A stretch of DNA of 61,957 nucleotides from an uncultured Desulfobacterales bacterium (GCA_964407825.1 CAYOXD010000003.1:8308-70264); one strand, 5' to 3'. Shown: positions 1 to 61,957, counted from the first letter of the stretch. A program made the numbers and translations. The notes: a model not told the origin generated them from the sequence alone.

Positions 1-109
1 GGGGCGAAACCGCCCTCGCCCTCATGAGCGAACCCCGCAGCCGAAACTTAGCCTTTCGGCCTTCCGGGTGCGGGGCCTCGGTGAGACACCTGGAAACCAA
101 CCGCTGGTA

Positions 110-898
110 TCAGGGGACGGGTCGGGGATGCTCCTCATCCACCGGCACGCTCGTATCTTTCCGTCTGCGCAACAGCGCCGCAAGGGGTCCGGACGAGACA
201 TACAGGACACCAATCGTGAACAGGGCGATTTGCGGTTGGGCGGCAATAAAAACGAGAATGAGGATAAGCCCGACGAGAACATTGAAGTTCATCCGCTTGA
301 AGAGTTCGGACTTCTTGAAGCTATTGTAACGGATATTACTCACCATCAAAAAGGACAGCACATAGAGCATCACCATGAATACAAACGGAGAAAGAGCGGT
401 ATGGATGCCCGCATGGATAGTGAACAGCACGGTCGAGGCGGCCATACTGGCCGCGGCTGGAATGGGAAGCCCCACAAAATACTCGCTGCTCACCGTGCCG
501 GTCTGGGTGTTGAACCGTGCCAGCCGGAGCGCGCCGCAGATGGTGAACAAAAAGGCCGCGAGCCACCCCACCCTGCCCAGGGGCTGCAGTGCCATCAGAT
601 AAATTAGAAGGCCTGGGGCAACGCCGAACGAGATAAGGTCGGCCAGGGAGTCGTATTCGACCCCGAACCGGCTGGCCGTGTTTGTGGCCCTGGCGATCTT
701 GCCATCCAGCCCGTCAAACAGCGCAGCAAGGATGATGGTCACGGACGCCGTTACATATTTTCCATGAATGGCGGAGACAATGGCGAAAAACCCGAACAGG
801 GCGTTTAGGGTCGTGAACAGATTGGGCAGAATATAGACCCCTCGCCTTAGTTTTTGACTTTCCACAAGACGGTGGCGTCGTTGATTTTTATTTCTCAC
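110..898 (-). CDS. pssA: CDP-diacylglycerol--serine O-phosphatidyltransferase
   Basis: LPNLFT, DGLDGKIAR and EYDSLADLISFGVAP CDP-alcohol phosphatidyltransferase motifs. GTG start at 898 chosen because it overlaps the psd stop (GTGA). Confidence 0.93.
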   Translation of the reverse strand: MRNKNQRRHRLVESQKLRRGVYILPNLFTTLNALFGFFAIVSAIHGKYVTASVTIILAALFDGLDGKIARATNTASRFGVEYDSLADLISFGVAPGLLIYLMALQPLGRVGWLAAFLFTICGALRLARFNTQTGTVSSEYFVGLPIPAAASMAASTVLFTIHAGIHTALSPFVFMVMLYVLSFLMVSNIRYNSFKKSELFKRMNFNVLVGLILILVFIAAQPQIALFTIGVLYVSSGPLAALLRRRKDTSVPVDEEHPRPVP

Positions 899-1566
899 CT
901 CAATTCTCCTATCACGGAGGTGCCCGCCTTCACCCGGTCCCCCACTGCGACCCCGATGGCGGCATCTTCCGGTAAATAGAGGTCCACCCGGGACCCGAAA
1001 CAGATCAAGCCCATCCGCTGACCCCTTGCCAACTCGTGCCCCTGTTGGACGGCGCAAACGATGCGGCGGGCGATGAGTCCCGCGATCTGGACCATACAGA
1101 CCAACTTTCCGCCTTCGGTTTCCAGCGTCACCGCGTTGCGCTCGTTGTCCGCCGAGGCCTTATCCAGACTCGCCACAAAGAATTTGCCTGGAAAGTAGGT
1201 GACCTCCCTGACGGTTCCCGCGCAGGGGACCCGATTTACGTGGACATTGAATACGCTCATGAAGATGCTGACCTTTGTGCAGGGACCGGCCATGAATCGA
1301 CTGGAGGGCAAGGATTCAACGGCGACCACCTTTCCGTCGGCCGGAGAAACCAGGGCTCCTTCCAGGTTCGGCACCGCACGATCCGGGTCCCTGAAAAAAA
1401 AGCAGATAAAGAGCGTGATAAATGCCGCCGGAATGGCCAGCACGTCTATCCCCAGAAGCGCAAACACCGCTGTTAAAAATGAAGCGGCAAAAATAAAAGG
1501 AATTCCAGCCTTTGCCACCGGGAAAGCGCTTTGTTTCGGCGGCTCGGGCCATTCAAATTGAGTCAT
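895..1566 (-). CDS. psd: Phosphatidylserine decarboxylase (short type)
   Basis: FFRDPDR, SPADGKV, SIFMSVFNVHVNR and FGSRVDLYLP (GS autocleavage site). Adjacent to pssA. Confidence 0.95.
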   Translation of the reverse strand: MTQFEWPEPPKQSAFPVAKAGIPFIFAASFLTAVFALLGIDVLAIPAAFITLFICFFFRDPDRAVPNLEGALVSPADGKVVAVESLPSSRFMAGPCTKVSIFMSVFNVHVNRVPCAGTVREVTYFPGKFFVASLDKASADNERNAVTLETEGGKLVCMVQIAGLIARRIVCAVQQGHELARGQRMGLICFGSRVDLYLPEDAAIGVAVGDRVKAGTSVIGELR

Positions 1567-1655
1567 AGATGGATCCTGTCGGTTGTTGGAAATTCAGTCG
1601 CGGCGTTCCGGTTCATTCTGTAATTTTGGATATGTATCGCAACTCAAAGGAACTG

Positions 1656-2351
1656 TCAAACACTCTCATGCGTTTTTTGGGGTTTTGCATAGGAGCGTCG
1701 CAAGTATTTCGGTACAAGATCAGAGGCATCGACGGCCTGGCCACTCGCAAATTTCATCCGACTCAGGTACCATACGCTTGATGCCCGAATAACATTCTGA
1801 AAAGGAAGCGCAAAGGCGGCCCTGGGCCCCATGGCCGCCTCAATCATCGCTCGGTACCGCAAGGCCCCGTCACCAACAAAGAGGCAGACCGTCTCCTGGA
1901 GACCCGCGAGAATCGTTTCTGGCGCGGCGGCAGTCTCCGGAGCCACGGCTCTGGGAAGACCGTCTGCCAGACGATACCGGCCGACGTACACTTCCTGATT
2001 CCGCGCGTCCAGCATGGAACAGATGTCACCTTCGGCGGACGAGCACTGGAGGGCGAGGGCCTCCAGGCTGGATATGGCCGCAAGGGGCTTGGCTGTCACT
2101 GCCGCCAGCCCCTTCAGGGTGCTCAGTCCGATGCGCAGACCCGTAAAGCTTCCCGGTCCCACCGTAATGCCGAACCCGTCGATCTCGTGCAGCGCCAGGC
2201 CCGCCATATGAAGGGCCCGATCTACCAATTGCATCAAGTGCCGGGAATGGGTCTCCTGACGGCCCATCAGGATTTCGGCCAGAAGCCGCTCCCCGTCCCC
2301 CACGGCAACGCTGCCACAGGCCGAAGCTGTGTCCAGAGCGAGAATCCGCAT
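1656..2351 (-). CDS. tsaB: tRNA threonylcarbamoyladenosine biosynthesis protein TsaB
   Basis: ILALDTAS, GPGSFTGLRIG, LDARNQEVY and P.YLR motifs. Confidence 0.95.
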   Translation of the reverse strand: MRILALDTASACGSVAVGDGERLLAEILMGRQETHSRHLMQLVDRALHMAGLALHEIDGFGITVGPGSFTGLRIGLSTLKGLAAVTAKPLAAISSLEALALQCSSAEGDICSMLDARNQEVYVGRYRLADGLPRAVAPETAAAPETILAGLQETVCLFVGDGALRYRAMIEAAMGPRAAFALPFQNVIRASSVWYLSRMKFASGQAVDASDLVPKYLRRSYAKPQKTHESV

Positions 2352-2354
2352 GGA

Positions 2355-4799
2355 TCAGCCGTCCTTCTTTTTCCCCACCCTTCTTCTGGATGCAGTTTTC
2401 CGGGCGGCCATGGCCTTTCGTTTCGGCATTCCCGGCATGGCAATGGGTAGCACCTCGTCCATGTCCCGAACGGTAATAAACTTGATCTTACGTTTGATAT
2501 TGGCCGGAATCTCCGAAAGGTCCTTGAGGTTTTTCTCGGGAACGATGATGGTCCGGATGCCGGCCCTGAGGGCACCCATGGCCTTTTCTCGCAGTCCGCC
2601 GATGGGCAACACCCGCCCTCGGAGGGTAATCTCGCCGGTCATGGCCACTTCCTTGTTGATGGGCTGGCTGGTTGCCACGGACATCAGGGCCGTGGCCATG
2701 GCGATGCCGGCAGAGGGGCCATCCTTGGGAATGGCGCCCGCCGGTACATGGATATGGATATCCTGGTTGTCGAAAAAGGTACTTTTCACGCCGAAAGCCG
2801 CCAGGTTGGCCCGGGTGTAGCTCATGGCGGCCCGGGCAGACTCCTGCATGATCTCGCCGAGTTGGCCGGTGATGATGAGTTCCCCCTTGCCGCCCATGAG
2901 GGTGGCCTCCACGTACAGCACCTCACCGCCCACCTGGGTCCACGCCAGGCCTGTGGATAGTCCGACCTGGCTCTCCTCCGGATCCATCTCCTGGATGAAT
3001 TTGGGGACCCCCAGGTAGCGCTGGAGACCGCCCCGGGTCACCCTTACGATGCCTTTATGTCCTTCCGCGTATTCGCGGGCGATTTTCCGGCAGATGCTGC
3101 CGATCTCCCTTTCAAGGTTCCGCAGGCCCGCCTCAGAGGTATACTCCTCGATGATCTGGGTTAGGACGTTGGTGCTGATGTTCACGTTTTTACCCTTGAG
3201 GCCGTTCTCCTTTATCTGTCTGGGAATCAGGAAATCCCTCGCAATCCGGACTTTTTCCTCTTTGGTATACCCCGGCAGGTTGATCACCTCCATTCGATCG
3301 AGCAGGGCCGAAGGAATCGTATCGGTCTGATTGGCCGTCAGGATGAACATCACTCTGGACAGATCGAAGGGAATATTGAGATAATGGTCGCTGAACTCCC
3401 GGTTCTGTTCCGGATCCAGAGCCTCCAGCAGCGCCGAGGAGGGGTCCCCGCGAAAATCGGATCCCAGCTTATCGATCTCGTCCATCATGAAGACCGGATT
3501 GTTGGTGCCACACTGTTTGAGTCCCTGGAGAATCCGACCGGGCAGTGCGCCAATGTAGGTGCGTCGGTGCCCCCTGATTTCAGCCTCATCGTGAATGCCG
3601 CCCAGGGACATGCGGTGAAATTTGCGCTTCATGGCCTTGGCGATGGCCTGGCCCATGGAGGTCTTACCAACTCCCGGAGGCCCCACGAAACACAGGATCG
3701 GCCCCTTCATCACGGGGTTGAGCTTTCGGACGCTCAGGTATTCCAGAATCCGGTCCTTCACCTTTTCCAACCCGTAATGCTGGCTGTCCAAAACCCCCTT
3801 GGCGTTCTTTATGTCGAGAAAATCCTTGGTGTCCTTGCTCCAGGGCATCTCGGTCAACCAGTCCAGGTAGTTTCTGACCACGGCCGATTCCGCGGAATCC
3901 GGATGCATCTGCTCCAGTCGCCGAATCTGCTTGTTAGCCTCTTCCCCGGCTTCTTTGGGCATTTTGGCCTTTTTGACGCGCTTTCGATAGTCCTCCACCT
4001 CCTGGGCTTTATCGTCACTCTCGCCCAGTTCCCGATGAATGGCCCGGACCTGTTCCCTGAGGAAATAGTCCCGCTGGCTCTTGGAAATTTCGTCCCGTAC
4101 GTCCGACTGGATCTTGGCCTGCATGGCGGAAAGATCGACCTCTTTGGACAGCAGATCGTTCACCTTCCGGAGGCGCTCCACCGGGTCGAACACCTCGAGC
4201 AACTGCTGGGATTCCTCGATTTTGAGTCGAAGGTTGGAGGCCACAAGGTCCGCCAACTTGCCTGGATCTTCCATGCTCTCCAGGATCACGCCCACATCTC
4301 CGGTCATCTCGCCGCGCAGGGCGAGTATTTTCTCGGAATAATCGCGGACATTTCTCATGAGGGCCTCAACCTCCAGGGTCATTTCCTTGAGGGGAGCCTC
4401 CTCCACGAATTCAACCTTGACCTTGTAGTGGGGCCTTTTCCGGACGTACTTCAGGACCCGCCCCTTGGCCACCCCCTGAACCAGGGCCTTGACCCGTCCA
4501 TCCGGCAGCTTGAGCATGCGCAGGATACGGCCCACCGTCCCCACCCGGTAAATGTCATCGGGCTTGGGATTTTCCACGTTCGGATCCTTCTGGGTGGCTA
4601 AAAACAGGAATCGATCCTGGGTTACCGCCTCCTCCGCGGCTCGAACGGATTTTTCACGCCCGATGAAGAGCGGCAGCAGCATGTCGGTGAAAATCACCAC
4701 ATCCCGAACCGGCAGCAGCGGCAACGGATTGGGAACCTCTGCGTCTCCCTCCTCTTCATCGATAATACTAATCAGGTCATCCCTGTCGGTTTCAGCCAT
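2355..4799 (-). CDS. lon: ATP-dependent Lon protease
   Basis: N-terminal LON domain, Walker A GPPGVGKT, catalytic PKDGPSAG and IGGLREK. Confidence 0.98.
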   Translation of the reverse strand: MAETDRDDLISIIDEEEGDAEVPNPLPLLPVRDVVIFTDMLLPLFIGREKSVRAAEEAVTQDRFLFLATQKDPNVENPKPDDIYRVGTVGRILRMLKLPDGRVKALVQGVAKGRVLKYVRKRPHYKVKVEFVEEAPLKEMTLEVEALMRNVRDYSEKILALRGEMTGDVGVILESMEDPGKLADLVASNLRLKIEESQQLLEVFDPVERLRKVNDLLSKEVDLSAMQAKIQSDVRDEISKSQRDYFLREQVRAIHRELGESDDKAQEVEDYRKRVKKAKMPKEAGEEANKQIRRLEQMHPDSAESAVVRNYLDWLTEMPWSKDTKDFLDIKNAKGVLDSQHYGLEKVKDRILEYLSVRKLNPVMKGPILCFVGPPGVGKTSMGQAIAKAMKRKFHRMSLGGIHDEAEIRGHRRTYIGALPGRILQGLKQCGTNNPVFMMDEIDKLGSDFRGDPSSALLEALDPEQNREFSDHYLNIPFDLSRVMFILTANQTDTIPSALLDRMEVINLPGYTKEEKVRIARDFLIPRQIKENGLKGKNVNISTNVLTQIIEEYTSEAGLRNLEREIGSICRKIAREYAEGHKGIVRVTRGGLQRYLGVPKFIQEMDPEESQVGLSTGLAWTQVGGEVLYVEATLMGGKGELIITGQLGEIMQESARAAMSYTRANLAAFGVKSTFFDNQDIHIHVPAGAIPKDGPSAGIAMATALMSVATSQPINKEVAMTGEITLRGRVLPIGGLREKAMGALRAGIRTIIVPEKNLKDLSEIPANIKRKIKFITVRDMDEVLPIAMPGMPKRKAMAARKTASRRRVGKKKDG

Positions 4800-4840
4800 T
4801 TGATCTCCCGTCGTTTCGTTCTGGATTGCATAAATATTTT

Positions 4841-4868
4841 ATTATAAGGCAACTTTTTTCTTTGACAA
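4841..4868 (-). promoter_or_regulatory. Sigma70-type promoter for the lon-tsaB operon
   Basis: Minus strand TTGTCA (4868-4863), 16-nt spacer, TATAAT (4846-4841), about 40 nt upstream of the lon start. Confidence 0.6.
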
Positions 4869-4965
4869 CATCAAACTTGATTTTTTATGAAACTTAGCTG
4901 CGTGGATTTTGAATTCCAGGGATTTGCTTTTTACCGCTATTTTACCGCTAAAGGATCTGAACTGC

Positions 4966-5757
4966 ATGGATCTATACCTGCCGATCGTGACGGTTTTTCT
5001 GCTGGGTCTTTGCGTGGGCAGTTTTCTGAATGTGTGCATTTACCGGCTGCCCGCCGAAACCTCCATTGTGCGCCCGGGCTCCATGTGTCCCGTTTGTAAA
5101 ACGCCCATCCGCGCCTATGACAACATTCCCCTGCTCAGTTACCTGCTCCTCGGCGGCAGATGCAGAAAGTGCAAGACCCCCATTCCCATCCGATACCCCC
5201 TGGTGGAGCTGATCACCGGTCTGCTGGCCCTGGCCGCACTGGCACGGTTCGGTCCCACCATGGCGGCGGGGGTCATTTTCATCTTCTGCGCTGCGCTGAT
5301 CGCCGTGACTTTCATCGACATCGATCACCAGATCATACCCGACAGCATCACCCTCCCCGGTATCCTCTTTTTTCTTGCGATAAGACTCATCCTGCCGCAC
5401 CAGAATGCAGCCGTTGCGCTTTTTCACTCCGTATTGGGAATTGTAGCCGGCGGTGGCAGTCTTTTCTTGGTGGCTTGGACCTATCAGGCCCTGACCGGCA
5501 AGGAGGGAATGGGAGGGGGCGACATCAAGCTATTGGCCATGATCGGTGCGGTAGTGGGCTGGCAGGGGGTGCTCTTCACCATTTTCGCCGGATCGAGCAT
5601 GGGATGTCTGATGGGGTTCCTGCTGATGGCTGTCACGTCAGGGAAAAGTGCAGGGATGAAGCTGAGGGTCCCCTTCGGTCCTTTCCTGTCCCTGGGCGCC
5701 CTGATCTATATTTTTTGGGGCCCCTATCTGATCCATTGGTATCTCAACCTGTTGTAG
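4966..5757 (+). CDS. pilD: Prepilin peptidase/N-methyltransferase
   Basis: GSFLNVCIYRLP, two CxxC pairs (CPVC, CRKC), DIDHQIIPD and MGGGDIKL. Start taken at the second Met. Confidence 0.95.
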   Translation: MDLYLPIVTVFLLGLCVGSFLNVCIYRLPAETSIVRPGSMCPVCKTPIRAYDNIPLLSYLLLGGRCRKCKTPIPIRYPLVELITGLLALAALARFGPTMAAGVIFIFCAALIAVTFIDIDHQIIPDSITLPGILFFLAIRLILPHQNAAVALFHSVLGIVAGGGSLFLVAWTYQALTGKEGMGGGDIKLLAMIGAVVGWQGVLFTIFAGSSMGCLMGFLLMAVTSGKSAGMKLRVPFGPFLSLGALIYIFWGPYLIHWYLNLL

Positions 5758-6217
5758 GGTGCCACAGGCACCATTTGGGACTTCCACCATACCCCAGCAC
5801 ATAGCTGCCCCCTGCCAGAAACACCAGATCCCGAACCAGCAGCAGCCCGGCTGCGGACGGTCGGTCGGCCGCGCCCATGGCAAAGCAGCCACAGTCGAAC
5901 TGATGGCCCCGCACCAGGTTGATGGAAATGCCCACGATAAAGACGGAAAGCAACACCTCGATTATCAGCGCCGCGGACCTGGGATAGATACCCGCCATCA
6001 GGGCCGCACCGGATATCAGCTCCAGGAATGGAAGGACGATGGCGATCAGGTTAATGATAGCATGGGGAACCAGCTGATATCCATAAACTATTTTTGCGAA
6101 TCCGGCCGGATCGGCAATTTTGTGCACACTGGCTACCACAAACGCCCCCCCCAACAGCCAACGAACAGACAACTCTGCCCAGGGATGGTTCAAAAAGCTC
6201 TCGATTCGCTCATTCAA
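5744..6217 (-). CDS. MauE/DoxX family membrane protein
   Basis: KIADP, LPFLEL, DCGCF and RDL motifs, with 4 predicted TM segments. Start uncertain (TTG 6217, or further upstream). Confidence 0.82.
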   Translation of the reverse strand: MNERIESFLNHPWAELSVRWLLGGAFVVASVHKIADPAGFAKIVYGYQLVPHAIINLIAIVLPFLELISGAALMAGIYPRSAALIIEVLLSVFIVGISINLVRGHQFDCGCFAMGAADRPSAAGLLLVRDLVFLAGGSYVLGYGGSPKWCLWHPTTG

Positions 6218-6686
6218 CAGGGTAGCCCTCCGCTTTCCAGGCCGGGAACCCGTCCGCAAAAACCTTCACATGGGAGAATCCGTAATCACTCAGCCGGTCG
6301 GCCAGCATGTGACTGTCCTGGCATTGACGCCCGGAGCAATAAGTGACGATGTGCGTATCCGGGTCATGGGCCCTGGCAAAGGCTTCGATGAGCCGGTCCA
6401 GTTCACCCACCGGAAGCGAGACCGCCCCCTTGATATGCCCGGCCATATACATTTCAGCCGGACGGGCATCGACGAAGAGGACCCCCTTCTGGCCATACAA
6501 TGCCCGAGCCTGGGCCAGGCTGATTTCCCGGCTGTGCACCACCACATTCAGCTTGGACCTTGCGGAAATCACACCGTCCCTGGTGTTCCAGTCCCCTATC
6601 AGGGCAATCCCCACCGGTGAAAAATGATTTATTGTGAAGGCCGTGATCAACGCGGCACCGATCAGGATCACAAAGCCCTTCATCAT
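6210..6686 (-). CDS. Rhodanese-like domain protein with N-terminal membrane anchor
   Basis: FVDARP, GHIKGA, active-site loop YCSGRQC and GFPAWKAEGYPVE. Confidence 0.88.
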   Translation of the reverse strand: MMKGFVILIGAALITAFTINHFSPVGIALIGDWNTRDGVISARSKLNVVVHSREISLAQARALYGQKGVLFVDARPAEMYMAGHIKGAVSLPVGELDRLIEAFARAHDPDTHIVTYCSGRQCQDSHMLADRLSDYGFSHVKVFADGFPAWKAEGYPVE

Positions 6687-6925
6687 CCGCCATCCTCCTG
6701 CCCATCTCCTTGAAATAGCTTTACCGCAGCCTCCCATCGGTGTTACTAGCCAAGGGTCGACGGCGTCCCATCGCCGCTAAGGAATATCAAACCATTTTGA
6801 TTAATCAACCCCCAAGGGGGGAAGCGATCAGGGCGATGGCCGATACCCTCATGCCGCCACACTGGAAAGGCGCAGGGCGTCAGCCTGCCGTCTGCGCTCC
6901 CCCATGCCAATGGCATCTCCATATT

Positions 6926-7651
6926 ATGCGAATTGCAATTGTCTCCGACATCCATGGTAATTTTGAGGCACTCCAGGCGGTTGTGATGGACATGCACCGC
7001 GTCGGGATCGACTCTGCCATCTGCCTGGGGGACATGATCAGTTACGGCCCGGAATCCGAAAAATGTGTCCGCCGGGTGCGCCAGATGGCGTGGCGCACGG
7101 TGATGGGCAATCACGAGTTGGGGCTGAGGGAGCCCTCCCATCTGGGCTGGTTCAACCCTCAGGCGCGGCAATCCCTGCAAAGGGCAATCTTCACCCTCTC
7201 AACTCCGTCAAGATCGTTCATCTCAGGACTCGAACCGTTTCTGGTGGACTACGGCTGCAGGTTCGTGCACGGCTTTCCCCCGGACTCTCCCAATACCTAT
7301 CTGTTCTCCGTCAGCGATGCGGAGATCCGCAGCGCCTTCAATGCCATGGCGGAGCGCCTCTGTTTCGTGGGCCATACCCATTTGTTGGAACTGATCGACG
7401 ATGACGGCAAGACGGTTCACCGCCGGCCGCTCGTACGGGGGGTTACGAGGCTTGAAGCCGGGCGTCGGTACCTGGTGAATGTGGGCAGCGTCGGGCAGCC
7501 CAGAGATGGGGATCCGGACGCCAAATATGTCATCCATGACACCGTCAGCCTGGAACTGGAGCTGCGGTGCGTGCCATACGATGTGGAGGCGGTGGTGCGC
7601 AAAATAAGAAGTGCCGGGCTCCCAGAGGCCCATGCGCTTCGGCTGCGGTAA
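6926..7651 (+). CDS. Calcineurin-like metallophosphoesterase
   Basis: SDIHGN, LGD..YG, GNHE, HG, GHTH and NVGSVGQPRDG motifs. Confidence 0.9.
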   Translation: MRIAIVSDIHGNFEALQAVVMDMHRVGIDSAICLGDMISYGPESEKCVRRVRQMAWRTVMGNHELGLREPSHLGWFNPQARQSLQRAIFTLSTPSRSFISGLEPFLVDYGCRFVHGFPPDSPNTYLFSVSDAEIRSAFNAMAERLCFVGHTHLLELIDDDGKTVHRRPLVRGVTRLEAGRRYLVNVGSVGQPRDGDPDAKYVIHDTVSLELELRCVPYDVEAVVRKIRSAGLPEAHALRLR

Positions 7652-7696
7652 TTAGCTGTTAGCTTTTAAGGGAGCAAGCAACCACTTGAAGTTACT

Positions 7697-9073
7697 GTGA
7701 AAAGAATCGGTCGATACATCATTCGAGGGCTTCTGGGACGCGGGGGCATGAGCCGGGTCTATCGGGTCAGGCTGCCGGTGATCGGCGGTTCGAAGGCGCT
7801 GAAGCTGTTAGCGCCACACCCATCCCTGGTGGACCTGTTGGGAATGGATAAGATCCGGAGCCTTTTCAAAGCCGAGGCGGTCACCATGGCCGGCCTCAGA
7901 CATCCGAACGTGGTGGCCGTGCATGATTTCGATGAGGTGGACGGCCGCATATTCTATGTTATGGAGTATTTCAGCAACAATCTCGGCGAGTTGATCGGTG
8001 AAACCTATAGGACCGAAGCGCCTTCCAGGGTGCTGCCCATCGAAAAGACGCTCCATTACGCCCGTCAGATCCTCCAGGGCCTGGGACGGCTCCACCATGA
8101 CGGAATCGTCCACCGGGACATCAAGCCCTTCAATTTACTGATCACCGATCAGGACCGGCTTAAAATTTGTGATTTCGGTCTGTCCAAGCTCAGACAGGAA
8201 GAGACCCAGGCTCCCGGCAACCTCAAAGTGGGCTCTCCCTTTTACGCGGCCCCCGAGCAGGAGGCGGCTCCCGAACGGGTGGGCATCCAGGCGGACATTT
8301 TCTCAGTGGGCGTTGTCATTCACCGTATGCTCACGGGAAGACTCCCCTATGGAGACGGCACCGATCCCCAGGGACCGGCCAGCCGGTTGAACCCGAACCT
8401 CGATGGGGCCTGGGATGCCTTTCTCGAAAAATCCCTTGCCCCGGACCTGAACCTGCGGTTCGAAAGCTGCGAGGCAATGTCCCTGGCGCTTGAAAACCTG
8501 GCCGGGCTCTGGAAGAAAAAAAAGGCCGGCATATGCGCCCTCTTGACGGCCCCTGTTTCGAGCGACCCGAACCGCAGGGTTGGCAATGCCCCCCCTGCGC
8601 CCCCCAGGAGCCGGAGGCTGAAGGTTCCACCCGGCCGCGCCAGGGACGCCTTTGGCCTCGATGCCTTGATGCGTCCCCTGCGTTCTCACGGGCACCAGAT
8701 GGAGCGAAGGAGCCCGTGCCTAGTCCGCGACCCCCAGACGGGGTTGCTGTGGCAGCAGGGGGGCTCGCCCTACCCCCTGACTTGGGGGGAGGCCCATGAT
8801 TACATCGAAAAGCTCAACCACCAGCGGTTCCAGGACCGGACCGACTGGCGTCTGCCGACGATTCCGGAGCTCTTGTCCATCATGACCCGTCCTCCTCAGG
8901 GGGCGGACCTCTGTCTTGCGCCGATCTTTGATCCCGCACAACGTTGGTTATGGAGCAACGACAGAAGCGCCTATACCGCCGCCTGGTATGTCAGTATGGA
9001 GATGGGCTTCGTGGCCAGGAACGATTTTTCGGCCGCCTACTTTGCGAAAGGCGTTTGCAGCTCGGCAGGATGA
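7697..9073 (+). CDS. Ser/Thr (Hanks-type) protein kinase with C-terminal DUF1566/Lcl-type domain
   Basis: GRGGMS, ALK, HRDIKPFN, DFG and YAAPE. C-terminal V.D..TGLLWQ...WRLPTIPEL...W.WS...AW.V. GTG start. Confidence 0.88.
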   Translation: MKRIGRYIIRGLLGRGGMSRVYRVRLPVIGGSKALKLLAPHPSLVDLLGMDKIRSLFKAEAVTMAGLRHPNVVAVHDFDEVDGRIFYVMEYFSNNLGELIGETYRTEAPSRVLPIEKTLHYARQILQGLGRLHHDGIVHRDIKPFNLLITDQDRLKICDFGLSKLRQEETQAPGNLKVGSPFYAAPEQEAAPERVGIQADIFSVGVVIHRMLTGRLPYGDGTDPQGPASRLNPNLDGAWDAFLEKSLAPDLNLRFESCEAMSLALENLAGLWKKKKAGICALLTAPVSSDPNRRVGNAPPAPPRSRRLKVPPGRARDAFGLDALMRPLRSHGHQMERRSPCLVRDPQTGLLWQQGGSPYPLTWGEAHDYIEKLNHQRFQDRTDWRLPTIPELLSIMTRPPQGADLCLAPIFDPAQRWLWSNDRSAYTAAWYVSMEMGFVARNDFSAAYFAKGVCSSAG

Positions 9074-9184
9074 TCCGTCGCACCCCTGCTTCGAGATACG
9101 ATTCCACGTTGCGTTGAACTGCAAAAGGATTTATTTTTATTGAATTGGACCACCTGATCAGAAATGCACCAGGAGGAACTCCAC

Positions 9185-10120
9185 ATGAATGAGAGAGCCA
9201 TGATACTGGCGTCCTTTGCCGCCGACGCCCTCGCGCTGGGAGGCCACTGGGTTTACAACGCCGCGGTTATTGAGAAAAAATACGGTATCCTAGACCGATA
9301 TGAACCGCCCCTGGGACGCTCCTACCATCCAACCAAGCAAAGGGGCGACTTCACCCACTACGGAGACCAGATGCTTCTGCTGCTGGAGGACCTTGCGGTG
9401 ACCCGCGGATTTGCCCTGGATCACTTCGCAGGCTCTTGGCGGTCCTTTTTCTCGTCCTATGATGGATACTTCGATCATGCCACCAAGGACACACTGGAAA
9501 ATTTCAAACACGGCGCAACGCCCCGTGAGAGCGGCTCACACTCCACGGACCTGGGCGGTGCGGCCCGAATTTGCCCGATCCTGTATTTTTACCGAGGCAG
9601 CCAGGGAGGATGGCTGCCAGCCGTTCGCGCCCAAACCGCCATGACCCACAACCATGAGGATGTAGTAAAGAGTGCCATCTTCTTTTCCGATGTCACCCGC
9701 CGGGTGCTGGCCGGACAATCACCGTCCGCCGCGGTGCTGGAGGTGGTCCAGGGCTGTCAGGGACAGGAGAACATCATCTCATGGGTCAACCGCGGCAGGG
9801 AAAGCCTTGATGCGGATACCCGGCAGGCTATCGCCGGCTTCGGACAGCAGTGTGCCACCGCCGCCGCCTTTCCCGGCGTGATTCATCTGGTGCTGAAATA
9901 TGAGAATGATTTGAAAACGGCACTGGTCGAAAATGTGATGGCCGGTGGGGATTCCGCTGCTAGGGGGATGATGACTGGCATGATCCTCGGCGCTCACACG
10001 GGCATGGAGGGCATCCCCGGCCATTGGCTCTCACAACTGCGAGCATGGGAGCGCATCACCGGACTCTTGGATCAAATCGATGCGATGAACGACCGCGGCG
10101 CCCCCAAATTGCTGTCATAG
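9185..10120 (+). CDS. ADP-ribosylglycohydrolase family protein
   Basis: ADALALG, T..TH, N..AGGDS and G...GA..G...IP..W pattern. GGAGG RBS before ATG 9185. Confidence 0.8.
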   Translation: MNERAMILASFAADALALGGHWVYNAAVIEKKYGILDRYEPPLGRSYHPTKQRGDFTHYGDQMLLLLEDLAVTRGFALDHFAGSWRSFFSSYDGYFDHATKDTLENFKHGATPRESGSHSTDLGGAARICPILYFYRGSQGGWLPAVRAQTAMTHNHEDVVKSAIFFSDVTRRVLAGQSPSAAVLEVVQGCQGQENIISWVNRGRESLDADTRQAIAGFGQQCATAAAFPGVIHLVLKYENDLKTALVENVMAGGDSAARGMMTGMILGAHTGMEGIPGHWLSQLRAWERITGLLDQIDAMNDRGAPKLLS

Positions 10121-10180
10121 GGCCCATGGTAGAGGCTTTACAAGCGGATTATTCGAACGAAGGCGAAAGGAATTCCGGCC

Positions 10181-10363
10181 ATGGCCTGGAAATGCATTGA
10201 AGGATTGCCGGGTCGGGTGTTCATACCCGATGAGGAGGAAGAGGGCTTGCCGAAGAAGCACCCCTGCAAATCCTGCTTTTCCTGCCAGCAATGCGGCGAG
10301 AACCGCTGCCGGATCTGTCTCAATGCTCGTTGCTCGGGAAAAAACGATCCAGACGCAGACTGA
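10181..10363 (+). CDS. Small Cys-rich hypothetical protein
   Basis: 60 aa with HPCKSCFSCQQC...RCRIC...C. Fills the gap between co-oriented genes. Confidence 0.6.
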   Translation: MAWKCIEGLPGRVFIPDEEEEGLPKKHPCKSCFSCQQCGENRCRICLNARCSGKNDPDAD

Positions 10364-10417
10364 GCCCGCGCTGCCGCGTTGGCAGGCATCCCCCATTTGC
10401 ACTCCGGAATCTGAGAT

Positions 10418-11500
10418 ATGAAACAGCCGCACATTCTTATCGTTAAAAGCCAGGCCGCCGTGGCCTCGGAGCTGGCGGCCCGAGTGAAAGGGCTGGGTTA
10501 CGAGGTCATCGGGATTGCAGCCGATGGCAAGGAGGCGCTGTCGCTTACCGATGGCCTGGCGCCGGATCTTGTGCTGATGGACATCGATCTGAACGATCCC
10601 CCGGGGGGCGCACCTCCGGGAAAAGCGATGCAGGGCCTGGACAATGTGCCGGTGGTGTATCTGTCAGACCACCCCCCTGTCGCCACTCTCGATCGGCTGA
10701 ACATCACCGGGCCGTTCGGGTATATCTGCAACCCCTTTGACGAGCGGGATGTGCAGATGCAGATAGCCTTCGCCCTGTTTAAGCACCGTTCAGAGGAGAA
10801 ACTGCGGCAAGCCGATGAGGCACTGGAGCAATTCACTTATGCTGCTTCCCATGATCTCCAGGCACCGCTGCGCTCGGTTATCGGATTTCTCCAGCTGCTC
10901 CAGACCCGGTGTGACGACCGACTCGACGAGGAGGGACGGCATTTTATCCAACGATGCGTCAGCGCTGGATATCGAATGCAGGCGATGATTGAAGGCCTGT
11001 TGACCCTGTCCAGGGTGAATACCCATGCCTCAAGGTTTGCCCTGACGGATCTCAACCGGATCCTACAAAATGTTCTCAAAGCCCTTCCGCCCATCCTCCT
11101 GGAGAGAAATCCGGACATGATCTGCGCCGTCCTGCCGAATCTGTCCGTTGATGGCGGCCAGATCCACAGCCTTTTTCAGCATCTGATCACCAATGCCCTG
11201 ACCTATAATAATAGCCGGGTCCCCAGGGTCGAGATCGGCTGCCAGGAGCAGGCCGATGCCTTTGGATTTTACGTGAAGGACAATGGCATCGGCATTCGTT
11301 CCCAATTTCACCAGAGGATTTTCACGGTTTTCCAAAGGCTTCACACGGACCGTGAATATTCGGGGATTGGGCTGGGGCTTGCGCTTTGCAAGAGGATCGT
11401 CGAACGGCACGGCGGGAGCCTTTGGGTCGAATCGCCGCCTGAGAAAGGCTCAACCTTTCATTTCTCGCTTCCCAAGCAGACCCGAACCCAAGATATTTGA
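10418..11500 (+). CDS. Receiver-domain + HisKA/HATPase histidine kinase
   Basis: N-terminal receiver (LVLMDIDL), H-box SHDLQAPL, N-box, DNGIGI and GIGLGLA. Confidence 0.88.
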   Translation: MKQPHILIVKSQAAVASELAARVKGLGYEVIGIAADGKEALSLTDGLAPDLVLMDIDLNDPPGGAPPGKAMQGLDNVPVVYLSDHPPVATLDRLNITGPFGYICNPFDERDVQMQIAFALFKHRSEEKLRQADEALEQFTYAASHDLQAPLRSVIGFLQLLQTRCDDRLDEEGRHFIQRCVSAGYRMQAMIEGLLTLSRVNTHASRFALTDLNRILQNVLKALPPILLERNPDMICAVLPNLSVDGGQIHSLFQHLITNALTYNNSRVPRVEIGCQEQADAFGFYVKDNGIGIRSQFHQRIFTVFQRLHTDREYSGIGLGLALCKRIVERHGGSLWVESPPEKGSTFHFSLPKQTRTQDI

Positions 11501-11516
11501 ATTTCCCGGATCCAAC

Positions 11517-13613
11517 TCACCCATCCAGGACCTGGCGAATCATCCGGGCCATCTCGATCATGGGGACGGGTTTTGTCAGAAATCCCTGCACCTGTAACTC
11601 CAGCGAATTGCCCGGGGACGGACAGTCCATGCCGCCGGAGCAGAGGATGATCGGAATGTCGGGTTGAATATGGCGGAGTTTTTGGGTCAAGGCCCAGCCA
11701 TTTAGCTTGGGCATATTCATGTCCGATATAACCAGGTCAAATTGGCTCGGGGACTCTGCAAATCGTTCGATGGCCTGGAGGCAATCGCTCAGGGCCACCA
11801 CCTGATACCCCAGCCTGCCCAGCATTTGCGTTGCGAGTTCCACCTGTATGGATTCGTCATCGATGAACAAGATACGCTCGTTTCCCCCGGGCAAGCTGGA
11901 GGGGGCGTCGGGACTGCGGACGTGCGATGGGCGGGCGCCGGGCAGCAGTACCCGAAAGATACTGCCCGCGCCGACCTGGCTGCTGGCAAAAATGGAACCA
12001 TGGCAGTTTTTCACGATCCCGTGCACGACGGAAAGCCCCATGCCGGTACCCTTTCCCTCCTCCTTCGTGGTGAAGAAGGGGTCGAAGACCCTTTTCAGAA
12101 CCTCATCGCTCATGCCCTGGCCGGTGTCTCTCACCGTCAGCTCGACATGCGTACCGGTCTGTAATTCCGGATATGATTTCATGTCGGCAGGTTGAAGATT
12201 CAGATCGCGCAACCGCACGGCCAGTACGCCCCCACCTGCCTGCATGGCCTGGGCCGCATTGGTACACAGATTCATAATGACCTGATGCAGTTGGGTGGGA
12301 TCGGCCAGGACAAATGCCTCGCTTTTAATTTCGCTCTCGATTTCAATGGCCGCCGGCAGGCAGGCACGCAGCAATTTTAAGGCTTCCTTGACGATTATCT
12401 TGGGTTTGACAGGCTTTTGCTCGAGTTTGGATTGGCGGCTGAAGGCCAAAATCTGCCGAATGAGATCCGTGGCTCGCTGGGTGGCATGCAGGACCTGGGT
12501 CAGATTGTGTTGTAAGGCGCTGTTTCCCGAAACCTCATTCAGGCTCAACTCGGTATACCCCAGAATGGCCGATAGAATATTGTTGAAATCGTGGGCGATG
12601 CCGCCTGCCAGGGTGCCCATGGCCTCCATCTTCTGAGATTGCTGCAGTTGGCGCAGGATTTCCACCCGTTCCTTTTCGAGTTGAGTGCGAAGGGCCAGCT
12701 CGTCGGTGAGCCGTGCATTGGCCTGCTGCAACTGCCTGGTTCGCTGGCGCACCCGCTCCTCCAAGGCGCTGTGGGATGCAATCAGTGCCCTTTGCAGCTC
12801 CTGCAACCCATCCTTTTGGATGGCGATTTCGCGGCCTGCCTGAATAATTCGCTGCTTCTCTTCAAAGTGGCTCAGATCCCGGATAATCAGAAGGATTTTA
12901 TCATGGCTCGTGGTCACCGCAATGGCCTCGAAATAGTGCTCCTTTCCACTGCTTTCGGTATCGATCCACAATCCCGATTTCGTGCAGCCCACTTGATCGC
13001 GGTTCCAGAAGGCAAGGGCGTCATCCAGAAAATTCTCCAGAAAAGAAAAGGAGCTGCCGATGGTCCCGCAGGAGATGTGTCCGTCATTCCGATTCGGGCA
13101 ATAGCGCACAAGCCATTCCGGCTCCTGACCCAGCAGCTCGAATGAGCCGTCGGATTCGAGTCGCATGGCGGCAATGTCCATGGCATGATACAGTTCATTT
13201 GCCCGATTGGCGATCCGGGCACTCGCCTTTGCCTCACGGGAGAGCGTCATAGCCAGGGCATTGGCTTTTTGCTGCCATTGGGTGATGGTCCGATCCTTCT
13301 CGGTCACATCCACTAAAAACAGTCCATGGCCGGACTCGGTTTGAAACAGGTGGACATCCAGGGACCTGTCCGGGGCCATTTTCACCATGGGCAGGTAGAG
13401 CGACGGCACTTGGGTGGGAAAGAGCCCCTCGGTGAAGAGCAGTTGGTCGGTGATGGGCCGATCCTTTTCAAGGGCGGGCAGTCCCAGGCCTTCAAGATCT
13501 CCCCCCCAGGAGCGTACCGCTCCCTGCGGGTCGACCAGAATGTATGCGAAGACAAACCGGTGTGGAAGCCATTCCTGAAGAAATGCCCATACGGGCTTCG
13601 GTAATTGGACCAT
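11517..13613 (-). CDS. Hybrid sensor histidine kinase / response regulator
   Basis: H-box AHDFNNIL, N-box NLCTNA, DTGQG, PFFTTK, GTGMGL. C-terminal receiver FIDDE...ISDMNMP...TKP. Confidence 0.92.
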   Translation of the reverse strand: MVQLPKPVWAFLQEWLPHRFVFAYILVDPQGAVRSWGGDLEGLGLPALEKDRPITDQLLFTEGLFPTQVPSLYLPMVKMAPDRSLDVHLFQTESGHGLFLVDVTEKDRTITQWQQKANALAMTLSREAKASARIANRANELYHAMDIAAMRLESDGSFELLGQEPEWLVRYCPNRNDGHISCGTIGSSFSFLENFLDDALAFWNRDQVGCTKSGLWIDTESSGKEHYFEAIAVTTSHDKILLIIRDLSHFEEKQRIIQAGREIAIQKDGLQELQRALIASHSALEERVRQRTRQLQQANARLTDELALRTQLEKERVEILRQLQQSQKMEAMGTLAGGIAHDFNNILSAILGYTELSLNEVSGNSALQHNLTQVLHATQRATDLIRQILAFSRQSKLEQKPVKPKIIVKEALKLLRACLPAAIEIESEIKSEAFVLADPTQLHQVIMNLCTNAAQAMQAGGGVLAVRLRDLNLQPADMKSYPELQTGTHVELTVRDTGQGMSDEVLKRVFDPFFTTKEEGKGTGMGLSVVHGIVKNCHGSIFASSQVGAGSIFRVLLPGARPSHVRSPDAPSSLPGGNERILFIDDESIQVELATQMLGRLGYQVVALSDCLQAIERFAESPSQFDLVISDMNMPKLNGWALTQKLRHIQPDIPIILCSGGMDCPSPGNSLELQVQGFLTKPVPMIEMARMIRQVLDG

Positions 13614-14110
13614 TATGCCTCCAAAATCAGGGCGGCCAAGGTTTGGAAGGCCGTCTCGACGCAGTGGCCGGTTTTGGCGCTGGTCTCAATCGCCTGGATG
13701 CGATTCCTGGCAAGCCGTGCCAGATCTTCATCGGTTATCTCCCAATGTTCTCTCAGATCGCACTTGTTCAAAGTCATGATGCACGGCTGCGCTCCAACGG
13801 CGTCCTGCGCCCGCGCCTGGAGACCCAAGGCGACGTCGAGGGTGTTGCGCCGGGTGCCGTCCACAACATAGATGAACCCGGCCGAACCCCGCAGGTAGGA
13901 CACGGGCACGGACTGGAAATCATCCTCGCCGTGCAAATCCCATATGATCAGATCGATCTCTTTTCCGGACACGGTCATCTCCTTCTTGTCGATTTTCACC
14001 CCCACCGTGGTGTGATACTTATCCGAAAAAATCGAGTAAACGTGCCGTTTAACCAAACTCGTCTTACCTGCGGCGAATGCGCCGAGCATACAGATCTTCT
14101 TCTTGATCAT
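13613..14110 (-). CDS. Ras-superfamily (Rab-like, Rup-type) small GTPase
   Basis: G1 GAFAAGKT, G2 YHTTVG, G3 WDLHG, G4 NKCD, G5 TSAKTG. 165 aa. ATG 14110 overlaps the upstream stop (ATGA). Confidence 0.9.
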   Translation of the reverse strand: MIKKKICMLGAFAAGKTSLVKRHVYSIFSDKYHTTVGVKIDKKEMTVSGKEIDLIIWDLHGEDDFQSVPVSYLRGSAGFIYVVDGTRRNTLDVALGLQARAQDAVGAQPCIMTLNKCDLREHWEITDEDLARLARNRIQAIETSAKTGHCVETAFQTLAALILEA

Positions 14111-15873
14111 GGGCATGCCTCTTTGCCGTTGATGAGCGTTTGGAAGGTGACGCTGCGTTCGGTGTCGAAATGTTCCTGAGCATCGCCCGTCTGGAAAGGC
14201 ATATCGGAACCTCTGCCCACGGGGGACAACAGGGTGGGGTCGAGCCCCTTCGCGAAAAGAAACCGCAACACGCGCGAGGATCTATCCTGGCTCAGATGCA
14301 GATTCAACAGGGGGGGGCCAGTGGGATCGCTCCGGCCGATCACCTTGATATGAATTTGAATTCCCGATTGTTGGGCCATGGACTGCATCCTGGCAATCAG
14401 GGAGCTGGCAGTCATCAGGGTTGGCTGTTGATCCGGGGCCAAAACGCTCCTGCCCGAAGCGAAGGTAATGCTTAGTCTGGACAGTCGACTGGCCAGGGCA
14501 TAAAGTTCAACCATCTGGATATCCTTCAACTGGCGCGTATCGCAGGCAGACACCCCCGCAATGGCGGGTGCAAGCCGGTTCAGTTTTACAACCCATTCAT
14601 GGGAAGCGCTCCCTGAAGCGGCCAGTACCCCCTGGCGAAGGTTCAACTGAACCCCGGGCGGTGGCTTCAAAATCTGCTCCGCCCTGCGCAGCACCAAGGG
14701 TCCCTCAAGAGCCTGGTAATACCGCCACCGGCTATGTACCTGTTGGGGATCGATACCGGCTGCGGCCATCAGTTCCCGGGGGTCCGCGGCGAGCGGGTCG
14801 CGCAACCCCTCGATATAATATTGCCCCCATCCCTGATGAGCCGTTGTGACGACAATACCGCTTTGCGCCCGCAACTTAGCGAGATAATTCTGCCAATGAC
14901 GTCGTTGTTGGAGAAAATGCCATGTCCCGAAAAGAACCAAGGCGACGGCGGCCGCACCGGCAAGCCAGAGCAACGGCGAGGCCCGCTGTTTGACCTCTCT
15001 CATCTCGACGATCAGCTCGTTTTCCAACTGAGGCCGAATCATGTCGAAGGGAGCCACCTCACCATCGAAATCAGCCCATTTCGAGCTGAAGGTTTCATGA
15101 ATTTCCTTCAGCAGGCCTTTGAATCGCTCCCGCATCGTCAGCGGCGGTGTGCCGCGGAGCACGACCGCCAGAAATGCCTCCGCCCCCTGCTCAATCCAAA
15201 CACTGTGATCGCCGCCCATGCGCAAGGTATCCAAGGTGTCACCGTGATGCGCGTCGAAGCTGTCCTTGATGAAATCCTGAATGGCGGTGAGCATGCCCGA
15301 AACCAGGTCCGGATCGCGTACCTGTATGTCCAGCGAGGCCACATGCTGGAGCACCACACCGGTATGCCGATGCACCAAGAATATCTGTTCCACCTGATAG
15401 ACCAGACTGTGAAGCAACACCACTTCAGCAAAGGGCCGATGCGTACGAAAGGCTTCCAGGCGCCATTTGATCCCACGAAGGGAGACCGTCTGGTTGAGCA
15501 GTTGGTTGAGGGATTGAATCATCCCCAGGAGAGTGGCGATGACGGATTTGCGAATGGCCGGCCCCAGGGCAGGAAAAATCACATCGGCGATGAACGCGGG
15601 GTTCCTTCGGACCGATCTTTTGAGCACTGTATCGATGGTAGGCCCCAGGGCTTGCGCCATGCGATCCCCGTTCGCGTGGCTCAAGGTGATGGCATCGGGC
15701 AAAGCCTGGCTGAGTTCCTCGGCGCGGCGTACCGGGTCGTTGAGGCGGGCCAGGATTTCATCCAGCCGGCGACGCTCGGGCCCCGAAAGCAATTCGCGCA
15801 GCTGGCGCCATTGGGAGGCAATTAACTCATCTGCCTGCGCGTCCGAACCGTCTCTTGAAGCGGATTCACCCAT
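14107..15873 (-). CDS. Single-pass membrane protein: cytoplasmic helical + longin/roadblock-like region, TM, periplasmic BON-like + OmpA/MotB domain
   Basis: TM at about aa 300-320. C-terminal ITF..G...GRSDPTG...NLHLSQDR OmpA motif. Confidence 0.8.
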   Translation of the reverse strand: MGESASRDGSDAQADELIASQWRQLRELLSGPERRRLDEILARLNDPVRRAEELSQALPDAITLSHANGDRMAQALGPTIDTVLKRSVRRNPAFIADVIFPALGPAIRKSVIATLLGMIQSLNQLLNQTVSLRGIKWRLEAFRTHRPFAEVVLLHSLVYQVEQIFLVHRHTGVVLQHVASLDIQVRDPDLVSGMLTAIQDFIKDSFDAHHGDTLDTLRMGGDHSVWIEQGAEAFLAVVLRGTPPLTMRERFKGLLKEIHETFSSKWADFDGEVAPFDMIRPQLENELIVEMREVKQRASPLLWLAGAAAVALVLFGTWHFLQQRRHWQNYLAKLRAQSGIVVTTAHQGWGQYYIEGLRDPLAADPRELMAAAGIDPQQVHSRWRYYQALEGPLVLRRAEQILKPPPGVQLNLRQGVLAASGSASHEWVVKLNRLAPAIAGVSACDTRQLKDIQMVELYALASRLSRLSITFASGRSVLAPDQQPTLMTASSLIARMQSMAQQSGIQIHIKVIGRSDPTGPPLLNLHLSQDRSSRVLRFLFAKGLDPTLLSPVGRGSDMPFQTGDAQEHFDTERSVTFQTLINGKEACP

Positions 15874-15884
15874 AGCATTCCACT

Positions 15885-16499
15885 TCAGGCATCGGCCTCA
15901 CCGACAGCGGGAATCTCCTGGTGGTCTGAAAGCCTCATGGCGATATCCACCAGATATTCGGCCAGGGATGCGCGATCCAGTTTGCTTCCATCGAGCCGTT
16001 CAGCCACTTGGGCCAGGGACCGGTCCGCCTGCTCCTGCTTGCTCTGGATGGTACCGATCAATTCCTTGGATTGCTGAAGGATCTGCTGCCGCAGTTCGGT
16101 AGAACGTTCCGAGAGCTTGTCTTCGACCTGCTGGATGGCCGAGGTTAACTCGACCGAGGAGCTCCTCATGTCATCGTTCAGGCGCTTTCCGGCCTCCGCA
16201 CACTTATCCGCTTCCTTTTTAATACGCCCCTTGAGGGTTTCCAGTTCTTCCTTGAAAAAACGTTCCAGAGCCTCCAGACGATTGGTCAATTCGTCCCGTA
16301 GCGCGGCGGTGTATCGATTCAGGTGCTCCTCCATTTGGGAAAAACGGCGTTCGAAATCCCGCACCTGATTGCCGAAAAGGATATCGCGGATCTTCTCCAT
16401 GCTTCCGACATCGCCTGTTTCGGTTGGGAATGAGGCATTTTTCGGTGGCTTGGATTTCAGCGGCACTTCTGGCTTGAGCGCCTCGTCCTTTTTGCTCAT
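15885..16499 (-). CDS. Coiled-coil hypothetical protein
   Basis: KIRDILFG.Q.R then a long E/K/L/Q heptad-rich helix. AGGAG RBS before ATG 16499. Confidence 0.75.
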   Translation of the reverse strand: MSKKDEALKPEVPLKSKPPKNASFPTETGDVGSMEKIRDILFGNQVRDFERRFSQMEEHLNRYTAALRDELTNRLEALERFFKEELETLKGRIKKEADKCAEAGKRLNDDMRSSSVELTSAIQQVEDKLSERSTELRQQILQQSKELIGTIQSKQEQADRSLAQVAERLDGSKLDRASLAEYLVDIAMRLSDHQEIPAVGEADA

Positions 16500-16881
16500 G
16501 GTGGCTCCTCTCGTTGGAATACGCCCATCCATCCGGCATGACTTTGTTCGGCCCGGAAGATTCTGGTTTCAAAATATTATGTTGTAAGCCCTCCTGCCTG
16601 TTCCAATGCTAAGGGGAGCATGTTTCAGAGGGCATTGTAGGCATTCAGAATGTGGTGCCAAGGCATCGTGTCAACGGCGAAAACAAGGAACCTGTTGGAA
16701 TGTATATATGAAAGAATTATGCGGCAGCAACGGGGCCAATGTCAAGCGATTTGTAGCTTATCCGGTTCTTGGCGATGACGACGGGCCACTGGCTGATCTG
16801 CCTTCGGAAATCGGGTGTACCTAACCGCAAAATGGTTGTATAGACATAGAAACGCTGTTTGCTGACGGAAAGGAACAAGGA

Positions 16882-17853
16882 TTGACACTGGAACTTCTCG
16901 CACTTGCCGCTGGCCTGGCACTCCTGGCATGGAGTGCTGATCGACTGGTGGATGGGGCGGCCGCCACGGCCGGACATTTCGGGGTGCCGCCGCTGCTGAT
17001 CGGCATGGTAATCGTCGGTTTCGGCACTTCGGCGCCGGAAATGGTGGTATCCGCCATGGCGGCCGCCCAGGGTAACCCGGGCCTCGCCCTGGGCAATGCC
17101 TATGGCTCGAATATCGCCAATATCGCCCTCGTCCTCGGGTTGACGGCGCTGGTCTGTCCCATCACCGTCCATTCCCAGGTGCTGCGAAAGGAATTGCCCA
17201 TTTTGACCGCCGTTACGGCCCTTGCCGCCTATCAACTGCGGGACGGGCATATAGGCAGGCTCGATGCCCTGGTGCTGCTGGGCGTCTTCGCCGCTCTGAT
17301 GACCTGGGCCCTCAGGCAGGGGCTTCGGGCCAAGACCGATACCCTGGGCAGCGAAACGGAAAGGCAGCTGGCGGTGCACGCCATGCCTATCAACCAGGCG
17401 CTTTTCCGGATGGGCGCTGGATTGGTTCTGCTGATCGTGAGCTCCCGTATGCTGGTTTGGGGGGCCGTTGGGCTCGCGCATCATTTCGGTGTGAGCGATC
17501 TGGTGATCGGACTCAGCCTCGTGGCGGTGGGCACCTCGCTACCTGAGCTCGCCTCCTCCCTGGTGGCCACGCGAAGGGGGCAGCATGACATCGCGGTGGG
17601 AAATGTACTGGGCTCCAACATTTTCAACACATTGGCCGTCGTCGGGATAGCCGGACTGATTCATCCCATCCAGGTGAGCCCCGAAGTGCTGCGCCGGGAC
17701 GTGCTTATCATGTCGATACTGACCGTATCGCTTTTCGTCATCGGCTACGGGTTTCGAGGTCCGGGACGCATCAACCGCTATGAAGGCGGCGCCCTGCTGA
17801 TCTGCTACGGGGCCTATATCGCCTATCTGGCCAGCAGCGCACTCAGCCGATGA
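16882..17853 (+). CDS. Ca2+/Na+ (cation:Ca2+) antiporter, YrbG family
   Basis: Two alpha repeats, GTSAPE...GSNIAN and GTSLPE...GSNIFN. TTG start. Confidence 0.92.
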   Translation: MTLELLALAAGLALLAWSADRLVDGAAATAGHFGVPPLLIGMVIVGFGTSAPEMVVSAMAAAQGNPGLALGNAYGSNIANIALVLGLTALVCPITVHSQVLRKELPILTAVTALAAYQLRDGHIGRLDALVLLGVFAALMTWALRQGLRAKTDTLGSETERQLAVHAMPINQALFRMGAGLVLLIVSSRMLVWGAVGLAHHFGVSDLVIGLSLVAVGTSLPELASSLVATRRGQHDIAVGNVLGSNIFNTLAVVGIAGLIHPIQVSPEVLRRDVLIMSILTVSLFVIGYGFRGPGRINRYEGGALLICYGAYIAYLASSALSR

Positions 17854-17929
17854 GCCAGCATTAGCTATTGATCCTTTTCGGTATTAGCGGTTATAGTGGC
17901 GGGACCGATTCAGAGAGGAGACGTGTTCC

Positions 17930-18601
17930 ATGTTTTTCAAACGGGTTAAAAAAGGCTTGAAGAGCGAGTACGCACAGCGTCAGTTCTATATGATGTCCAA
18001 TCTTGGCCTTTTCTATCTGATCATTATCGCCCTTTTTGCCATCCCCCTGCTGGGTGCTTTTGTCGTGGTGCTGATCATGGGAGTGAACGACTACCGCCAC
18101 CTCATTCTCCTCGCCGGCTTGTTGGGTGGAGCGCTGGTGCTCTATTTTGTGGGCAAATCCTTTTTCAGGTTCCTTCGAAGGGTGCGCGATGACGGCCTGG
18201 CCACCTTTCAGGAGGCAAACCGCCAGGCCCGGGACGGCGCCGGAATGGTGCAAATTGCCATGTTCAAGGGGCTTTTATCCTTTACGGTGAGCTCCGGTCA
18301 GCGGGAGCAGGCTCCCCCCGGGCTACCAGAGGGCAGCACACCGCTGGCCCTTCCAGAGGTTCCAGAGCAGGACCGTCAGGCCCCCGACCCGGTACGTCAG
18401 ATCCGGGAACTGAAGGAAATGCTCGAGGATGGCACCATTGACGAGTGTGAATTTCAAGACCTCAAGGCGGCGGTGATTCGCCAGGCCCGGGACTGCCCTT
18501 CCCCCTCGGAGGCCTCAGAACCGCCCTTGAATTATGATTCGGATGCGTATATGGCGGAGGATCTATCGGATATTGACCCCCAATCCAGCTACTCACACTA
18601 G
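17930..18601 (+). CDS. Membrane protein with C-terminal SHOCT-like helix
   Basis: Two N-terminal TM helices; IRELKEMLEDGTIDECEFQDLK resembles SHOCT. Confidence 0.6.
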   Translation: MFFKRVKKGLKSEYAQRQFYMMSNLGLFYLIIIALFAIPLLGAFVVVLIMGVNDYRHLILLAGLLGGALVLYFVGKSFFRFLRRVRDDGLATFQEANRQARDGAGMVQIAMFKGLLSFTVSSGQREQAPPGLPEGSTPLALPEVPEQDRQAPDPVRQIRELKEMLEDGTIDECEFQDLKAAVIRQARDCPSPSEASEPPLNYDSDAYMAEDLSDIDPQSSYSH

Positions 18602-18623
18602 AAGGAGAGCGCAAACTTCGCCC

Positions 18624-19976
18624 ATGTCCCAATCAGTCGCCCATACCGAAGGCCGGATCTATTCGGTTTCAAAACTCACCCAAGAAATTAAATCTTTACT
18701 TGAAGATAAGTATCCATTTGTCTGGATTACTGGTGAAATATCGAATCTTGGAACCCCTTCATCCGGTCATGCCTACTTCACCCTGCGGGACAGCCGGGCA
18801 CAGATTGGCGCGGTCATGTTTCGCGGCCAGAACCGTCAGCTGAAGTTCGACCTGGCCGACGGGATGCAGGTGACGGGTCTGGCCAGGATCAATGTTTACG
18901 AGCCCCGGGGGGTATACCAGCTCATTTTTGAGTTCCTTGAGCCCAAGGGCGCCGGCGCGCTGCAGATCGCATTCGAACAGCTGAAACAACGGCTGGCGGA
19001 CGAGGGGCTCTTCGATCCCTCCCGCAAGAGGCCTCTGCCCTATTTGCCTCGGAAACTCGCCCTCATCACCTCTCCCACCGGAGCGGTAATCCACGACATG
19101 ATCCGAATACTGGAGCGCCGATTTCCCGGCCTGTCGCTTCTCATCATCCCCGTTGCCGTGCAGGGGGATAGGGCTGCGGCGGAAATTGTCGAGGCCCTCG
19201 ACCTGTTGCGCAGGGTTTCGGATATCGATGTGGCGATTCTTGCCCGGGGCGGCGGCTCCATCGAGGATCTGCAGGCCTTCAACGATGAGTCCGTGGCACG
19301 CGCCATCCACGCTGCGAGCGTGCCGGTGATATCGGCGGTCGGACATGAGACGGATTTCACCATTGCCGACTTTGTGGCTGATCTGCGCGCCCCGACCCCT
19401 TCGGCCGCTGCTGAACTGGTGGTACCGTTGAGATACGAGCTGGTTCGTCGGATCGCCACGCTGTCCCAGCGTCTCATATCTTGTTTTAATAAAAATGTCG
19501 ACAACTTGAGGTCGGAGCTCACACGTCTGGACCGCCATCTGGTGGACCCCAGAAAGCGGATGCACGATCAGCGTATCCGGCTGGATGAGCTGATGGGCCG
19601 ATTGACACGCACCGGCTCCGAGCAGATGGCCCTGCGCAGGGAGCGCCTCGGATGGCGGATCGGCCGTCTGCGCGCCTTCGGCGCGGCGGGCAGATGGGCC
19701 CGCCTTCGTGAGAAACTGCAGCGGTTGACCCATGACCTCATCAACGCCCGCCGGATGTATCACCGGTCAAGACGGCAGCAGCTTCGTGAGCTCATGGCGC
19801 AGCTGCATGCCTTGAGTCCCCTGGCCATTCTGAGCAGGGGGTACAGCATCACCCGAACGGTCCCGCAGGCGCTGGTGGTCAGGGATTGCACCCAGGTGGT
19901 TCCCGGCCAGACCTTGGAAATTCTCCTCAGCCGGGGTGCCCTGACGGTGCGTGTCAGGGAGATGACAAACCGATGA
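18624..19976 (+). CDS. xseA: Exodeoxyribonuclease VII large subunit
   Basis: SVSKLT, GEISN, SGHAYF, ARGGGSIEDL and VGHETDFTIADFVAD.RAPTPSAAAE. Confidence 0.96.
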   Translation: MSQSVAHTEGRIYSVSKLTQEIKSLLEDKYPFVWITGEISNLGTPSSGHAYFTLRDSRAQIGAVMFRGQNRQLKFDLADGMQVTGLARINVYEPRGVYQLIFEFLEPKGAGALQIAFEQLKQRLADEGLFDPSRKRPLPYLPRKLALITSPTGAVIHDMIRILERRFPGLSLLIIPVAVQGDRAAAEIVEALDLLRRVSDIDVAILARGGGSIEDLQAFNDESVARAIHAASVPVISAVGHETDFTIADFVADLRAPTPSAAAELVVPLRYELVRRIATLSQRLISCFNKNVDNLRSELTRLDRHLVDPRKRMHDQRIRLDELMGRLTRTGSEQMALRRERLGWRIGRLRAFGAAGRWARLREKLQRLTHDLINARRMYHRSRRQQLRELMAQLHALSPLAILSRGYSITRTVPQALVVRDCTQVVPGQTLEILLSRGALTVRVREMTNR

Positions 19977-19997
19977 TCCCCCCCCATAGGACGGTCA

Positions 19998-20225
19998 ATG
20001 GCGACTAAAACATTTGAAAAGGCAATGCAGCAGCTGGAGAAAATAGTGGAGGAGCTCGATGCCGGCGAACTGCCGCTGGAAGCCTCCCTTAAAAAATTCG
20101 AGGAGGCCGTGGCCCTTTCCAGGTACTGCTCAGAGAAACTCGACGAATCGGAAAAGAGAATCGCCCTTTTGCTAAAGACTCCTGACGGCGGTCTCGAGGA
20201 ACACCCCCTGGATGAGGAGCCCTGA
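19998..20225 (+). CDS. xseB: Exodeoxyribonuclease VII small subunit
   Basis: FEKAMQQLEKIVEEL..GELPLE.SL..FEE. Follows xseA. Confidence 0.95.
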   Translation: MATKTFEKAMQQLEKIVEELDAGELPLEASLKKFEEAVALSRYCSEKLDESEKRIALLLKTPDGGLEEHPLDEEP

Positions 20226-20237
20226 ATCGGATACGCT

Positions 20238-21137
20238 ATGTTTGAATTAAAATCTTATCTGAATGAGAAACGCCAATGGATCAACGGAGCCTTGGAGGCG
20301 CAGCTGACCGCCGCCACGGTCCCCGGAAGGCTTGCCGATGCCATGCACTACGCCGTCATGGCCGGTGGGAAACGCCTTCGGCCCATCCTGTGCACGGCAG
20401 CCGCCGAGGCCGCCGGTGGGCCGTGGAATGAGCCTGCCCTGCTCCTCTCGGCCTGTTCCCTGGAATTCATCCACACCTATTCCCTGATCCACGACGATCT
20501 GCCGGCAATGGACGATGACGCCCTTCGCAGGGGGAAGCCGACCTGCCATATGGCCTTTGACGAGGCCACGGCCATTCTGGCAGGCGATGCCCTGCTGACG
20601 CTGGCCTTCGAGGTGCTCACCAGCGGTTTTGCGTCATCGGGAGGCCCGCCTGCCGCGGATTGGCTCCGGGTCATCCGCCACATTTCGCAGGGAGCAGGCG
20701 CCCGGGGGATGGTGGAGGGACAAATGCGGGATCTGGCCTCCGAAGGGCTCAGCCTCTCCCTCGAAGCGCTCGAAGCCCTTCACGGACTGAAAACCGGCGC
20801 CCTCATTCGGGCCTCGGTCGCTGCCGGGGCCACGTTGGGCCGGGCAGAAAGGGAGCAGGCGGACGCGCTGGACACCTATGCCCGTCATATCGGCATGGCC
20901 TTTCAGGTGGCCGATGATATCCTGAACGTGACGGGCGACGCCGCCCTCATGGGAAAGGCTGTTGGAACCGACCAGGCCCGGGGCAAGAACACCTATCCCG
21001 GCCTCATGGGGCTGGCGGAAGCCGGGGAAAAAGCCCGGATCCACGTAGAAAGTGCCCTTGGCGCCCTGGACCGTTTCGACAGCCGTGCGGATCCGCTGCG
21101 CGCCATTGCGCGCTATGTCATTGAACGCAAGAGATGA
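20238..21137 (+). CDS. ispA: Farnesyl/geranyl diphosphate synthase
   Basis: [29 protein letters not shown] and FQVADDILN. Confidence 0.93.
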
Positions 21138-23077
21138 GAATGAAAAATAAGGTTGACCGTGTGCTGAACAAATTGTGTTACCTAAACCAAATCGATTCCC
21201 CGGCGGACCTCAAATCGCTTCCGCGCAGCGCCCTCCCGGCGCTGGCCAAGGAGATCCGGGAGCAAATCGTGGAGGTGGTGTCAAAGACCGGCGGCCACAT
21301 AGCCTCCAGCCTCGGGGCCGTCGAACTGGCCATTGCAATTCACTATGTCTTCAATACGCCGTCGGACAAGGTGATCTGGGATGTGGGGCACCAGGCCTAC
21401 GCCCACAAGCTGCTTACGGGAAGGCGCGAGCGCTTTGCAACACTGCGCCAGCAGGGAGGTCTTGCCGGTTTTACCCGGATGAGCGAAAGCCCCTACGATG
21501 CCTTCACCACCGGCCACAGCAGCACCTCCATCTCCGCAGGTCTGGGCATGGCCGCGGCCAAGCGCCTCAAGGGCGAACACGACAAGGTGATCGCCGTCAT
21601 TGGGGATGGCTCCATGACCGCGGGCATGGCCTACGAGGGGCTCAATCAGGCCGGCGATATCCACAAGGACCTCATCGTCATCCTGAATGACAACGACATG
21701 TCCATCGCGAAGAATGTCGGCGCCCTTTCCTCTTTTCTGAGCCGGGCATTTTCCAAAAGAAGGCTTCAGGAGCTGCGCAAGGAATTTGGCGATTTCTTGA
21801 AATCACTGCCGAAAATAGGCGACGATGTATACAATTTCGCAAAGCGATCGGAAGAATCCTTCAAAACTTTTATTACGCCAGGCATGCTTTTTGAGGCGTT
21901 CGATTTCGAGTACTTCGGCCCCATCAACGGCCACAGGCTCAATCATTTGATCGACATTTTGAACAATATAAAGTGCTTCAATGAACCTGTCCTGCTTCAT
22001 GTCACCACCCACAAGGGCAAGGGCTATGCACCAGCGGAGAAGAACCCCGTCTACTTTCACGGGGTGGGGTGCTTCGAGGTGGAAACGGGCGCAAGCCTGG
22101 CTGCGCCATGCTCGGTGCCGAGCTATACCCAGATCTTCGGGGATACCATGGTCAAGCTCGCTGAGGAGGATCCCCGCATTGTGGCCGTAACAGCGGCCAT
22201 GCCCGAGGGGACGGGCCTCGTGCCCTTCTCGAAGCGCTTCCCCGACCGTTTTTTCGATGTGGGCATCGCCGAACAGCACGGGGTCACCTTTGCCGCGGGG
22301 TTGGCGGCCGAGGGCATGAGACCGGTGGTAGCCATCTACTCCACCTTCCTGCAGCGGGCCTATGACCAGATCCTGCACGATGTGTGTATCGAATCGCTGC
22401 CGGTGGTGTTCGCACTGGATCGCGGGGGTATCGTGGGTGAAGACGGATCGACCCACCACGGCCTCTTCGATCTTTCTTTTCTCAGATGCCTGCCCAACAT
22501 GGTACTCATGGCGCCTAAGGATGAAAACGAGCTTGCCCGGATGCTCCGGACCGCCCTGGCGCATGACGGTCCCATAGCATTTCGCTATCCACGGGGAAGC
22601 GGCACCGGTGTTCCCGTCGATCCGCAGATCCCTCCCCTGCCCATCGGTAAAGGGGAGATCTTGACCCAGGGCGAGCATGTGCTTCTCCTGGCCATCGGAC
22701 GTTCCGTGAACGATGCGCTACTGGCGGCAAAGATCTTATCGGTCGACGGCATCCATGCGACAGTGGTCAACTGCAGATTTATAAAGCCCCTCGATGCTAC
22801 GCTGATCCATGATCTGGCAAACCGGATACCCAGAATTCTCACCATCGAGGAAAATATACGGCAGGGGGGATTCGGCAGCGCCGTTCTGGAATGTTTGAGC
22901 GACCGAGGCGCCACGGGGTACAGGTTGAGACGCATCGGTATTGGAGATACGTTTGTGGAGCACGGCTCCCAGAAGCTCCTTCGCAGCCAGCAGGGCCTCG
23001 ATGCAAACGCCATTGCTGCGGCCGCTCGGCAGCTCCTCGAAGGCCCCGTAGGAGGAACGACTCCCGTCAAAGGGTGA
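21134..23077 (+). CDS. dxs: 1-deoxy-D-xylulose-5-phosphate synthase
   Basis: [31 protein letters not shown] and DVGIAEQH. Confidence 0.97.
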
Positions 23078-23083
23078 ACATGC

Positions 23084-23851
23084 ATGGCTGATAGAAAAAT
23101 CCGGCTGGACCGGCTTCTCGTCGACAGGGGCTTGGTGCGCAGCAGGGAACGGGCCCGGGCCCGGATCATGGCCGGCGAGGTGCTGGTCAACCGCTTTCCG
23201 GTGGACAAACCGGGCACCCAGGTGGAAGCGAGCGCCCACGTGGAAATGAGGGGCCGGGACCTGCCCTACGTCAGCCGCGGCGGCTTGAAGCTGGCAGCCG
23301 CTCTGGAAGCTCTCTCATTGGATATCCGGAATTTCGACTGCATGGACGTAGGGGCCTCCACTGGCGGATTCACCGACTGCCTTCTGCAGCACGGCGTACG
23401 CCGGGTGTTCGCGGTGGATGTGGGCTACGGCCAGTTGGCCTGGAAGCTGCGCCAGGATGCCCGGGTGGTAGTGATGGAGAGGACCAACATACGCCATCTA
23501 CCAGCCGAAAGCATCGAGACCCGGATGGACCTGATCACAATCGATGTTTCCTTTATATCCTTGAAGATCGTCGTGCCGGCGGCTCAGAAATTCCTGAAGC
23601 CGGACGCGACGATCCTGGCCCTCATCAAACCCCAGTTCGAAGTAGGCCGCGCCCTGTTGGGAAAGGGCGGTGTGGTTCGCGACAGGCGGCTGCATGACCG
23701 GGTGATCCATGAACTCACCGCTTTTTTTTCGGGACTCGCGCTGGAGGCGGAAGGGATCATCCCCTCACCCATTGAAGGACCCAAGGGCAACCGGGAATTT
23801 CTGATTTACCTGAGGCCGTCCAGCGGCGGAGGAACCCATTTTTGTCCTTGA
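23084..23851 (+). CDS. tlyA: TlyA rRNA (cytidine-2'-O)-methyltransferase
   Basis: S4 domain RLDRLL, YVSRGGLKL, DVGASTGGFTD and LIKPQFE. Confidence 0.95.
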   Translation: MADRKIRLDRLLVDRGLVRSRERARARIMAGEVLVNRFPVDKPGTQVEASAHVEMRGRDLPYVSRGGLKLAAALEALSLDIRNFDCMDVGASTGGFTDCLLQHGVRRVFAVDVGYGQLAWKLRQDARVVVMERTNIRHLPAESIETRMDLITIDVSFISLKIVVPAAQKFLKPDATILALIKPQFEVGRALLGKGGVVRDRRLHDRVIHELTAFFSGLALEAEGIIPSPIEGPKGNREFLIYLRPSSGGGTHFCP

Positions 23852-23945
23852 TTTTTATAGATGAAACATATAAAAAATCATATTTTAACACTTGGTCATC
23901 TATCCAGTACGGGGTGTCTCAATATTTTTGCAGAGAGGAGCTTAA

Positions 23946-26018
23946 GTGACTGAAATGGTTGAACTTTTGAGAAGCATCGCCTTCGTTGCCCACGGCGGCG
24001 CGGGGAAGACCTCTCTTGCCGAAGTCCTGTTGTACAACACCAGCGTGACCAACAGACTGGGCAAGGTCGAGGAAGGCAATACCGTGATGGATTTCGAGCC
24101 GGAGGAACTCAAGCGAAAATCAAGCATCAGCACCGGTATTCATCAATTCCCATGGAAAAAACACAGCGTTAACATTCTGGACACGCCAGGAGACCAGAAT
24201 TTTTTCTCCGACACCCGAAACTGCATGCAGGCCGCCGACAGTATCGTCCTGGTGATCGACGCAGTGGACGGGGTCAAGGTGCAGACGGAAATGGGATGGG
24301 AATTTGCCGAGGAATTCAACCTCCCCGTGGTCATCTTTATCAACAAGCTGGACCGGGAACGATCCGATTTTACCAGGACATTTCAGGATGCCGTGAATTG
24401 TTTCACGCCGAAGCCGATTCTGCTCCAACTGCCCATCGGTTCCGAAGCCGATTTCCAAGGAGTGGTGGACCTCGTGGAAATGAAAGCCTACCGGTACGAC
24501 GAGAAGGGCAAAGCCTCTGTCGTGGACATACCCGAGGACATGAAGGATCAGGTGGAATCCGAACGCGAGGCCCTGATCGAAAACGTCGCCGAGGCCGATG
24601 ACGCCCTCCTTGAAAGATATCTCGAAGGCGATATCCCGTCCGATGAGGAAATCAAGGCAGCCCTCAAAGCCGGCACGCTTTCCCGCGCCTTTGCACCGGT
24701 GGTATGCGGCTCTGCTACGAAGAATGTGGGCATCGACCTGGTAGCCGATATCATGGTCAATTGTCTGCCCTCCCCCCTGGATCGCGGCGGCATCAGTGCC
24801 ATGGGGGATACCGAAGACAAGGAGATTGTATGTGAGCCGGATCCGGACGCTCCGTTTGCCGGTTTTGTGTTCAAGACGATTTCGGATCCCTATGCCGGCC
24901 GGCTTTCCATCTTCCGGGTTGTGTCCGGGACCCTGGGGGGGGATGGGATTCTTTACAATACCAGAAAGCAGGCAAAGGAGCGTTACAGCCAGCTACTGCG
25001 TCTGGCAGGCAAGGAACAGAAGCCTTGCGATAGTGCAGGGCCGGGTGCCATCGTTGCCGTGGCCAAGCTCAAGGACACCGGCACTGGTGATACCCTGTGC
25101 GCGGAAAGTCGCAAGGTTGCCTTCAGCTGCAGCGAGCCCCTGCCCTGTCTGATCTCCTACGCGGTAGCGGCACGGAACAAGGGAGACGAGGACAAGGTGT
25201 TCTCGTCCCTTAACAGACTCTTGGAAGAGGATCCCGCGCTCAAGCTGACTCGGAACTCGGAAACAAAGGAGATCCTGCTTTCCGGACGCGGTGAAATCCA
25301 CATTGAAACGGCTGTGGAAAAGGTCAAACGAAAATTCAATGTGGAGGTCGACCTCAAGCCACCCAAAGTCCCCTATCGGGAAACCATCAAGAAAAAGGTC
25401 CGGGTCCAGGGACGGCACAAGAAGCAGACCGGGGGACATGGCCAATTCGGAGACTGCTGGATCCGGATGGAACCCCTGTCCCGGGGGACCGGCTTCGAGT
25501 TCGTGGATGCCATTGTGGGAGGCGTCATCCCGAAAACCTATATTCCGGCCGTGGAAAAGGGCATTGTCGAATCTTCGGCCAAGGGCATCCTCGCGGGCTA
25601 CCCGGTGGTGGACTTCAAGGTCAGTCTGGACGATGGATCCTTCCACGCGGTGGACTCATCCGAAATGGCCTTCAAGATCGCCGGATCCCTGGCATTCAAA
25701 AAGGCCCTGCAGGAGGCCAACCCCGTGCTGCTGGAACCCATCATGACCGTTTCCATCACCACACCTGACGAATTCATGGGCGATATCATGGGGGATCTCA
25801 ACAGCCGGCGGGGGCGCGTCCTGGGCATGGACAGCAAGGGAAAGAATCAGGTTATCAACGCGCAGGTACCCATGTCCGAGTTTTTGACCTATGCCATGGA
25901 TCTTCGTTCCATGACCGGCGGCCGAGGGGTGTTCTCAATGGACTTCTCCCACTATGACGAGGTGCCGGCCCAGTTGGCCCAGAAGATCATCGAGGAGGTA
26001 AATCGGGAAAAGGGGTAG
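23946..26018 (+). CDS. fusA: Elongation factor G paralogue (EF-G2-like)
   Basis: AHGGAGKT, DTPG, NKLD, KKQTGGHGQF and DSSEMAF. 690 aa; not in a str operon. Confidence 0.9.
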   Translation: MTEMVELLRSIAFVAHGGAGKTSLAEVLLYNTSVTNRLGKVEEGNTVMDFEPEELKRKSSISTGIHQFPWKKHSVNILDTPGDQNFFSDTRNCMQAADSIVLVIDAVDGVKVQTEMGWEFAEEFNLPVVIFINKLDRERSDFTRTFQDAVNCFTPKPILLQLPIGSEADFQGVVDLVEMKAYRYDEKGKASVVDIPEDMKDQVESEREALIENVAEADDALLERYLEGDIPSDEEIKAALKAGTLSRAFAPVVCGSATKNVGIDLVADIMVNCLPSPLDRGGISAMGDTEDKEIVCEPDPDAPFAGFVFKTISDPYAGRLSIFRVVSGTLGGDGILYNTRKQAKERYSQLLRLAGKEQKPCDSAGPGAIVAVAKLKDTGTGDTLCAESRKVAFSCSEPLPCLISYAVAARNKGDEDKVFSSLNRLLEEDPALKLTRNSETKEILLSGRGEIHIETAVEKVKRKFNVEVDLKPPKVPYRETIKKKVRVQGRHKKQTGGHGQFGDCWIRMEPLSRGTGFEFVDAIVGGVIPKTYIPAVEKGIVESSAKGILAGYPVVDFKVSLDDGSFHAVDSSEMAFKIAGSLAFKKALQEANPVLLEPIMTVSITTPDEFMGDIMGDLNSRRGRVLGMDSKGKNQVINAQVPMSEFLTYAMDLRSMTGGRGVFSMDFSHYDEVPAQLAQKIIEEVNREKG

Positions 26019-26048
26019 ATCCGGTCCGCCAGGACTGAACGGGGGGGG

Positions 26049-27167
26049 TCAGGGCCGCACCCCGCAGTGACGTGTCGCGGCCTCGTCGAGCATCTGGGCG
26101 AGCCCCCCCCTTTCTTCTGGGATAAAGCCGAGGGCTTTCCGCCAGACCTCGTCGTCCTCCATGCAAAGATACACCGTCAGCCCCGGAGCCAATTCCCGGA
26201 ACCAGGACACCATCTTCCGGTAGAGTGCGATCCGTAACGGCTTGAAGTACCGCATTTTACCGTCCAGGCCGGTTATGAACTCGCCATAAACGATTTTCGA
26301 GCTGGGGAAACGCCGTTGGACGATGGGCTTTAGGGCAGCCATGAACCGAAAGGTGCCAAGGCTTACCCAGACGATGCGCTCCGGCGGAACCCGGGAAACG
26401 ATCGCCTCCACCACCTCACGGTAGCCTGCCTCGCATCCCTCGTAGAGAACCATGGGGTCGAAGTGAAACGCCACGGGATAGCCCCACCGCGCACATTTAG
26501 CCGCGGCGTCCAGCCGTGCATCGAGACTGGCCGTGCCCCGTTCCTCCTTGCGGATCACCTCCCGGGTGTTGAGGGACCACGCCATGATGGTCTTGCCCCC
26601 ATGGGAGAGGGACCTGACCCCATCGATGTAAACCGTCTTCGACTTGAGTTCCAGAACAGCCCGGGGCTGGGCCGCGAATTTCGGAATCAGAAACCGCGAA
26701 AGATCGGCTGCCGGCTCCCATATCAGGCTATCGGTGAACTCACCCGTGCCGACACGGTGGATCCCGGCCGTTGAAAACAGCGTCTCCAATTCCATGGAAA
26801 GATCGTCGTGGTTCACGAAGAATTGCAGAAGCGGCGGGTGAAAATAGGACTGGAGGATACAGTAGCTGCAGTCCATGCCGCAGTAAGTGCCTATATGGAG
26901 GATTTTGTAACCGCAGCAGGTATAGTGCTGGGTGCCCGGGCACGCCTTGATGAAGGCCCCCCGGTTTCGGGTGAGAAATAGTCGCCTTTTCCCCTCCAAC
27001 TCAGGATCCGGGCCCGCCTCCGCCAACTCCCTGAAGACGGTATCCGCACCTTGAACGATCCGGCAGGAGACCCCGGGAAAGCGGGCTTTGATGCGCACTG
27101 CAACGGGATCCTCCGCCACGCATCGATCGATGTAAAGCGCCGAGAGCTTCACCCTTCCAACACGCAT
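26049..27167 (-). CDS. Spore photoproduct lyase family radical SAM protein
   Basis: CGMDCSYC (CxxxCxxC) followed by LQSYF, GTGEFTDSL, LELKSK, WSLN and FHFDP. Confidence 0.82.
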   Translation of the reverse strand: MRVGRVKLSALYIDRCVAEDPVAVRIKARFPGVSCRIVQGADTVFRELAEAGPDPELEGKRRLFLTRNRGAFIKACPGTQHYTCCGYKILHIGTYCGMDCSYCILQSYFHPPLLQFFVNHDDLSMELETLFSTAGIHRVGTGEFTDSLIWEPAADLSRFLIPKFAAQPRAVLELKSKTVYIDGVRSLSHGGKTIMAWSLNTREVIRKEERGTASLDARLDAAAKCARWGYPVAFHFDPMVLYEGCEAGYREVVEAIVSRVPPERIVWVSLGTFRFMAALKPIVQRRFPSSKIVYGEFITGLDGKMRYFKPLRIALYRKMVSWFRELAPGLTVYLCMEDDEVWRKALGFIPEERGGLAQMLDEAATRHCGVRP

Positions 27168-27772
27168 CAGACCAGCTGGCAGACCATGTCCAGGGCCGTT
27201 TCCAGATCCATTTTCCCCATGTTCAGTACCAGATGGTACAGCTGGGGCCGGTCATAGTCTTCTATTCCAAATTTCCGGTATAGATTCGCCCGGCGTCTCT
27301 CCTCTGCCTCGACCGTATTCGATGCCTGCTTGTTGGACAGATGATACTTCTTCTCGATAAACGCCACTCGGTGATCCCTGCCGGCGATCAAAAGGATGTG
27401 CACCGCATCCTTTCGATCCTTCAAGACATATTGACTTCCCCTGCCAATGATAACGGCATTGCCCTCGTCCGCGATCTTGGTGATGATCGTACGAAGGGCA
27501 TCTACATAGATCTCCTCGTCGATATATCCGCGTTCGTTGGATATGACTCGGTCCACCAGGGATTTGGATAGAAGACTCGCCACGATCTTCTGAAAGGGTT
27601 TTCCCGCATCCTTTTCCATGGACGTCACCCAGTCCGTGGAAACATTCGCCTTTTCGGCAACCATCTGCAAAATTTCATTATCAAAGAGCGCATATCCGAG
27701 TTTTTTTGAAATCATTTCCCCCAGCGTCAATCCACCGGCACCAAATTGGCGTGAAATGGTCACAACAGCCAT
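27167..27772 (-). CDS. Cytidylate kinase-like family protein
   Basis: VTISRQFGAGG, VIIGRGS and YHLVLN. Confidence 0.85.
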   Translation of the reverse strand: MAVVTISRQFGAGGLTLGEMISKKLGYALFDNEILQMVAEKANVSTDWVTSMEKDAGKPFQKIVASLLSKSLVDRVISNERGYIDEEIYVDALRTIITKIADEGNAVIIGRGSQYVLKDRKDAVHILLIAGRDHRVAFIEKKYHLSNKQASNTVEAEERRRANLYRKFGIEDYDRPQLYHLVLNMGKMDLETALDMVCQLV

Positions 27773-27913
27773 GTATACCTCCTTCTCTGTCCCAAAAGAC
27801 GCTCCCTCGAAATCAGCCATCGCCAGGAAAGCCGAACGCATAATTATTTTTTTAACATGTTCGCGTGGGTATATCAAAGCAAATCGGTTGCAGTCATTGA
27901 GAATACACCGTCA

Positions 27914-28603
27914 TCAGAGCGACGGAGCGGCAGCTCCGTCAGGCGTGGGGCGAGGAGAGGGTGAAGCCGACGGGGAAGAATTTTTGATGCCTCTGGAGAA
28001 AATCTCAAAGGCGCTGTCGAGAGTGAGCATCTTTGGCCCCTCCTCCGTTGCGACGCGCTGACTTTCATCATAGAGCACGGCCCCTGAGAAGACGGCCCAC
28101 AGGACCGCCGCCAAAGTATCCGGTGGGCAGTCGATAAAGGTTCCTGCGTGCATCCCTTTTCGCAGGATGTCGGCCATGGCATCGACAATTCGGCAGGTAT
28201 GGGACTGGATTTCGGAAACCAGCTCCTCGGTGAGGTGTTTGAGGGTATCGCTGGCCTGAAGCCGGAAGGTATGAATCAAAATCCAGGAATCGAAAGCGCA
28301 GGCATCGTACAGAACATCCTTCAATTTGGAGAGCCGCTGCTCCGGGCTGAGGCCTGTCTCCTCGCACAGGGCTTCGAGGCGGGAAATGAGATATTTCAGT
28401 ATCTTTATGGACAGGGCAGCGAACAGTTCATCCTTGTTCTTGAAGTAGAGATAGAGCGTTCCCGGGCTCAGCTCCGCCTCCCGGGCGATATCCTCGACGG
28501 TAGCGCCGTTGAACCCCTTGGAGGCAAAGAGCTTTTTGGCAGCCACCAGAATTTGCCGCCGGCGGTGTTCTTTCTCCCGTTTTCTTCTTTCTTGTAAGCC
28601 CAT
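27914..28603 (-). CDS. TetR/AcrR family transcriptional regulator
   Basis: HTH KGFNGATVEDIAREAELSPGTLYLYFKNKDEL. Confidence 0.92.
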   Translation of the reverse strand: MGLQERRKREKEHRRRQILVAAKKLFASKGFNGATVEDIAREAELSPGTLYLYFKNKDELFAALSIKILKYLISRLEALCEETGLSPEQRLSKLKDVLYDACAFDSWILIHTFRLQASDTLKHLTEELVSEIQSHTCRIVDAMADILRKGMHAGTFIDCPPDTLAAVLWAVFSGAVLYDESQRVATEEGPKMLTLDSAFEIFSRGIKNSSPSASPSPRPTPDGAAAPSL

Positions 28604-28637
28604 ATATATAATGAATTATATTTATTTGCTGCAATTC

Positions 28638-28666
28638 TATATAGGAAATAGAAACAGGTTTGTCAA
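28638..28666 (-). promoter_or_regulatory. Possible sigma70 promoter of the TetR gene
   Basis: Minus strand TTGACA (28666-28661), 17 nt, TATATA in an AT-rich intergenic region. The -10 is imperfect. Confidence 0.4.
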
Positions 28667-28712
28667 GAAAATGGTTTACAACATCGCATCGATATCACAT
28701 TATCCCGGATTG

Positions 28713-29675
28713 TTATCTTGACTGAAACAGGTCCGGACAGGACAGGATCCGTTCGATGGTGTCCCTGTGGCGTTCAAGCCCGCCCGGGTCGGAAAAGGTG
28801 AGGGTGAGCGAGTAAGTGTTCCCCTCGAAATCCGGAGGGGGCGCAAGCCGAGCATTGGGACCCAGCCGGAGAGATTTGAGGATCGATTCGAAGGCCTCGG
28901 TCGCTGCCGAAAGGGTGGGGAACCGCCTTTGCTTCAAGTAACGACGAAAGGCAGCCGTCTTCCGGACCCGGTCCAGATTCGGATCTTCCAGCAGGGTTCG
29001 CACGGATGCTTCCGTCAACACCGCTGTGAGCGGCAAATCGTCCCTGAGGGCGATTTCCCTGGCCAGGGTAATCACCTCTCGCTGTTTGTTCAGTCCCATC
29101 CGCAACCTCAGAAAGGTATCGGCAAACCAGTTGGCTGTGTCCTCGCCCAAATCGGCCAGCATCATGGCCGTCTGCAAGGGGATGATCCCGGAGAGGATAC
29201 CGTCCTGGACCGCCTGAGGCAAACGGCAAAGGGGCATTAGCTTTCCGATCAACCGGGGGGAGGAATCCGGGAGCCCGAGGCTTCCCGCCACCTGCGCCAG
29301 CCGGTCGGGACCGTGGCAGCCGGATGCGGCCAAAAGGCACAGGGCGCGGGAGCTCTCTATGGGATTCAATGCCCTCTGGGAGGTGTTCTCCGTGATAGCT
29401 ACCTGGGAGCAATCGAGGCGGCTCGTACTGGAAGACACAATCCGGGCAGGCACCGCGACCCATTTGAGATGGTCGGCCGCCGCCACCCGCCGAAACCCGC
29501 TGACGATTTCATAGGTGTCGTGTTCCGCCGCAGACAACAGGATGGGGGGATTGATCAGGCCCACCCGGTCGAGGGAGGCGGCAAGCCCGGGGATGTCCTC
29601 TAGGGTCGTAATGCGGTAGGTCTGTCCCTCCCGGTCAATCTGTGAGAGGCGGACCCGTTGGGGCTCATAGCGCAT
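28713..29675 (-). CDS. ParB N-terminal (ParB/Srx) domain protein
   Basis: LAASL..VGLINPP and [10 protein letters not shown] (GxxR CTP-binding-type motif), followed by a helical domain. Confidence 0.8.
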
Positions 29676-30564
29676 CGTCCCTGCCAGTGAGGGCTTTCAA
29701 TGCCTCGATATACCGGGCGCGGGTGTTTTCAATCACCTCTTGGGGCAGGGTTGGGCCGGGAGGGGTATGGTCCCAATCGAGGGACAGGAGATAATCACGA
29801 AGGTACTGTTTGTCATAGCTCTTCTGGGAACCGCCGGGCTGGTAGGTGGATTTCGGCCAGAAGCGTGAAGAGTCGGGGGTCAGGACCTCGTCAATGAGGA
29901 TCAGTTCATCGCCCGCCATGCCAAATTCAAATTTTGTGTCTGCGATGATGATCCCCTTGGTTTCGGCCAGCTCCGCCCCCCTTTGGTATATCGCCAGGCT
30001 CAGATCCCGGGCTTTTTCCGCCACCGGCTTACCGACGATACGGGCGGCTTCCTCGAAATCGATATTGAGGTCATGCTCCCCTAGCTCCGCCTTGGTGGAG
30101 GGGGTGAACAGAGGTTCAGGCAATTTTTCAGATTCCTTCAGGCCCTGGGGCAGCGGGATACCGCAGACTGTTCCCGACTCCCGGTAGGACTTCCACCCAG
30201 AGCCCGAGATATAGCCCCTGACGACACATTCGATGGCCAGGGGGACGGCTTTTTTCACCAGCATGCTCCTGGAGGCCAACCTGTCGGCATGGGCGCTGCA
30301 GGAGTCTGGATAATCGGCCACGTTCCCACTTATCACGTGATTGTCCACCAGGGATTTCATGATATCGAACCAGAAAAGCGAAATCTGGGTCAATATTTTG
30401 CCCTTGTCTGGGATGGGATCCGGCATGATGACATCGAAGGCCGATATCCGATCCGAAGCCACCATCAGGAGGCTGTCCCCCATGTCGTAAATGTCCCTGA
30501 CTTTTCCTCTTCTAAGGAGTTTCAATCCCGGAATATCCGTTTCCATCACCGCCTGTGTGCGCAT
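29665..30564 (-). CDS. purC: SAICAR synthase
   Basis: [31 protein letters not shown] and [12 protein letters not shown]. Confidence 0.97.
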
Positions 30565-30589
30565 TCGCCTTCCCCTTCTCCTCGTGCCC

Positions 30590-30940
30590 CTATGGAATTT
30601 CCATATCCGTATCGAAACGGGTCTTAAAAAACTGCCGCAAGGCATCAAGCACCGTCTCCGGCATCTCGAAAAAGGTCAGCCCTGTGCCGTAGCGGCCATT
30701 TTCGAACTGCCGCTGATGGCTCACTTTGGACTTGATGTCAATGGTTTCATTATCCAGCCCGATGGTCAGGACCACGATGTAACCGGGGTCAATGGGAAAA
30801 CTCGTTTCCAAAAGGATCCCCTTCTCAGAAATATTCAATGTGCGTCCCATCCCCTGGTGAATGGACCGCCCCTTCTCGTCCAGCAGGACATAGGACAAAT
30901 TCAGCGAATCGATACGATCGGCTTCCCTTTTTTCAGACAT
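30590..30940 (-). CDS. PilZ domain protein
   Basis: RxxxR (READR) and NxSxxG (NISEKG) c-di-GMP motifs. Confidence 0.85.
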
Positions 30941-30955
30941 CTCTCTACCGTCGCG

Positions 30956-32143
30956 CTAGGCGCGCCTCCTTCCTTCCTTCGCCTTCACAAAAGCATCCTC
31001 AATCAATTGCGTGGTAATTGAAATGCACGCAGATGTATGTTCGATAAGATTTCGCATGGTGGTAGACTGGCGATCATATTCGGTACTCAAAAGCTTTTCG
31101 TCCACCTCCCCCACTTCAATGTCCGGCGATGCGAAAACGCTTGCGCCGTGGGGCTCATGGCCGAATTCGAGGAAGGGGAAAACACCGAAAAAATCCCCCT
31201 TGGAAAGCTCGGCAAGACGAATTTGACCGTAATCCGTGTGGCGCACAATGGCAACCTGTCCATTTTTAATGGTAAACAGCCCCTCCTTCCCCTCAGCATC
31301 CGGAATGAAGGGCTCCAGTCCCTGGGATGGCTGCAGGTTCTGCAACTGTTTAGCTCTTACGCTCAGCAGTCCATCGGTCAGGTCCTTGAGGCGTTTATCG
31401 ACACTGATCAGGAGCCGTCTGAAAACCGGCGTCAGGGAGGCAAATTCACCGGCAAGCCGGGGCGCATCGATGACGCCCAGTTGGGTATTGTCTCCCCGGG
31501 CCACAGCGGCAGCGCTTCGCACATGATCCCCTGGCAGAAACGAGGCGAAACTGCCCACGAAGGATCCCTCGGCAAGCCTCAGAATCACTTCAGGCCCCCG
31601 CTCGGTGGTCTTTACGATATCCACCAGGCCGTCGAGCACCACCCAAATCCAGCTGCCGTGCTTGCCCTCCTGGGTCACCACCTCCCCATCCACAAAGGAT
31701 TCCTCATCCACTACATAGATGTAGTCGACCATCGGCCCCTTGAGCTGTGTCATTTTACGCGCCCTGGCGGCAGCGGCTCCGGTACTGCTTAGGGCTGGAG
31801 CCGGTCCTACCATTTTGACTTTTCCGTCATCAACCATTCGCAACCCGTCGAGAATGATTTCCATTCGGTTTTTGTGAATGGCCTTGCTCTTTCGAGCAGG
31901 CCCCACGCTGTAAGAAAAATCGCCGGTCTGCCAGCCGAAAAGTGAGTAGAGGGCGGTCAGCCCGCTGTCAGGCCCGTTTTCTGCATCCACGGGGTTACCA
32001 TTCAGAAAATAGATAAACGCGGGAATCGGCTCGTAGCTGCTCTGGAGTTGCAGTACGCCAGTGGATCCATTGTTTCCAATCAGCTGAATGAGCTCAGCTA
32101 GATTCAAGAACTCCAGTTTTCCCGAAAAAACGATATCATTCAT
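30956..32143 (-). CDS. DUF4388 + two cyclic-nucleotide-binding-like domains
   Basis: N-terminal SGKL.FLNL.ELIQL...TG.L...IYF.NG.PVDA. Two cNMP folds (F.DGEVV.QEG...V.DG.V; G.F.G). Confidence 0.78.
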   Translation of the reverse strand: MNDIVFSGKLEFLNLAELIQLIGNNGSTGVLQLQSSYEPIPAFIYFLNGNPVDAENGPDSGLTALYSLFGWQTGDFSYSVGPARKSKAIHKNRMEIILDGLRMVDDGKVKMVGPAPALSSTGAAAARARKMTQLKGPMVDYIYVVDEESFVDGEVVTQEGKHGSWIWVVLDGLVDIVKTTERGPEVILRLAEGSFVGSFASFLPGDHVRSAAAVARGDNTQLGVIDAPRLAGEFASLTPVFRRLLISVDKRLKDLTDGLLSVRAKQLQNLQPSQGLEPFIPDAEGKEGLFTIKNGQVAIVRHTDYGQIRLAELSKGDFFGVFPFLEFGHEPHGASVFASPDIEVGEVDEKLLSTEYDRQSTTMRNLIEHTSACISITTQLIEDAFVKAKEGRRRA

Positions 32144-32152
32144 GAAAACAAT

Positions 32153-32767
32153 TTATTGAGCCCATTTGAGCTCACGCTGGAGGTGCTTCAAGGTCAGTTT
32201 CAACCCCTCCAGCAGTGTTTTGCCCACCCCCTCACCGGTGACGGCGCTGGCCGCAAAGGAAGGCACCTTAAGCTGATGATTCAGTTCGCGCTCCATCTGG
32301 TCCAGGGGCATAAGGGGGATTCCCTGCTCACCGAGATCCCGCTTGTTGTACTGAAGCACCAGAGGCACCCTGAAAATACTCAGCCCGTATTCCTTCAGGT
32401 TCTGGTGTAAATCCTTTAGGGACTTCATGTTGCTCTCCCGCCTGACATTCAGGGAGTCAGCCACGAAAATGATCCCATCCACCCCCTTCAGCACCAGCTT
32501 ACGGGTCGATTTGTATTTGACCTGGCCCGGAACCGTGTACAGTTGCACCCGCACCTCGCATCCACGGATCTTGCCAAGGCCCATGGGCAGGAAATCGAAA
32601 AACAGGGTCCGGTCCCCCTCGGTATTGATGGACACCATCTCACCGGAGACCTGTTTCCTGTATGATTTGAAAATCTGCTCAAGGTTCGTGGTTTTCCCAC
32701 ATCTGCCAGGTCCGTAATAGACGATCTTGCATTCGATTTCTCTGTTCTTTAAATTAAATATAGCCAT
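32153..32767 (-). CDS. mglA: MglA-family small GTPase
   Basis: REI.CKIVYYGPG.CGKTTNL, DRTLFFDFLP, YTVPGQV, GVDG..FVADS and QYNKRD, matching Myxococcus MglA motifs. Confidence 0.92.
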   Translation of the reverse strand: MAIFNLKNREIECKIVYYGPGRCGKTTNLEQIFKSYRKQVSGEMVSINTEGDRTLFFDFLPMGLGKIRGCEVRVQLYTVPGQVKYKSTRKLVLKGVDGIIFVADSLNVRRESNMKSLKDLHQNLKEYGLSIFRVPLVLQYNKRDLGEQGIPLMPLDQMERELNHQLKVPSFAASAVTGEGVGKTLLEGLKLTLKHLQRELKWAQ

Positions 32768-32946
32768 AACGCCGGGCGCCCCTCATTTTCTTTCGGCTCA
32801 ATTCACTGCTTGCTCTTGCGAAAGGCGGCGAAGCACAGGTAAACCCCTTTTCGTACCTCGACGCGACGTCCTCCATCCCTTCGATATCAACCCTTGAGTC
32901 ATCGATCAATAGGTTCATGACTACTCGAACAAACTTGACGTGGGTC

Positions 32947-33867
32947 TCAACCATCCTCTATTTTGATGTCCAGGTGATAGTTGCCCTCCTTGGGGCCCGA
33001 ATCGATCAGCGCCTTGGCGGAAATCACCCCCTCTCCACGGAAGATGGCCACTGATGAATTGAACTGTAGATTCCTCAGGCGAAACCCCACATTCAGATTG
33101 TCCAAAAGCGTTTTTTCCTCGCTTTCGATGATGAGGCTGACCATGTTGCCTGCCTGGAACTTCACATCCAGTTCAACGGCCTTTCCCTTGAGAGGTCCCT
33201 TGTCCAGGGTAATCACAACGGAACCGACATCCAGATCCACGGGTTGCTTTTGGATAGCGGCCACCACGATGCGATGCTTGCCAGAATCGCATGCGGCCTC
33301 AGGCAGGTCCAACTGCACCCCATCCCTCTCCAGGCGCTCCTCCAGGAAATTCCGGACGCGATCAAGTTCACCCGGAGCAAAATTTGTATTGGTCAACCAC
33401 CCCTGATAGGTATCCACAGCCTTCTCGGGCGTCTCCAGAAGCAAATAACACTGGAGAATGTTCTTGGCGGCTGAAACCCTGACTGCATCCTTTTCCAGAA
33501 GACCGTTGAGTTCAAAAATGGCCCGCTCGATCTGTCCGAAATTGGCCAGGGTCACGGCGCCTTCCAATTCCTTGAGATCCGGATCGTCCTCCGCGGAATG
33601 GCTGAACAGGTTCTTGATCAAGGTTTGAACCTGAGGGGCTATCTCAGTGGTGGCTGGGGCAGCCTCTACCTTGTTGACAGTCACTTCCAGTTCGTCGATT
33701 TTCTGCGCCATGCTGGCCAGGAGATCCTCGCGGTTCTCCATGCCAGGCTGTTCCAGGACCATTCGCAAAGCCTCATCGTAGGCCGATCTGGCTTCTTCAT
33801 ATAGCCCCTGGGACTGATAAAGTTCCGCCACCTTAAGTTGTTGTTCAATCCCCTGTTTGATATCCAT
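32947..33867 (-). CDS. TPR-like N-terminus + beta-rich C-terminal domain, hypothetical
   Basis: AELYQSQGLYEEA TPR-like helices; C-terminal beta strands. Confidence 0.65.
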   Translation of the reverse strand: MDIKQGIEQQLKVAELYQSQGLYEEARSAYDEALRMVLEQPGMENREDLLASMAQKIDELEVTVNKVEAAPATTEIAPQVQTLIKNLFSHSAEDDPDLKELEGAVTLANFGQIERAIFELNGLLEKDAVRVSAAKNILQCYLLLETPEKAVDTYQGWLTNTNFAPGELDRVRNFLEERLERDGVQLDLPEAACDSGKHRIVVAAIQKQPVDLDVGSVVITLDKGPLKGKAVELDVKFQAGNMVSLIIESEEKTLLDNLNVGFRLRNLQFNSSVAIFRGEGVISAKALIDSGPKEGNYHLDIKIEDG

Positions 33868-34110
33868 TGGTGCCTATCCCCCGCAGCTGCCCTGGGCTGA
33901 GACCGCTTTGCGAACGTTATCCACTGCCGTTTTCGAGACGAAGCTTGTGAAGCGTATTATCGGACGTCGTAGTGTTATCCTACAGCTCCTTGGCTTCAGC
34001 CTTATTAAAAATATCCTCCCGACTATATTTCTGCCTGCAGGCCGAAAGTCAAGAAGATACGACGCTTATAGCACCGAATCGTGCTCCCGTAAAGGCTACT
34101 GCCCCATTTC

Positions 34111-35934
34111 TCAGGAAATATCAACCAATGCCCTTTTCAGTGCCTCGGCTGCCGGCCGCGTCATGCCGCTGACGGACAAGAGCTCCGCCATGGATGCAGC
34201 TCGAATCCCTTCCAAACCGCCGAACCGCTTCAATAGAGCCCGCTTCCGTCTCTCTCCAATGCCTGGGATCGAATCCAGCACCGACCCGATAGCGGCGGCG
34301 CGCCGCTGTCGGCGGTGAAAGCCAATGGCAAACCGGTGGGCTTCATCCCTGATGCGTTGGAGAAAGAGCAACAGGTCCTCCGCGTCACCGAAATTCACCG
34401 GATTGGCCCGATCCCGCAGAAAAATCTTGTCCCGGGTTTCCCCCCGGCGCTCATCCTTCTTTGCAATGGCGACAAGCGCGAATTGCCCTTCCAGGCCAAG
34501 GGAGGCGAGCACCTTACGGGCGATCTGCAACTGCCCTCTGCCCCCATCCACCATGACCAAGTCCGGTATGGGCATCTCCCGGTTTCCGGGTTTAAAACGC
34601 CGTCCCATGACCTCCGCCATGAGGGCATAATCATCGGGCCCCGAGTCCAGACGCATCTTGTAGGTCCGGTAATCAGATTTCTTGGGTTTCCCCTCCTCGA
34701 AGACCACCATTCCGGAAACCGGGTTTGCACCTTGAATGTGGGAGTTATCAAAGCATTCAATTCGCATCGGAAGGCTGTCCAGTTTCAGGCGCCGCTGGAG
34801 CCGCTCCAGCAGGCGCCGCTCGGCATTCCCTGCAGCCACCAGTTCCTTTAAATGATTTTCCGCATTCTGCTCTGCCAGTGCGACCAGCCGGGTCTTCTCC
34901 CCCCTTCTGGGAAACAGGATCCGGAGGCGCCCGCCCTTCGACTCCTTCAACCACTGCGCCAGGAGCGGCGCATCTGCCACGGCTGTCGGCAGGAGCAGCT
35001 CCTCGGGCAGAGACGGCTCCTTCTCGTAATACTGCCGGATAAATGCCGTTGCCATCTCATCGTCCGGTGCAATGCAGTTCTTGAAGTCAAAATGCCGTTG
35101 GCCCATCAGATAGCCGCCCCGGATGATGAGCAGCGTCAGTGTGCAGCGCTCCCCGCTCCGGGCAATGCCGAGGACGTCCCGGTCTTTGAGATCGGGAGAT
35201 ACCACCACCTGTTTTTCGGCAATATGCCGCAGGGAGCGAACCTTGTCCCTCAGGACCGCAGCCCTCTCGAATTCCTGTTCGGCAGCCGCCGCCACCATAT
35301 CAGCCTCGATTTTCCGGATAAGATCCGTCGTCCGTCCGCTGAGAAACAGAACCACCTCCCGGACCATCTCCTCATAGACCTCCGGGGAGACCTGTACACA
35401 GCAAGGGCCTAGGCACTGGCCCATCTGACAGTGAAGGCATGGCCTGGAGCGATGTTGAAATTTACCTTTTCGGCACTTTCGAAGCTGAAAGGTCTTGTTG
35501 ATCAGCTGCAATGTCTGGCGCACGGCCTTTGCCGATGGGTAGGGTCCGAAGTAAAGGGCACCGTCCCGGACGATCCGTCGCACGATGGTCAGATTCGGAT
35601 AGGGACTCGTGGTGTCCAGCCGCAGCACCGGGTAACGCTTGTCATCCCGGAGGATAACGTTGTACCGGGGTTGATGCTGTTTAATGAGGGTCGACTCGAG
35701 AATCAGCGCCTCCTGCTCCGTGGCCGTAACGATGGTTTCGAAGTCCCGGATGTGTTCGAGGAGAACCGCAGTCTTGAGATCCTCATGGTGCCGTTTGATG
35801 AAATAGGAGGACAAACGGCTTCTCAGATTCAGGGCTTTTCCCACATAGAGAATCCGGTCCGCGGCATCCTTCATCAGATAGACACCGGGCCCCCGCGACA
35901 CCCGGGAAAGCTTTTCCTTCAGCGGTTCGAGCAT
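34111..35934 (-). CDS. uvrC: Excinuclease ABC subunit C
   Basis: GIY-YIG (PGVYLM, YVGKA), PRYN, RIECFDNSH, MVDGGRGQ, RDEAHRFA and HhH. Confidence 0.97.
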   Translation of the reverse strand: MLEPLKEKLSRVSRGPGVYLMKDAADRILYVGKALNLRSRLSSYFIKRHHEDLKTAVLLEHIRDFETIVTATEQEALILESTLIKQHQPRYNVILRDDKRYPVLRLDTTSPYPNLTIVRRIVRDGALYFGPYPSAKAVRQTLQLINKTFQLRKCRKGKFQHRSRPCLHCQMGQCLGPCCVQVSPEVYEEMVREVVLFLSGRTTDLIRKIEADMVAAAAEQEFERAAVLRDKVRSLRHIAEKQVVVSPDLKDRDVLGIARSGERCTLTLLIIRGGYLMGQRHFDFKNCIAPDDEMATAFIRQYYEKEPSLPEELLLPTAVADAPLLAQWLKESKGGRLRILFPRRGEKTRLVALAEQNAENHLKELVAAGNAERRLLERLQRRLKLDSLPMRIECFDNSHIQGANPVSGMVVFEEGKPKKSDYRTYKMRLDSGPDDYALMAEVMGRRFKPGNREMPIPDLVMVDGGRGQLQIARKVLASLGLEGQFALVAIAKKDERRGETRDKIFLRDRANPVNFGDAEDLLLFLQRIRDEAHRFAIGFHRRQRRAAAIGSVLDSIPGIGERRKRALLKRFGGLEGIRAASMAELLSVSGMTRPAAEALKRALVDIS

Positions 35935-35947
35935 GGATTGCCAGTCC

Positions 35948-37942
35948 TCAGAGTTCGAAAACCATCTGCTTTCTCAGCTCATTGATGCGGTCCCGGAGCG
36001 CGGCGGCAAGCTCGAAATCTAGCTCCCCCGCCGCCGCATGCATCTTCTTTTCCAGGGTCTCGATATCCGCCTCGATGCTGTCTTTTGACGCGTATCCCGC
36101 TGGGGTCTCCGAAATACCGGTGTGCTTCGGCGCCTGGTTCCCATAGAAGACATCCAGGGCCGTGTTGAGAGATTTGGCGATGGTGGCAGGTGTGATCCCA
36201 TGGGCCAGGTTGTAATCGGCCTGGATCTGACGTCTGCGGTCAGTTTCCGATAGGGCCTGTGCCATGGCGCCTGTGGTGCGATCCGCGTACAGGATCACGC
36301 GTCCCTCGGCGTTCCTTGCGGCCCGACCGAAGGTCTGCACCAGGGACCTGGCTGACCTGAGAAACCCCTCCTTGTCCGCATCCAGAATGGCCACCAGAGA
36401 TACCTCGGGAATATCCAGCCCCTCCCGAAGCAGGTTGATCCCCACCAGCACATCGAATACGCCTTTGCGCAAATCCCGGATGATCTCCATGCGCTCCAGG
36501 GTACCTATATCCGCATGCAGGTAGCGCACCCGCACCCCAAGGTCCGTATAGTAATCCGTAAGATCCTCGGCCAGGCGTTTGGTCAGGGTCGTCACCAGCA
36601 CCCGCGTTCCCCTCTGGATGCATCCGAGGATCTCGCCATAGAGGTCGTCCACCTGGCTCGTAGCCTTGCGGATCATGACAACCGGATCCAGCAGGCCCGT
36701 GGGACGAACGATCTGCTCCACCGGTTTTGATCGGCTCTGGCGCAGTTCGAACTCGCCGGGGGTGGCCGACACATAGATGCACCGGGCTACCCGCTCCTGG
36801 AATTCCTCGAACATCAGGGGGCGGTTGTCCAGTGCCGAGGGCAGCCTGAAACCATACTCCACAAGTGTGCTCTTGCGGGACCGATCCCCCCGGTACATGG
36901 CCCCCAGCTGGGGGACTGTAATGTGGCTCTCGTCGATGAAAACGATGAAATCGTCAGGGAAATAATCCAGCAGCGTGGGAGGAGGCTCACCCGGGGCCCG
37001 GCCCGTGAGGTGACGGGAGTAATTTTCAATGCCGTTGCAGTATCCGAGCTCCAGCATCATTTCCAGATCGAAATGGGTACGCTCCTCGATTCGCTGGGCC
37101 TCGACCCACTTGCCCAGATCCCTGAAGTGGTCCACCCGATATTTCAACTCCTCCTTGATGGTTTCGATGGCCCGAAGCAGGGTGGACTTGGCCGTGACAT
37201 AGTGGCTTGCAGGAAATATAACGGCCTGGGCCATCCGGCCGAGGACGGTCCCCCGGAGCGGATCGATCTCGGCGATGCCGTCAATCTGATCCCCGAAAAA
37301 ATCGATCCTGAGGGCCCGGTCCGTCTCGTAGGCCGGGTAGATCTCCACCCGATCTCCCCGGACCCGGAAGGTCCCCCGGTGAAAATCCACATCGTTCCGC
37401 TCGTACTGCATGTCCACCAGACCCCTCAGGAGGCGCTGACGGGACAATTCTCTATCGGTTTCAAGGCTGATGCGCATGCCCAGGTAATCCTCCGGGGCAC
37501 CCAGGCCATAGATGCACGAGACGCTTGCCACCACGATGACATCCCGCCGGGACAGAACGGACCGGGTGGCGCTGTGCCGGAGTTTGTCGATCAGTTCATT
37601 GATGGAGGAATCCTTCTGAATATAGGTGTCGGAGGCGGGGATATAGGCTTCGGGCTGGTAGTAGTCGTAGTAGCTGACGAAGTATTCCACCGCGTTGTCC
37701 GGAAACAGCTCTCTGAATTCGTTGTAGAGCTGTGCCGCCAGGGTCTTGTTGGGGGCGATCACCAGGGCGGGCTTTTCCACCCTGGCGATGGTGTGTGCCA
37801 TGGTAAAGGTCTTTCCCGAACCGGTCACCCCCAGCAGTACCTGGCGCCCCCTCCCTGCGCCCAGGCCGTCGCTGAGCGCATCGATGGCCTGGGGCTGATC
37901 CCCCGTCGGTGTAAAAGGAGCGGAGAGACTAAAAAGGGGCAT
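35948..37942 (-). CDS. uvrB: Excinuclease ABC subunit B
   Basis: [34 protein letters not shown] and [13 protein letters not shown]. Confidence 0.98.
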
Positions 37943-37946
37943 ACGC

Positions 37947-39383
37947 CTATTCGACACTCCATGTGGTGCCGTCGGGCCCATCCTTGATGGTGATGTTCAT
38001 GGCGGATAGACGATCCCGGATCCGGTCCGCAGTTGCCCAGTCCTTGGCCTGCCTGGCCGCCTGACGATCCTGTAGCAGCCTTTCGATTTGCTCCGGGTCG
38101 ACACCTGCCTTGGAAAGCGCTGCCGTCTGCTTATTTCGGAAATAGTCCACTGGGGATTGCCCCAGAAGGCCCAGGATTTCCCCCATGCGCCCGATCCCGG
38201 CCACGGTGATGAGAATCTCCCGTGCTGTCAAATCCCTGTCCCCCTCTGCTTCATCAAGGCTGCGATTGATGGCGCGCACCGCCTCGAACAGGATGCCGAT
38301 GCCGAGGGCGGAGTTGAAGTCGTCATCCATGGCATCGCAGAAACGCTTCCAGTATGGATCCCCATCAGGGGTCACGCCTTCATCCCCACCGGGCAAGGCC
38401 GTCTGCACCCGTTCCAGCAGGGCGTAGATTTTATCCAGCGCGCTTGCCGCCTCCTCCATGGCCTTGTGACTGAAGTCAACGGGGCTTCGGTAGTGGTTGG
38501 ACAGGAGAAAGAGGCGAATCGCCTCGGGATGAAAGGATTTGAGAACGTCCCGGATTAAAAGGAAGTTGCCCAAGGATTTGGACATTTTTTCCTGATTGAT
38601 ATTTACAAACCCGTTGTGGATCCAATAGGCGGCAAAGGATTTGCCGGTGGCCGCCTCGGACTGGGCAATCTCGTTTTCGTGATGGGGAAAAATCAGATCC
38701 TTTCCGCCGCCATGAATGTCAAAGCTCGGGCCGAGGTAAGAGAAACTCATGGCGGAGCACTCGATGTGCCAGCCGGGACGCCCCCTTCCCCAGGGACTCT
38801 CCCAGGTGGGTTCGCCGGGTTTTGCCGCCTTCCAAAGGGCGAAGTCGAAGGGGTTTCGTTTGCGCCCGTCCACATCGATCCGTGCGCCGGCCTCCATGTC
38901 CTCTAGTTTGCGGCCGGAAAGCTTCCCGTAACCGTCAAAGGCTTCAACGGAAAAAAAAACATCCCCATCTATTTCGTAGGCAATGTCCTTGGCCATCAGG
39001 GATTCAATCATACTGACGATAGCGCCGATGTGTTCGGTGGCCTTGGGTTCAAGGGTGGCTGGCCGCACCCCCAGGGAGGCCATGTCCTCATGGAATTCGG
39101 CGATGTACTTCTCGGCAACGGCTTTCCAGTCGGCTCCCAACTGCTGGGCTCTTTGAATGATCTTGTCATCCACGTCGGTGAAGTTGCGAACATAAGTCAC
39201 CTCATACCCGCTGGCCTCGAAATACCGGGCGATGACGTCGAACACCACTGCGGATCTGGCGTGGCCGATATGGCAGCTGTCATACACCGTCGGGCCGCAG
39301 ACATACAACGATACCTTTCCGGCCCGAACCGGCTCAAACGATTCCTTCTTCCTGCTCAGTGTATTGTAAATGCGAATACCCAT
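37947..39383 (-). CDS. cysS: Cysteine--tRNA ligase
   Basis: [36 protein letters not shown] and KMSKS. Confidence 0.98.
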
Positions 39384-39471
39384 GCTTGCTTCCTCACCAT
39401 CTTTACCATCTTTGTAGAATATAGGCTCTTCGGTATCACAATCAAGGGCGAGGACTCCGTGGTGCCAGCCC

Positions 39472-39963
39472 TCACGGTTTGACCTTAGGGTTACCAGAGG
39501 CGATAAGGACGGTGCACAGGGCGGCAATGCCCTCGCCCCTGCCCATGGGACCAAGCCCTTCGGTGGTGGTCGCCTTGATGTTGACCTGATCCACCGCTAT
39601 CCCTATACATGCGGCGATCCGCCCTCGCATCCTGGCCCGGTAAGGGGTGAGTCTGGGTGCCTGAGCCAAAATGGTGGCATCAATATTCTGAATTGCATAA
39701 CCCAAGGCCGAAAGCTTATCCTTCGTGCGTCCCAGCAGCACCATGCTGTCGATGCCGGCGTATGCCGGATCCGTATCCGGAAAATGGACACCGATGTCGT
39801 CCAGTCCGGCTGCACCCAGCAGGGCGTCACACAGGGCATGGAGCAGCACATCCGCGTCGGAATGCCCCATCAGTCCCATCTCGAAGGGGATTTCAACCCC
39901 TCCCAGAACCAGTTTTCGTCCCGGCACCAACCGGTGAACATCATAGCCCGTTCCGATACGCAT
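39472..39963 (-). CDS. ispF: 2-C-methyl-D-erythritol 2,4-cyclodiphosphate synthase
   Basis: RIGTGYDVH, GHSDADV.LHA, DIGVHFPD and KATTTEGLG. Confidence 0.97.
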   Translation of the reverse strand: MRIGTGYDVHRLVPGRKLVLGGVEIPFEMGLMGHSDADVLLHALCDALLGAAGLDDIGVHFPDTDPAYAGIDSMVLLGRTKDKLSALGYAIQNIDATILAQAPRLTPYRARMRGRIAACIGIAVDQVNIKATTTEGLGPMGRGEGIAALCTVLIASGNPKVKP

Positions 39964-40230
39964 GCATTTCCCCCGATTCATGCCAACTTCCCGTCAATCC
40001 GAAGTTCCGCCCCGTCGAGGCAGGCCACATGCATTACCATAATTGCCGAACAAGGTAAAGGAATACAGCCGTACCACAGCACTTCGCTGTGAACGGCCTT
40101 TGATTCCTGCCACGGCGCAGCTCACCGGAGTTTTTACCGAGAATTGCTGAGCCGGCCAGGTTGCACTTTCGAGCCGTATTTGCCATACATGACGGTGGGT
40201 GGTAACCGCCCCGACAGCTAAGGAGGTAAG

Positions 40231-41139
40231 ATGCAGCCGAGATTCACCCCCATATCCGATCCATCGAGTCTGGACAGGCAGGGCCCCTACCGTGAGGTCC
40301 TGGCGGCCTGCAGCCAGATCCCATCCGATTACAGCTTCATCAACCTCTGGGGATGGGCGTTGAACTATGGCCTTGAATGGGCATGGGAGCATGGGCTGGT
40401 ATGGATCCGCCAGACGCTCCCCGAGACGGTGTACTGGGCTCCTGTGGGGCCATGGCAAAGCGTTGACTGGGGGGTAGCCATCGCCAGTCTGTCTTCCGAG
40501 CCCATCCGGTTCATCCGCGTTCCGGACCATCTCCTGGGCCTTTGGAAGAGACTCCCCGGGCTTCGATGCCGCTACATGGAAACACGTGGGCACTGGGACT
40601 ACGTCTATTCGGTTCCGGAACTGGTAGCCTTAAAGGGAAACCGGTTTCACAAGAAAAAAAATCTGCTCAGCCAGTTCCTGAAGCGGTATGATTACCAGTA
40701 CCAACCCTTTGAACCGGACCTGGTGAAGCAGGTCTTGGCCATGCAGGCCGACTGGTGCCTCTGGCGGGATTGCGAATCCTCGGAAACCCTGACGGCGGAA
40801 AACATCGCCGTCGAAAGGGTGCTCACCCGCTGGGACGCCCTCCATGGCATTCTCGGCGGCATCATCAGGGTGGACGATCAGCTCGTGGCCTATACCGTTG
40901 CCGATGCCCTCACTGACGGCACCCTCGTTATCCATTTCGAGAAGGGATGCACCCGCATCACTGGCATCTACCAGGCCATCAACCAGATGTTCCTTGAGAG
41001 CCTGGGAGATCGTTTCGCCAGGGTGAACCGGGAGCAGGATCTCGATGACCCGGGACTTCGAAAGGCGAAACTGTCCTATCAGCCCATTGACCTTCTTGAA
41101 AAATACGAAGTGACCCTCTATCGTTCCCCTCCGCACTGA
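40231..41139 (+). CDS. DUF2156 / MprF C-terminal-like GNAT-fold protein
   Basis: SDYSF.NLW, DYVY..EL..LKGNRFHKKKN, HFEK, YQAIN and VNREQDL...GLRKAKLSY.P. Confidence 0.85.
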   Translation: MQPRFTPISDPSSLDRQGPYREVLAACSQIPSDYSFINLWGWALNYGLEWAWEHGLVWIRQTLPETVYWAPVGPWQSVDWGVAIASLSSEPIRFIRVPDHLLGLWKRLPGLRCRYMETRGHWDYVYSVPELVALKGNRFHKKKNLLSQFLKRYDYQYQPFEPDLVKQVLAMQADWCLWRDCESSETLTAENIAVERVLTRWDALHGILGGIIRVDDQLVAYTVADALTDGTLVIHFEKGCTRITGIYQAINQMFLESLGDRFARVNREQDLDDPGLRKAKLSYQPIDLLEKYEVTLYRSPPH

Positions 41140-41307
41140 AGGTGCTATATTTTTCACCGGGAATCGTTGGCTCCCTTGACAATTGGTTGGAGATACGCTT
41201 ATAGATGGCAGGACTATGGAAAAAGAGCGATTGGCATTCCATTCGACCCTGGCGTCGCCAATCGCCATCATTTGTTTAACGCAATTTGGGCCTGGGAGAA
41301 CGCCATT

Positions 41308-41493
41308 ATGCCCCTCTATGAATTTCAATGCCCCAAAGATGGAATCATCGTCGAAAAGTTTGTCAAGATGGGCACCGAATCCATCGAATGCCCGGAATGC
41401 CATGAAAAAGCGACCCGAATCATATCCGCCTGCACCTTCGCCCTCAAGGGGGGCGGATGGTACGCCGACGGTTACGCCGCCAAGAAACGTTGA
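41308..41493 (+). CDS. FmdB-family zinc ribbon protein
   Basis: MPLYEFQC...CPEC...RIIS...F.LKGGGWY.DGY. Confidence 0.85.
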   Translation: MPLYEFQCPKDGIIVEKFVKMGTESIECPECHEKATRIISACTFALKGGGWYADGYAAKKR

Positions 41494-41500
41494 CGAGCCT

Positions 41501-41773
41501 ATGACAGATCAGTGGGAAAAAAATCTGGCTTGCGCAAGCCAGTGCGGCCGTTGCCACCAGCCTTTACCGTCCTTCGGACAGCGTATCTTGTCGGTCTTTG
41601 ACCATGAACCCATCTGCCTCGACTGCAAGCGCAAGGAGGAGACGCGAGCGGATTACCAGGAGGCCTCGAGGGAGATGATCGGTCGGTGCATGGCGGATAC
41701 CGAGGCGCAATACTCAGACCCGGGCGGATACTGCTATTTTCATTTCTATCCTTTTTCCTGCAATAACGAGTGA
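41501..41773 (+). CDS. Small Cys-rich hypothetical protein
   Basis: 90 aa with CASQCGRC, RILS...ICLDC and YCYFHFYPFSC. Starts 7 nt after the FmdB gene. Confidence 0.6.
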   Translation: MTDQWEKNLACASQCGRCHQPLPSFGQRILSVFDHEPICLDCKRKEETRADYQEASREMIGRCMADTEAQYSDPGGYCYFHFYPFSCNNE

Positions 41774-41780
41774 TCCATGA

Positions 41781-42356
41781 TCATTCCTCGGTGAGGATCC
41801 GGCCCTCACCGGGATAAATCGTGTAATCTTGAGCCGTGGCCGTGCCAGAGGCGCGGGGCCAGTGGCCCGGCTGGGGGTCCGCACCCTCCTGCGTCACGGC
41901 CGAGGGATTCCGGTCCTTCATCCGGGGGATTTCCCGCACATCGACGTCGGGCACGTTATAGCTGAATTCAATGGGGATATGGTTCGGATCAAAGGCGTAG
42001 ATGGAATAGATAAAGCCATGATCAATGATTTCCGAGACCCAGTGACCGGCTGCGTCCAAGCTGTTTCTTAGCTCCACCAGATCGTCAATCGATTCGACCC
42101 CGATGGACACATGATCGAAGGCCACCGGGCCCTTGACCGGCATGCCGTGGTCCTTGTCCGGTATTTTCTCCACATCGGGCCATTCGAAAAAGGCGATCAT
42201 GTCTGTTTTTGAAATTTCGAAAAAATAGTGGCGGTACCCTTTCCGACCGAGACCCACCACGAGCCGCATGCCCAGCAAATCACGCCAGAACCGGATGGTC
42301 ATGTCCATATCACCGGTTACCATAGCCAAATGGTTGACGCCGTTGTAGGATGGCAT
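41781..42356 (-). CDS. VOC/glyoxalase family protein
   Basis: GVNHLAM, HYFF, FDHVSI and SIYAFDPNHIPIE. Confidence 0.85.
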   Translation of the reverse strand: MPSYNGVNHLAMVTGDMDMTIRFWRDLLGMRLVVGLGRKGYRHYFFEISKTDMIAFFEWPDVEKIPDKDHGMPVKGPVAFDHVSIGVESIDDLVELRNSLDAAGHWVSEIIDHGFIYSIYAFDPNHIPIEFSYNVPDVDVREIPRMKDRNPSAVTQEGADPQPGHWPRASGTATAQDYTIYPGEGRILTEE

Positions 42357-42526
42357 CCCCGCTGTCCTCCAAATCCATTGCGCTTCGTCCCCACCGCCCG
42401 GGTGTTAGAGGCGGTGGGGAATACATCTTTGTCCAGAATATAATAAATGAAGCGTTTTTTCATTAAATAACTATATATTAAAACTATAAATCTAAACTTT
42501 TAGGTGAAGGTTTGTGACGCGCTGGC

Positions 42527-43105
42527 CTATGGGGTGGTGTAGTAGGCCATGCCCTGACAGGCACTGCACAGATCGCCGCATTTCAGGTAATAGGATTCGC
42601 CGCAGTTTCTGCAGATGCCGGTCTTTTTTGAGGTGGCGGCCATTTCTGGCGGACGGATGCGCACCTCCCGAATGCCGATCAACTCGGGGCGGGCCTTGAA
42701 AAAGACCTCCGCCAGGTCGGCGAAGTCCGGGGGGCCGGAGGAGCGTCCGGCCGGATTGAACCATGCATTGATCAGGGGCCATTTGGCCACGGTTTCCGGG
42801 ATGACCCAGGTGCGCAGCCCCTCCATGGAGGCACGATTGTAAGCACTCAGGGCAAATTTCCCCCAGTCATACACCTTGAGCCGCCCATTGCCGATGGTGC
42901 AGGAAGTCAGCACCTGGGCGGCATCTGGCAGGCAGTTGTAGGTTTCCACCACGATGGCCAGATCCGGTGATTCGCCGACCGTTGCCAGAGCCGTGTCCAG
43001 CATCAGCGCCCCCACGGCGATTCCCGGGGCCCGCGCCCCGTGAAACGCCTCCATCTCAAGTACGAACTGATTAAAATCCATGCCGCAAACGTTTTCATCG
43101 ATCAT
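42527..43105 (-). CDS. FmdE-family protein with C-terminal zinc finger
   Basis: FHG..APG, CLPDA.QVL..CTIGNG and C-terminal CRNC...CSAC. Confidence 0.8.
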   Translation of the reverse strand: MIDENVCGMDFNQFVLEMEAFHGARAPGIAVGALMLDTALATVGESPDLAIVVETYNCLPDAAQVLTSCTIGNGRLKVYDWGKFALSAYNRASMEGLRTWVIPETVAKWPLINAWFNPAGRSSGPPDFADLAEVFFKARPELIGIREVRIRPPEMAATSKKTGICRNCGESYYLKCGDLCSACQGMAYYTTP

Positions 43106-43136
43106 GATCGCCTCCTGTCCAGTTGCCCCCACCATA

Positions 43137-44111
43137 TCACATCTTATCAGGCAGATGCCAATCCCCATCGTGCTTCCCCAGGAATTCGATGATGGGTTCC
43201 AGGCATAGCCTGCGAGCGCCTGGCTCGGTAAACGGGAGATGGTTGCTTCCCTCCAGAAGGACCCATTGCTTATCAACATTCGGCGAAGTTCTCGCGTAGG
43301 CGGTGAAGGCCCTTTTCACCGACGTCCAGGGAACGGCGCTGTCCAGGCTGCAGGCCATCATCAGAAGGGGCGTGGTAAGCCGTCCAAGGGCGGGCGTGAG
43401 ATCCGACTGATACAGTGCGGGCCAGAGGGCCGCAGCGATTTTCGCTTGGACCCCCAAGCTTCGCTCGGCCGCCAATGGATAGCCCGTGTAGGCCGTCAGG
43501 GACTCCGGGGCAAGGTATTGGTAGGGATCGCCGAAGGTTTCCGCCCCCAGACCCTGCAGACGGATGAAATCATCGATATCACGATAGGGAGGCAGCCCGA
43601 TGGACGCCAGCTCCATACGAGAGGACGCGTGGCCATCGCTGGAGACCTTCCGCGATACCATTTCATACAGATCCCGCTGAACGTCAGGAAAACTGACCAC
43701 CGGGCAGATGGTCGCCAGCGCTGCGACCGTGGCCTCGTATCGCATCAGGTAGGCCAGACCCGTGAAGCCCCCCCAGGAGTGTCCCAACAGATATACCCGC
43801 CGTTTTCGGAACCTTCGACGCAGAAATGCCGCTACGTCCCGAATATCCTGAACGTGGTGTGCCAGACTCTGGGGAGGCGTCTCTCCGACGCCTTCGGACA
43901 GCAGCACTCCCCGTTGATGCAGGTAGGCCACCGGGAAAAGCTTCTCCAGGGAGGGGCCGGCTAAGGTTTCAAAGGCGGCCAGGTTCAGGGCGCCCCCGGG
44001 CCCGCCGTGAAGGTAGAGGATCGGCGGTCGGCCTCTGTCCTTCCCCCTGATGCGGAGATGGAGCCGGATGCCGTCTTTCGCCGTCAGCACATGGGTTTCA
44101 AAACCGCTCAT
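43137..44111 (-). CDS. Alpha/beta hydrolase (proline iminopeptidase-like)
   Basis: LHGGPG, nucleophile GHSWGG and His in GSNHLP. Confidence 0.85.
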   Translation of the reverse strand: MSGFETHVLTAKDGIRLHLRIRGKDRGRPPILYLHGGPGGALNLAAFETLAGPSLEKLFPVAYLHQRGVLLSEGVGETPPQSLAHHVQDIRDVAAFLRRRFRKRRVYLLGHSWGGFTGLAYLMRYEATVAALATICPVVSFPDVQRDLYEMVSRKVSSDGHASSRMELASIGLPPYRDIDDFIRLQGLGAETFGDPYQYLAPESLTAYTGYPLAAERSLGVQAKIAAALWPALYQSDLTPALGRLTTPLLMMACSLDSAVPWTSVKRAFTAYARTSPNVDKQWVLLEGSNHLPFTEPGARRLCLEPIIEFLGKHDGDWHLPDKM

Positions 44112-44218
44112 GGGATGGGAATCGTCCCGCGCCAGTCCGATCGTCCGATACCGCAGCCCGCTGAAATTCCCTTGAGGTCAATAGGCACAGGTCATCAGCA
44201 GGATCCGGGATCGGACCA

Positions 44219-44821
44219 TCACCCTGGAAATTTGGTCCCCTTGGCCATGTAACGGCCCGGGATGTCTGTAATACAGATACGATGGAAGCCCGACTGCTGC
44301 AACAGCGCCAGCATTCGGGCCTCGTCCGGCAAAACGTCGTTCGCCACCGCGTCTTGGGCGGCATGATGTCTCGCCAGCTCATGACGACTGAGAAGGTGGG
44401 CGATCAGGAGACTTCCCCCGGGGCTCAGCACGCGTGCCATTTCTCCGAGGGCCGTCAGCGGGTGTTCAAAATGGGGAAATGCCGCAAAACAGATGACAGC
44501 GTCGAATACACCGGTCCCGAAGGGGATGTGATGCACATCGGCCTGAAGCACCAGGCCGCCGGGAGCGAGGGGCTTTTTTGCGGCTTGGCGAATCATCTGA
44601 AACGACAGATCAAAGGCACAAATTCGGCCTCTGTCGCCAACTATCGCTTTGAGGTAGGGCAAAAGAATCCCCGGCCCGGTGCCGATATCCAGGACGGCCG
44701 CGCCGGCGCTGAGACCGAATTCGGTAACCAACTGCTCCAAGCGGTACCGAATCGGCTGCGGATAACATTCTTTTTCCCAGTTTGAAGCCTTTTGGTCAAA
44801 AAAAGTGCCATGAGACGCCAT
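44219..44821 (-). CDS. Class I SAM-dependent methyltransferase
   Basis: LDIGTGPG, FDLS..M, ADV and ARVLSPGG. GGAGG RBS before ATG 44821. Confidence 0.88.
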   Translation of the reverse strand: MASHGTFFDQKASNWEKECYPQPIRYRLEQLVTEFGLSAGAAVLDIGTGPGILLPYLKAIVGDRGRICAFDLSFQMIRQAAKKPLAPGGLVLQADVHHIPFGTGVFDAVICFAAFPHFEHPLTALGEMARVLSPGGSLLIAHLLSRHELARHHAAQDAVANDVLPDEARMLALLQQSGFHRICITDIPGRYMAKGTKFPG

Positions 44822-45125
44822 GTTCCGACCTCCATATAGCTTGTCGGCCATGTCAGACCAGGGCTTGAGCCCTCCGATGGGTTGATCTCGCGCCGCCCCT
44901 TAAAGTACCCTGAAGCCTGACCTCCCCGCGAAAGCGGACTTGCTTGTTTTTCCAAAACCGTTTATATTTTTTTTTATCGTATTCTTCAAGCTCGGCGGCT
45001 CTTTTTAATCCGTCCTCCGGCATCCACGATCACATCCCCCCCCTGACCCGGGTGGGCGGTGCTGGAGGAATTCATTTGTTTGAGACCATCCAGAGCATGA
45101 ATCTATCATGATGGAGGACAGTACG

Positions 45126-45857
45126 ATGAGTAAGAAGGTCACCATACAACCTGAGGATGCGCTACTGATTGTTGATGTCCAGAACGATTTTTGCCCCGGT
45201 GGCGCCCTTCCTCTCGACGAGGGGGATGAGGTCGTTCCGGTCATAAACCAGTGGATTAAAAGGGCGCGGAAATGTGGCATTTCGGTTGTGGCATCCAGGG
45301 ATTGGCATCCCGGTGAACACATCAGTTTCAAGGACCAGGGGGGCCTCTGGCCGGCCCATTGCGTTCAGGACACCGAAGGCGCCAGATTCCACTCGAAACT
45401 GCAACTTCCCGAAGATGCGATCATCGTGACCAAGGGGGTCCGGTTCGATCAGGACCAGTACTCGGCTTTCGACCAGACCGGCCTCGGTGGCTTCCTGAAG
45501 AAAATGGGAATCAAGCGTCTGCTGGTAACCGGCCTGGCCCTGGATATCTGTGTCCGGGCTTCCGTCCTGGATGCACGTCGCGCCGATTTTGAAGTCGTGC
45601 TGATTACGGACGCCACCCGCGCGGAGGATGCGGGAAAAATCCCCGAAACCATCGAGGAGATGCAGCTTGCAGGCGCGGAGGTTATCAATGTGGAAAAACT
45701 GCTATATGATGATACCCACCGGGGAGCCGCCGAATCGGCGGAATCGGCGGAAAACGATGCGGCAGTGTGCCTGAAAGCGCCTGAATTTGCCGAACACTAC
45801 CGGTTGTTGGATCATGATCATCCCTGCGCCGACGGCCGAAACGGCGATCCCTATTAA
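45126..45857 (+). CDS. pncA: Nicotinamidase/pyrazinamidase with C-terminal extension
   Basis: IVDVQNDFCPGGAL, SRDWHP, WPAHCVQ.T.GA, TKG, YSAF and GLALDICV. Confidence 0.88.
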   Translation: MSKKVTIQPEDALLIVDVQNDFCPGGALPLDEGDEVVPVINQWIKRARKCGISVVASRDWHPGEHISFKDQGGLWPAHCVQDTEGARFHSKLQLPEDAIIVTKGVRFDQDQYSAFDQTGLGGFLKKMGIKRLLVTGLALDICVRASVLDARRADFEVVLITDATRAEDAGKIPETIEEMQLAGAEVINVEKLLYDDTHRGAAESAESAENDAAVCLKAPEFAEHYRLLDHDHPCADGRNGDPY

Positions 45858-45943
45858 CCTCGCCCCATGCCTGTCCAGTTCCCAATGGGGGGCTGCTGCA
45901 AGAAATCATTCGAGCGACACCGACTACGAAAGGAGGAGCACAG

Positions 45944-46399
45944 ATGAAAGTACGATCTGTAATGCTGTCGAGTCTGTTCCTGCTGTGCATCGGCGCCTGT
46001 TCCACCGCTTTTGCCCATTGCCAGATGCCATGCGGGATTTATAACGACCAACTGCGGGTGAAGATGATCGAGGAGGATGCCACCACCATCGAAAAGGCCA
46101 TGAAGAACATCACGAATCTGAGCCATCAGAGCCCCGTCAATTATAACCAACTGGTCCGCTGGGTCACCACCAAGGAGGCGCATGCCGCCAAGATTCAAGA
46201 GGTGGTGAGCCAATACTTCATGGCCCAGCGCATTGCGCTCAATGCCGACCACTATAACGAGAAGCTGGCAAAATTGCACCAGATCCTGGTGTACGCCATG
46301 AAATGCAAGCAAACTACCGACCTTGCAAATGTCTATAAACTCAGAGAGGCCCTCCACGACTTCTCAACGCTTTATTTCGCGCACCCCTCCTCCCATTGA
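45944..46399 (+). CDS. sodN: Nickel superoxide dismutase precursor
   Basis: Nickel hook HCQMPCGIY after a 24-aa hydrophobic leader ending AFA; NQLVRWV..KE.HA..IQ. Confidence 0.88.
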   Translation: MKVRSVMLSSLFLLCIGACSTAFAHCQMPCGIYNDQLRVKMIEEDATTIEKAMKNITNLSHQSPVNYNQLVRWVTTKEAHAAKIQEVVSQYFMAQRIALNADHYNEKLAKLHQILVYAMKCKQTTDLANVYKLREALHDFSTLYFAHPSSH

Positions 46400-46934
46400 T
46401 TCTTCTGTGGAACGGCCCCCGGAACCGCCGCCCCGCCGGCGTACACCGGGGGCCTCCCGGGCCGGCTGCCCCGGTCATCAATCGTCCGCCATTGCGGTGC
46501 CGACCTCTGGGAGAGCGTGCATCCATTCTCTGAAAACCCGAAAATCGGCTGAGAAAGCGCCGTAGGGCGATCCGTTCGAAGCGGTCGGGATCCCATGGAC
46601 GCTCCGTCAACCGGGACGCACCAGCACTCCGGAATTGATAGACATGAGCCCCGACACGGTCCTGGGGCCCGGGGACTTCCACCGTGCAGGGGACCCGGAT
46701 GTATTCATCCCCCTCGAACCTGTCCAGCCGTTCCACGTCGGATGGGCGGACCCTGCGCCAGAGGATGCCCTCTATGGCGCCCCGCCCCGGAATCGCCGCC
46801 GGATAATCCCGATCCCGGATCGAAAGGCGGCGCCAGCCTTTCAGCCTGGCGGGAACCCGCCTATATCGGCCTGAGACCACCTGCCGCCAGACCGCGCCAA
46901 ACATGAGGCTGCCATAGGTGAAAATATCCACCAT
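46341..46934 (-). CDS. Gamma-glutamylcyclotransferase (AIG2-like) family protein
   Basis: IFTYGSLMF, YPAA and LDRFEGDEY.R. Low-complexity C-terminal tail. Confidence 0.8.
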   Translation of the reverse strand: MVDIFTYGSLMFGAVWRQVVSGRYRRVPARLKGWRRLSIRDRDYPAAIPGRGAIEGILWRRVRPSDVERLDRFEGDEYIRVPCTVEVPGPQDRVGAHVYQFRSAGASRLTERPWDPDRFERIALRRFLSRFSGFQRMDARSPRGRHRNGGRLMTGAAGPGGPRCTPAGRRFRGPFHRRINGRRGARNKALRSRGGPL

Positions 46935-46999
46935 CCCCCCCCTCTCGTCGGCCACGGCGGCACCCGGTACGCACTGGTATTAGCAAAGTTAAAATTCAG

Positions 47000-47965
47000 T
47001 CAAGACGCTGACTTAGCCCCCCCATTACCGGCCACGCAACGACGGGCCTCCACCGTAATGTGAACGATCCCGAGCCTCCCGGGCAGCAACGCGTAATAGG
47101 CTTCCGTTTCCAGGGGCTCCGAGGACACCAGGGAAATTTCCGCCGCATAGATCCCCTCGCCCACGGCCCATACATGCAAATCGGATATCCGATTGTCTCC
47201 CTCAGACTCTATGGCTCCCATAATTTTCTCCCGAAGCGTCTCCGGAGCCTGCATGTCCAGCAATACATGGGACGAGGCGCACAGCAGTTTCCAGGACCAT
47301 CGGATCACCAGGACCGCCCCTACCATGCCCATGGCGGGATCCAGCCAGATCAGCCCGAAAAATTTCCCCCCCAGAAGGGCGAAAATGGCCAGTAGGGAGG
47401 TAAGAGCGTCGGCCAGGACATGCAGGTAGGCGGACCAGAGGTTGTGATCGGTGTGCCCCGGGCCATGATCATGGGAATGGCCATGATCATGTCCGCCAAG
47501 GCCTGATTCATTCCCCCCCAGGATATACAAACAAAATCCGTTCACCACCAGTCCCAGAACCGCCACCAGGATCGCATGGTTGAATCCGATGGCCACCGGT
47601 TCGAAGAAACGCTGGAGGCTCTTGGTGGCCATTACAAAGGCGAACAGCACCAGCATGACCGCGCTGGCAAAGGCCGCCAGGGAGTTAACCTTGCCCGTTC
47701 CGAAATTGAAGCGGGGGCTTTTAGCGTGACGCCGGGTGTAGTAATAAGCAAAGGCCGAAACGGTCAGGGCGGCAGCATGGCTGGCCATGTGGAGGCCGTC
47801 GGCAAGAAGTGCCATGGAGCCGAAGGCCATCCCCGCCGCTATTTCGACCAGCATGGTGAGTGCGGTGACGGCGATGACCACCAGGGTGCGCCGCTCCCCG
47901 GATTTTTTAGCGTCCTGGCCGAAGGTATGCTCATGCATCCATTGCTCTATGGATTCGGTGTGCAT
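47000..47965 (-). CDS. dmeF: CDF family Co/Ni/Zn efflux transporter (DmeF-like)
   Basis: SMALLADGLHM, FGTGKV, His-rich loop GHDHGHSHDHG and SAYLHVLADA. Confidence 0.87.
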   Translation of the reverse strand: MHTESIEQWMHEHTFGQDAKKSGERRTLVVIAVTALTMLVEIAAGMAFGSMALLADGLHMASHAAALTVSAFAYYYTRRHAKSPRFNFGTGKVNSLAAFASAVMLVLFAFVMATKSLQRFFEPVAIGFNHAILVAVLGLVVNGFCLYILGGNESGLGGHDHGHSHDHGPGHTDHNLWSAYLHVLADALTSLLAIFALLGGKFFGLIWLDPAMGMVGAVLVIRWSWKLLCASSHVLLDMQAPETLREKIMGAIESEGDNRISDLHVWAVGEGIYAAEISLVSSEPLETEAYYALLPGRLGIVHITVEARRCVAGNGGAKSAS

Positions 47966-48212
47966 GCGGGATTCCCTCCTCTTTGGCCTGAGCGCCAAGC
48001 GGTCCAGTGACCGAAATGAGGGTCAAGGCCATTTGCGAATCGCGATAAGCCCTCTTGAAGTCAGAAGACTTACTCTTCTTTATGGCTTAACGCACTGCCG
48101 ACGTCAAGCACTCGAAGCGCGCCGAAATCTGTGCTTGAACTCATCAGGCCTTGTTGTTAAAGACGACAGTGGTTTCTCGCTAACGAGATGAGAGTTCGAG
48201 GTCGAAAGGATA

Positions 48213-49670
48213 ATGACAGATACAGCACATGTGAATTTAATGATCGACGGCCGGTGGACCCGCGCGGTCACGGGACAATCCATCGATATTGTAAACCCCG
48301 CCACCGAAGAGGTGGTGGCCACAGCCTGCCAGGCGGGTCGGGAGGATACGGCCTCCGCTATCACCGCCGCTGGCAAAGGCCTGGATACATGGTCCCGTGT
48401 TGCTCCCTGGGACCGTTCGCGGCTACTGCGAAAGGCCGCCAGCCTGCTGGAAGACAGGTCTCAAGCCATAGCCGAACGGATTGTTCGCCACTGCGGCAAG
48501 CCCATGGCCCAGGCCCTGGCAGAGACACGGGCCGCAACCGAAGTCATGGACTGGTTTGCGGACGAGGCACGGCGGATCTTTGGATCCCTTCTCCCTGGCA
48601 GAACCGCCTCGGGCAGACTGCATACGCTCTATGAACCCGTTGGTATCGCGGCGGCCTTTTCAGCCTGGAACTTCCCCCTTATCCTGCCGGCCCGGAAAAT
48701 CGCAGCGGCCCTTGCCGCCGGATGCGCGGTGCTGTGCCGGCCAGCCGAGGAGGGATCGGCCTGTGCGGCGGAGCTGATCCAATGTCTGATGGATGCGGGG
48801 ATTCCACCAGGGACCGTCAATCTGCTGACGGGCAGGCCCGAGGAGATATCCGACACCATCATGGAAAGCCCCGAGGTCCGGAAAATCAGCTTCACCGGCT
48901 CGATTCCCGTGGGTCAAGAGCTGATGCGTCGGGCGGCCGACACGGTCAAACGACTCACACTCGAGCTAGGAGGCCATTCGCCGGTGATCATTCACCATGA
49001 TGCGGATCCAGAGGAGACCGGCGCTGGCGCGGCGGCCGCCAAATTCAGAAACAACGGCCAAGTCTGTATTTCGCCCACCCGATTTTTTGTTCATTCATCC
49101 ATCTGTGAACGCTTTACCGCCGCTTTCGCCGAAGCTACCCGAAAGCTGAAACTCGGCAACGGCATGGATCCCTCCGTGGACATCGGTCCGCTCATCAACC
49201 GTAATCGCCTGGAGGCCATCGAACAGATGGTGGCCCGAACCCTTGCCGAGGGAGCTACCCTTGTTCTGGGCGGAAGGCGGCCGGCGGCCCTTGAAAGGGG
49301 CTTTTTCTTTGAACCGACCGTATTTACCGATGTCAGCGACGAGATGACGGTCATGGAGCAGGAACCCTTCGGGCCGATCGCCCTGGTGACGCCCTTCGAG
49401 ACCTTCGAGGAGGCGATCCGGCGCGCCAATGCCGTTCATTACGGGCTTGCTGCCTATGTATTCACCAAATCGCTGGAATTGGCGCAGCAGTCCATTTCAT
49501 CCCTCAAGGTGGGAATCGTGACCGTTAATGGCTGGACGGGCAGTATGGCAGAAATGCCCTTCGGCGGAGTCAAGTACTCAGGCTACGGCCGGGAAGGCGG
49601 GGAACAGGGGATTTTTGATTACCTGGATGTGAAATTTGCCAACATCAACTGGGGGTACCCCTCTGCGTAA
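48213..49670 (+). CDS. NAD(P)-dependent aldehyde dehydrogenase (succinate-semialdehyde dehydrogenase-like)
   Basis: AWNFP, FTGS, LELGG, NNGQVC, EPFGP and PFGGVKYSGYGREG. Confidence 0.9.
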   Translation: MTDTAHVNLMIDGRWTRAVTGQSIDIVNPATEEVVATACQAGREDTASAITAAGKGLDTWSRVAPWDRSRLLRKAASLLEDRSQAIAERIVRHCGKPMAQALAETRAATEVMDWFADEARRIFGSLLPGRTASGRLHTLYEPVGIAAAFSAWNFPLILPARKIAAALAAGCAVLCRPAEEGSACAAELIQCLMDAGIPPGTVNLLTGRPEEISDTIMESPEVRKISFTGSIPVGQELMRRAADTVKRLTLELGGHSPVIIHHDADPEETGAGAAAAKFRNNGQVCISPTRFFVHSSICERFTAAFAEATRKLKLGNGMDPSVDIGPLINRNRLEAIEQMVARTLAEGATLVLGGRRPAALERGFFFEPTVFTDVSDEMTVMEQEPFGPIALVTPFETFEEAIRRANAVHYGLAAYVFTKSLELAQQSISSLKVGIVTVNGWTGSMAEMPFGGVKYSGYGREGGEQGIFDYLDVKFANINWGYPSA

Positions 49671-49775
49671 GGCCAGGCAGGCAATTCTCGGAAAATGATC
49701 CGGAAAGCGGCCAGGGGACATCCCCTGCCCCGCCCCGAGCAGCTCGCTGGATGCTGTTCACCAGGAATGGCCGCA

Positions 49776-50000
49776 TCAGAGGGCCAACCCGGCCCGCGGC
49801 CTGCCGTGGGCCGGCTGAAATATCCGCAGGGTTTCGATATAAATCTCCCTGGCGCTGGCCTCATCGCCTTCGTAACGCAGCTGGGAGCCGTTGACATGGA
49901 AGCTAACACCGCAGTCGTATTTCCTGGCGACGCTGTTGAGAAGTTTGCGTAATATCCTTATGTTCAAATCTTTTTTGTTTATGGCGATCATGAGTCTCAT
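49776..50000 (-). CDS. Small hypothetical protein
   Basis: 74 aa protein-like sequence with AGGAG upstream and a sigma54-like promoter; start may be 49991. Confidence 0.55.
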   Translation of the reverse strand: MRLMIAINKKDLNIRILRKLLNSVARKYDCGVSFHVNGSQLRYEGDEASAREIYIETLRIFQPAHGRPRAGLAL

Positions 50001-50075
50001 GCTCCTATGTTTCAGAGGGGTAAGGTGCTTCGGACGAGGCTTTCGCCATCGTCAACATTCCTATAACAGCAAACA

Positions 50076-50092
50076 TGCGATATACGTGCCAG
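50076..50092 (-). promoter_or_regulatory. Sigma54 (-24/-12) promoter
   Basis: Minus strand CTGGCACGTATATCGCA = GG-N10-GC, one mismatch to YTGGCACG-N4-TTGCW. Confidence 0.62.
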
Positions 50093-50309
50093 CATCTAAC
50101 TAATCTCCTATCAACCTTATATTTATTAAATTTTGGTTATTTCCCCGGAAGTTCCAAATCAACTATTTTGTCATTTCTATAACATTATTGTCATAGTCGG
50201 ATCCCGACACCCGGCAAAATCCCAATTGCCATATCCCGCCCCATTTGATATGGCAAATTGGGGCATCCAGTTGAAAGATCTAATCAAATGCGGCCGTGGA
50301 GCATCTTCT

Positions 50310-53006
50310 ATGGCAAAACCAGGCAGAAAAAAGCGCAAAACAAAACGAAAAAGCCAATGGGAGCAACTTGCGCGTCTGCCGTTTTCCCAAATCGCCCGGC
50401 AGGGAAAGGCCCATTTGCAGGCGGGGGAATTCAAGGAGGCGATCCCCTTTCTGAACGCGGCGCTGAGTAAGAATCAAGACACCGATGGGCTTCGCCCTTT
50501 TCTATTCCGGGCCTATTTGAAGAGATCCGCCCAGCTTCGGGAGAAGGCCATGGTGAAGGAAGCCGGGCTCATGCTCGCCAATGCCGAGAAATGGCTTCCT
50601 GCTTCCACCAACATGGCCGAGGAGGATCTGGTCGAATATCTATCCTTCGGACCGGTCGAGAAGAGCGCGGCGCTTTGCCATGCGTATTTAAAGACGCACG
50701 ACGGGGTCAGCCCCCGGCTGGAGAGGGCCCTTGCGGGGCTGCTGGTGCAGAGTGAGAGGTGGGACTTGCTCGATCCCCTGCCGACGGATTCCCCCCTTCT
50801 AGCGCATGCCCCGGTTGTGCGGAAGGCGCTTGTGCGCATGAACCGGGGAGACTGGGAAGGCGCACTGGAAGCACTCAAGGGCATTCCCAGGGCCTCTGCC
50901 TTTTTTCCGCTTCGCGCATTTTCCATGGCCATGACCCGTTTCTTTAAGGAGGACGAGGCGGGCCTGCATCGGGCACTATCCATGATCCCAAGGGAATTCC
51001 CCCTCTTCCCCCTCGCCCAAGCCCTGCGCATTGCACCCGAAAGCCTCACCTGCCTCTGGGAATACCCGCCCTTTTCGACCAGGGACTTGGAGGCTCTCTT
51101 GACCCACGTCAGGTGCCAGGAGATCGAGCCGGCGGCATTCCTCGTAAAGAGAATGGCCCTGGCCGTCCTGCCGGAGAATCCCCGGGCCGCGATGATGGAA
51201 ATCATTCAGTACCTGCGCGCAGTCGCCGGAGAGCATCGCCGCGGGGACGCCCTCATTATCGGGCTGATCCATCGGCTGCTGCCCGGCGCCGAGGGGACGC
51301 TTCTTCAGGCCAAGATAAATTTTTACCGGTTCGAAAACGGCATTGTCGATGCTGCCCGGTATCTTCAAGTGCTTGACACGGAGTTCCCGGTCCAACGCGA
51401 GTGGAACCAGGCCGCATCCCAGGTCCTCATCTTCACCGTCCTGAGGATCATCAGCGAGGGGACAGAGATTCCAGCCCTGGACCGAATGTCCGCCCCTCTT
51501 CTGCGGCTGCTGGGAATCCAGTCGAGCAATCAGGAGCTCCTGTTGATCGAGATGCTGTCACAGGCTGTGACGCTGGATCCCCGCAACGAATCAGCCTACC
51601 GGCTGATTTCTCAACTGCCGAGACCCTCCCGGGAGGCCAAACGCCTGGTGGAAGACGCCCTGGAGCAGATGGCGGTCGAATTCCCCGAAGATCCTTATCC
51701 GTGTCTGGCCCTGTCCCAGCTCCAGCATGAGAAGAACGCCTTTCGGAAGGCGGAAGCCATTCTTGAGGAGGCCAAACGCCGCGCGCCCCATGATGCCAGA
51801 ATCATCGATGCCTATGTGATTTGTTTACTGATATCGGCGCAAAAGCGCGTCTGCGGGAACAAGCCGCACCTGGCCCTTGAGGATTTTGAAAAGGCGCAAT
51901 CACTCTGCCAAAGCAGGATGCTGCCGCTTGTCACGGCCAAACGCCTTCTGTTCAACTACGACGTTCCCGGCCAAGCGTCGCTTTTCGGCCCTCACGTTAT
52001 CCGCAGCCCCCAGCAGTGGCGGGAGGCCGTAGCGGCCGCCGTTGAAAGGCTGACGCCATTTCAGCGCCTGAATACCCTTGGAATGATAGCCCTGGACATG
52101 GAAGGGGCAAAGCTCCCCGGAACCCGCGGTTTTTCAAAGAAGTTGAAATTGTTGTTAATGAATGCCAGTGTCGATATCCCCATGCTTACCTCCAGGGAGA
52201 TTCGAACCCTGCTGACCCCCCTCGACGAAACACTGTATCGGCTGATGCCCTGCCTTGAACGGGCCGGCGTATACCTGAAGCATTTTCCTGGCATGCTCCA
52301 GGGCGTCAATCACGCGGATATCGTCGCTGTTCTCGATGCCATGATCGCCGAAAATCTTCTCAAAGCGGCCAGGAATGAAATTCAGAGGCGTCTGAGGACG
52401 GCCGCTGACCGTTCCACTGTGCTCCTGGAGTTTTATTTGCTCGCGGTTAAGCACTTGGATGGACGCACCGGCAGCGGCCGAACAGAGTTCCAGGCCCTCC
52501 TCGACCGGGCGGATCAGGGGGAGCGGGAACAGATACGGGCAGCCGCGAGGAGAATTTCCCAGCATGCATCCGACCCTTTAAAGACCGCGCTTACCACCCT
52601 CGATTTCCAATATCTTGATCCGCAGTCCGCGGCTTTCCCCGAATTTGATGTCCTGACCATGGACGAGGATGAGAATTGGGGTGAGGACAAGGATTTCTGG
52701 ATTGACGAGGAGATGCCACTGGCTGGTTTGCCGGATATGCTGGATCAGATCCCCTTCGATATGGACCTGCTTGAGGGTGACTTCCCCGGAATGCTGAACG
52801 ACCAGTTGGCCGATATGGTGGAAAACGCCGTTGACGAACTCGACCTGCGCGGTGCCCCCATCGGATTCATTCGTGAAATGCGGGAGGAGATGAAGCGGCA
52901 AACTACTGGCCCCTGGGTGTTCGACCTGATCGCCAAACTGCTCGATGCGCAAAACGCCCAAGAGCTCTCCCGGGAGTCCTGGGAGTTTCTGTACGGAAAG
53001 GACTGA
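50310..53006 (+). CDS. Large TPR-like helical repeat protein with acidic C-terminal region
   Basis: About 898 aa, helical; TPR-like segments (GEFKEAIPFLNAAL, AVTLDPRNESAY, FPEDPYP, KRRAPHD). Basic N-terminus, D/E-rich tail. Confidence 0.72.
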   Translation: MAKPGRKKRKTKRKSQWEQLARLPFSQIARQGKAHLQAGEFKEAIPFLNAALSKNQDTDGLRPFLFRAYLKRSAQLREKAMVKEAGLMLANAEKWLPASTNMAEEDLVEYLSFGPVEKSAALCHAYLKTHDGVSPRLERALAGLLVQSERWDLLDPLPTDSPLLAHAPVVRKALVRMNRGDWEGALEALKGIPRASAFFPLRAFSMAMTRFFKEDEAGLHRALSMIPREFPLFPLAQALRIAPESLTCLWEYPPFSTRDLEALLTHVRCQEIEPAAFLVKRMALAVLPENPRAAMMEIIQYLRAVAGEHRRGDALIIGLIHRLLPGAEGTLLQAKINFYRFENGIVDAARYLQVLDTEFPVQREWNQAASQVLIFTVLRIISEGTEIPALDRMSAPLLRLLGIQSSNQELLLIEMLSQAVTLDPRNESAYRLISQLPRPSREAKRLVEDALEQMAVEFPEDPYPCLALSQLQHEKNAFRKAEAILEEAKRRAPHDARIIDAYVICLLISAQKRVCGNKPHLALEDFEKAQSLCQSRMLPLVTAKRLLFNYDVPGQASLFGPHVIRSPQQWREAVAAAVERLTPFQRLNTLGMIALDMEGAKLPGTRGFSKKLKLLLMNASVDIPMLTSREIRTLLTPLDETLYRLMPCLERAGVYLKHFPGMLQGVNHADIVAVLDAMIAENLLKAARNEIQRRLRTAADRSTVLLEFYLLAVKHLDGRTGSGRTEFQALLDRADQGEREQIRAAARRISQHASDPLKTALTTLDFQYLDPQSAAFPEFDVLTMDEDENWGEDKDFWIDEEMPLAGLPDMLDQIPFDMDLLEGDFPGMLNDQLADMVENAVDELDLRGAPIGFIREMREEMKRQTTGPWVFDLIAKLLDAQNAQELSRESWEFLYGKD

Positions 53007-53011
53007 ATAGG

Positions 53012-53317
53012 ATGCTGCAATATTACCTGGCCCTAGAAATCTCGCCGCACGCCTCGGACGAGGAGATCCGAAAGCAGTATCTGGCGCTGATCAGGCAACA
53101 TCCGCCTGAACGGGATCCGATTCGTTTCCAAGAAATTTCAACCGCCTATGAAAAACTGAAGGATGAGATGACCCGGATTCGGACCCGGGTATTGGACCCC
53201 TATGAGGCCAACGACCCGGAAAAAGCAATGGCGGAGCTGATTCGGGCTTCCGGACCCGCCAAGGTGCGCGTGGGGTTAAAAACCCTGATGGCTTTGCTGG
53301 CCGCCAGGAAGGGATAG
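53012..53317 (+). CDS. Small J-domain protein
   Basis: YYLALEISPHASDEEIRKQYLALIRQHPPE..P.RFQEI.TAYEKL, a J-domain pattern with HPP in place of HPD. Confidence 0.82.
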   Translation: MLQYYLALEISPHASDEEIRKQYLALIRQHPPERDPIRFQEISTAYEKLKDEMTRIRTRVLDPYEANDPEKAMAELIRASGPAKVRVGLKTLMALLAARKG

Positions 53318-53386
53318 ATAGCCGCCCCCCCCTTTCCCGGCCTTTGGGCCCGGGAGCGGTGCCGTTTATAGCAGAAAGGATGGAAT

Positions 53387-54262
53387 TTGAATCTGGATCG
53401 ATTGAGCGAGAGGATGAATTCCGCTGCCCAGTGGATGAAATCCGGCCTTCGATGGCTCAACCAGCACCTCTACAGGCCTTTTCTGACTTTTCTTGCCCTT
53501 TATCTGTGCAAAAAGGCGAACCTGAGGTTGGCCATGGACGATTCCCATGACATCTCGACAGAAGAGCCCCCCGCTGAAACGCCGTTGGAAACGCAGATCC
53601 AGCCCCAGGAGGTGGACTGGAAGCAAAAGGCTTTTCGCGATTTCAGCCGATGGCTGCAGGAGATTCCGGACCAGATGCCCGGCCCCGATGAACCCGCCAT
53701 GGAGTCCTGCGATCTATACACCCTGTTAACCGAGTTTGTCGCCCTGCGCCAGGAAATCAAATTCCAGAACAGGGAACAGCACAGCGCCGTTCGCATCCAG
53801 CAGGGGCTCATCGATAGCCACAAGGAAATCATGGGACTTTTCAAGGACAGGACCCGGCAGCTGGAGAAGCTTGAGGAAAACATCCGACGGGCTAGCGAGC
53901 GGAAAATCATCACCCCCTTTCTGGATATCCGCGACGCACTGAACCGCGGCCTCCGGTTCGCTCGCCAAATCGCCTTGAAACGGGGACTTTTCAGACGCCC
54001 CCAAAGAACCGTCCACAGCGTGGTGGAGGGCTATGAGATGGCGCTCAGGCGCTTTGACCGCGCCCTGTTACATGCCGGTATCCGTCCCGTGGATGCCATT
54101 GGAAAGCCATTCGACCCCCTCACCATGGAGGCGGTCGAGGAACGCTTTGAACGGGGCACACCGGCCGGTCAGGTTTTGGACATGTACCTTTGCGGGTTTG
54201 TATGCGACAATGAGGTCATTCGAACCGCCCAGGTGGCTGTCAGCACAGCAAAGACATCCTGA
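53387..54262 (+). CDS. grpE: GrpE-like nucleotide exchange factor with N-terminal extension
   Basis: Coiled coil, FLDIRDAL.R, VEGYEM..RR, GKPFDPLTMEAV, G.V...Y..GF...IRTAQV.V. Start may be 53534. Confidence 0.82.
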   Translation: MNLDRLSERMNSAAQWMKSGLRWLNQHLYRPFLTFLALYLCKKANLRLAMDDSHDISTEEPPAETPLETQIQPQEVDWKQKAFRDFSRWLQEIPDQMPGPDEPAMESCDLYTLLTEFVALRQEIKFQNREQHSAVRIQQGLIDSHKEIMGLFKDRTRQLEKLEENIRRASERKIITPFLDIRDALNRGLRFARQIALKRGLFRRPQRTVHSVVEGYEMALRRFDRALLHAGIRPVDAIGKPFDPLTMEAVEERFERGTPAGQVLDMYLCGFVCDNEVIRTAQVAVSTAKTS

Positions 54263-54380
54263 TCCGGCTGCACCGGAATTGTTGTTCAGTACCAAGGGAT
54301 GTAAACCTTATTACCAACGTTCAGGCCGAAGCATGTCTATTTCAGATAGAGGGCCTAATGGAGCAGAGGGAGGCAAACGA

Positions 54381-56129
54381 ATGGACCCCATCGTCGGCAT
54401 CGACCTGGGAACCACCAACAGTGAGGTCACTTTTATCTGGGATGGCCAGGTAAAGGTGATCTGTGAAAATGACAACGGAATCGTCCCCTCTTGCGTGGGC
54501 ATGACCGAGGAGGGCGGCATCGTCACGGGCCGAGCGGCCCGGAATCAGGCCCTCACCGCTCCAGATCGAACTGTTCTGTCCATCAAACGCCAGATGGGTG
54601 AGAATGAGAAAATCCTTATGGGAGGGGACACCTTCCTGCCCCAGGAGATTTCCGCTCTTATCCTCAAGGACCTGAAGCAGCGGGCCGAGCGGGAAATCGG
54701 TCTCCCGGTCAATCGGGCCGTCATTACCGTACCGGCCTATTTTACCGATACCCAGCGACAGGCTACCCGGGAAGCAGGGCAGATCGCCGGACTGGAGGTG
54801 GTTCGCATCATCAATGAACCCACAGCCGCCGCCCTGGCCTATGAACCCGCCTCTTCAGATCGGCATCACATACTGGTCTACGATCTTGGGGGCGGCACCT
54901 TCGATGTCTCCATCGTTCGGATCGAAGAGGGGGTTGTGGAGGTTCTTGCCAGCACGGGGGACAACCAACTGGGAGGCGATGATTTCGACCGAAGGATCGT
55001 TTCCCGTCTACTGGCGCACATGGAAAACGAGCTTCACCTTAAGCTGGAGGATACCCCTCGGTTGAAGGTTCGCCTGAAGCATGCCGCCGAGAGGGCCAAG
55101 ATGGAACTCTCCGCGAATCCCTTTGCCATCATCGAGGAGGACCATATTGCCAAGAGGGGATTTCAGGACGTCCACCTCTCACTGGAACTTTCCAGGGACG
55201 AGTTCGAGGAGATGATAGAGGCGGACCTGACCCATACCATGGACCTGGTGAACCGGGCCCTCAAGGATGCTCAAATGCTGCCCATGGCCATCGACAAGAT
55301 CATTTTGGCGGGCGGCTCCACCCGCATACCGATGGTCTCCGAGATGTTGGAGGCGAAATTCAAGAAAAAACCCTTAGGACACATCGATCCAGACCTCTGC
55401 GTCGCCATGGGAGCCGGCATTCAGGCGGCCAGGGAAATGGGGGTGGAAACAACAGGCGTGCTGGTGGACATCACCCCTTACACCTTCGGGACATCGGCCC
55501 TGGGCTATATCAACGGCACTCCCAGTGAAACCATGTTCGTGCCGGTGATCAACCGCAATACCCGGTTACCGGCAAAGCGCAGCGATGTGTTTTATACGGT
55601 GGCCGACAACCAGGAGGCAGTGGATGTACGGGTGTATCAGGGCGAGGCCCCGGATGCAGAGGACAATCTGCTCCTCGGACACTACATCTTCAAGCTCACC
55701 CCGGCCCCTGCGGGTAGCGACATCATCATGCAATTCGATCTTGACCTGAATGGGATCTTGAAGGTCAGGGCGGTGGAAAAAAATACCGGCAAATCCATTG
55801 ACGCCACCATCGAAAACGCCATCTCCCGCTTTTCCGAGGCCACGCTCCAGGAAACCCGGGAACGGATCGGCCACCTGTGGGGAGGCGAATCCGGCGTCCA
55901 AGGCGATAGTGACGCGGCAGGGGGGAATTCCGGCCTGGCCATGCCCGACGATCTGGCCGATATCCTCCATCGGGGTCAGGAACGCCTGGAAGAGGCCAAC
56001 CCGGAGGACCAGGAGGAGATGATCAACCTCATGGAGGAAATCCGCGATGCGGTCAAGGAGGGACGTCTGAGGGACGCCCAAAACTTCAAGGACGAGCTTG
56101 ACGACATCCTGTTTTACCTGGAAGTATAA
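54381..56129 (+). CDS. Hsp70 family chaperone (non-housekeeping paralogue, HscC-like)
   Basis: GIDLGTTNS, TVPAYF, RIINEPTAAALAY, YDLGGGTFDVS, LGGDDFD, LAGGSTRIP and VYQGE. Confidence 0.93.
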   Translation: MDPIVGIDLGTTNSEVTFIWDGQVKVICENDNGIVPSCVGMTEEGGIVTGRAARNQALTAPDRTVLSIKRQMGENEKILMGGDTFLPQEISALILKDLKQRAEREIGLPVNRAVITVPAYFTDTQRQATREAGQIAGLEVVRIINEPTAAALAYEPASSDRHHILVYDLGGGTFDVSIVRIEEGVVEVLASTGDNQLGGDDFDRRIVSRLLAHMENELHLKLEDTPRLKVRLKHAAERAKMELSANPFAIIEEDHIAKRGFQDVHLSLELSRDEFEEMIEADLTHTMDLVNRALKDAQMLPMAIDKIILAGGSTRIPMVSEMLEAKFKKKPLGHIDPDLCVAMGAGIQAAREMGVETTGVLVDITPYTFGTSALGYINGTPSETMFVPVINRNTRLPAKRSDVFYTVADNQEAVDVRVYQGEAPDAEDNLLLGHYIFKLTPAPAGSDIIMQFDLDLNGILKVRAVEKNTGKSIDATIENAISRFSEATLQETRERIGHLWGGESGVQGDSDAAGGNSGLAMPDDLADILHRGQERLEEANPEDQEEMINLMEEIRDAVKEGRLRDAQNFKDELDDILFYLEV

Positions 56130-56136
56130 GCGACCT

Positions 56137-56490
56137 ATGGAAACCTGCCCTATCTGTGCCGTCCGTATCCAGGGGCTGTCCGTGTGCCGGCGCTGCGGCG
56201 CTGACTGGACGCGGGTCGTGGCGGTCCTTGCAGATGCCCGGGAGCATCTCCGATCGGCCCGTGAGGCCTATATGGACAACGAGGCCGACGCGATGCTGCT
56301 TCATGCTAAGCGCGCCTACTCAAAGCGGCGCTCCCGTGCCGCACGGCGCCTGCTGGCCAGTGCCGCGGCGCTTAACCGAGACTTTGAACTGGCCCTGAGG
56401 ATATGGCGCCTGGACCGGCAGGACCCGACAGGGAACACACAACAGTCCGAACCTGAAGACAGGTCGAACCATCAGGCTTCGAAAGGATAA
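56137..56490 (+). CDS. Zinc-ribbon + TPR-like small protein
   Basis: CPIC...CRRC, then A-rich TPR-like helices. Starts 7 nt after the Hsp70 stop. Confidence 0.65.
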   Translation: METCPICAVRIQGLSVCRRCGADWTRVVAVLADAREHLRSAREAYMDNEADAMLLHAKRAYSKRRSRAARRLLASAAALNRDFELALRIWRLDRQDPTGNTQQSEPEDRSNHQASKG

Positions 56491-56532
56491 GGGCTCCACC
56501 ATTTACATTCAATGCGGAACAAGGAGGTCGGT

Positions 56533-57351
56533 ATGAAACGCTCTTTACAACTTGCTCCATGGTGCTATATCCTGCTATGTCTGGTCTTCGTGCTCGGTTG
56601 CGGGCATTCTTTTTCCAAGGATGAACTCAAGACCGTGGAAGGAACCATGATCGAAGGCGGCGCCATGGGATTCCGCCTGCGGGCTGACGACGGCAGGCTG
56701 CTGCTCTTTGCCGCCAATCGCAGCGCCGAGTATCGGCCGCGGAATCTCTGTGCGCTCCATGGCGACCGGCTTGCCGTCACATATGGAATGGTGCCCACGT
56801 CGGACGGGGTCAAGTTCATTGCCACGGAGGTTCGCCTGCTCAAGCACAGCAAAGACTGGGGGAATCTAAAGAGCCCGGTGACCGGCATCATCATGGAGAA
56901 GGGATTCGGTACCCGGCTTCGGGTCAGGCTGGACGATCTGCGTCTGGATCTGGTCGTTCGCCGATCCCCGACGGCCACCCGGTACGCCGAGAACGGTGGA
57001 AAGCCATACGCTGTAGGCGATCGGGTGAGGCTGTTTTTGAAGGAAGAGCCATTCCACTTCATGCGGAAAACCTTTTACACAAAGATCCAAATGGTGGAAA
57101 AGGGGCCGTTGCCGCTGACCAATTCCCATGAAACGGGAACCGTTTCCGAGGTGTCAGCCGGCAGTTTTGTCCTTGCATTGGACGATGGTACCATCCGCCG
57201 GTTTTACCGGGGTACCGTCACCCGTTATTTTAATGAGCGGTACCAACGGGCCATGGCCAAGGGGGACAAGGTGCGCATTCAGTACTTCAATCTGCTGATG
57301 GGGGATCGTTCCGTGCACCCGGTCGCATCCTTTATTGAAAAAATAGGATAG
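56533..57351 (+). CDS. Lipoprotein with three tandem OB-like beta repeats
   Basis: AAGGAGG RBS, lipobox VLGC, and three similar ~60-70 aa units (G.....L..DD(G)...Y...GD.V). Confidence 0.72.
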   Translation: MKRSLQLAPWCYILLCLVFVLGCGHSFSKDELKTVEGTMIEGGAMGFRLRADDGRLLLFAANRSAEYRPRNLCALHGDRLAVTYGMVPTSDGVKFIATEVRLLKHSKDWGNLKSPVTGIIMEKGFGTRLRVRLDDLRLDLVVRRSPTATRYAENGGKPYAVGDRVRLFLKEEPFHFMRKTFYTKIQMVEKGPLPLTNSHETGTVSEVSAGSFVLALDDGTIRRFYRGTVTRYFNERYQRAMAKGDKVRIQYFNLLMGDRSVHPVASFIEKIG

Positions 57352-57482
57352 GATATCTGAAATCTTCGGATCGAAATCGGGATGGCTATCCAAATCGATG
57401 GCATCATTCGATCCCGATTCCGATATTGAATCGCAAGAGACAACCTCTGGGTTAGAATCGACAAGATAGGGGAGGTAACGAA

Positions 57483-58100
57483 ATGAAGCCAATCAAATGG
57501 ATGGGGGGAATGTGGTTTCTGCTGCTGTTGTCCCTGGTGCTGATAGGTGCATGCAAAAGTGGTGGACAGGTGAAGGCGGACCCGGGAACGGATGCGTCCA
57601 TGGTGTACCTGAAAAACAACATCCACGTGTATGGGCAGGCCAGCCGCAGGGGTGAAATGGTCTACCGGGCCAGCTACGCCAACTATGTGGCCCCGGGGCC
57701 GGGACACGAAATAATTCCGGTGAATACCCGGGTCAGCCTGCGGCTCCACAGGAGTTTCCGGGGGGCAGAAATCCTGATCACCACCGCCGCCGGCAAGGTG
57801 ATTCATTTCGAATACAACGTCAGGAATATGGGAATGTCCCCGACGGATTATTTTTCCCTGATTTCGTCCCCTCATAAAACGTCCCTGAGCGGGTTCTCCG
57901 CCCTGGACAGGAAGGGGATCGACCAGGGCAAGGCCTTTGTGGGAATGACAAAGGATGCGGTTCGTATCGCCCTGGGCTACCCGGCGGTTCACAGAACCCC
58001 GTCCCTTGACAGCAACACCTGGTATTACTGGCGTGATAGGTGGCGGCCGCCCATGGCCGTTATTTTCAACAAGGCCGGCCGGGTGGCGGAGATCCGTTAG
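57483..58100 (+). CDS. Lipoprotein with C-terminal SmpA/BamE-like domain
   Basis: GGAGG RBS, lipobox IGAC and GMTKDAVRIALGYP...TWYYW. Confidence 0.72.
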   Translation: MKPIKWMGGMWFLLLLSLVLIGACKSGGQVKADPGTDASMVYLKNNIHVYGQASRRGEMVYRASYANYVAPGPGHEIIPVNTRVSLRLHRSFRGAEILITTAAGKVIHFEYNVRNMGMSPTDYFSLISSPHKTSLSGFSALDRKGIDQGKAFVGMTKDAVRIALGYPAVHRTPSLDSNTWYYWRDRWRPPMAVIFNKAGRVAEIR

Positions 58101-58103
58101 GCG

Positions 58104-59144
58104 GTGGCAGGTTCGGCATCCGAAGCATCTGCCGGTGGTGATAGCGCCTGGCTGCCTCTTCATTTTCGCAGGGAGCATGCCACCGCCGGCGCCGCCCTGC
58201 TGGCCGCGCAACGGGCACGAAGGCTGGGAATAAGCCATGTCCTGGTGATGGAGCGGGATATCGCCTATGATCCCTCGGACCTGGAGAGGATTGTCTCCAT
58301 GGCAGCCCGTTTCCCCGAGGCCGTTATTGTCGGCAAGCGGTGTCTTAGAGGGGCGCCCGAGTCTCGTTCCAGTAAGTTCCGGCGGCATCTGTCGAATTTC
58401 TGGCTGGGGCTTCAAACCCATCAGCTATTGAGCGATTCGACCTGTAGCCTCAGGGTTTATCCGGTCCATGTGCTGGAGAACCTGAAGTTTCTCCGGTTTG
58501 GTGCCTTTTTCGACACGGAGGTGCTGGTCAAGGCCGCCTGGGGGGATGTCCCCCTCAAGGAGGTAGCTTTGATGGGCTATTATCCCCCGGCCCGACACCG
58601 GGCCGGGGTTCTGACAGGTCTGCTCGCCTTTTTCTCCCTCATTTTATTAAACATTCACTATAGCTTTCGTGCCATAACCCCCATTCCTCACAAGAAAATT
58701 GTTACCATTCCCGATACCGGAGAACGGGTCAGCATGCTTCATCCGCTGCGGTCAATGAAGACCCTGCTCAGCGAAAACAGCTCTCCTGCAAGGCTGGCTC
58801 TTGCCGGAGGTCTGGGGGTTTTCCTGGGGGCCCTTCCCACCATCGGCTTCCACACCCTTTCCATTCTCTTTTCGGCGCAGCTCTTTCGGCTGAACAAGGT
58901 GGCGGCGATCGGCGCCAGCCAGCTCTGCATGCCCCCTCTGGTGCCCGCCCTGTGTATCGAGGCGGGATACTATATGCGCCATGGAGAATTTCTGACCCGG
59001 ATCTCCCTTGAAACCCTCGGGTACCAGGCCGTGCAGCGTCTCTGGGAGTGGGGCATCGGCGCCATTGCCCTGGCACCCCTTCTGTCCGCTCTGGTGGGGG
59101 GATTCATCTATGTCCTTGCCGTTTGCGTACGGAGGCGCATCTGA
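58104..59144 (+). CDS. Degenerate GT2-like domain + DUF2062 membrane protein
   Basis: DSTCSLRVYP and FDTEVLVKAAW (GT2 C-terminal half), then SP..LALA..LG.FLG.LP..G...RLNKVAA (DUF2062). Confidence 0.75.
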   Translation: MAGSASEASAGGDSAWLPLHFRREHATAGAALLAAQRARRLGISHVLVMERDIAYDPSDLERIVSMAARFPEAVIVGKRCLRGAPESRSSKFRRHLSNFWLGLQTHQLLSDSTCSLRVYPVHVLENLKFLRFGAFFDTEVLVKAAWGDVPLKEVALMGYYPPARHRAGVLTGLLAFFSLILLNIHYSFRAITPIPHKKIVTIPDTGERVSMLHPLRSMKTLLSENSSPARLALAGGLGVFLGALPTIGFHTLSILFSAQLFRLNKVAAIGASQLCMPPLVPALCIEAGYYMRHGEFLTRISLETLGYQAVQRLWEWGIGAIALAPLLSALVGGFIYVLAVCVRRRI

Positions 59145-59145
59145 G

Positions 59146-60612
59146 ATGATGATCGTTCTGGTGCATCCAACCGGCTCCAACTGGATTCCCGGCAAAAAGG
59201 ATATCACGGCCACGGCCAACCGCATGGCCCCTCTGGGCCTGCTGTCCATGGCCGCCTACCTGGAGCAGCGCGGCCACAGGGTCGTGGTCCACGACTGCCT
59301 CGGCCCCGGCGCGGCCGTTGGAAACGATGTCACCGTTGCCCGGATCCTCAGCCATCGCCCTGAAATGGTGGGCATTTCGGCCACCACCTCCGGTTTTCTC
59401 GATGGCTGCGATCTGGCCCGGCGAATCAAGACGGCAAGCCCTGGGACCCAAACCGTTTTCGGCGGTGTGCACATTTCCGCCCTGGGCAGCCAGCTTCTGG
59501 AGGGGTTCCCGGAAATCGACTTTCTATGCATGGGCGAAGGCGAGGAGACCCTGGCGCAGCTGGCGTCAGGAGAGCACCCGGGGAATATCCATGGACTCAT
59601 ATGGCGGGACGGCACTTTGCCTGTCACCAATCCCGACAGGCAGCCCATCACCGATCTGGACTGCCTCCCCTTCCCCGCCTACGATAAGCTAAGAGGCTTT
59701 CCAGAGGGATACAACCTGCCGCTCTTCAGTTACATTCACACCCCCGGTGCCACCATGGTCACCAGCCGCGGCTGCCCCTTCCAGTGCTCCTACTGCGACC
59801 GATCGGTTTTCAAGCGAAGCTATCGGACCCATTCCGCTGAATATGTCCATGAGCACATGCGCTACCTGGCAGAGCGCTTCCATGTCCGCCATATCAACAT
59901 CTACGACGATCTTTTCACCGCCGACCGCCAACGGATCACCCGGCTGTGCGAGCTGCTGATCGCCAGACCCACCGGGGTTCAATTCAACTGCGCCGTCCGC
60001 GTGGGCCAGGTGGATGATGGCCTTCTGGAAATGCTCAAGGCGGCAGGCGCCCTCCAGCTTTCCCTGGGGATCGAATCCGGCTCCCAGGAGCTTCTCTCGG
60101 TTCACAAACCGGGGCTCTACCTGGAGGAGGTCGCCGACACGGTCCGGCGCATCCAGGCCCGGGGTCTCCGGGCCAAGGGACTCTTCATGATGGGCCTTCC
60201 GGGTGAGACCGTGGCCTCCATCGAAAAGACCACCGACTTCGCCCTGTCCCTCGACCTCGATGACATGAACATGAGCAAGTTCACGCCCTTTCCCGGAGCT
60301 CCCATCTGGCAGGGGCTCGATGAGAAGGGTACCCTCGATGCGGATTGGCGCAAGATGAACTGCCTCAACTTCGTTTTCCTGCCGAGGGGGATCGACTCCT
60401 TTGAAACCCTGGAGCAGCTGTACAACCGACATGTGAAACGCTTCTATTCCGGTCGGAGCTGGCGCAACAGGTTCCGGAAACGCCTCTGGCAGCACCGGCA
60501 CAGCCTCTGGTACATGCTGAAACATCTGCCGGCCTTCATGGCTGCCAGGCGGACCTTTGAACCCAGAAAAGACCCTCATACCCAGAATGCCGATGCGCTC
60601 AAAACAACTTGA
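59146..60612 (+). CDS. Cobalamin-binding radical SAM protein
   Basis: PLGLLSMAAYL, VFGGVH, GEGE (B12 domain), TSRGCPFQCSYC, GIESG, FMMGLPGET and TPFPG. Confidence 0.9.
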   Translation: MMIVLVHPTGSNWIPGKKDITATANRMAPLGLLSMAAYLEQRGHRVVVHDCLGPGAAVGNDVTVARILSHRPEMVGISATTSGFLDGCDLARRIKTASPGTQTVFGGVHISALGSQLLEGFPEIDFLCMGEGEETLAQLASGEHPGNIHGLIWRDGTLPVTNPDRQPITDLDCLPFPAYDKLRGFPEGYNLPLFSYIHTPGATMVTSRGCPFQCSYCDRSVFKRSYRTHSAEYVHEHMRYLAERFHVRHINIYDDLFTADRQRITRLCELLIARPTGVQFNCAVRVGQVDDGLLEMLKAAGALQLSLGIESGSQELLSVHKPGLYLEEVADTVRRIQARGLRAKGLFMMGLPGETVASIEKTTDFALSLDLDDMNMSKFTPFPGAPIWQGLDEKGTLDADWRKMNCLNFVFLPRGIDSFETLEQLYNRHVKRFYSGRSWRNRFRKRLWQHRHSLWYMLKHLPAFMAARRTFEPRKDPHTQNADALKTT

Positions 60613-61930
60613 AAAGCTGCTTTCAGGCCCCGATCATCCCGATCTGGACTTCATGCCATTCACTTGCACCCATGGGGCCGTCCATGCCATGGCGGCGGAT
60701 ATCCATCGGCTTCTTGCCACGGAGCCCGGCGGCCGCTGCTGCCTCTGCACCCAGAACAGGGGTATCCTCGCCGCAGCCAGCCTGGCGGCCCTCGCCACGG
60801 ATACCGAACTGGTGCTTCCCTACAGCTTCTCGCCCCGGGCGCTGGCGGATATCCTGGCCGTGCTTCCCTTTGAAAGAGCCCTGACCGACCGGCCGGAAAC
60901 CCTCCCCCCGGGCATCCGGGCCCTGGTCCCTTCGGTCTCCCGGACCCCGCGCCACCCCCTGCCGCTGAAGCGGGCGCCAGATGCACCTTTTCTGCAAATA
61001 TTCACCGGCGGCACCACCGCCAGGCCCAAATTCTGGTCCAAAAGCGCGGCCAACCTCTTCGGGGAGGCCCTTTACCAGGCCCGGATATGGCAGGTTGCAG
61101 AAGAGGACCGTCTTCTTTCAACAGCACCGCCCCACCACATTTACGGGTTTCTTTTTTCCGTCCTTTTGCCCCTGGTGGCAGGCGCCGGCGTCGCCTTCGA
61201 AACCCCCTCCTTCCCCGAGGAAATCCGCCAGGAACTGAGCGCCTTTTCCCCCAGCATCTTGGTGGCAATTCCCATGCACTACCGGATCCTGAACGGCGGT
61301 GACATCCCAGCGACGCATCTCAGGCTCGCCCTGTCCTCCGCCGGCAGGCTTGATCCGGAAGACGGCGCCTATTTTTATGACCATACAGGCATCCCCGTAA
61401 CGGAAATCTACGGCTCAACGGAAACCGGCGGTGTTGCCGCAAGGCGCCGCACCCGGGACGCGGAGTCCCTTGTGCCCTTCGAGGTCCTCAACTGGAAAAT
61501 CCTCCAGGGCAGGCTCTCGGTTCGCTCCCCCTTCCTCTCACCGGAACTCCCCCTGGATGCCGACGGTTATTACCTGACGGCGGACCGCGTCCGGCAGGCC
61601 GAACTTGCCGGCTTTACCCTTCTGGGCCGTGCCGACGGGATCGTCAAGATCGGCGGCAAACGGGTGGACCTGGAGGAGGTCCGGGAAAAAATCCGGGCCC
61701 TGCCCCGGGTGAGCGATGCGGTCCTCATCGTGCTGGCGGACAATGGCGGCCGGGAGAGCCGTATTTGTGCCATGGTCCAAACGGGTGTGGACCGGGAGGA
61801 ACTGATGCAGATTCTGCGTGAGGTCCTGGAGCCCCATGCCACGCCACGCCAGATCGTTATCGTGGACCGGATTCCCCTCTCGCCTGCAGGCAAATACGAT
61901 CGAACGGCCATTGAACGGCGCTTCAGGTAA
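60587..61930 (+). CDS. AMP-binding (acyl-CoA synthetase-like) adenylation enzyme
   Basis: IFTGGTT.RPK, HHIYG, IYGSTETGG, TAD and GRADGIVKIGGKRVDL. Start uncertain (60557-60593). Confidence 0.85.
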   Translation: MPMRSKQLEKLLSGPDHPDLDFMPFTCTHGAVHAMAADIHRLLATEPGGRCCLCTQNRGILAAASLAALATDTELVLPYSFSPRALADILAVLPFERALTDRPETLPPGIRALVPSVSRTPRHPLPLKRAPDAPFLQIFTGGTTARPKFWSKSAANLFGEALYQARIWQVAEEDRLLSTAPPHHIYGFLFSVLLPLVAGAGVAFETPSFPEEIRQELSAFSPSILVAIPMHYRILNGGDIPATHLRLALSSAGRLDPEDGAYFYDHTGIPVTEIYGSTETGGVAARRRTRDAESLVPFEVLNWKILQGRLSVRSPFLSPELPLDADGYYLTADRVRQAELAGFTLLGRADGIVKIGGKRVDLEEVREKIRALPRVSDAVLIVLADNGGRESRICAMVQTGVDREELMQILREVLEPHATPRQIVIVDRIPLSPAGKYDRTAIERRFR

Positions 61931-61957
61931 AATGAGGATATTTCAGCTCATTCCGAC

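Follow-up and report, generated by a model that had tools for sequence, protein, structure and literature searches.

What does a small GTPase of Rab-like sequence do between an envelope protein and a histidine kinase in a bacterium? The question is raised by a locus in a 61,957-nt stretch of DNA from an uncultured Desulfobacterales bacterium (hereafter, the window), where ORF calling finds, on the minus strand at 11517-16499, four genes that share one orientation and are translationally coupled (Table 1; genes 1 to 4). The tight spacing claimed in a first-pass annotation of this DNA can be read directly from the sequence: the TGA of gene 1 is followed after 11 nt by the ATG of gene 2, genes 2 and 3 share an ATGA overlap (14107-14110), and genes 3 and 4 share a TAATG overlap (13611-13615). 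The same products of 204, 588, 165 and 698 aa resulted when genes were called independently on L081, a Logan contig of identical sequence. Two alternative starts lie upstream of the called ones, i.e., an in-frame ATG at 16532 that would extend the gene 1 product to 215 aa, and an ATG at 14116 in gene 3, from which the GTPase residues Phe14 and Glu64 discussed below are counted (167-aa frame). The two sigma-70-like promoter matches located 5' of gene 1 (16745-16716, with 11/12 consensus positions, and 16661-16634, with 10/12) sit in a divergent intergenic region of ~380 nt, which contains seven promoter-like sites vs 2.7 +/- 1.6 in shuffled sequences. The four-gene cluster contains no gene for a cognate response regulator or for an Hpt protein.

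Table 1. Features of the four-gene locus, in window coordinates and in the order of transcription; aa, amino acid residues of the respective product.
Feature	Position	Strand	Length	Basis
Two sigma-70-like promoter matches, 5' of gene 1	16634-16745	minus		consensus matches only
Gene 1, coiled-coil protein	15885-16499	minus	204 aa	
Gene 2, OmpA protein	14107-15873	minus	588 aa	
Gene 2, conserved cytoplasmic core, aa 148-261	15091-15432	minus		AF2 secondary structure, conservation
Gene 2, single transmembrane helix, about aa 299-323, SPLLWLAGAAAVALVLFGTWHFL	14905-14979	minus		Kyte-Doolittle, AF2
Gene 2, two periplasmic beta-beta-alpha-beta-alpha modules (predicted), aa 340-465	14479-14856	minus		AF2 pLDDT >90
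Gene 2, OmpA-like domain (predicted peptidoglycan-binding), aa 470-581	14131-14466	minus		Pfam, Foldseek, conservation
Gene 3, Rab-like GTPase	13613-14110	minus	165 aa	
Gene 4, soluble hybrid histidine kinase	11517-13613	minus	698 aa	
Gene 4, module A, aa 1-144: N-cap helix, divergent PAS-like domain (predicted), long helix	13182-13613	minus		AF2, Foldseek, phmmer
Gene 4, module B, aa 145-289: second divergent PAS-like domain (predicted), long helix	12747-13181	minus		AF2, Foldseek, phmmer
Gene 4, transmitter: coiled-coil linker, HisKA, HATPase_c, receiver	11517-12746	minus		Pfam

The cluster is a real, strongly conserved bacterial operon rather than a chance arrangement, because the same order (coiled-coil gene, DUF-TM-OmpA gene, GTPase gene and PAS module or modules) is found on one strand in 70 of the 71 related loci with enough flank to score gene order, out of 80 loci in all. 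A failure of the four genes to co-occur in other genomes had been named in the first pass as one result that would refute its reading, and their almost invariable co-occurrence leaves the reading unrefuted on this count. The loci with this order span Desulfobacterales, cyanobacteria, Acidobacteriota, Gemmatimonadota and Nitrospirales, and close relatives of the GTPase are present in at least 579 species-level genomes. An orthologue of gene 1 lies upstream in 74 of the 80 loci and an orthologue of gene 2 is present in the same number; the gene 2 protein has more than 2,784 relatives at E<=1e-10, and the PAS-A/B module of gene 4 matches 991 clusters in a 50%-identity protein representative set. 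Among distant relatives, the GTPase gene of one (L162) adjoins an A/B kinase without OmpA and coiled-coil genes, and in another (L164) the DUF-OmpA gene lies directly upstream of an A/B output, with no GTPase gene between. The first arrangement speaks for the flow from GTPase to kinase favored below, the second against the proposed pathway. The GTPase shares 55-60% identity and synteny with GTPases of Nostocales, and orthologues of the OmpA protein are present in Mesorhizobium too; both taxa are named among those carrying Group 1 Rup systems (PMC4316618).

Judged by its motifs and neighbourhood, the locus is in all likelihood a Group 1 Rup (Rup1) small-GTPase system, the published component definition being matched point by point. 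This neighbourhood was described by computational genomics (Wuichet and Sogaard-Andersen, 2014; Genome Biol Evol 7:57; PMC4316618) as a set of four components: a Ras-like GTPase in which G3 has no glutamine, a coiled-coil and a DUF-TM-OmpA protein, and a signalling output, this last being a histidine kinase (HK) or GGDEF/EAL protein whose conserved N-terminal region holds an invariant glutamine. The same authors first suggested that this glutamine is a catalytic residue acting in trans, and built a similar multi-component signalling model on the predicted localisation of the components (PMC4316618). The first-pass remark that such GTPases had been noted near two-component genes said too little, since the whole four-gene neighbourhood, the missing G3 glutamine and the model were all published in 2014 (PMC4316618), and the first-pass interpretation restates that hypothesis. 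Its statement that no experimental characterisation was known to it agrees with the searchable literature, in which no experimental study of a Rup1 system, including of physical or functional interaction, was found; the 2014 description and the window locus have the same four components and are alike in lacking such characterisation. In the 2014 paper the N-terminal region of the output was not split into two PAS-like domains, the fold of the DUF was left unassigned, and only GGDEF/EAL or HK outputs were listed (PMC4316618). The present analysis adds two PAS-like domains, further and variable outputs of PAS-B, the pair Gln258/Arg261, a Phe at the Gly12 position of the GTPase and, tentatively, a Roadblock-like DUF.

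The GTPase (Pfam Ras, 1.1e-28) has the five G motifs previously attributed to it, i.e., GAFAAGKT (G1), the threonine of YHTTVG, DLHG within WDLHGED (G3), NKCD (G4) and SAK (G5). Among solved structures it best matches eukaryotic Rab1a and Rab6 (E 2e-20), and its G3 Asp is present, bearing out the earlier view that it is Rab-like and not MglA-like. In published trees, no bacterial proteins group closer to eukaryotic Rab/Ras/Rho/Ran than Rup1 GTPases do (PMC4316618; bioRxiv 10.1101/2024.02.28.582541). Assignment to the MglA family was rejected, as the G3 motif WDLHGE keeps the Asp and no Robl_LC7 match occurs in the cluster, and so was assignment as a eukaryotic Rab proper, given that Glu replaces Gln and that the C-terminus (...LAALILEA) has no Cys prenylation motif or lipidation tail. 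The alignment of WDLHGEDDF with the Rab sequence WDTAGQERF places Glu64 at the catalytic Gln position (Gln61 of Ras), as had been noted in the first pass, and Phe14 corresponds to Gly12 of Ras; among the relatives, Phe occupies the latter position in 80/80 and Glu the former in 78/80. A second GTPase of the window, encoded at 32153-32767, carries GPGRCGKT and TVPGQ.

The G domain is without both canonical Ras hydrolysis residues, and therefore its GTP hydrolysis should be either very slow or completed in trans. In Ras, substitution at Gly12 or Gln61 abolishes GAP-stimulated hydrolysis, and the eukaryotic Rnd and RhoH proteins, which have such substitutions, are constitutively GTP-bound. This biochemistry and precedent, the conservation of both substitutions and the lack of any recognisable GAP or GEF family encoded in the cluster would all suit a hydrolysis-dead G domain serving as a permanently GTP-bound adaptor, which would act by sequestration and release or by relocation, with no GEF/GAP cycle, as it moves between a complex of the membrane and coiled-coil proteins and the PAS-kinase. 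We consider such an adaptor unlikely, if worth weighing: every nucleotide-binding motif, NKCD and SAK among them, is strictly retained, and the partner module has an invariant Gln and Arg (see below) compatible with an active site that is completed in trans, the way TBC RabGAPs and RapGAP do it.

The kinase encoded by gene 4 is soluble, with no transmembrane segment found, and has the composition of a hybrid histidine kinase: Pfam recognises HisKA (aa 332-394) with the H-box His341 in AHDFNN, HATPase_c (aa 438-558) and a receiver (Response_reg, aa 581-692) with the acceptor Asp631 in VISDMNMP. NCBIfam adds generic VirA- and CckA-like transmitter matches below cut-off. The N-terminus has no Pfam PAS match and no PDB sequence match, and is predicted from its modelled structure to consist of two divergent PAS-like domains (A and B) with a long helix behind each, the module boundaries being set by phmmer coordinates. 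Specifically, the AF2 model of the tandem (pLDDT 93) has PpsR N-Q-PAS1, Brucella LOV-PAS-HK and FixL as its top Foldseek matches (probability 1.00), with whole-model TM-scores of only 0.3-0.5 against tandem-PAS proteins. The helix of module A carries the conserved Q114, Q115 and N118 (Q114 and Q115 98% conserved), and on the helix following PAS-B, Q258 and R261 are invariant in 75 of 75 aligned module-B sequences, whatever the output. A catalytic role need not be invoked for this invariant pair, since conserved polar residues on helices after PAS cores often have a structural or signal-transmission role.

Module B is the part fused to variable outputs in relatives, and the outputs attached to the A/B module comprise HK, HK-REC, HK-REC-Hpt-REC, GGDEF-EAL, SpoIIE, HD_5 and sigma54-AAA+/HTH_8. 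As PAS-B is joined to so many unrelated outputs, it probably constitutes a GTPase-coupled input module with the kinase downstream. The opposite direction, analogous to that proposed for the actinobacterial conservon, would make the PAS-kinase the sensor and the GTPase, membrane protein and coiled-coil protein the output, with control of an envelope or polarity role at the peptidoglycan as one example. Such an arrangement would agree with the classical role of PAS domains as cytoplasmic sensors, with the absence of a response regulator from the cluster and with an OmpA-like domain that could be a wall-tethering effector; additionally, a GTPase was proposed as the output of conservons by Wuichet and Sogaard-Andersen (PMC4316618). 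However, a GTPase cannot be the target of partners of PAS-B as varied as a kinase, c-di-GMP enzymes, a PP2C phosphatase, an HD-type hydrolase and a sigma54 activator, several of which are terminal outputs (the sigma54 activator, for instance, has a DNA-binding HTH). What stays constant is the trio of GTPase, OmpA protein and coiled-coil protein, as would be expected if these form the input side, which makes reverse flow very unlikely.

The gene 2 protein, 100% identical to P0122 of a public collection, is bitopic, with an N-terminal cytoplasmic region in which no Pfam family was found, one transmembrane helix and a periplasmic part ending in the OmpA-like domain. The helix reaches a Kyte-Doolittle window maximum of 1.94 at residues 298-316 (AF2 helix, 300-336), is without an acidic residue and, by Kyte-Doolittle, is the only transmembrane segment among the four proteins. 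Conservation within the protein is highest in the cytoplasmic core (invariant H168, S192, A197, D200, F201, D204, F206 and G241), the predicted alpha-beta-beta-alpha-beta-beta-beta-alpha topology of which (AF2, pLDDT ~50-83 here) tentatively suggests a Roadblock/LC7- or longin-like domain. Pfam, PDB profile and profile-profile searches yielded no sequence support for the Roadblock link, and hhalign of the core against an 82-sequence MglB alignment returned nothing meaningful. The two modules that follow the helix are possibly BON-like, a tentative assignment for which Foldseek alignments to Rv0899 (BON plus OmpA-like) cover 268 columns at rank 15, and five longer homologues have Pfam BON matches. 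The OmpA-like domain is recognised by PF00691 (31.2 bits vs a cut-off of 27.2, residues 470-567) and by Foldseek matches to Pal, OmpA-C and MotB-C (probability 1.00, target TM-score 0.79-0.85, the highest being Pal). It keeps the predicted binding signature D516, N524, S528 and R531, of which D516 is at least 90% conserved and R531 invariant in the family. By family, fold and this Asp/Arg pair it is a predicted peptidoglycan binder, the role of which may be that of an anchor only and not of a sensor.

The gene 1 protein is a cytoplasmic coiled-coil or apolipoprotein-like helical protein, with no hydrophobic segment in a hydropathy check and only weak helical-repeat matches in Pfam (Apolipoprotein 3e-6, below cut-off). 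Its N-terminal motif EKIRDILFGNQ.R..E.RF and its C-terminal helix are conserved over a set of 73 orthologues. Weak PADLOC matches exist between this protein and ZorA tails (E 2.5e-5) and between the OmpA domain and ZorB (E 4e-5), NCBIfam gives another weak ZorA match, and Foldseek finds MotB C-domains; these likenesses would be expected of a Mot/Tol/Zorya-type envelope machine or phage-defence module, in which a stator-like protein anchored to peptidoglycan is combined with a coiled-coil tail. Such a machine has scarcely any chance of being the right reading, and membership of Zorya (ZorA/ZorB) was rejected: the matches reflect generic coiled-coil and OmpA-domain likeness far below family cut-offs, a polytopic partner resembling MotA/ExbB/TolQ is missing from the cluster, the single transmembrane helix is devoid of acidic residues, and PADLOC has no match for the GTPase or the kinase. 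Moreover, inheritance of the orthologues appears largely vertical within phyla (PMC4316618).

Collectively, we favor, with a probability of roughly 0.55, a Rup1 signalling cassette in which input from the membrane protein passes through the GTPase to the PAS-kinase and in which the active site of the GTPase may be completed in trans. The OmpA protein would provide the input, because it is the sole component reaching the periplasm, where it would be tied to peptidoglycan via the OmpA-like domain and would expose its two additional modules. The GTPase would be bound, and its nucleotide state or availability set, by the cytoplasmic domain of the OmpA protein (possibly Roadblock-like) together with the coiled-coil protein; the loaded GTPase would then dock on the PAS-A/PAS-B unit and alter autophosphorylation at His341 and phosphotransfer to Asp631. 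Candidate residues acting in trans are Gln258/Arg261 after PAS-B and Gln114/Gln115/Asn118 after PAS-A. The first-pass annotation had put forward the same flow from membrane protein to GTPase to kinase, which gains indirect support from the single membrane-spanning component and from the presence of PAS-B on varied outputs. Its further proposals, that the OmpA protein senses wall state and switches the GTPase and that the coiled-coil protein serves as scaffold or localiser, are conjectural.

A more far-reaching form of this cassette, which we regard as distinctly unlikely, would be a trans-envelope GTPase switch with a Roadblock/longin-like loader and a PAS module that reads GTP and contributes a Gln/Arg dual finger. 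Here, the cryptic cytoplasmic domain of a peptidoglycan-tethered protein would load the GTPase, as in Ragulator or Mon1-Ccz1, and a PAS-type effector would both sense the GTP state and switch the GTPase off in trans, following a logic like that of eukaryotic receptor, GEF-platform, GTPase and effector cascades. If true, PAS domains would represent a new class of small-GTPase effector/GAP, and the system would let the ancestry of eukaryotic small-GTPase regulation be studied in a living model. The anatomy found here (tandem PAS-like modules, swappable outputs, Phe at the Gly12 position and a possible Roadblock-like domain) makes the question of what Rup1 GTPases do concrete. Whereas the window locus belongs to an uncultured Desulfobacterales-like organism, Nostoc, Anabaena and Mesorhizobium are practical carriers of the same system.

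Within Rup1, the window copy joins PAS-A and PAS-B to a hybrid HK-REC in one protein, whereas in cyanobacterial copies the counterpart of PAS-A is a separate gene (~133 aa). Beyond Rup1, the actinobacterial conservon is likewise a four-gene cassette (the histidine kinase CvnA, the Roadblock/MglB-like CvnB, CvnC and the GTPase CvnD) that combines a small Ras-superfamily GTPase, a histidine kinase and a membrane component, and a Roadblock-type partner would perhaps be common to both if the DUF topology is right. However, CvnD is of the MglA family whereas the window GTPase is Rab-like and keeps DxxG, the conservon kinase is itself the membrane protein, its Roadblock protein is a separate, Pfam-recognisable gene, and it is without an OmpA or coiled-coil component; conversely, no CvnC-like gene is among the conserved components of the window cluster. 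The MglA/MglB polarity switch of Myxococcus xanthus is similarly a bacterial GTPase switch with dedicated partners and links of the two-component type. MglA combines TxxGQ with an intrinsic Arg, as in the window GTPase at 32153-32767, in contrast to the different G3 and catalytic set-up of the Rup1 GTPase, and no MglB homologue is detectable in the window cluster. YfiBNR (TpbB) of Pseudomonas also employs an OmpA-like peptidoglycan-binding protein, in this case as a sensor of envelope state that feeds a cytoplasmic output, and YfiB structures (4zhy, 4zhw and 6iki) are among the Foldseek matches of the gene 2 protein. Unlike the gene 2 protein, YfiB is an outer-membrane lipoprotein that acts via a periplasmic repressor on a membrane cyclase, in a system with no GTPase. 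The closest solved structures by sequence remain eukaryotic, i.e., Rab1a and Rab6, from which the window GTPase differs by having no prenylation tail, no cis glutamine and a Phe at the Gly12 position. For catalytic residues supplied by a partner, the precedents are TBC-domain GAPs, with their dual Arg/Gln finger, and RapGAP, with its Asn thumb; although the partner in the window is a PAS domain plus helix and has neither the TBC nor the RapGAP fold, it presents an invariant Gln and Arg three residues apart, a candidate finger for the GTPase in trans.

The four-gene Rup1 cluster encodes a coiled-coil protein (CC), a membrane protein with a C-terminal OmpA domain (OmpA protein), a Rab-like GTPase and a hybrid histidine kinase, and the first-pass annotation, made from the sequence alone, was correct in its observation: the operon is real and deeply conserved. 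Its placement of the four minus-strand genes agrees exactly with the ORF coordinates, and direct reading of the sequence bears out the junctions it had reported, i.e., TGA, 11 nt and ATG between genes 1 and 2, an ATGA overlap between genes 2 and 3 and a TAATG overlap between genes 3 and 4. Gene calls on a public contig of identical sequence (L081, from Logan SRR8557214) gave the same four product lengths. Pfam assigned Ras to the GTPase (1.1e-28), OmpA to residues 470-567 of the OmpA protein (31.2 bits, cut-off 27.2) and HisKA, HATPase_c and Response_reg to the kinase; CC returned sub-threshold helical-repeat matches only.

Features of the cluster, its flanks and the second GTPase region (window positions)
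Feature	Position	Strand	Basis
CC, 204-aa helical protein	15885-16499	minus	ORF; in-frame ATG upstream at 16532
OmpA protein, 588 aa	14107-15873	minus	ORF
GTPase, 165 aa	13613-14110	minus	ORF
Hybrid kinase, 698 aa	11517-13613	minus	ORF
REC-HisKA-HATPase_c protein, 360 aa, convergent with the hybrid kinase (stops 16 nt apart)	10418-11500	plus	
ADP-ribosylglycohydrolase, flanking the cluster	9164-10120	plus	
Ser/Thr protein kinase with Lcl_C domain, flanking the cluster	7697-9073	plus	
TPR protein, upstream of the second GTPase	32947-33867	minus	
Second small GTPase, 204 aa	32153-32767	minus	
DUF4388 (PATAN) protein, two cNMP-binding domains, directly downstream of the second GTPase	30956-32143	minus	

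When an alignment of GTPase relatives was scanned against one genome per species, a close relative was found to be encoded in at least 579 genomes. The ORFs surrounding the best 80 of these loci, which belong to Desulfobacterales, Nostocales and other cyanobacteria, Acidobacteriota, Gemmatimonadota and Nitrospirales, were searched with the window's proteins. Matches to CC turned up in 74 of these best 80 loci, matches to the OmpA protein's N-terminal domain likewise in 74 and matches to the kinase's N-terminal region in 78, in the constant order CC, OmpA protein, GTPase and kinase-N-terminus module(s) on a single strand. Co-occurrence across genomes, for which the first-pass annotation had named a neighbourhood analysis, thus holds: 70 of the 71 loci with sufficient flanking DNA carry the complete module set. 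The flanking genes (the REC-HK protein, the ADP-ribosylglycohydrolase, the Ser/Thr kinase and a Na/Ca exchanger) are not conserved with the cluster in related loci. It is possible that the REC-HisKA-HATPase_c protein, itself not conserved beside the cluster in relatives, is a phosphorelay partner. In one further locus (L059:12629-14005), a strong orthologue of the Ser/Thr kinase (453 bits) is found close to the cluster, which could be coincidence. Two distant variants are differently composed: L162:5338-8913 combines the GTPase with an A/B-HK-REC-Hpt-REC protein (A and B being the two modules of the kinase N-terminus), OmpA and CC genes being absent within 5 kb upstream, and in L164:2-6784 a gene for a DUF-OmpA protein (DUF, the cytoplasmic core) lies directly upstream of that for an A/B-HK-REC-Hpt-REC-GGDEF-EAL protein, and the two are not separated by a GTPase ORF.

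The GTPase contains the complete set of G motifs, as the first-pass annotation had noted, and its closest solved structures by sequence are the eukaryotic Rab1a, Rab6 and Rab4 (E about 2e-20). Alignment of its WDLHGEDDF with WDTAGQERF of Rabs places a Glu at the position of the catalytic Gln61, again in agreement with that annotation. Among 80 relatives, this position is Glu in 78, and the position of Ras Gly12 is Phe in all 80. In Ras, changes of Gly12 and of Gln61 each block canonical GAP-assisted hydrolysis. GTP hydrolysis by the cluster's GTPase would be negligible, or else residues of a partner would complete it in trans. The main variant of the scheme proposed below, in which the protein would act as an adaptor without any GTPase cycle, is rather unlikely. 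Given that a C-terminal cysteine is absent, any membrane association of the GTPase must run via protein partners.

The second small GTPase encoded in the window carries MglA-type motifs, with GPGRCGKT as G1 and a G3 (TVPGQ) without Asp, and no MglB gene was seen beside it. The stretch at 30001-34000, which spans this MglA-like/PATAN region, has a G+C content of 0.52-0.55 versus about 0.57-0.60 in the rest of the window. A link to PATAN proteins has been noted for some MglA genes (Wuichet and Sogaard-Andersen, 2014; PMC4316618).

Among the four products, only the OmpA protein has a hydrophobic segment (residues 298-316), and the kinase is soluble, without such a segment. The AlphaFold2 model of the OmpA protein (overall pLDDT 73.5) begins with low-confidence helices, followed by the conserved core at residues 148-261, which has an alpha-beta-beta-alpha-beta-beta-beta-alpha order (pLDDT 50-83), and, after the membrane helix, by two confident beta-beta-alpha-beta-alpha periplasmic modules (340-465). 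It ends in a confident OmpA-like domain that matches Pal, OmpA-C, MotB-C and YfiB in the fold search and keeps D516 and R531, the Asp and Arg from the signature for peptidoglycan binding. It is a reasonable guess that the periplasmic part senses 'wall state', with YfiB as a precedent, and it could equally well be an anchor alone. Roadblock/LC7 and longin domains are classic regulators of small GTPases, and the strand and helix order of the modeled core may be Roadblock/LC7- or longin-like, a lead rather than a finding. Pfam at E<=10 returned no Roadblock match for this core, a profile search against PDB sequences returned no match, and the fold search with the whole model returned OmpA-domain matches only. 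By hhalign, a two-sequence MglB profile (M. xanthus and T. thermophilus, confirmed against the PDB) gave a 108-column in-register alignment at a probability of 2%, and the deep profile, with 80 metagenomic relatives added, gave nothing meaningful; the Roadblock reading therefore stays one of topology only.

Conservation within CC is highest in an N-terminal motif, (D/E)K(I/V)RDILFGNQ.R..E.RF, which hhalign aligned with the N-terminal segment LRELL.GPE...L..L..RL of the OmpA protein (P 5e-4 versus 0.13 for the reversed control; probability 31%). In the window, the CC motif is EKIRDILFGNQVRDFERRFSQME (16364-16435; aa 22-45 when counted from the start at 16499) and its OmpA-protein counterpart is WRQLRELLSGPERRRLDEILARLN (15739-15810, aa 22-45). 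This alignment is weakly suggestive of a shared helix that may serve in pairing the two proteins or in binding a common partner. The same two proteins are those that PADLOC matched, to ZorA (coiled coil) and ZorB (OmpA); these matches are generic only, and an envelope machine or defence system is a very improbable reading of the cluster.

With the kinase N-terminus as query, a word-indexed homologue search returned a single protein; an exhaustive profile-free search found the region in 991 representative protein clusters. Match coordinates resolve it into module A (residues 1-~130), which in cyanobacteria is a separate ~133-aa gene after the GTPase gene, and module B (residues ~138-270), which there forms the N-terminus of the output protein. 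Thus, the system consists of five conserved modules, two of which are fused in the window, and in cyanobacteria it is a five-gene cassette. In L004 (8499-8900), L005, L008 and most cyanobacterial loci, the module A gene immediately follows the GTPase gene, often abutting it, and module B heads a kinase of ~370 aa without a receiver domain. An AlphaFold2 model built on an alignment of 44 of the 991 cluster representatives (pLDDT 93) has an N-cap helix ahead of a five-stranded PAS-like domain (PAS-A; strands 22-102) and a long helix (104-144), then a second PAS-like domain (PAS-B; 147-245) and a long helix (248-289) leading into the HisKA domain. Foldseek matched the region to the tandem-PAS proteins PpsR N-Q-PAS1, Brucella LOV-PAS-HK and FixL (probability 1.00, E 2e-6 to 1e-4). 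PAS sequence models did not match either module, sequence searches with each against solved structures (PDB) gave no match, and hhalign between the two was not significant. Conserved residues concentrate where each post-PAS helix begins: Q114, Q115 and N118 after A, and Q258 and R261, both invariant in 75 of 75 aligned sequences, after B. Candidate Rosetta-stone fusions of the GTPase to A/B were rejected, as the proteins with module B from ~residue 320 have no Ras domain.

Relatives join module B, whether or not module A is also present, to many outputs, including HisKA-HATPase, HK-REC and HK-REC-Hpt-REC histidine kinases, GGDEF-EAL, SpoIIE/PP2C and HD_5 (HD-GYP-type) domains and a sigma54 AAA+ activator with a Fis-type HTH, and Q258 and R261 are retained regardless of the output. 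Such a pattern identifies A/B as an input module and puts the kinase on the output side. Reverse flow through the system, with the GTPase as the output, is accordingly improbable, as such swapping of outputs on A/B argues against it. Alongside the directly observed composition, topology, conservation, coupling, module swapping and invariant residues, we propose, with a probability of about 0.55, a scheme in which the OmpA protein would provide the input at the membrane, the GTPase would act as a relay, effector binding would fall to the PAS-A/PAS-B unit and the output to the kinase phosphorelay.

The cassette is recognizable to a specialist. The Rup family, together with its Group 1, was defined by Wuichet and Sogaard-Andersen (2014; PMC4316618), who described Group 1 rup genes as adjoining three conserved genes, which encode a cytoplasmic coiled-coil protein, a DUF-TM-OmpA protein and a signalling output (GGDEF/EAL or histidine kinase) with an invariant glutamine, most likely our Q258, in its N-terminal region. 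The same study noted that Group 1 GTPases lack the G3 glutamine, which is possibly supplied in trans, and hypothesized from the predicted localization of the components a complex, conservon-like signal transduction system. The trans-envelope GTPase pathway of the first-pass annotation restates this hypothesis and is thus not original, yet it is plausible and draws partial support from the comparative evidence; the swapping of outputs argues against a conservon-style reading with the GTPase as output. Later papers deal with Rup1 purely in phylogenetic terms, as a group clustering with eukaryotic Rab/Ras/Rho/Ran (bioRxiv 10.1101/2024.02.28.582541), and literature searches, with most subscription journals outside their coverage, turned up no experimental studies of Rup or Rup1 systems. 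The Rup1 system poses a question of some weight for the evolution of small GTPases, one that can be tested directly with the residues and modules delineated above. Taking the 2014 description together with the literature searches, this locus is a new member of the published, uncharacterized Rup1 system.

Follow-up and report, generated by a model that had tools for sequence, protein, structure and literature searches.

The locus lies in the window, a 61,957-nucleotide stretch of DNA from an uncultured Desulfobacterales bacterium. Reading of its open reading frames reveals five tightly packed genes at 50310-56490, all on the plus strand and separated by gaps of 5, 69, 118, and 7 nt in cassette order. 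The original prediction had described five co-oriented genes, an Hsp70/J/NEF set and two more, and all five are present as described. The features are as follows.

50001..50309, plus strand: presumed promoter and 5' leader in the AT-rich intergenic region upstream of the TPR gene (reading of the sequence)
50310..53006, plus strand: giant TPR solenoid protein, 898 aa (Pfam TPR_19, 8.8e-8; AlphaFold2)
53012..53317, plus strand: minimal J-like protein, 101 aa (Pfam DnaJ, 2.4e-10)
53387..54262, plus strand: GrpE-like nucleotide exchange factor, ~291 aa from a probable TTG start (Pfam GrpE, 3.1e-20)
54381..56129, plus strand: Hsp70, probably of the HscC lineage, 582 aa (Pfam HSP70, 1.6e-137)
56137..56490, plus strand: small zinc-ribbon and TPR protein, 117 aa (invariant Cys motif; TPR profile matches)

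A+T content is 59% over the 350 nt that precede the TPR gene, compared with ~42% window-wide. The leader contains an imperfect inverted repeat composed of TTGCCATATC (50226-50235) and GATATGGCAA (50247-50256). The repeat has no counterpart upstream of the cassette at 47 other loci, and its function is therefore unproven. Sigma-70-like matches upstream of the TPR gene are weak only. No CIRCE element is present in the whole window with up to 3 mismatches allowed, in agreement with the earlier remark that no CIRCE context is visible.

Conservation of the five-gene order had been named as a check on the idea of a dedicated set. The order is kept in ~48 of 48 informative loci, defined as those with enough downstream DNA and drawn from 59 species. 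Because every informative locus retains it, the arrangement is, on this comparison, far beyond chance. Gene order is also retained in Dissulfuribacterales, around Hsp70 outgroups of 46-48% identity, and around distant TPR relatives (E ~1e-18), including one in a Nitrosomonadales MAG. The GrpE gene belongs to the operon in nearly all loci, and the gene for the 117-aa protein occupies the same position in every complete locus. The two proteins that had been called uncharacterised flanking proteins are indeed conserved with the Hsp70, but they are core members of the cassette and not flanks. The possibility that these genes are not conserved with the Hsp70 fails, since both proteins travel with it.

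The carriers are almost all sulfate-reducing Desulfobacterales and include the cultured Desulfonema magnum, Desulfobacter latus, Desulfobacter vibrioformis, and Desulfocicer vacuolatum. The cassette also occurs in Dissulfuribacterales, Nitrosomonadales MAGs, and further metagenome lineages, and the MAG UBA4064 contains three copies. No conserved neighbour was found beyond the five genes; synteny of the flanks is seen only among close relatives and tracks taxonomy. Most of 54 loci have housekeeping genes as flanks, and within Desulfobacterales the cassette is inherited mostly vertically. Salt-marsh metatranscriptome contigs cover it and bridge the gene junctions, so it is transcribed in situ.

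In an alignment with E. coli DnaK, HscA, and HscC, the Hsp70 retains all of its catalytic and allosteric motifs, and R167, Q378, and the linker are intact. The same alignment reveals a deletion in lobe I (IB) of the NBD and loss of the D211 loop, both of HscC type. HscC-type proteins have 550-580 residues, a lobe I deletion (DnaK 76-101), and no D211 loop (Kluck et al. 2002; Mayer 2021; PMC8215388). The absence of the subdomain-IB insertion and the short lid, both pointed out in the original prediction, are real by alignment with E. coli DnaK. However, the IB deletion is less of a special trait than had been implied, because it is common to HscC and many non-proteobacterial DnaKs (PMC8215388). 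The gap in helix B of the shortened lid aligns with the gap of HscC.

Two loops of the Hsp70 differ in length among the aligned proteins. Loop L1,2 of SBD-beta contains an 8-aa insertion, GYINGTPSETMF, relative to the GGV...M of DnaK, and measures 20 residues in the cassette Hsp70, 16 in E. coli HscC, and 12 in DnaK and HscA. Hsp70s of HscC type have 4-8 extra residues in this loop, matched by a deletion in helix B of the lid. The GrpE-signature loop is of full length, with 24 residues as in DnaK, compared with 18 in E. coli HscC and 14 in HscA. In addition, the C terminus conforms to a conserved motif, (D/E)(I/L)LFY(L/I)(E/G) by family motif counts, and ends here in ...ILFYLE.

The Hsp70 scores 490.2 bits against the NCBIfam DnaK equivalog NF001413 (cut-off 648) and 483.4 bits against TIGR02350 (cut-off 822.55). 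Its identity to E. coli proteins is 40% for DnaK, 37% for HscA, and 35% for HscC. In a neighbour-joining tree of 121 sequences, built without bootstrap or maximum-likelihood support, the family is separated from DnaK-type proteins and falls inside a clade marked by the L1,2 insertion, to which E. coli HscC also belongs. The family is monophyletic within this clade by the unbootstrapped tree and by insertion/deletion characters. The Hsp70 thus probably belongs to the HscC lineage, given the distance tree and the shared insertions and deletions, though its raw identity is higher to DnaK. A phylogeny against DnaK, HscA, and HscC had been suggested as a check, and its outcome is mixed: the family groups with the HscC-containing clade, but the tree is unbootstrapped and raw identity favours DnaK. 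HscA was rejected as an identity for the protein, which scores 394 bits against a cut-off of 708.55 for NCBIfam HscA and has no HscB or isc genes near the cassette.

The J-like protein matches Pfam DnaJ (PF00226) with 40.8 bits, above the cut-off of 27.8, through residues 3-55 alone. After the J domain comes a short helical region at the C terminus, which is conserved, and the protein has no G/F region, zinc region, C-terminal domain, or hydrophobic tail. It aligns with the N-terminal J domain of E. coli DjlC (CHPETDP...AYE) and shares the same short loop between helices II and III. The comparison with HscC and DjlC drawn in the original prediction is therefore apt, as this J domain aligns with that of DjlC and the Hsp70 nests in the HscC-containing L1,2 clade of the unbootstrapped tree.

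The triad at the HPD position is TPE in 32 of 57 family copies, SPE in 12, and PPE, the form in the window, in ~13; HPD itself occurs in none. The histidine of HPD has thus been lost in every copy. By profile the protein is a J fold, one without the HPD motif. The loss was not mentioned in the original prediction. HPE is so far the sole variant of HPD reported to function, and it is confined to the DjlB/C-HscC pair (PMC13254874; PMC10410713). E. coli HscC is stimulated by DjlC alone and favours positively charged peptides (PMC8215388). Loss of the histidine should, under canonical rules, leave a J domain unable to stimulate an Hsp70 (PMC8215388), so the J-like protein could be a non-stimulating regulator.

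The GrpE-like protein matches Pfam PF01025 with 73 bits (cut-off 25.8) over profile positions 32-164 of 165, and lies under every NCBIfam cut-off for housekeeping GrpE equivalogs. The probable start codon of its gene is TTG 53387, with an AAGGA ribosome-binding site 5 nt upstream. This start yields an N-terminal extension that is conserved in the family alignment and rich in W, R, and hydrophobic residues. Another gene call places the start at ATG 53534, giving a protein of 242 aa. The TTG start and its conserved extension had not been caught in the earlier reading. A DWKxKALxDFxxWL motif is conserved ahead of the GrpE helix in the family. The retained GrpE-signature loop of the Hsp70, together with a GrpE of its own, is a departure from the HscC paradigm.

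The Hsp70, J, and GrpE genes could alternatively be a diverged housekeeping DnaK-DnaJ-GrpE operon. A full Hsp70/J/NEF set is present, and the top E. coli match of the Hsp70 by raw identity is DnaK. We regard this explanation as highly improbable. The Hsp70 falls below both DnaK cut-offs and carries the HscC-type insertions and deletions with a short lid; its J partner lacks HPD, the G/F region, the zinc finger, and the C-terminal domain; CIRCE is absent from the window; and the cassette is confined to few lineages and always tied to the TPR genes. According to surveys, genomes with derived Hsp70 paralogues always contain a bona fide DnaK too (PMC13580251). The earlier proposal of a dedicated second Hsp70/J/NEF set apart from DnaK is upheld by the sub-cut-off score of 490 bits and by the HscC-type insertions and deletions.

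The 898-aa TPR protein is predicted by AlphaFold2 to be an all-alpha solenoid of ~40 helices, with a mean pLDDT of 83. It has 47 homologues of ~900 aa at 25-35% identity. Foldseek retrieves generic giant TPR scaffolds only (Ski3, IFT-A, Ctr9, and Naa15), with TM scores of 0.15-0.2. The N-terminal tail is polybasic, consisting of Lys/Arg-rich sequence (MAKPGRKKRKTKRK here), and is conserved across the family. An acidic disordered stretch is located at ~773-824, and its acidic run is likewise conserved across the family. At its C terminus the protein has a small conserved helical domain (LRGAP...LSREA).

The 117-aa protein begins with a CPxCx9CxRC motif, in which C4, P5, C7, C17, R19, and C20 are invariant in the family alignment. 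Three helices, corresponding to about two TPR motifs, follow the Cys motif. A single-sequence AlphaFold2 model (pLDDT 62) places beta hairpins at residues 1-23 and helices at 24-45, 49-63, and 67-94. The family profile matches consensus TPR (3e-11) and, among natural proteins, the TPR domains of Hop/STIP1 (9.5e-5) in the PDB. The protein is assigned to no Pfam, NCBIfam, or PADLOC family.

The charged segments of these proteins bear on whether the cassette encodes a membrane- or envelope-proximal stress chaperone like HscC-DjlB/DjlC, for instance in metal stress. Such a chaperone would be directed to the membrane's inner face through charge and amphipathic segments, with no tail anchor. The polybasic N terminus of the TPR protein and the W/R/hydrophobic extension of the GrpE-like protein could serve in this way. 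HscC, DjlB, and DjlC work at the membrane, and their loss causes sensitivity to Cd2+ (PMC8215388); upstream in the window are genes for a cation-diffusion-facilitator efflux pump and a nickel superoxide dismutase. However, these metal-related neighbours are not conserved at other loci, the five proteins have neither transmembrane helices nor tail anchors, and the TPR and 117-aa proteins are unrelated to DjlC, YbeU, and YbeT, the accessory proteins of the E. coli hscC locus. A membrane-proximal role is therefore unlikely.

The cassette could alternatively be an anti-phage or conflict system, in which the Hsp70, GrpE, and J proteins would form an ATP-driven switch and the TPR protein would sense invader proteins. 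A role of this kind has been proposed for GTPase-centred systems of multicellular bacteria that contain Hsp70 and GrpE. The original prediction had raised conflict or defence signalling. Neighbourhoods of GAP1-N2 GTPases hold HSP70 and GrpE together with DnaJ- or TPR-fused proteins (Kaur et al. 2020, PMC7159879), and the three copies in UBA4064 would fit such a role. Two loci, and only two, lie in toxin-antitoxin/restriction islands: that of Desulfonema magnum adjoins HicAB, Fic, PIN, a Type ISP restriction-modification enzyme, and PemK, and that of a Nitrosomonadales MAG adjoins AbiEii, MNT/HEPN, PemK, TIR, and MmeI. Apart from these two, the check on co-localisation with defence islands turned up housekeeping flanks at most of the 54 loci. 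For the 148 ORFs nearest the cassette at these loci, PADLOC gives singletons besides ABC-ATPase cross-matches, and Pfam assigns housekeeping families; as noted above, conservation does not extend past the five genes, and flank synteny reflects taxonomy.

The cassette proteins themselves also argue against a defence role. No GTPase, STAND, other sensor NTPase, or effector domain is found in them with Pfam and NCBIfam. Searched against PADLOC-DB 2.0, the Hsp70 (PDC-M61B, E 0.0012) and the 117-aa protein (DruE, E 0.0093) give sub-threshold matches only, and the TPR giant, the J-like protein, and the GrpE-like protein give zero. Searches of plasmids, phages, and IMG/VR returned no copies of the cassette. 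We therefore depart from the original prediction on this point and judge a defence function quite improbable. The tempting label of a defence system is better replaced by that of an Hsp70 operon without defence signatures.

With moderate confidence, we interpret the cassette as encoding a complete Hsp70 machine of its own, one of the HscC/DjlC lineage in which the TPR proteins confer specificity. It probably works next to the housekeeping DnaK and is insulated from it. The TPR solenoid would be the specificity element, serving as a scaffold that delivers a target to the chaperone or as an assembly that is itself remodelled. The original prediction had named it as the probable client; judged from sequence, it may be the client or an adaptor or scaffold. 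Docking on its cognate Hsp70 only, the variant J domain would trigger ATP hydrolysis, upon which the substrate-binding domain would clamp part of the TPR protein or its cargo. The chaperone cycle would then be reset by the private GrpE.

Two conserved segments may take part in this cycle. Speculatively, the TPR protein may carry a binding site for the Hsp70 in its polybasic N-terminal tail, because HscC-type substrate-binding domains favour positively charged peptides. Equally speculative is a role for the C-terminal ...ILFYLE of the Hsp70 as a candidate docking peptide for a TPR module, as EEVD is with eukaryotic TPR co-chaperones. The LFY motif may instead be merely the last lid helix and no docking peptide.

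Both segments enter a bolder proposal, in which the cassette would be a bacterial counterpart of eukaryotic TPR co-chaperone docking and clathrin-auxilin uncoating. An assembly of the TPR solenoid, possibly on ribosomes, nucleic acid, or membrane via the polybasic tail, would be built or dismantled by a private Hsp70 that is recruited by ILFYLE in a TPR groove and fired by a histidine-less J domain. We consider this conceivable but doubtful. If true, it would represent a fully orthogonal Hsp70 circuit in bacteria.

We know of no established client for HscC. The cassette offers a compact, strictly conserved five-gene version of the specialised HscC-type theme, present in cultured strains. It raises the question of whether a J domain lacking the HPD histidine is able to fire a co-evolved Hsp70, as present knowledge tolerates HPE only. 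It also raises the questions of how two Hsp70 systems are kept orthogonal in one cytoplasm, and whether bacterial TPR proteins read the C-terminal peptide of an Hsp70 in the manner of eukaryotic co-chaperones.

Several known systems resemble the cassette in part. Like the cassette Hsp70, E. coli HscC (Hsc62) has ~560-580 residues with the lobe-I and D211-loop deletions, an L1,2 insertion, and a short helix B. Its J-proteins are DjlC (YbeV) and DjlB (YbeS), and the J domain of DjlC shares with the cassette J protein a triad with glutamate for aspartate and a short loop. The E. coli hscC cluster includes the Sel1-repeat protein YbeT, and the cassette likewise pairs its chaperone with a helical-repeat protein. 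However, DjlB and DjlC have an HPE triad and a C-terminal membrane tail anchor, whereas the cassette J protein has T/S/P-P-E, 101 residues, and no tail anchor. HscC has no GrpE-signature loop and needs no exchange factor, in contrast to the full-length loop and own GrpE gene of the cassette (PMC8215388). The cassette accessory proteins are unrelated to the non-J part of DjlC, YbeU, and YbeT, and the two Hsp70s share 35% identity. The function of both systems is poorly understood.

The DnaK-DnaJ-GrpE system shares with the cassette intact catalytic and linker motifs, a GrpE-type factor, and the encoding of the three core activities together. Unlike housekeeping DnaK, the cassette Hsp70 has a short lid and no long acidic tail, and is always linked to two TPR proteins. 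The GAP1-N2 systems also combine a non-housekeeping Hsp70 with its own GrpE and J-domain/TPR components, but their defining components are a GTPase and a protein with FNIII repeats, and they are reported mainly from actinobacteria and firmicutes (PMC7159879); GTPase and FNIII domains are absent from the cassette, and neither recurs among its neighbours. The eukaryotic TPR co-chaperones show no homology to the cassette past the generic TPR fold, and the Hsp70 ends in the hydrophobic ILFYLE, not EEVD. The resemblance to Hop/Sti1, CHIP, and DnaJC7, and to clathrin-auxilin-Hsc70, is one of theme only. In the cassette, TPR modules are encoded with an Hsp70 bearing an invariant C-terminal peptide, and a giant alpha-solenoid with flexible tails stands beside a minimal J protein.

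The cassette consists of five open reading frames (ORFs), all on the plus strand, carried by window positions 50310–56490:

50310–53006, plus strand: TPR protein of 898 aa with a single clear Pfam match, TPR_19
53012–53317, plus strand: J-like protein of 101 aa with a DnaJ domain match at residues 3–55 and no further domain
53387–54262, plus strand: GrpE family member with a TTG start at 53387
54381–56129, plus strand: Hsp70 of 582 aa
56137–56490, plus strand: small zinc-ribbon/TPR protein of 117 aa, composed of an invariant CPxC...CxRC zinc ribbon and a helical part

The intergenic gaps measure 5, 69, 118, and 7 nt. The ORFs and domain matches agree with the original prediction, which had described these five genes at this position. 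The GrpE-like protein has been called as 242 aa. This call is probably too short, because the TTG codon at 53387 is preceded at 5 nt by an AAGGA ribosome-binding site and the N-terminal extension read from it is conserved in the family. The N-terminus of the GrpE-like protein is rich in tryptophan and arginine.

The AlphaFold2 model of the TPR protein, for which 30 homologues were used, shows with confidence (mean pLDDT of 83) a solenoid made up entirely of helices, about 40 in number. It also contains an acidic disordered stretch at about residues 773–824 and a small helical C-terminal domain. A Foldseek comparison with the PDB did not identify the protein further, returning only generic giant TPR scaffolds (Ski3, IFT-A subunits, Ctr9, and Naa15) at low TM-scores of 0.15–0.2. 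The N-terminal tail is polybasic and invariant across the family. The small zinc-ribbon protein has no family match in Pfam, NCBIfam, or PADLOC. The family profile of its helical part matches consensus TPR proteins (3e-11) and the TPR domains of Hop/STIP1 (9.5e-5) in the PDB, and its single-sequence AlphaFold2 model is of low confidence (pLDDT 62).

Homologues of the TPR protein number 47; they are about 900 aa long and share 25–35% identity, and those with names belong to the Desulfobacterota. When one genome per species was scanned, 59 TPR loci emerged, nearly all in Desulfobacterales; cultured carriers include Desulfonema magnum, Desulfobacter latus, Desulfobacter vibrioformis, and Desulfocicer vacuolatum. 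The ORFs of these loci were searched with the window's proteins as queries. The order TPR, J, GrpE, Hsp70, and zinc-ribbon protein is kept in every locus with enough downstream DNA (~48/48), so that the TPR and zinc-ribbon genes accompany the Hsp70 in each of them. The genes of the Hsp70 cycle are always encoded with the two TPR proteins and evolve as a unit. Three of the 59 loci depart from the five-gene order. In Desulfobacterales bacterium HSG2 (L010, 12981–20762), about 8 kb of metabolic genes, including histidine biosynthesis (a HAD/IGPD fusion, an aminotransferase, histidinol dehydrogenase, DUF6847, and an FMN reductase), separate the TPR gene from J-GrpE-Hsp70; linkage of the TPR gene to the rest of the operon is therefore not obligatory. 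In L049 the TPR gene is split and insertions are present. In L015, from a MAG labeled 'Pseudomonadota', a truncated TPR gene stands alone and the other four genes are absent.

The same cassette surrounds a Dissulfuribacterales Hsp70 and outgroup Hsp70s (46–48% identity) from unnamed metagenome lineages, where it includes a recognizably homologous large protein of 851 aa and the zinc-ribbon protein. A profile search of the TPR family contributed just two distant members; such remote TPR relatives, with matches no better than about E 1e-18 and with a Nitrosomonadales MAG among their sources, likewise lie in the cassette. These distant occurrences argue that the cassette is an old, coherent five-gene module. 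A reduced relative is found at the outgroup locus L072 (GCA_020638755.1, 3149–9749), which has neither GrpE nor the small zinc-ribbon gene; genes for unannotated proteins of 746 and 718 aa precede those for a J protein with HPPE and an Hsp70 whose C-terminus is LFYVEEA. The 718-aa protein is polybasic at both ends, with ten consecutive lysines close to its C-terminus.

Two further sets of loci display local peculiarities. The MAG of Desulfobacteraceae bacterium UBA4064 holds three differing copies of the TPR gene (L036, L050, and L056), with a complete cassette at two of the three and clearly different J proteins, reflecting either true paralogy or a mixed bin. In L003 a frameshift or an assembly error splits the cassette Hsp70 gene into pieces of 98 and 479 aa, and a 427-aa YegD-like Hsp70 consisting of the NBD only adjoins a NERD-domain protein (5192–7418) some 3 kb upstream of the cassette.

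A role in conflict or defence, raised by the original prediction, is unlikely. Hsp70, GrpE, and J/TPR components do occur in GTPase-centred conflict systems (Kaur et al., PMC7159879), but a GTPase, an FNIII protein, and an effector are all absent from the cassette, and PADLOC returned nothing significant for the five proteins. Two loci sit in toxin-antitoxin/restriction islands. The 148 ORFs nearest the cassette in 54 loci mostly encode ABC transporters, NUBPL/ParA-type ATPases, dihydroorotate dehydrogenase, BipA, tRNA synthetases, and cytochromes, and gave only ABC-ATPase cross-matches and singletons in PADLOC. In searches of plasmids, phages, and IMG/VR, the TPR gene was found on no contig. 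In addition, the flanks are syntenic among close relatives, as with clpX-lon upstream in the Desulfocicer/Desulfobacterium group (L048, L053, L058, and L063), which suggests vertical descent of the cassette.

In the window, the cassette lies downstream of genes for an aldehyde dehydrogenase, a cation-diffusion-facilitator pump, and a nickel superoxide dismutase, and upstream of genes for lipoproteins, a DUF2062 protein, and a B12 radical SAM enzyme. None of these neighbours was found adjoining the cassette in the other loci, and clustering of 515 flanking ORFs yielded no sixth conserved gene. The nickel superoxide dismutase (45944–46399, plus strand; Pfam Sod_Ni, 3.4e-31) has a HCxxPCGxY nickel-hook motif after a signal- or propeptide-like N-terminus, and the nearby efflux pump (47000–47998, minus strand) has a His-rich loop. 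The two are unusual equipment for a presumed salt-marsh anaerobe. Elsewhere in the window, a three-gene group on the minus strand (30956–33867) resembles a GTPase module of the polarity or motility type:

30956–32143, minus strand: DUF4388 protein with two cyclic-nucleotide-binding domains
32153–32767, minus strand: MglA/Arf-like small GTPase
32947–33867, minus strand: possible TPR protein, judged from sequence alone

No inverted repeat or 8-mer common to 48 upstream regions was found, the window holds no CIRCE element, and a scan for promoters and terminators gave no informative signal. A perfect 10-bp inverted repeat at window positions 50226–50256 (TTGCCATATC, 11 nt, GATATGGCAA), 54–84 nt before the start codon of the TPR gene, might act as an operator or form a leader hairpin; it is private to the window, being absent from the upstream regions of the other loci. 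The window is present in salt-marsh metagenomes, and two metatranscriptomes of this habitat contain contigs on the TPR and Hsp70 genes. The contigs cross the GrpE/Hsp70, Hsp70/zinc-ribbon, and zinc-ribbon/next-gene junctions at a depth similar to the flanks. They are consistent with co-transcription of the cassette in situ, although contig depth reflects expression poorly and some DNA may have been carried over. Two genes follow the cassette:

56533–57351, plus strand: lipoprotein-like gene directly after the cassette, with an LVFVLGC lipobox and no family
57483–58100, plus strand: second gene after the cassette, lipoprotein-like and BamE-like

Read-through into the first of these is possible, because a metatranscriptome contig runs into it from the zinc-ribbon gene. 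Neither gene is conserved beside the cassette in the other loci.

The Hsp70 scores below the NCBIfam curated cut-offs for both DnaK (490 vs 648 bits) and HscA (394 vs 708 bits). Alignment with E. coli DnaK, HscA, and HscC reveals that it retains the ATP-binding and catalytic motifs, the hydrophobic interdomain linker, and R167 and Q378, the two positions contacted by the HPD aspartate of J domains (PMC8215388). In common with HscC, it has a deletion within NBD lobe I, lacks the D211 loop, carries an insertion in loop L1,2 of SBD-beta (eight residues in the cassette Hsp70), and has a deletion in lid helix B; according to Mayer, these features set HscC apart (PMC8215388). The lobe I deletion noted in the original prediction is thus present, but it is common in non-proteobacterial DnaKs (PMC8215388) and not special. 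Unlike E. coli HscC and HscA, the cassette Hsp70 keeps a full-length 'GrpE signature' loop, which fits the presence of a GrpE gene in the cassette. A conserved (D/E)(I/L)LFY(L/I)(E/G) C-terminus is found in the family and in many of its relatives.

An exhaustive HMMER search of 1.8 billion representative proteins and a neighbour-joining tree without bootstrap support place the cassette Hsp70s in a monophyletic family, nested in a large L1,2-insertion clade that also contains E. coli HscC and excludes canonical DnaK-type sequences. Assignment to the HscC lineage is well supported by the shared insertions and deletions; it is not proven, since the tree carries no bootstrap values and raw identity is slightly higher to E. 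coli DnaK (40%) than to HscC (35%).

The J-like domain can be aligned to the J domain at the N-terminus of E. coli DjlC, whose shortened loop and PE-x-D/E-P...F...AYE pattern it shares. The triad of DjlC is HPE, the sole HPD variant known to work, which belongs to DjlB and DjlC, the exclusive partners of HscC (PMC13254874; PMC10410713; PMC8215388). Hsp70 and J-like protein alike therefore point to the HscC/DjlC system. The HPD triad, located between helices II and III, is found in none of 57 J-like copies, which have TPE (32), SPE (12), or PPE (~13, including the window's copy). This further loss of the histidine is new. Mutating the HPD histidine abolishes stimulation in every system tested (PMC8215388). 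The variant triad is kept from Desulfobacterota to a betaproteobacterial MAG, a conservation that indicates purifying selection. The cognate Hsp70 has either adapted in step with its partner or is regulated by the J-like protein without being stimulated.

With an ATPase, a J-type partner, and an exchange factor, the cassette Hsp70 cycle is complete and predicted to be catalytically competent. The variant J/Hsp70 interface would insulate it from DnaK/DnaJ, and the giant TPR solenoid would supply specificity, as a scaffold or adaptor for the target or as the remodelled assembly itself. Tentatively, the polybasic tail of the TPR protein is a candidate site for the substrate-binding domain, because positive charge is the main binding determinant of HscC (PMC8215388). 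The invariant C-terminal ILFYLE of the Hsp70 might serve to dock the chaperone in a TPR groove, or might work in cis on its substrate-binding domain. The W/R-rich GrpE-like N-terminus and the polybasic tail could conceivably locate the system at the membrane, a placement that would echo the tail-anchored DjlB and DjlC. The module would be of greater interest if tail docking on the TPR protein or a histidine-less J-domain mechanism proved true.

No description of the five-gene cassette was found in the searchable literature; prior mention is possible. In hhalign comparisons, the large TPR protein was unrelated to the hscC-locus accessory proteins DjlC and YbeU (probability <1%), as was the small zinc-ribbon/TPR protein to YbeT (probability <1%). 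Among known systems, E. coli HscC with DjlB and DjlC comes closest, having in common with the cassette the Hsp70 insertions and deletions and the type of J domain. However, the two systems display several differences. The cassette is a fixed five-gene operon and would retain dependence on GrpE, its J protein is minimal, unanchored, and devoid of the histidine, and it adds two TPR proteins unrelated to DjlC, YbeU, and YbeT.
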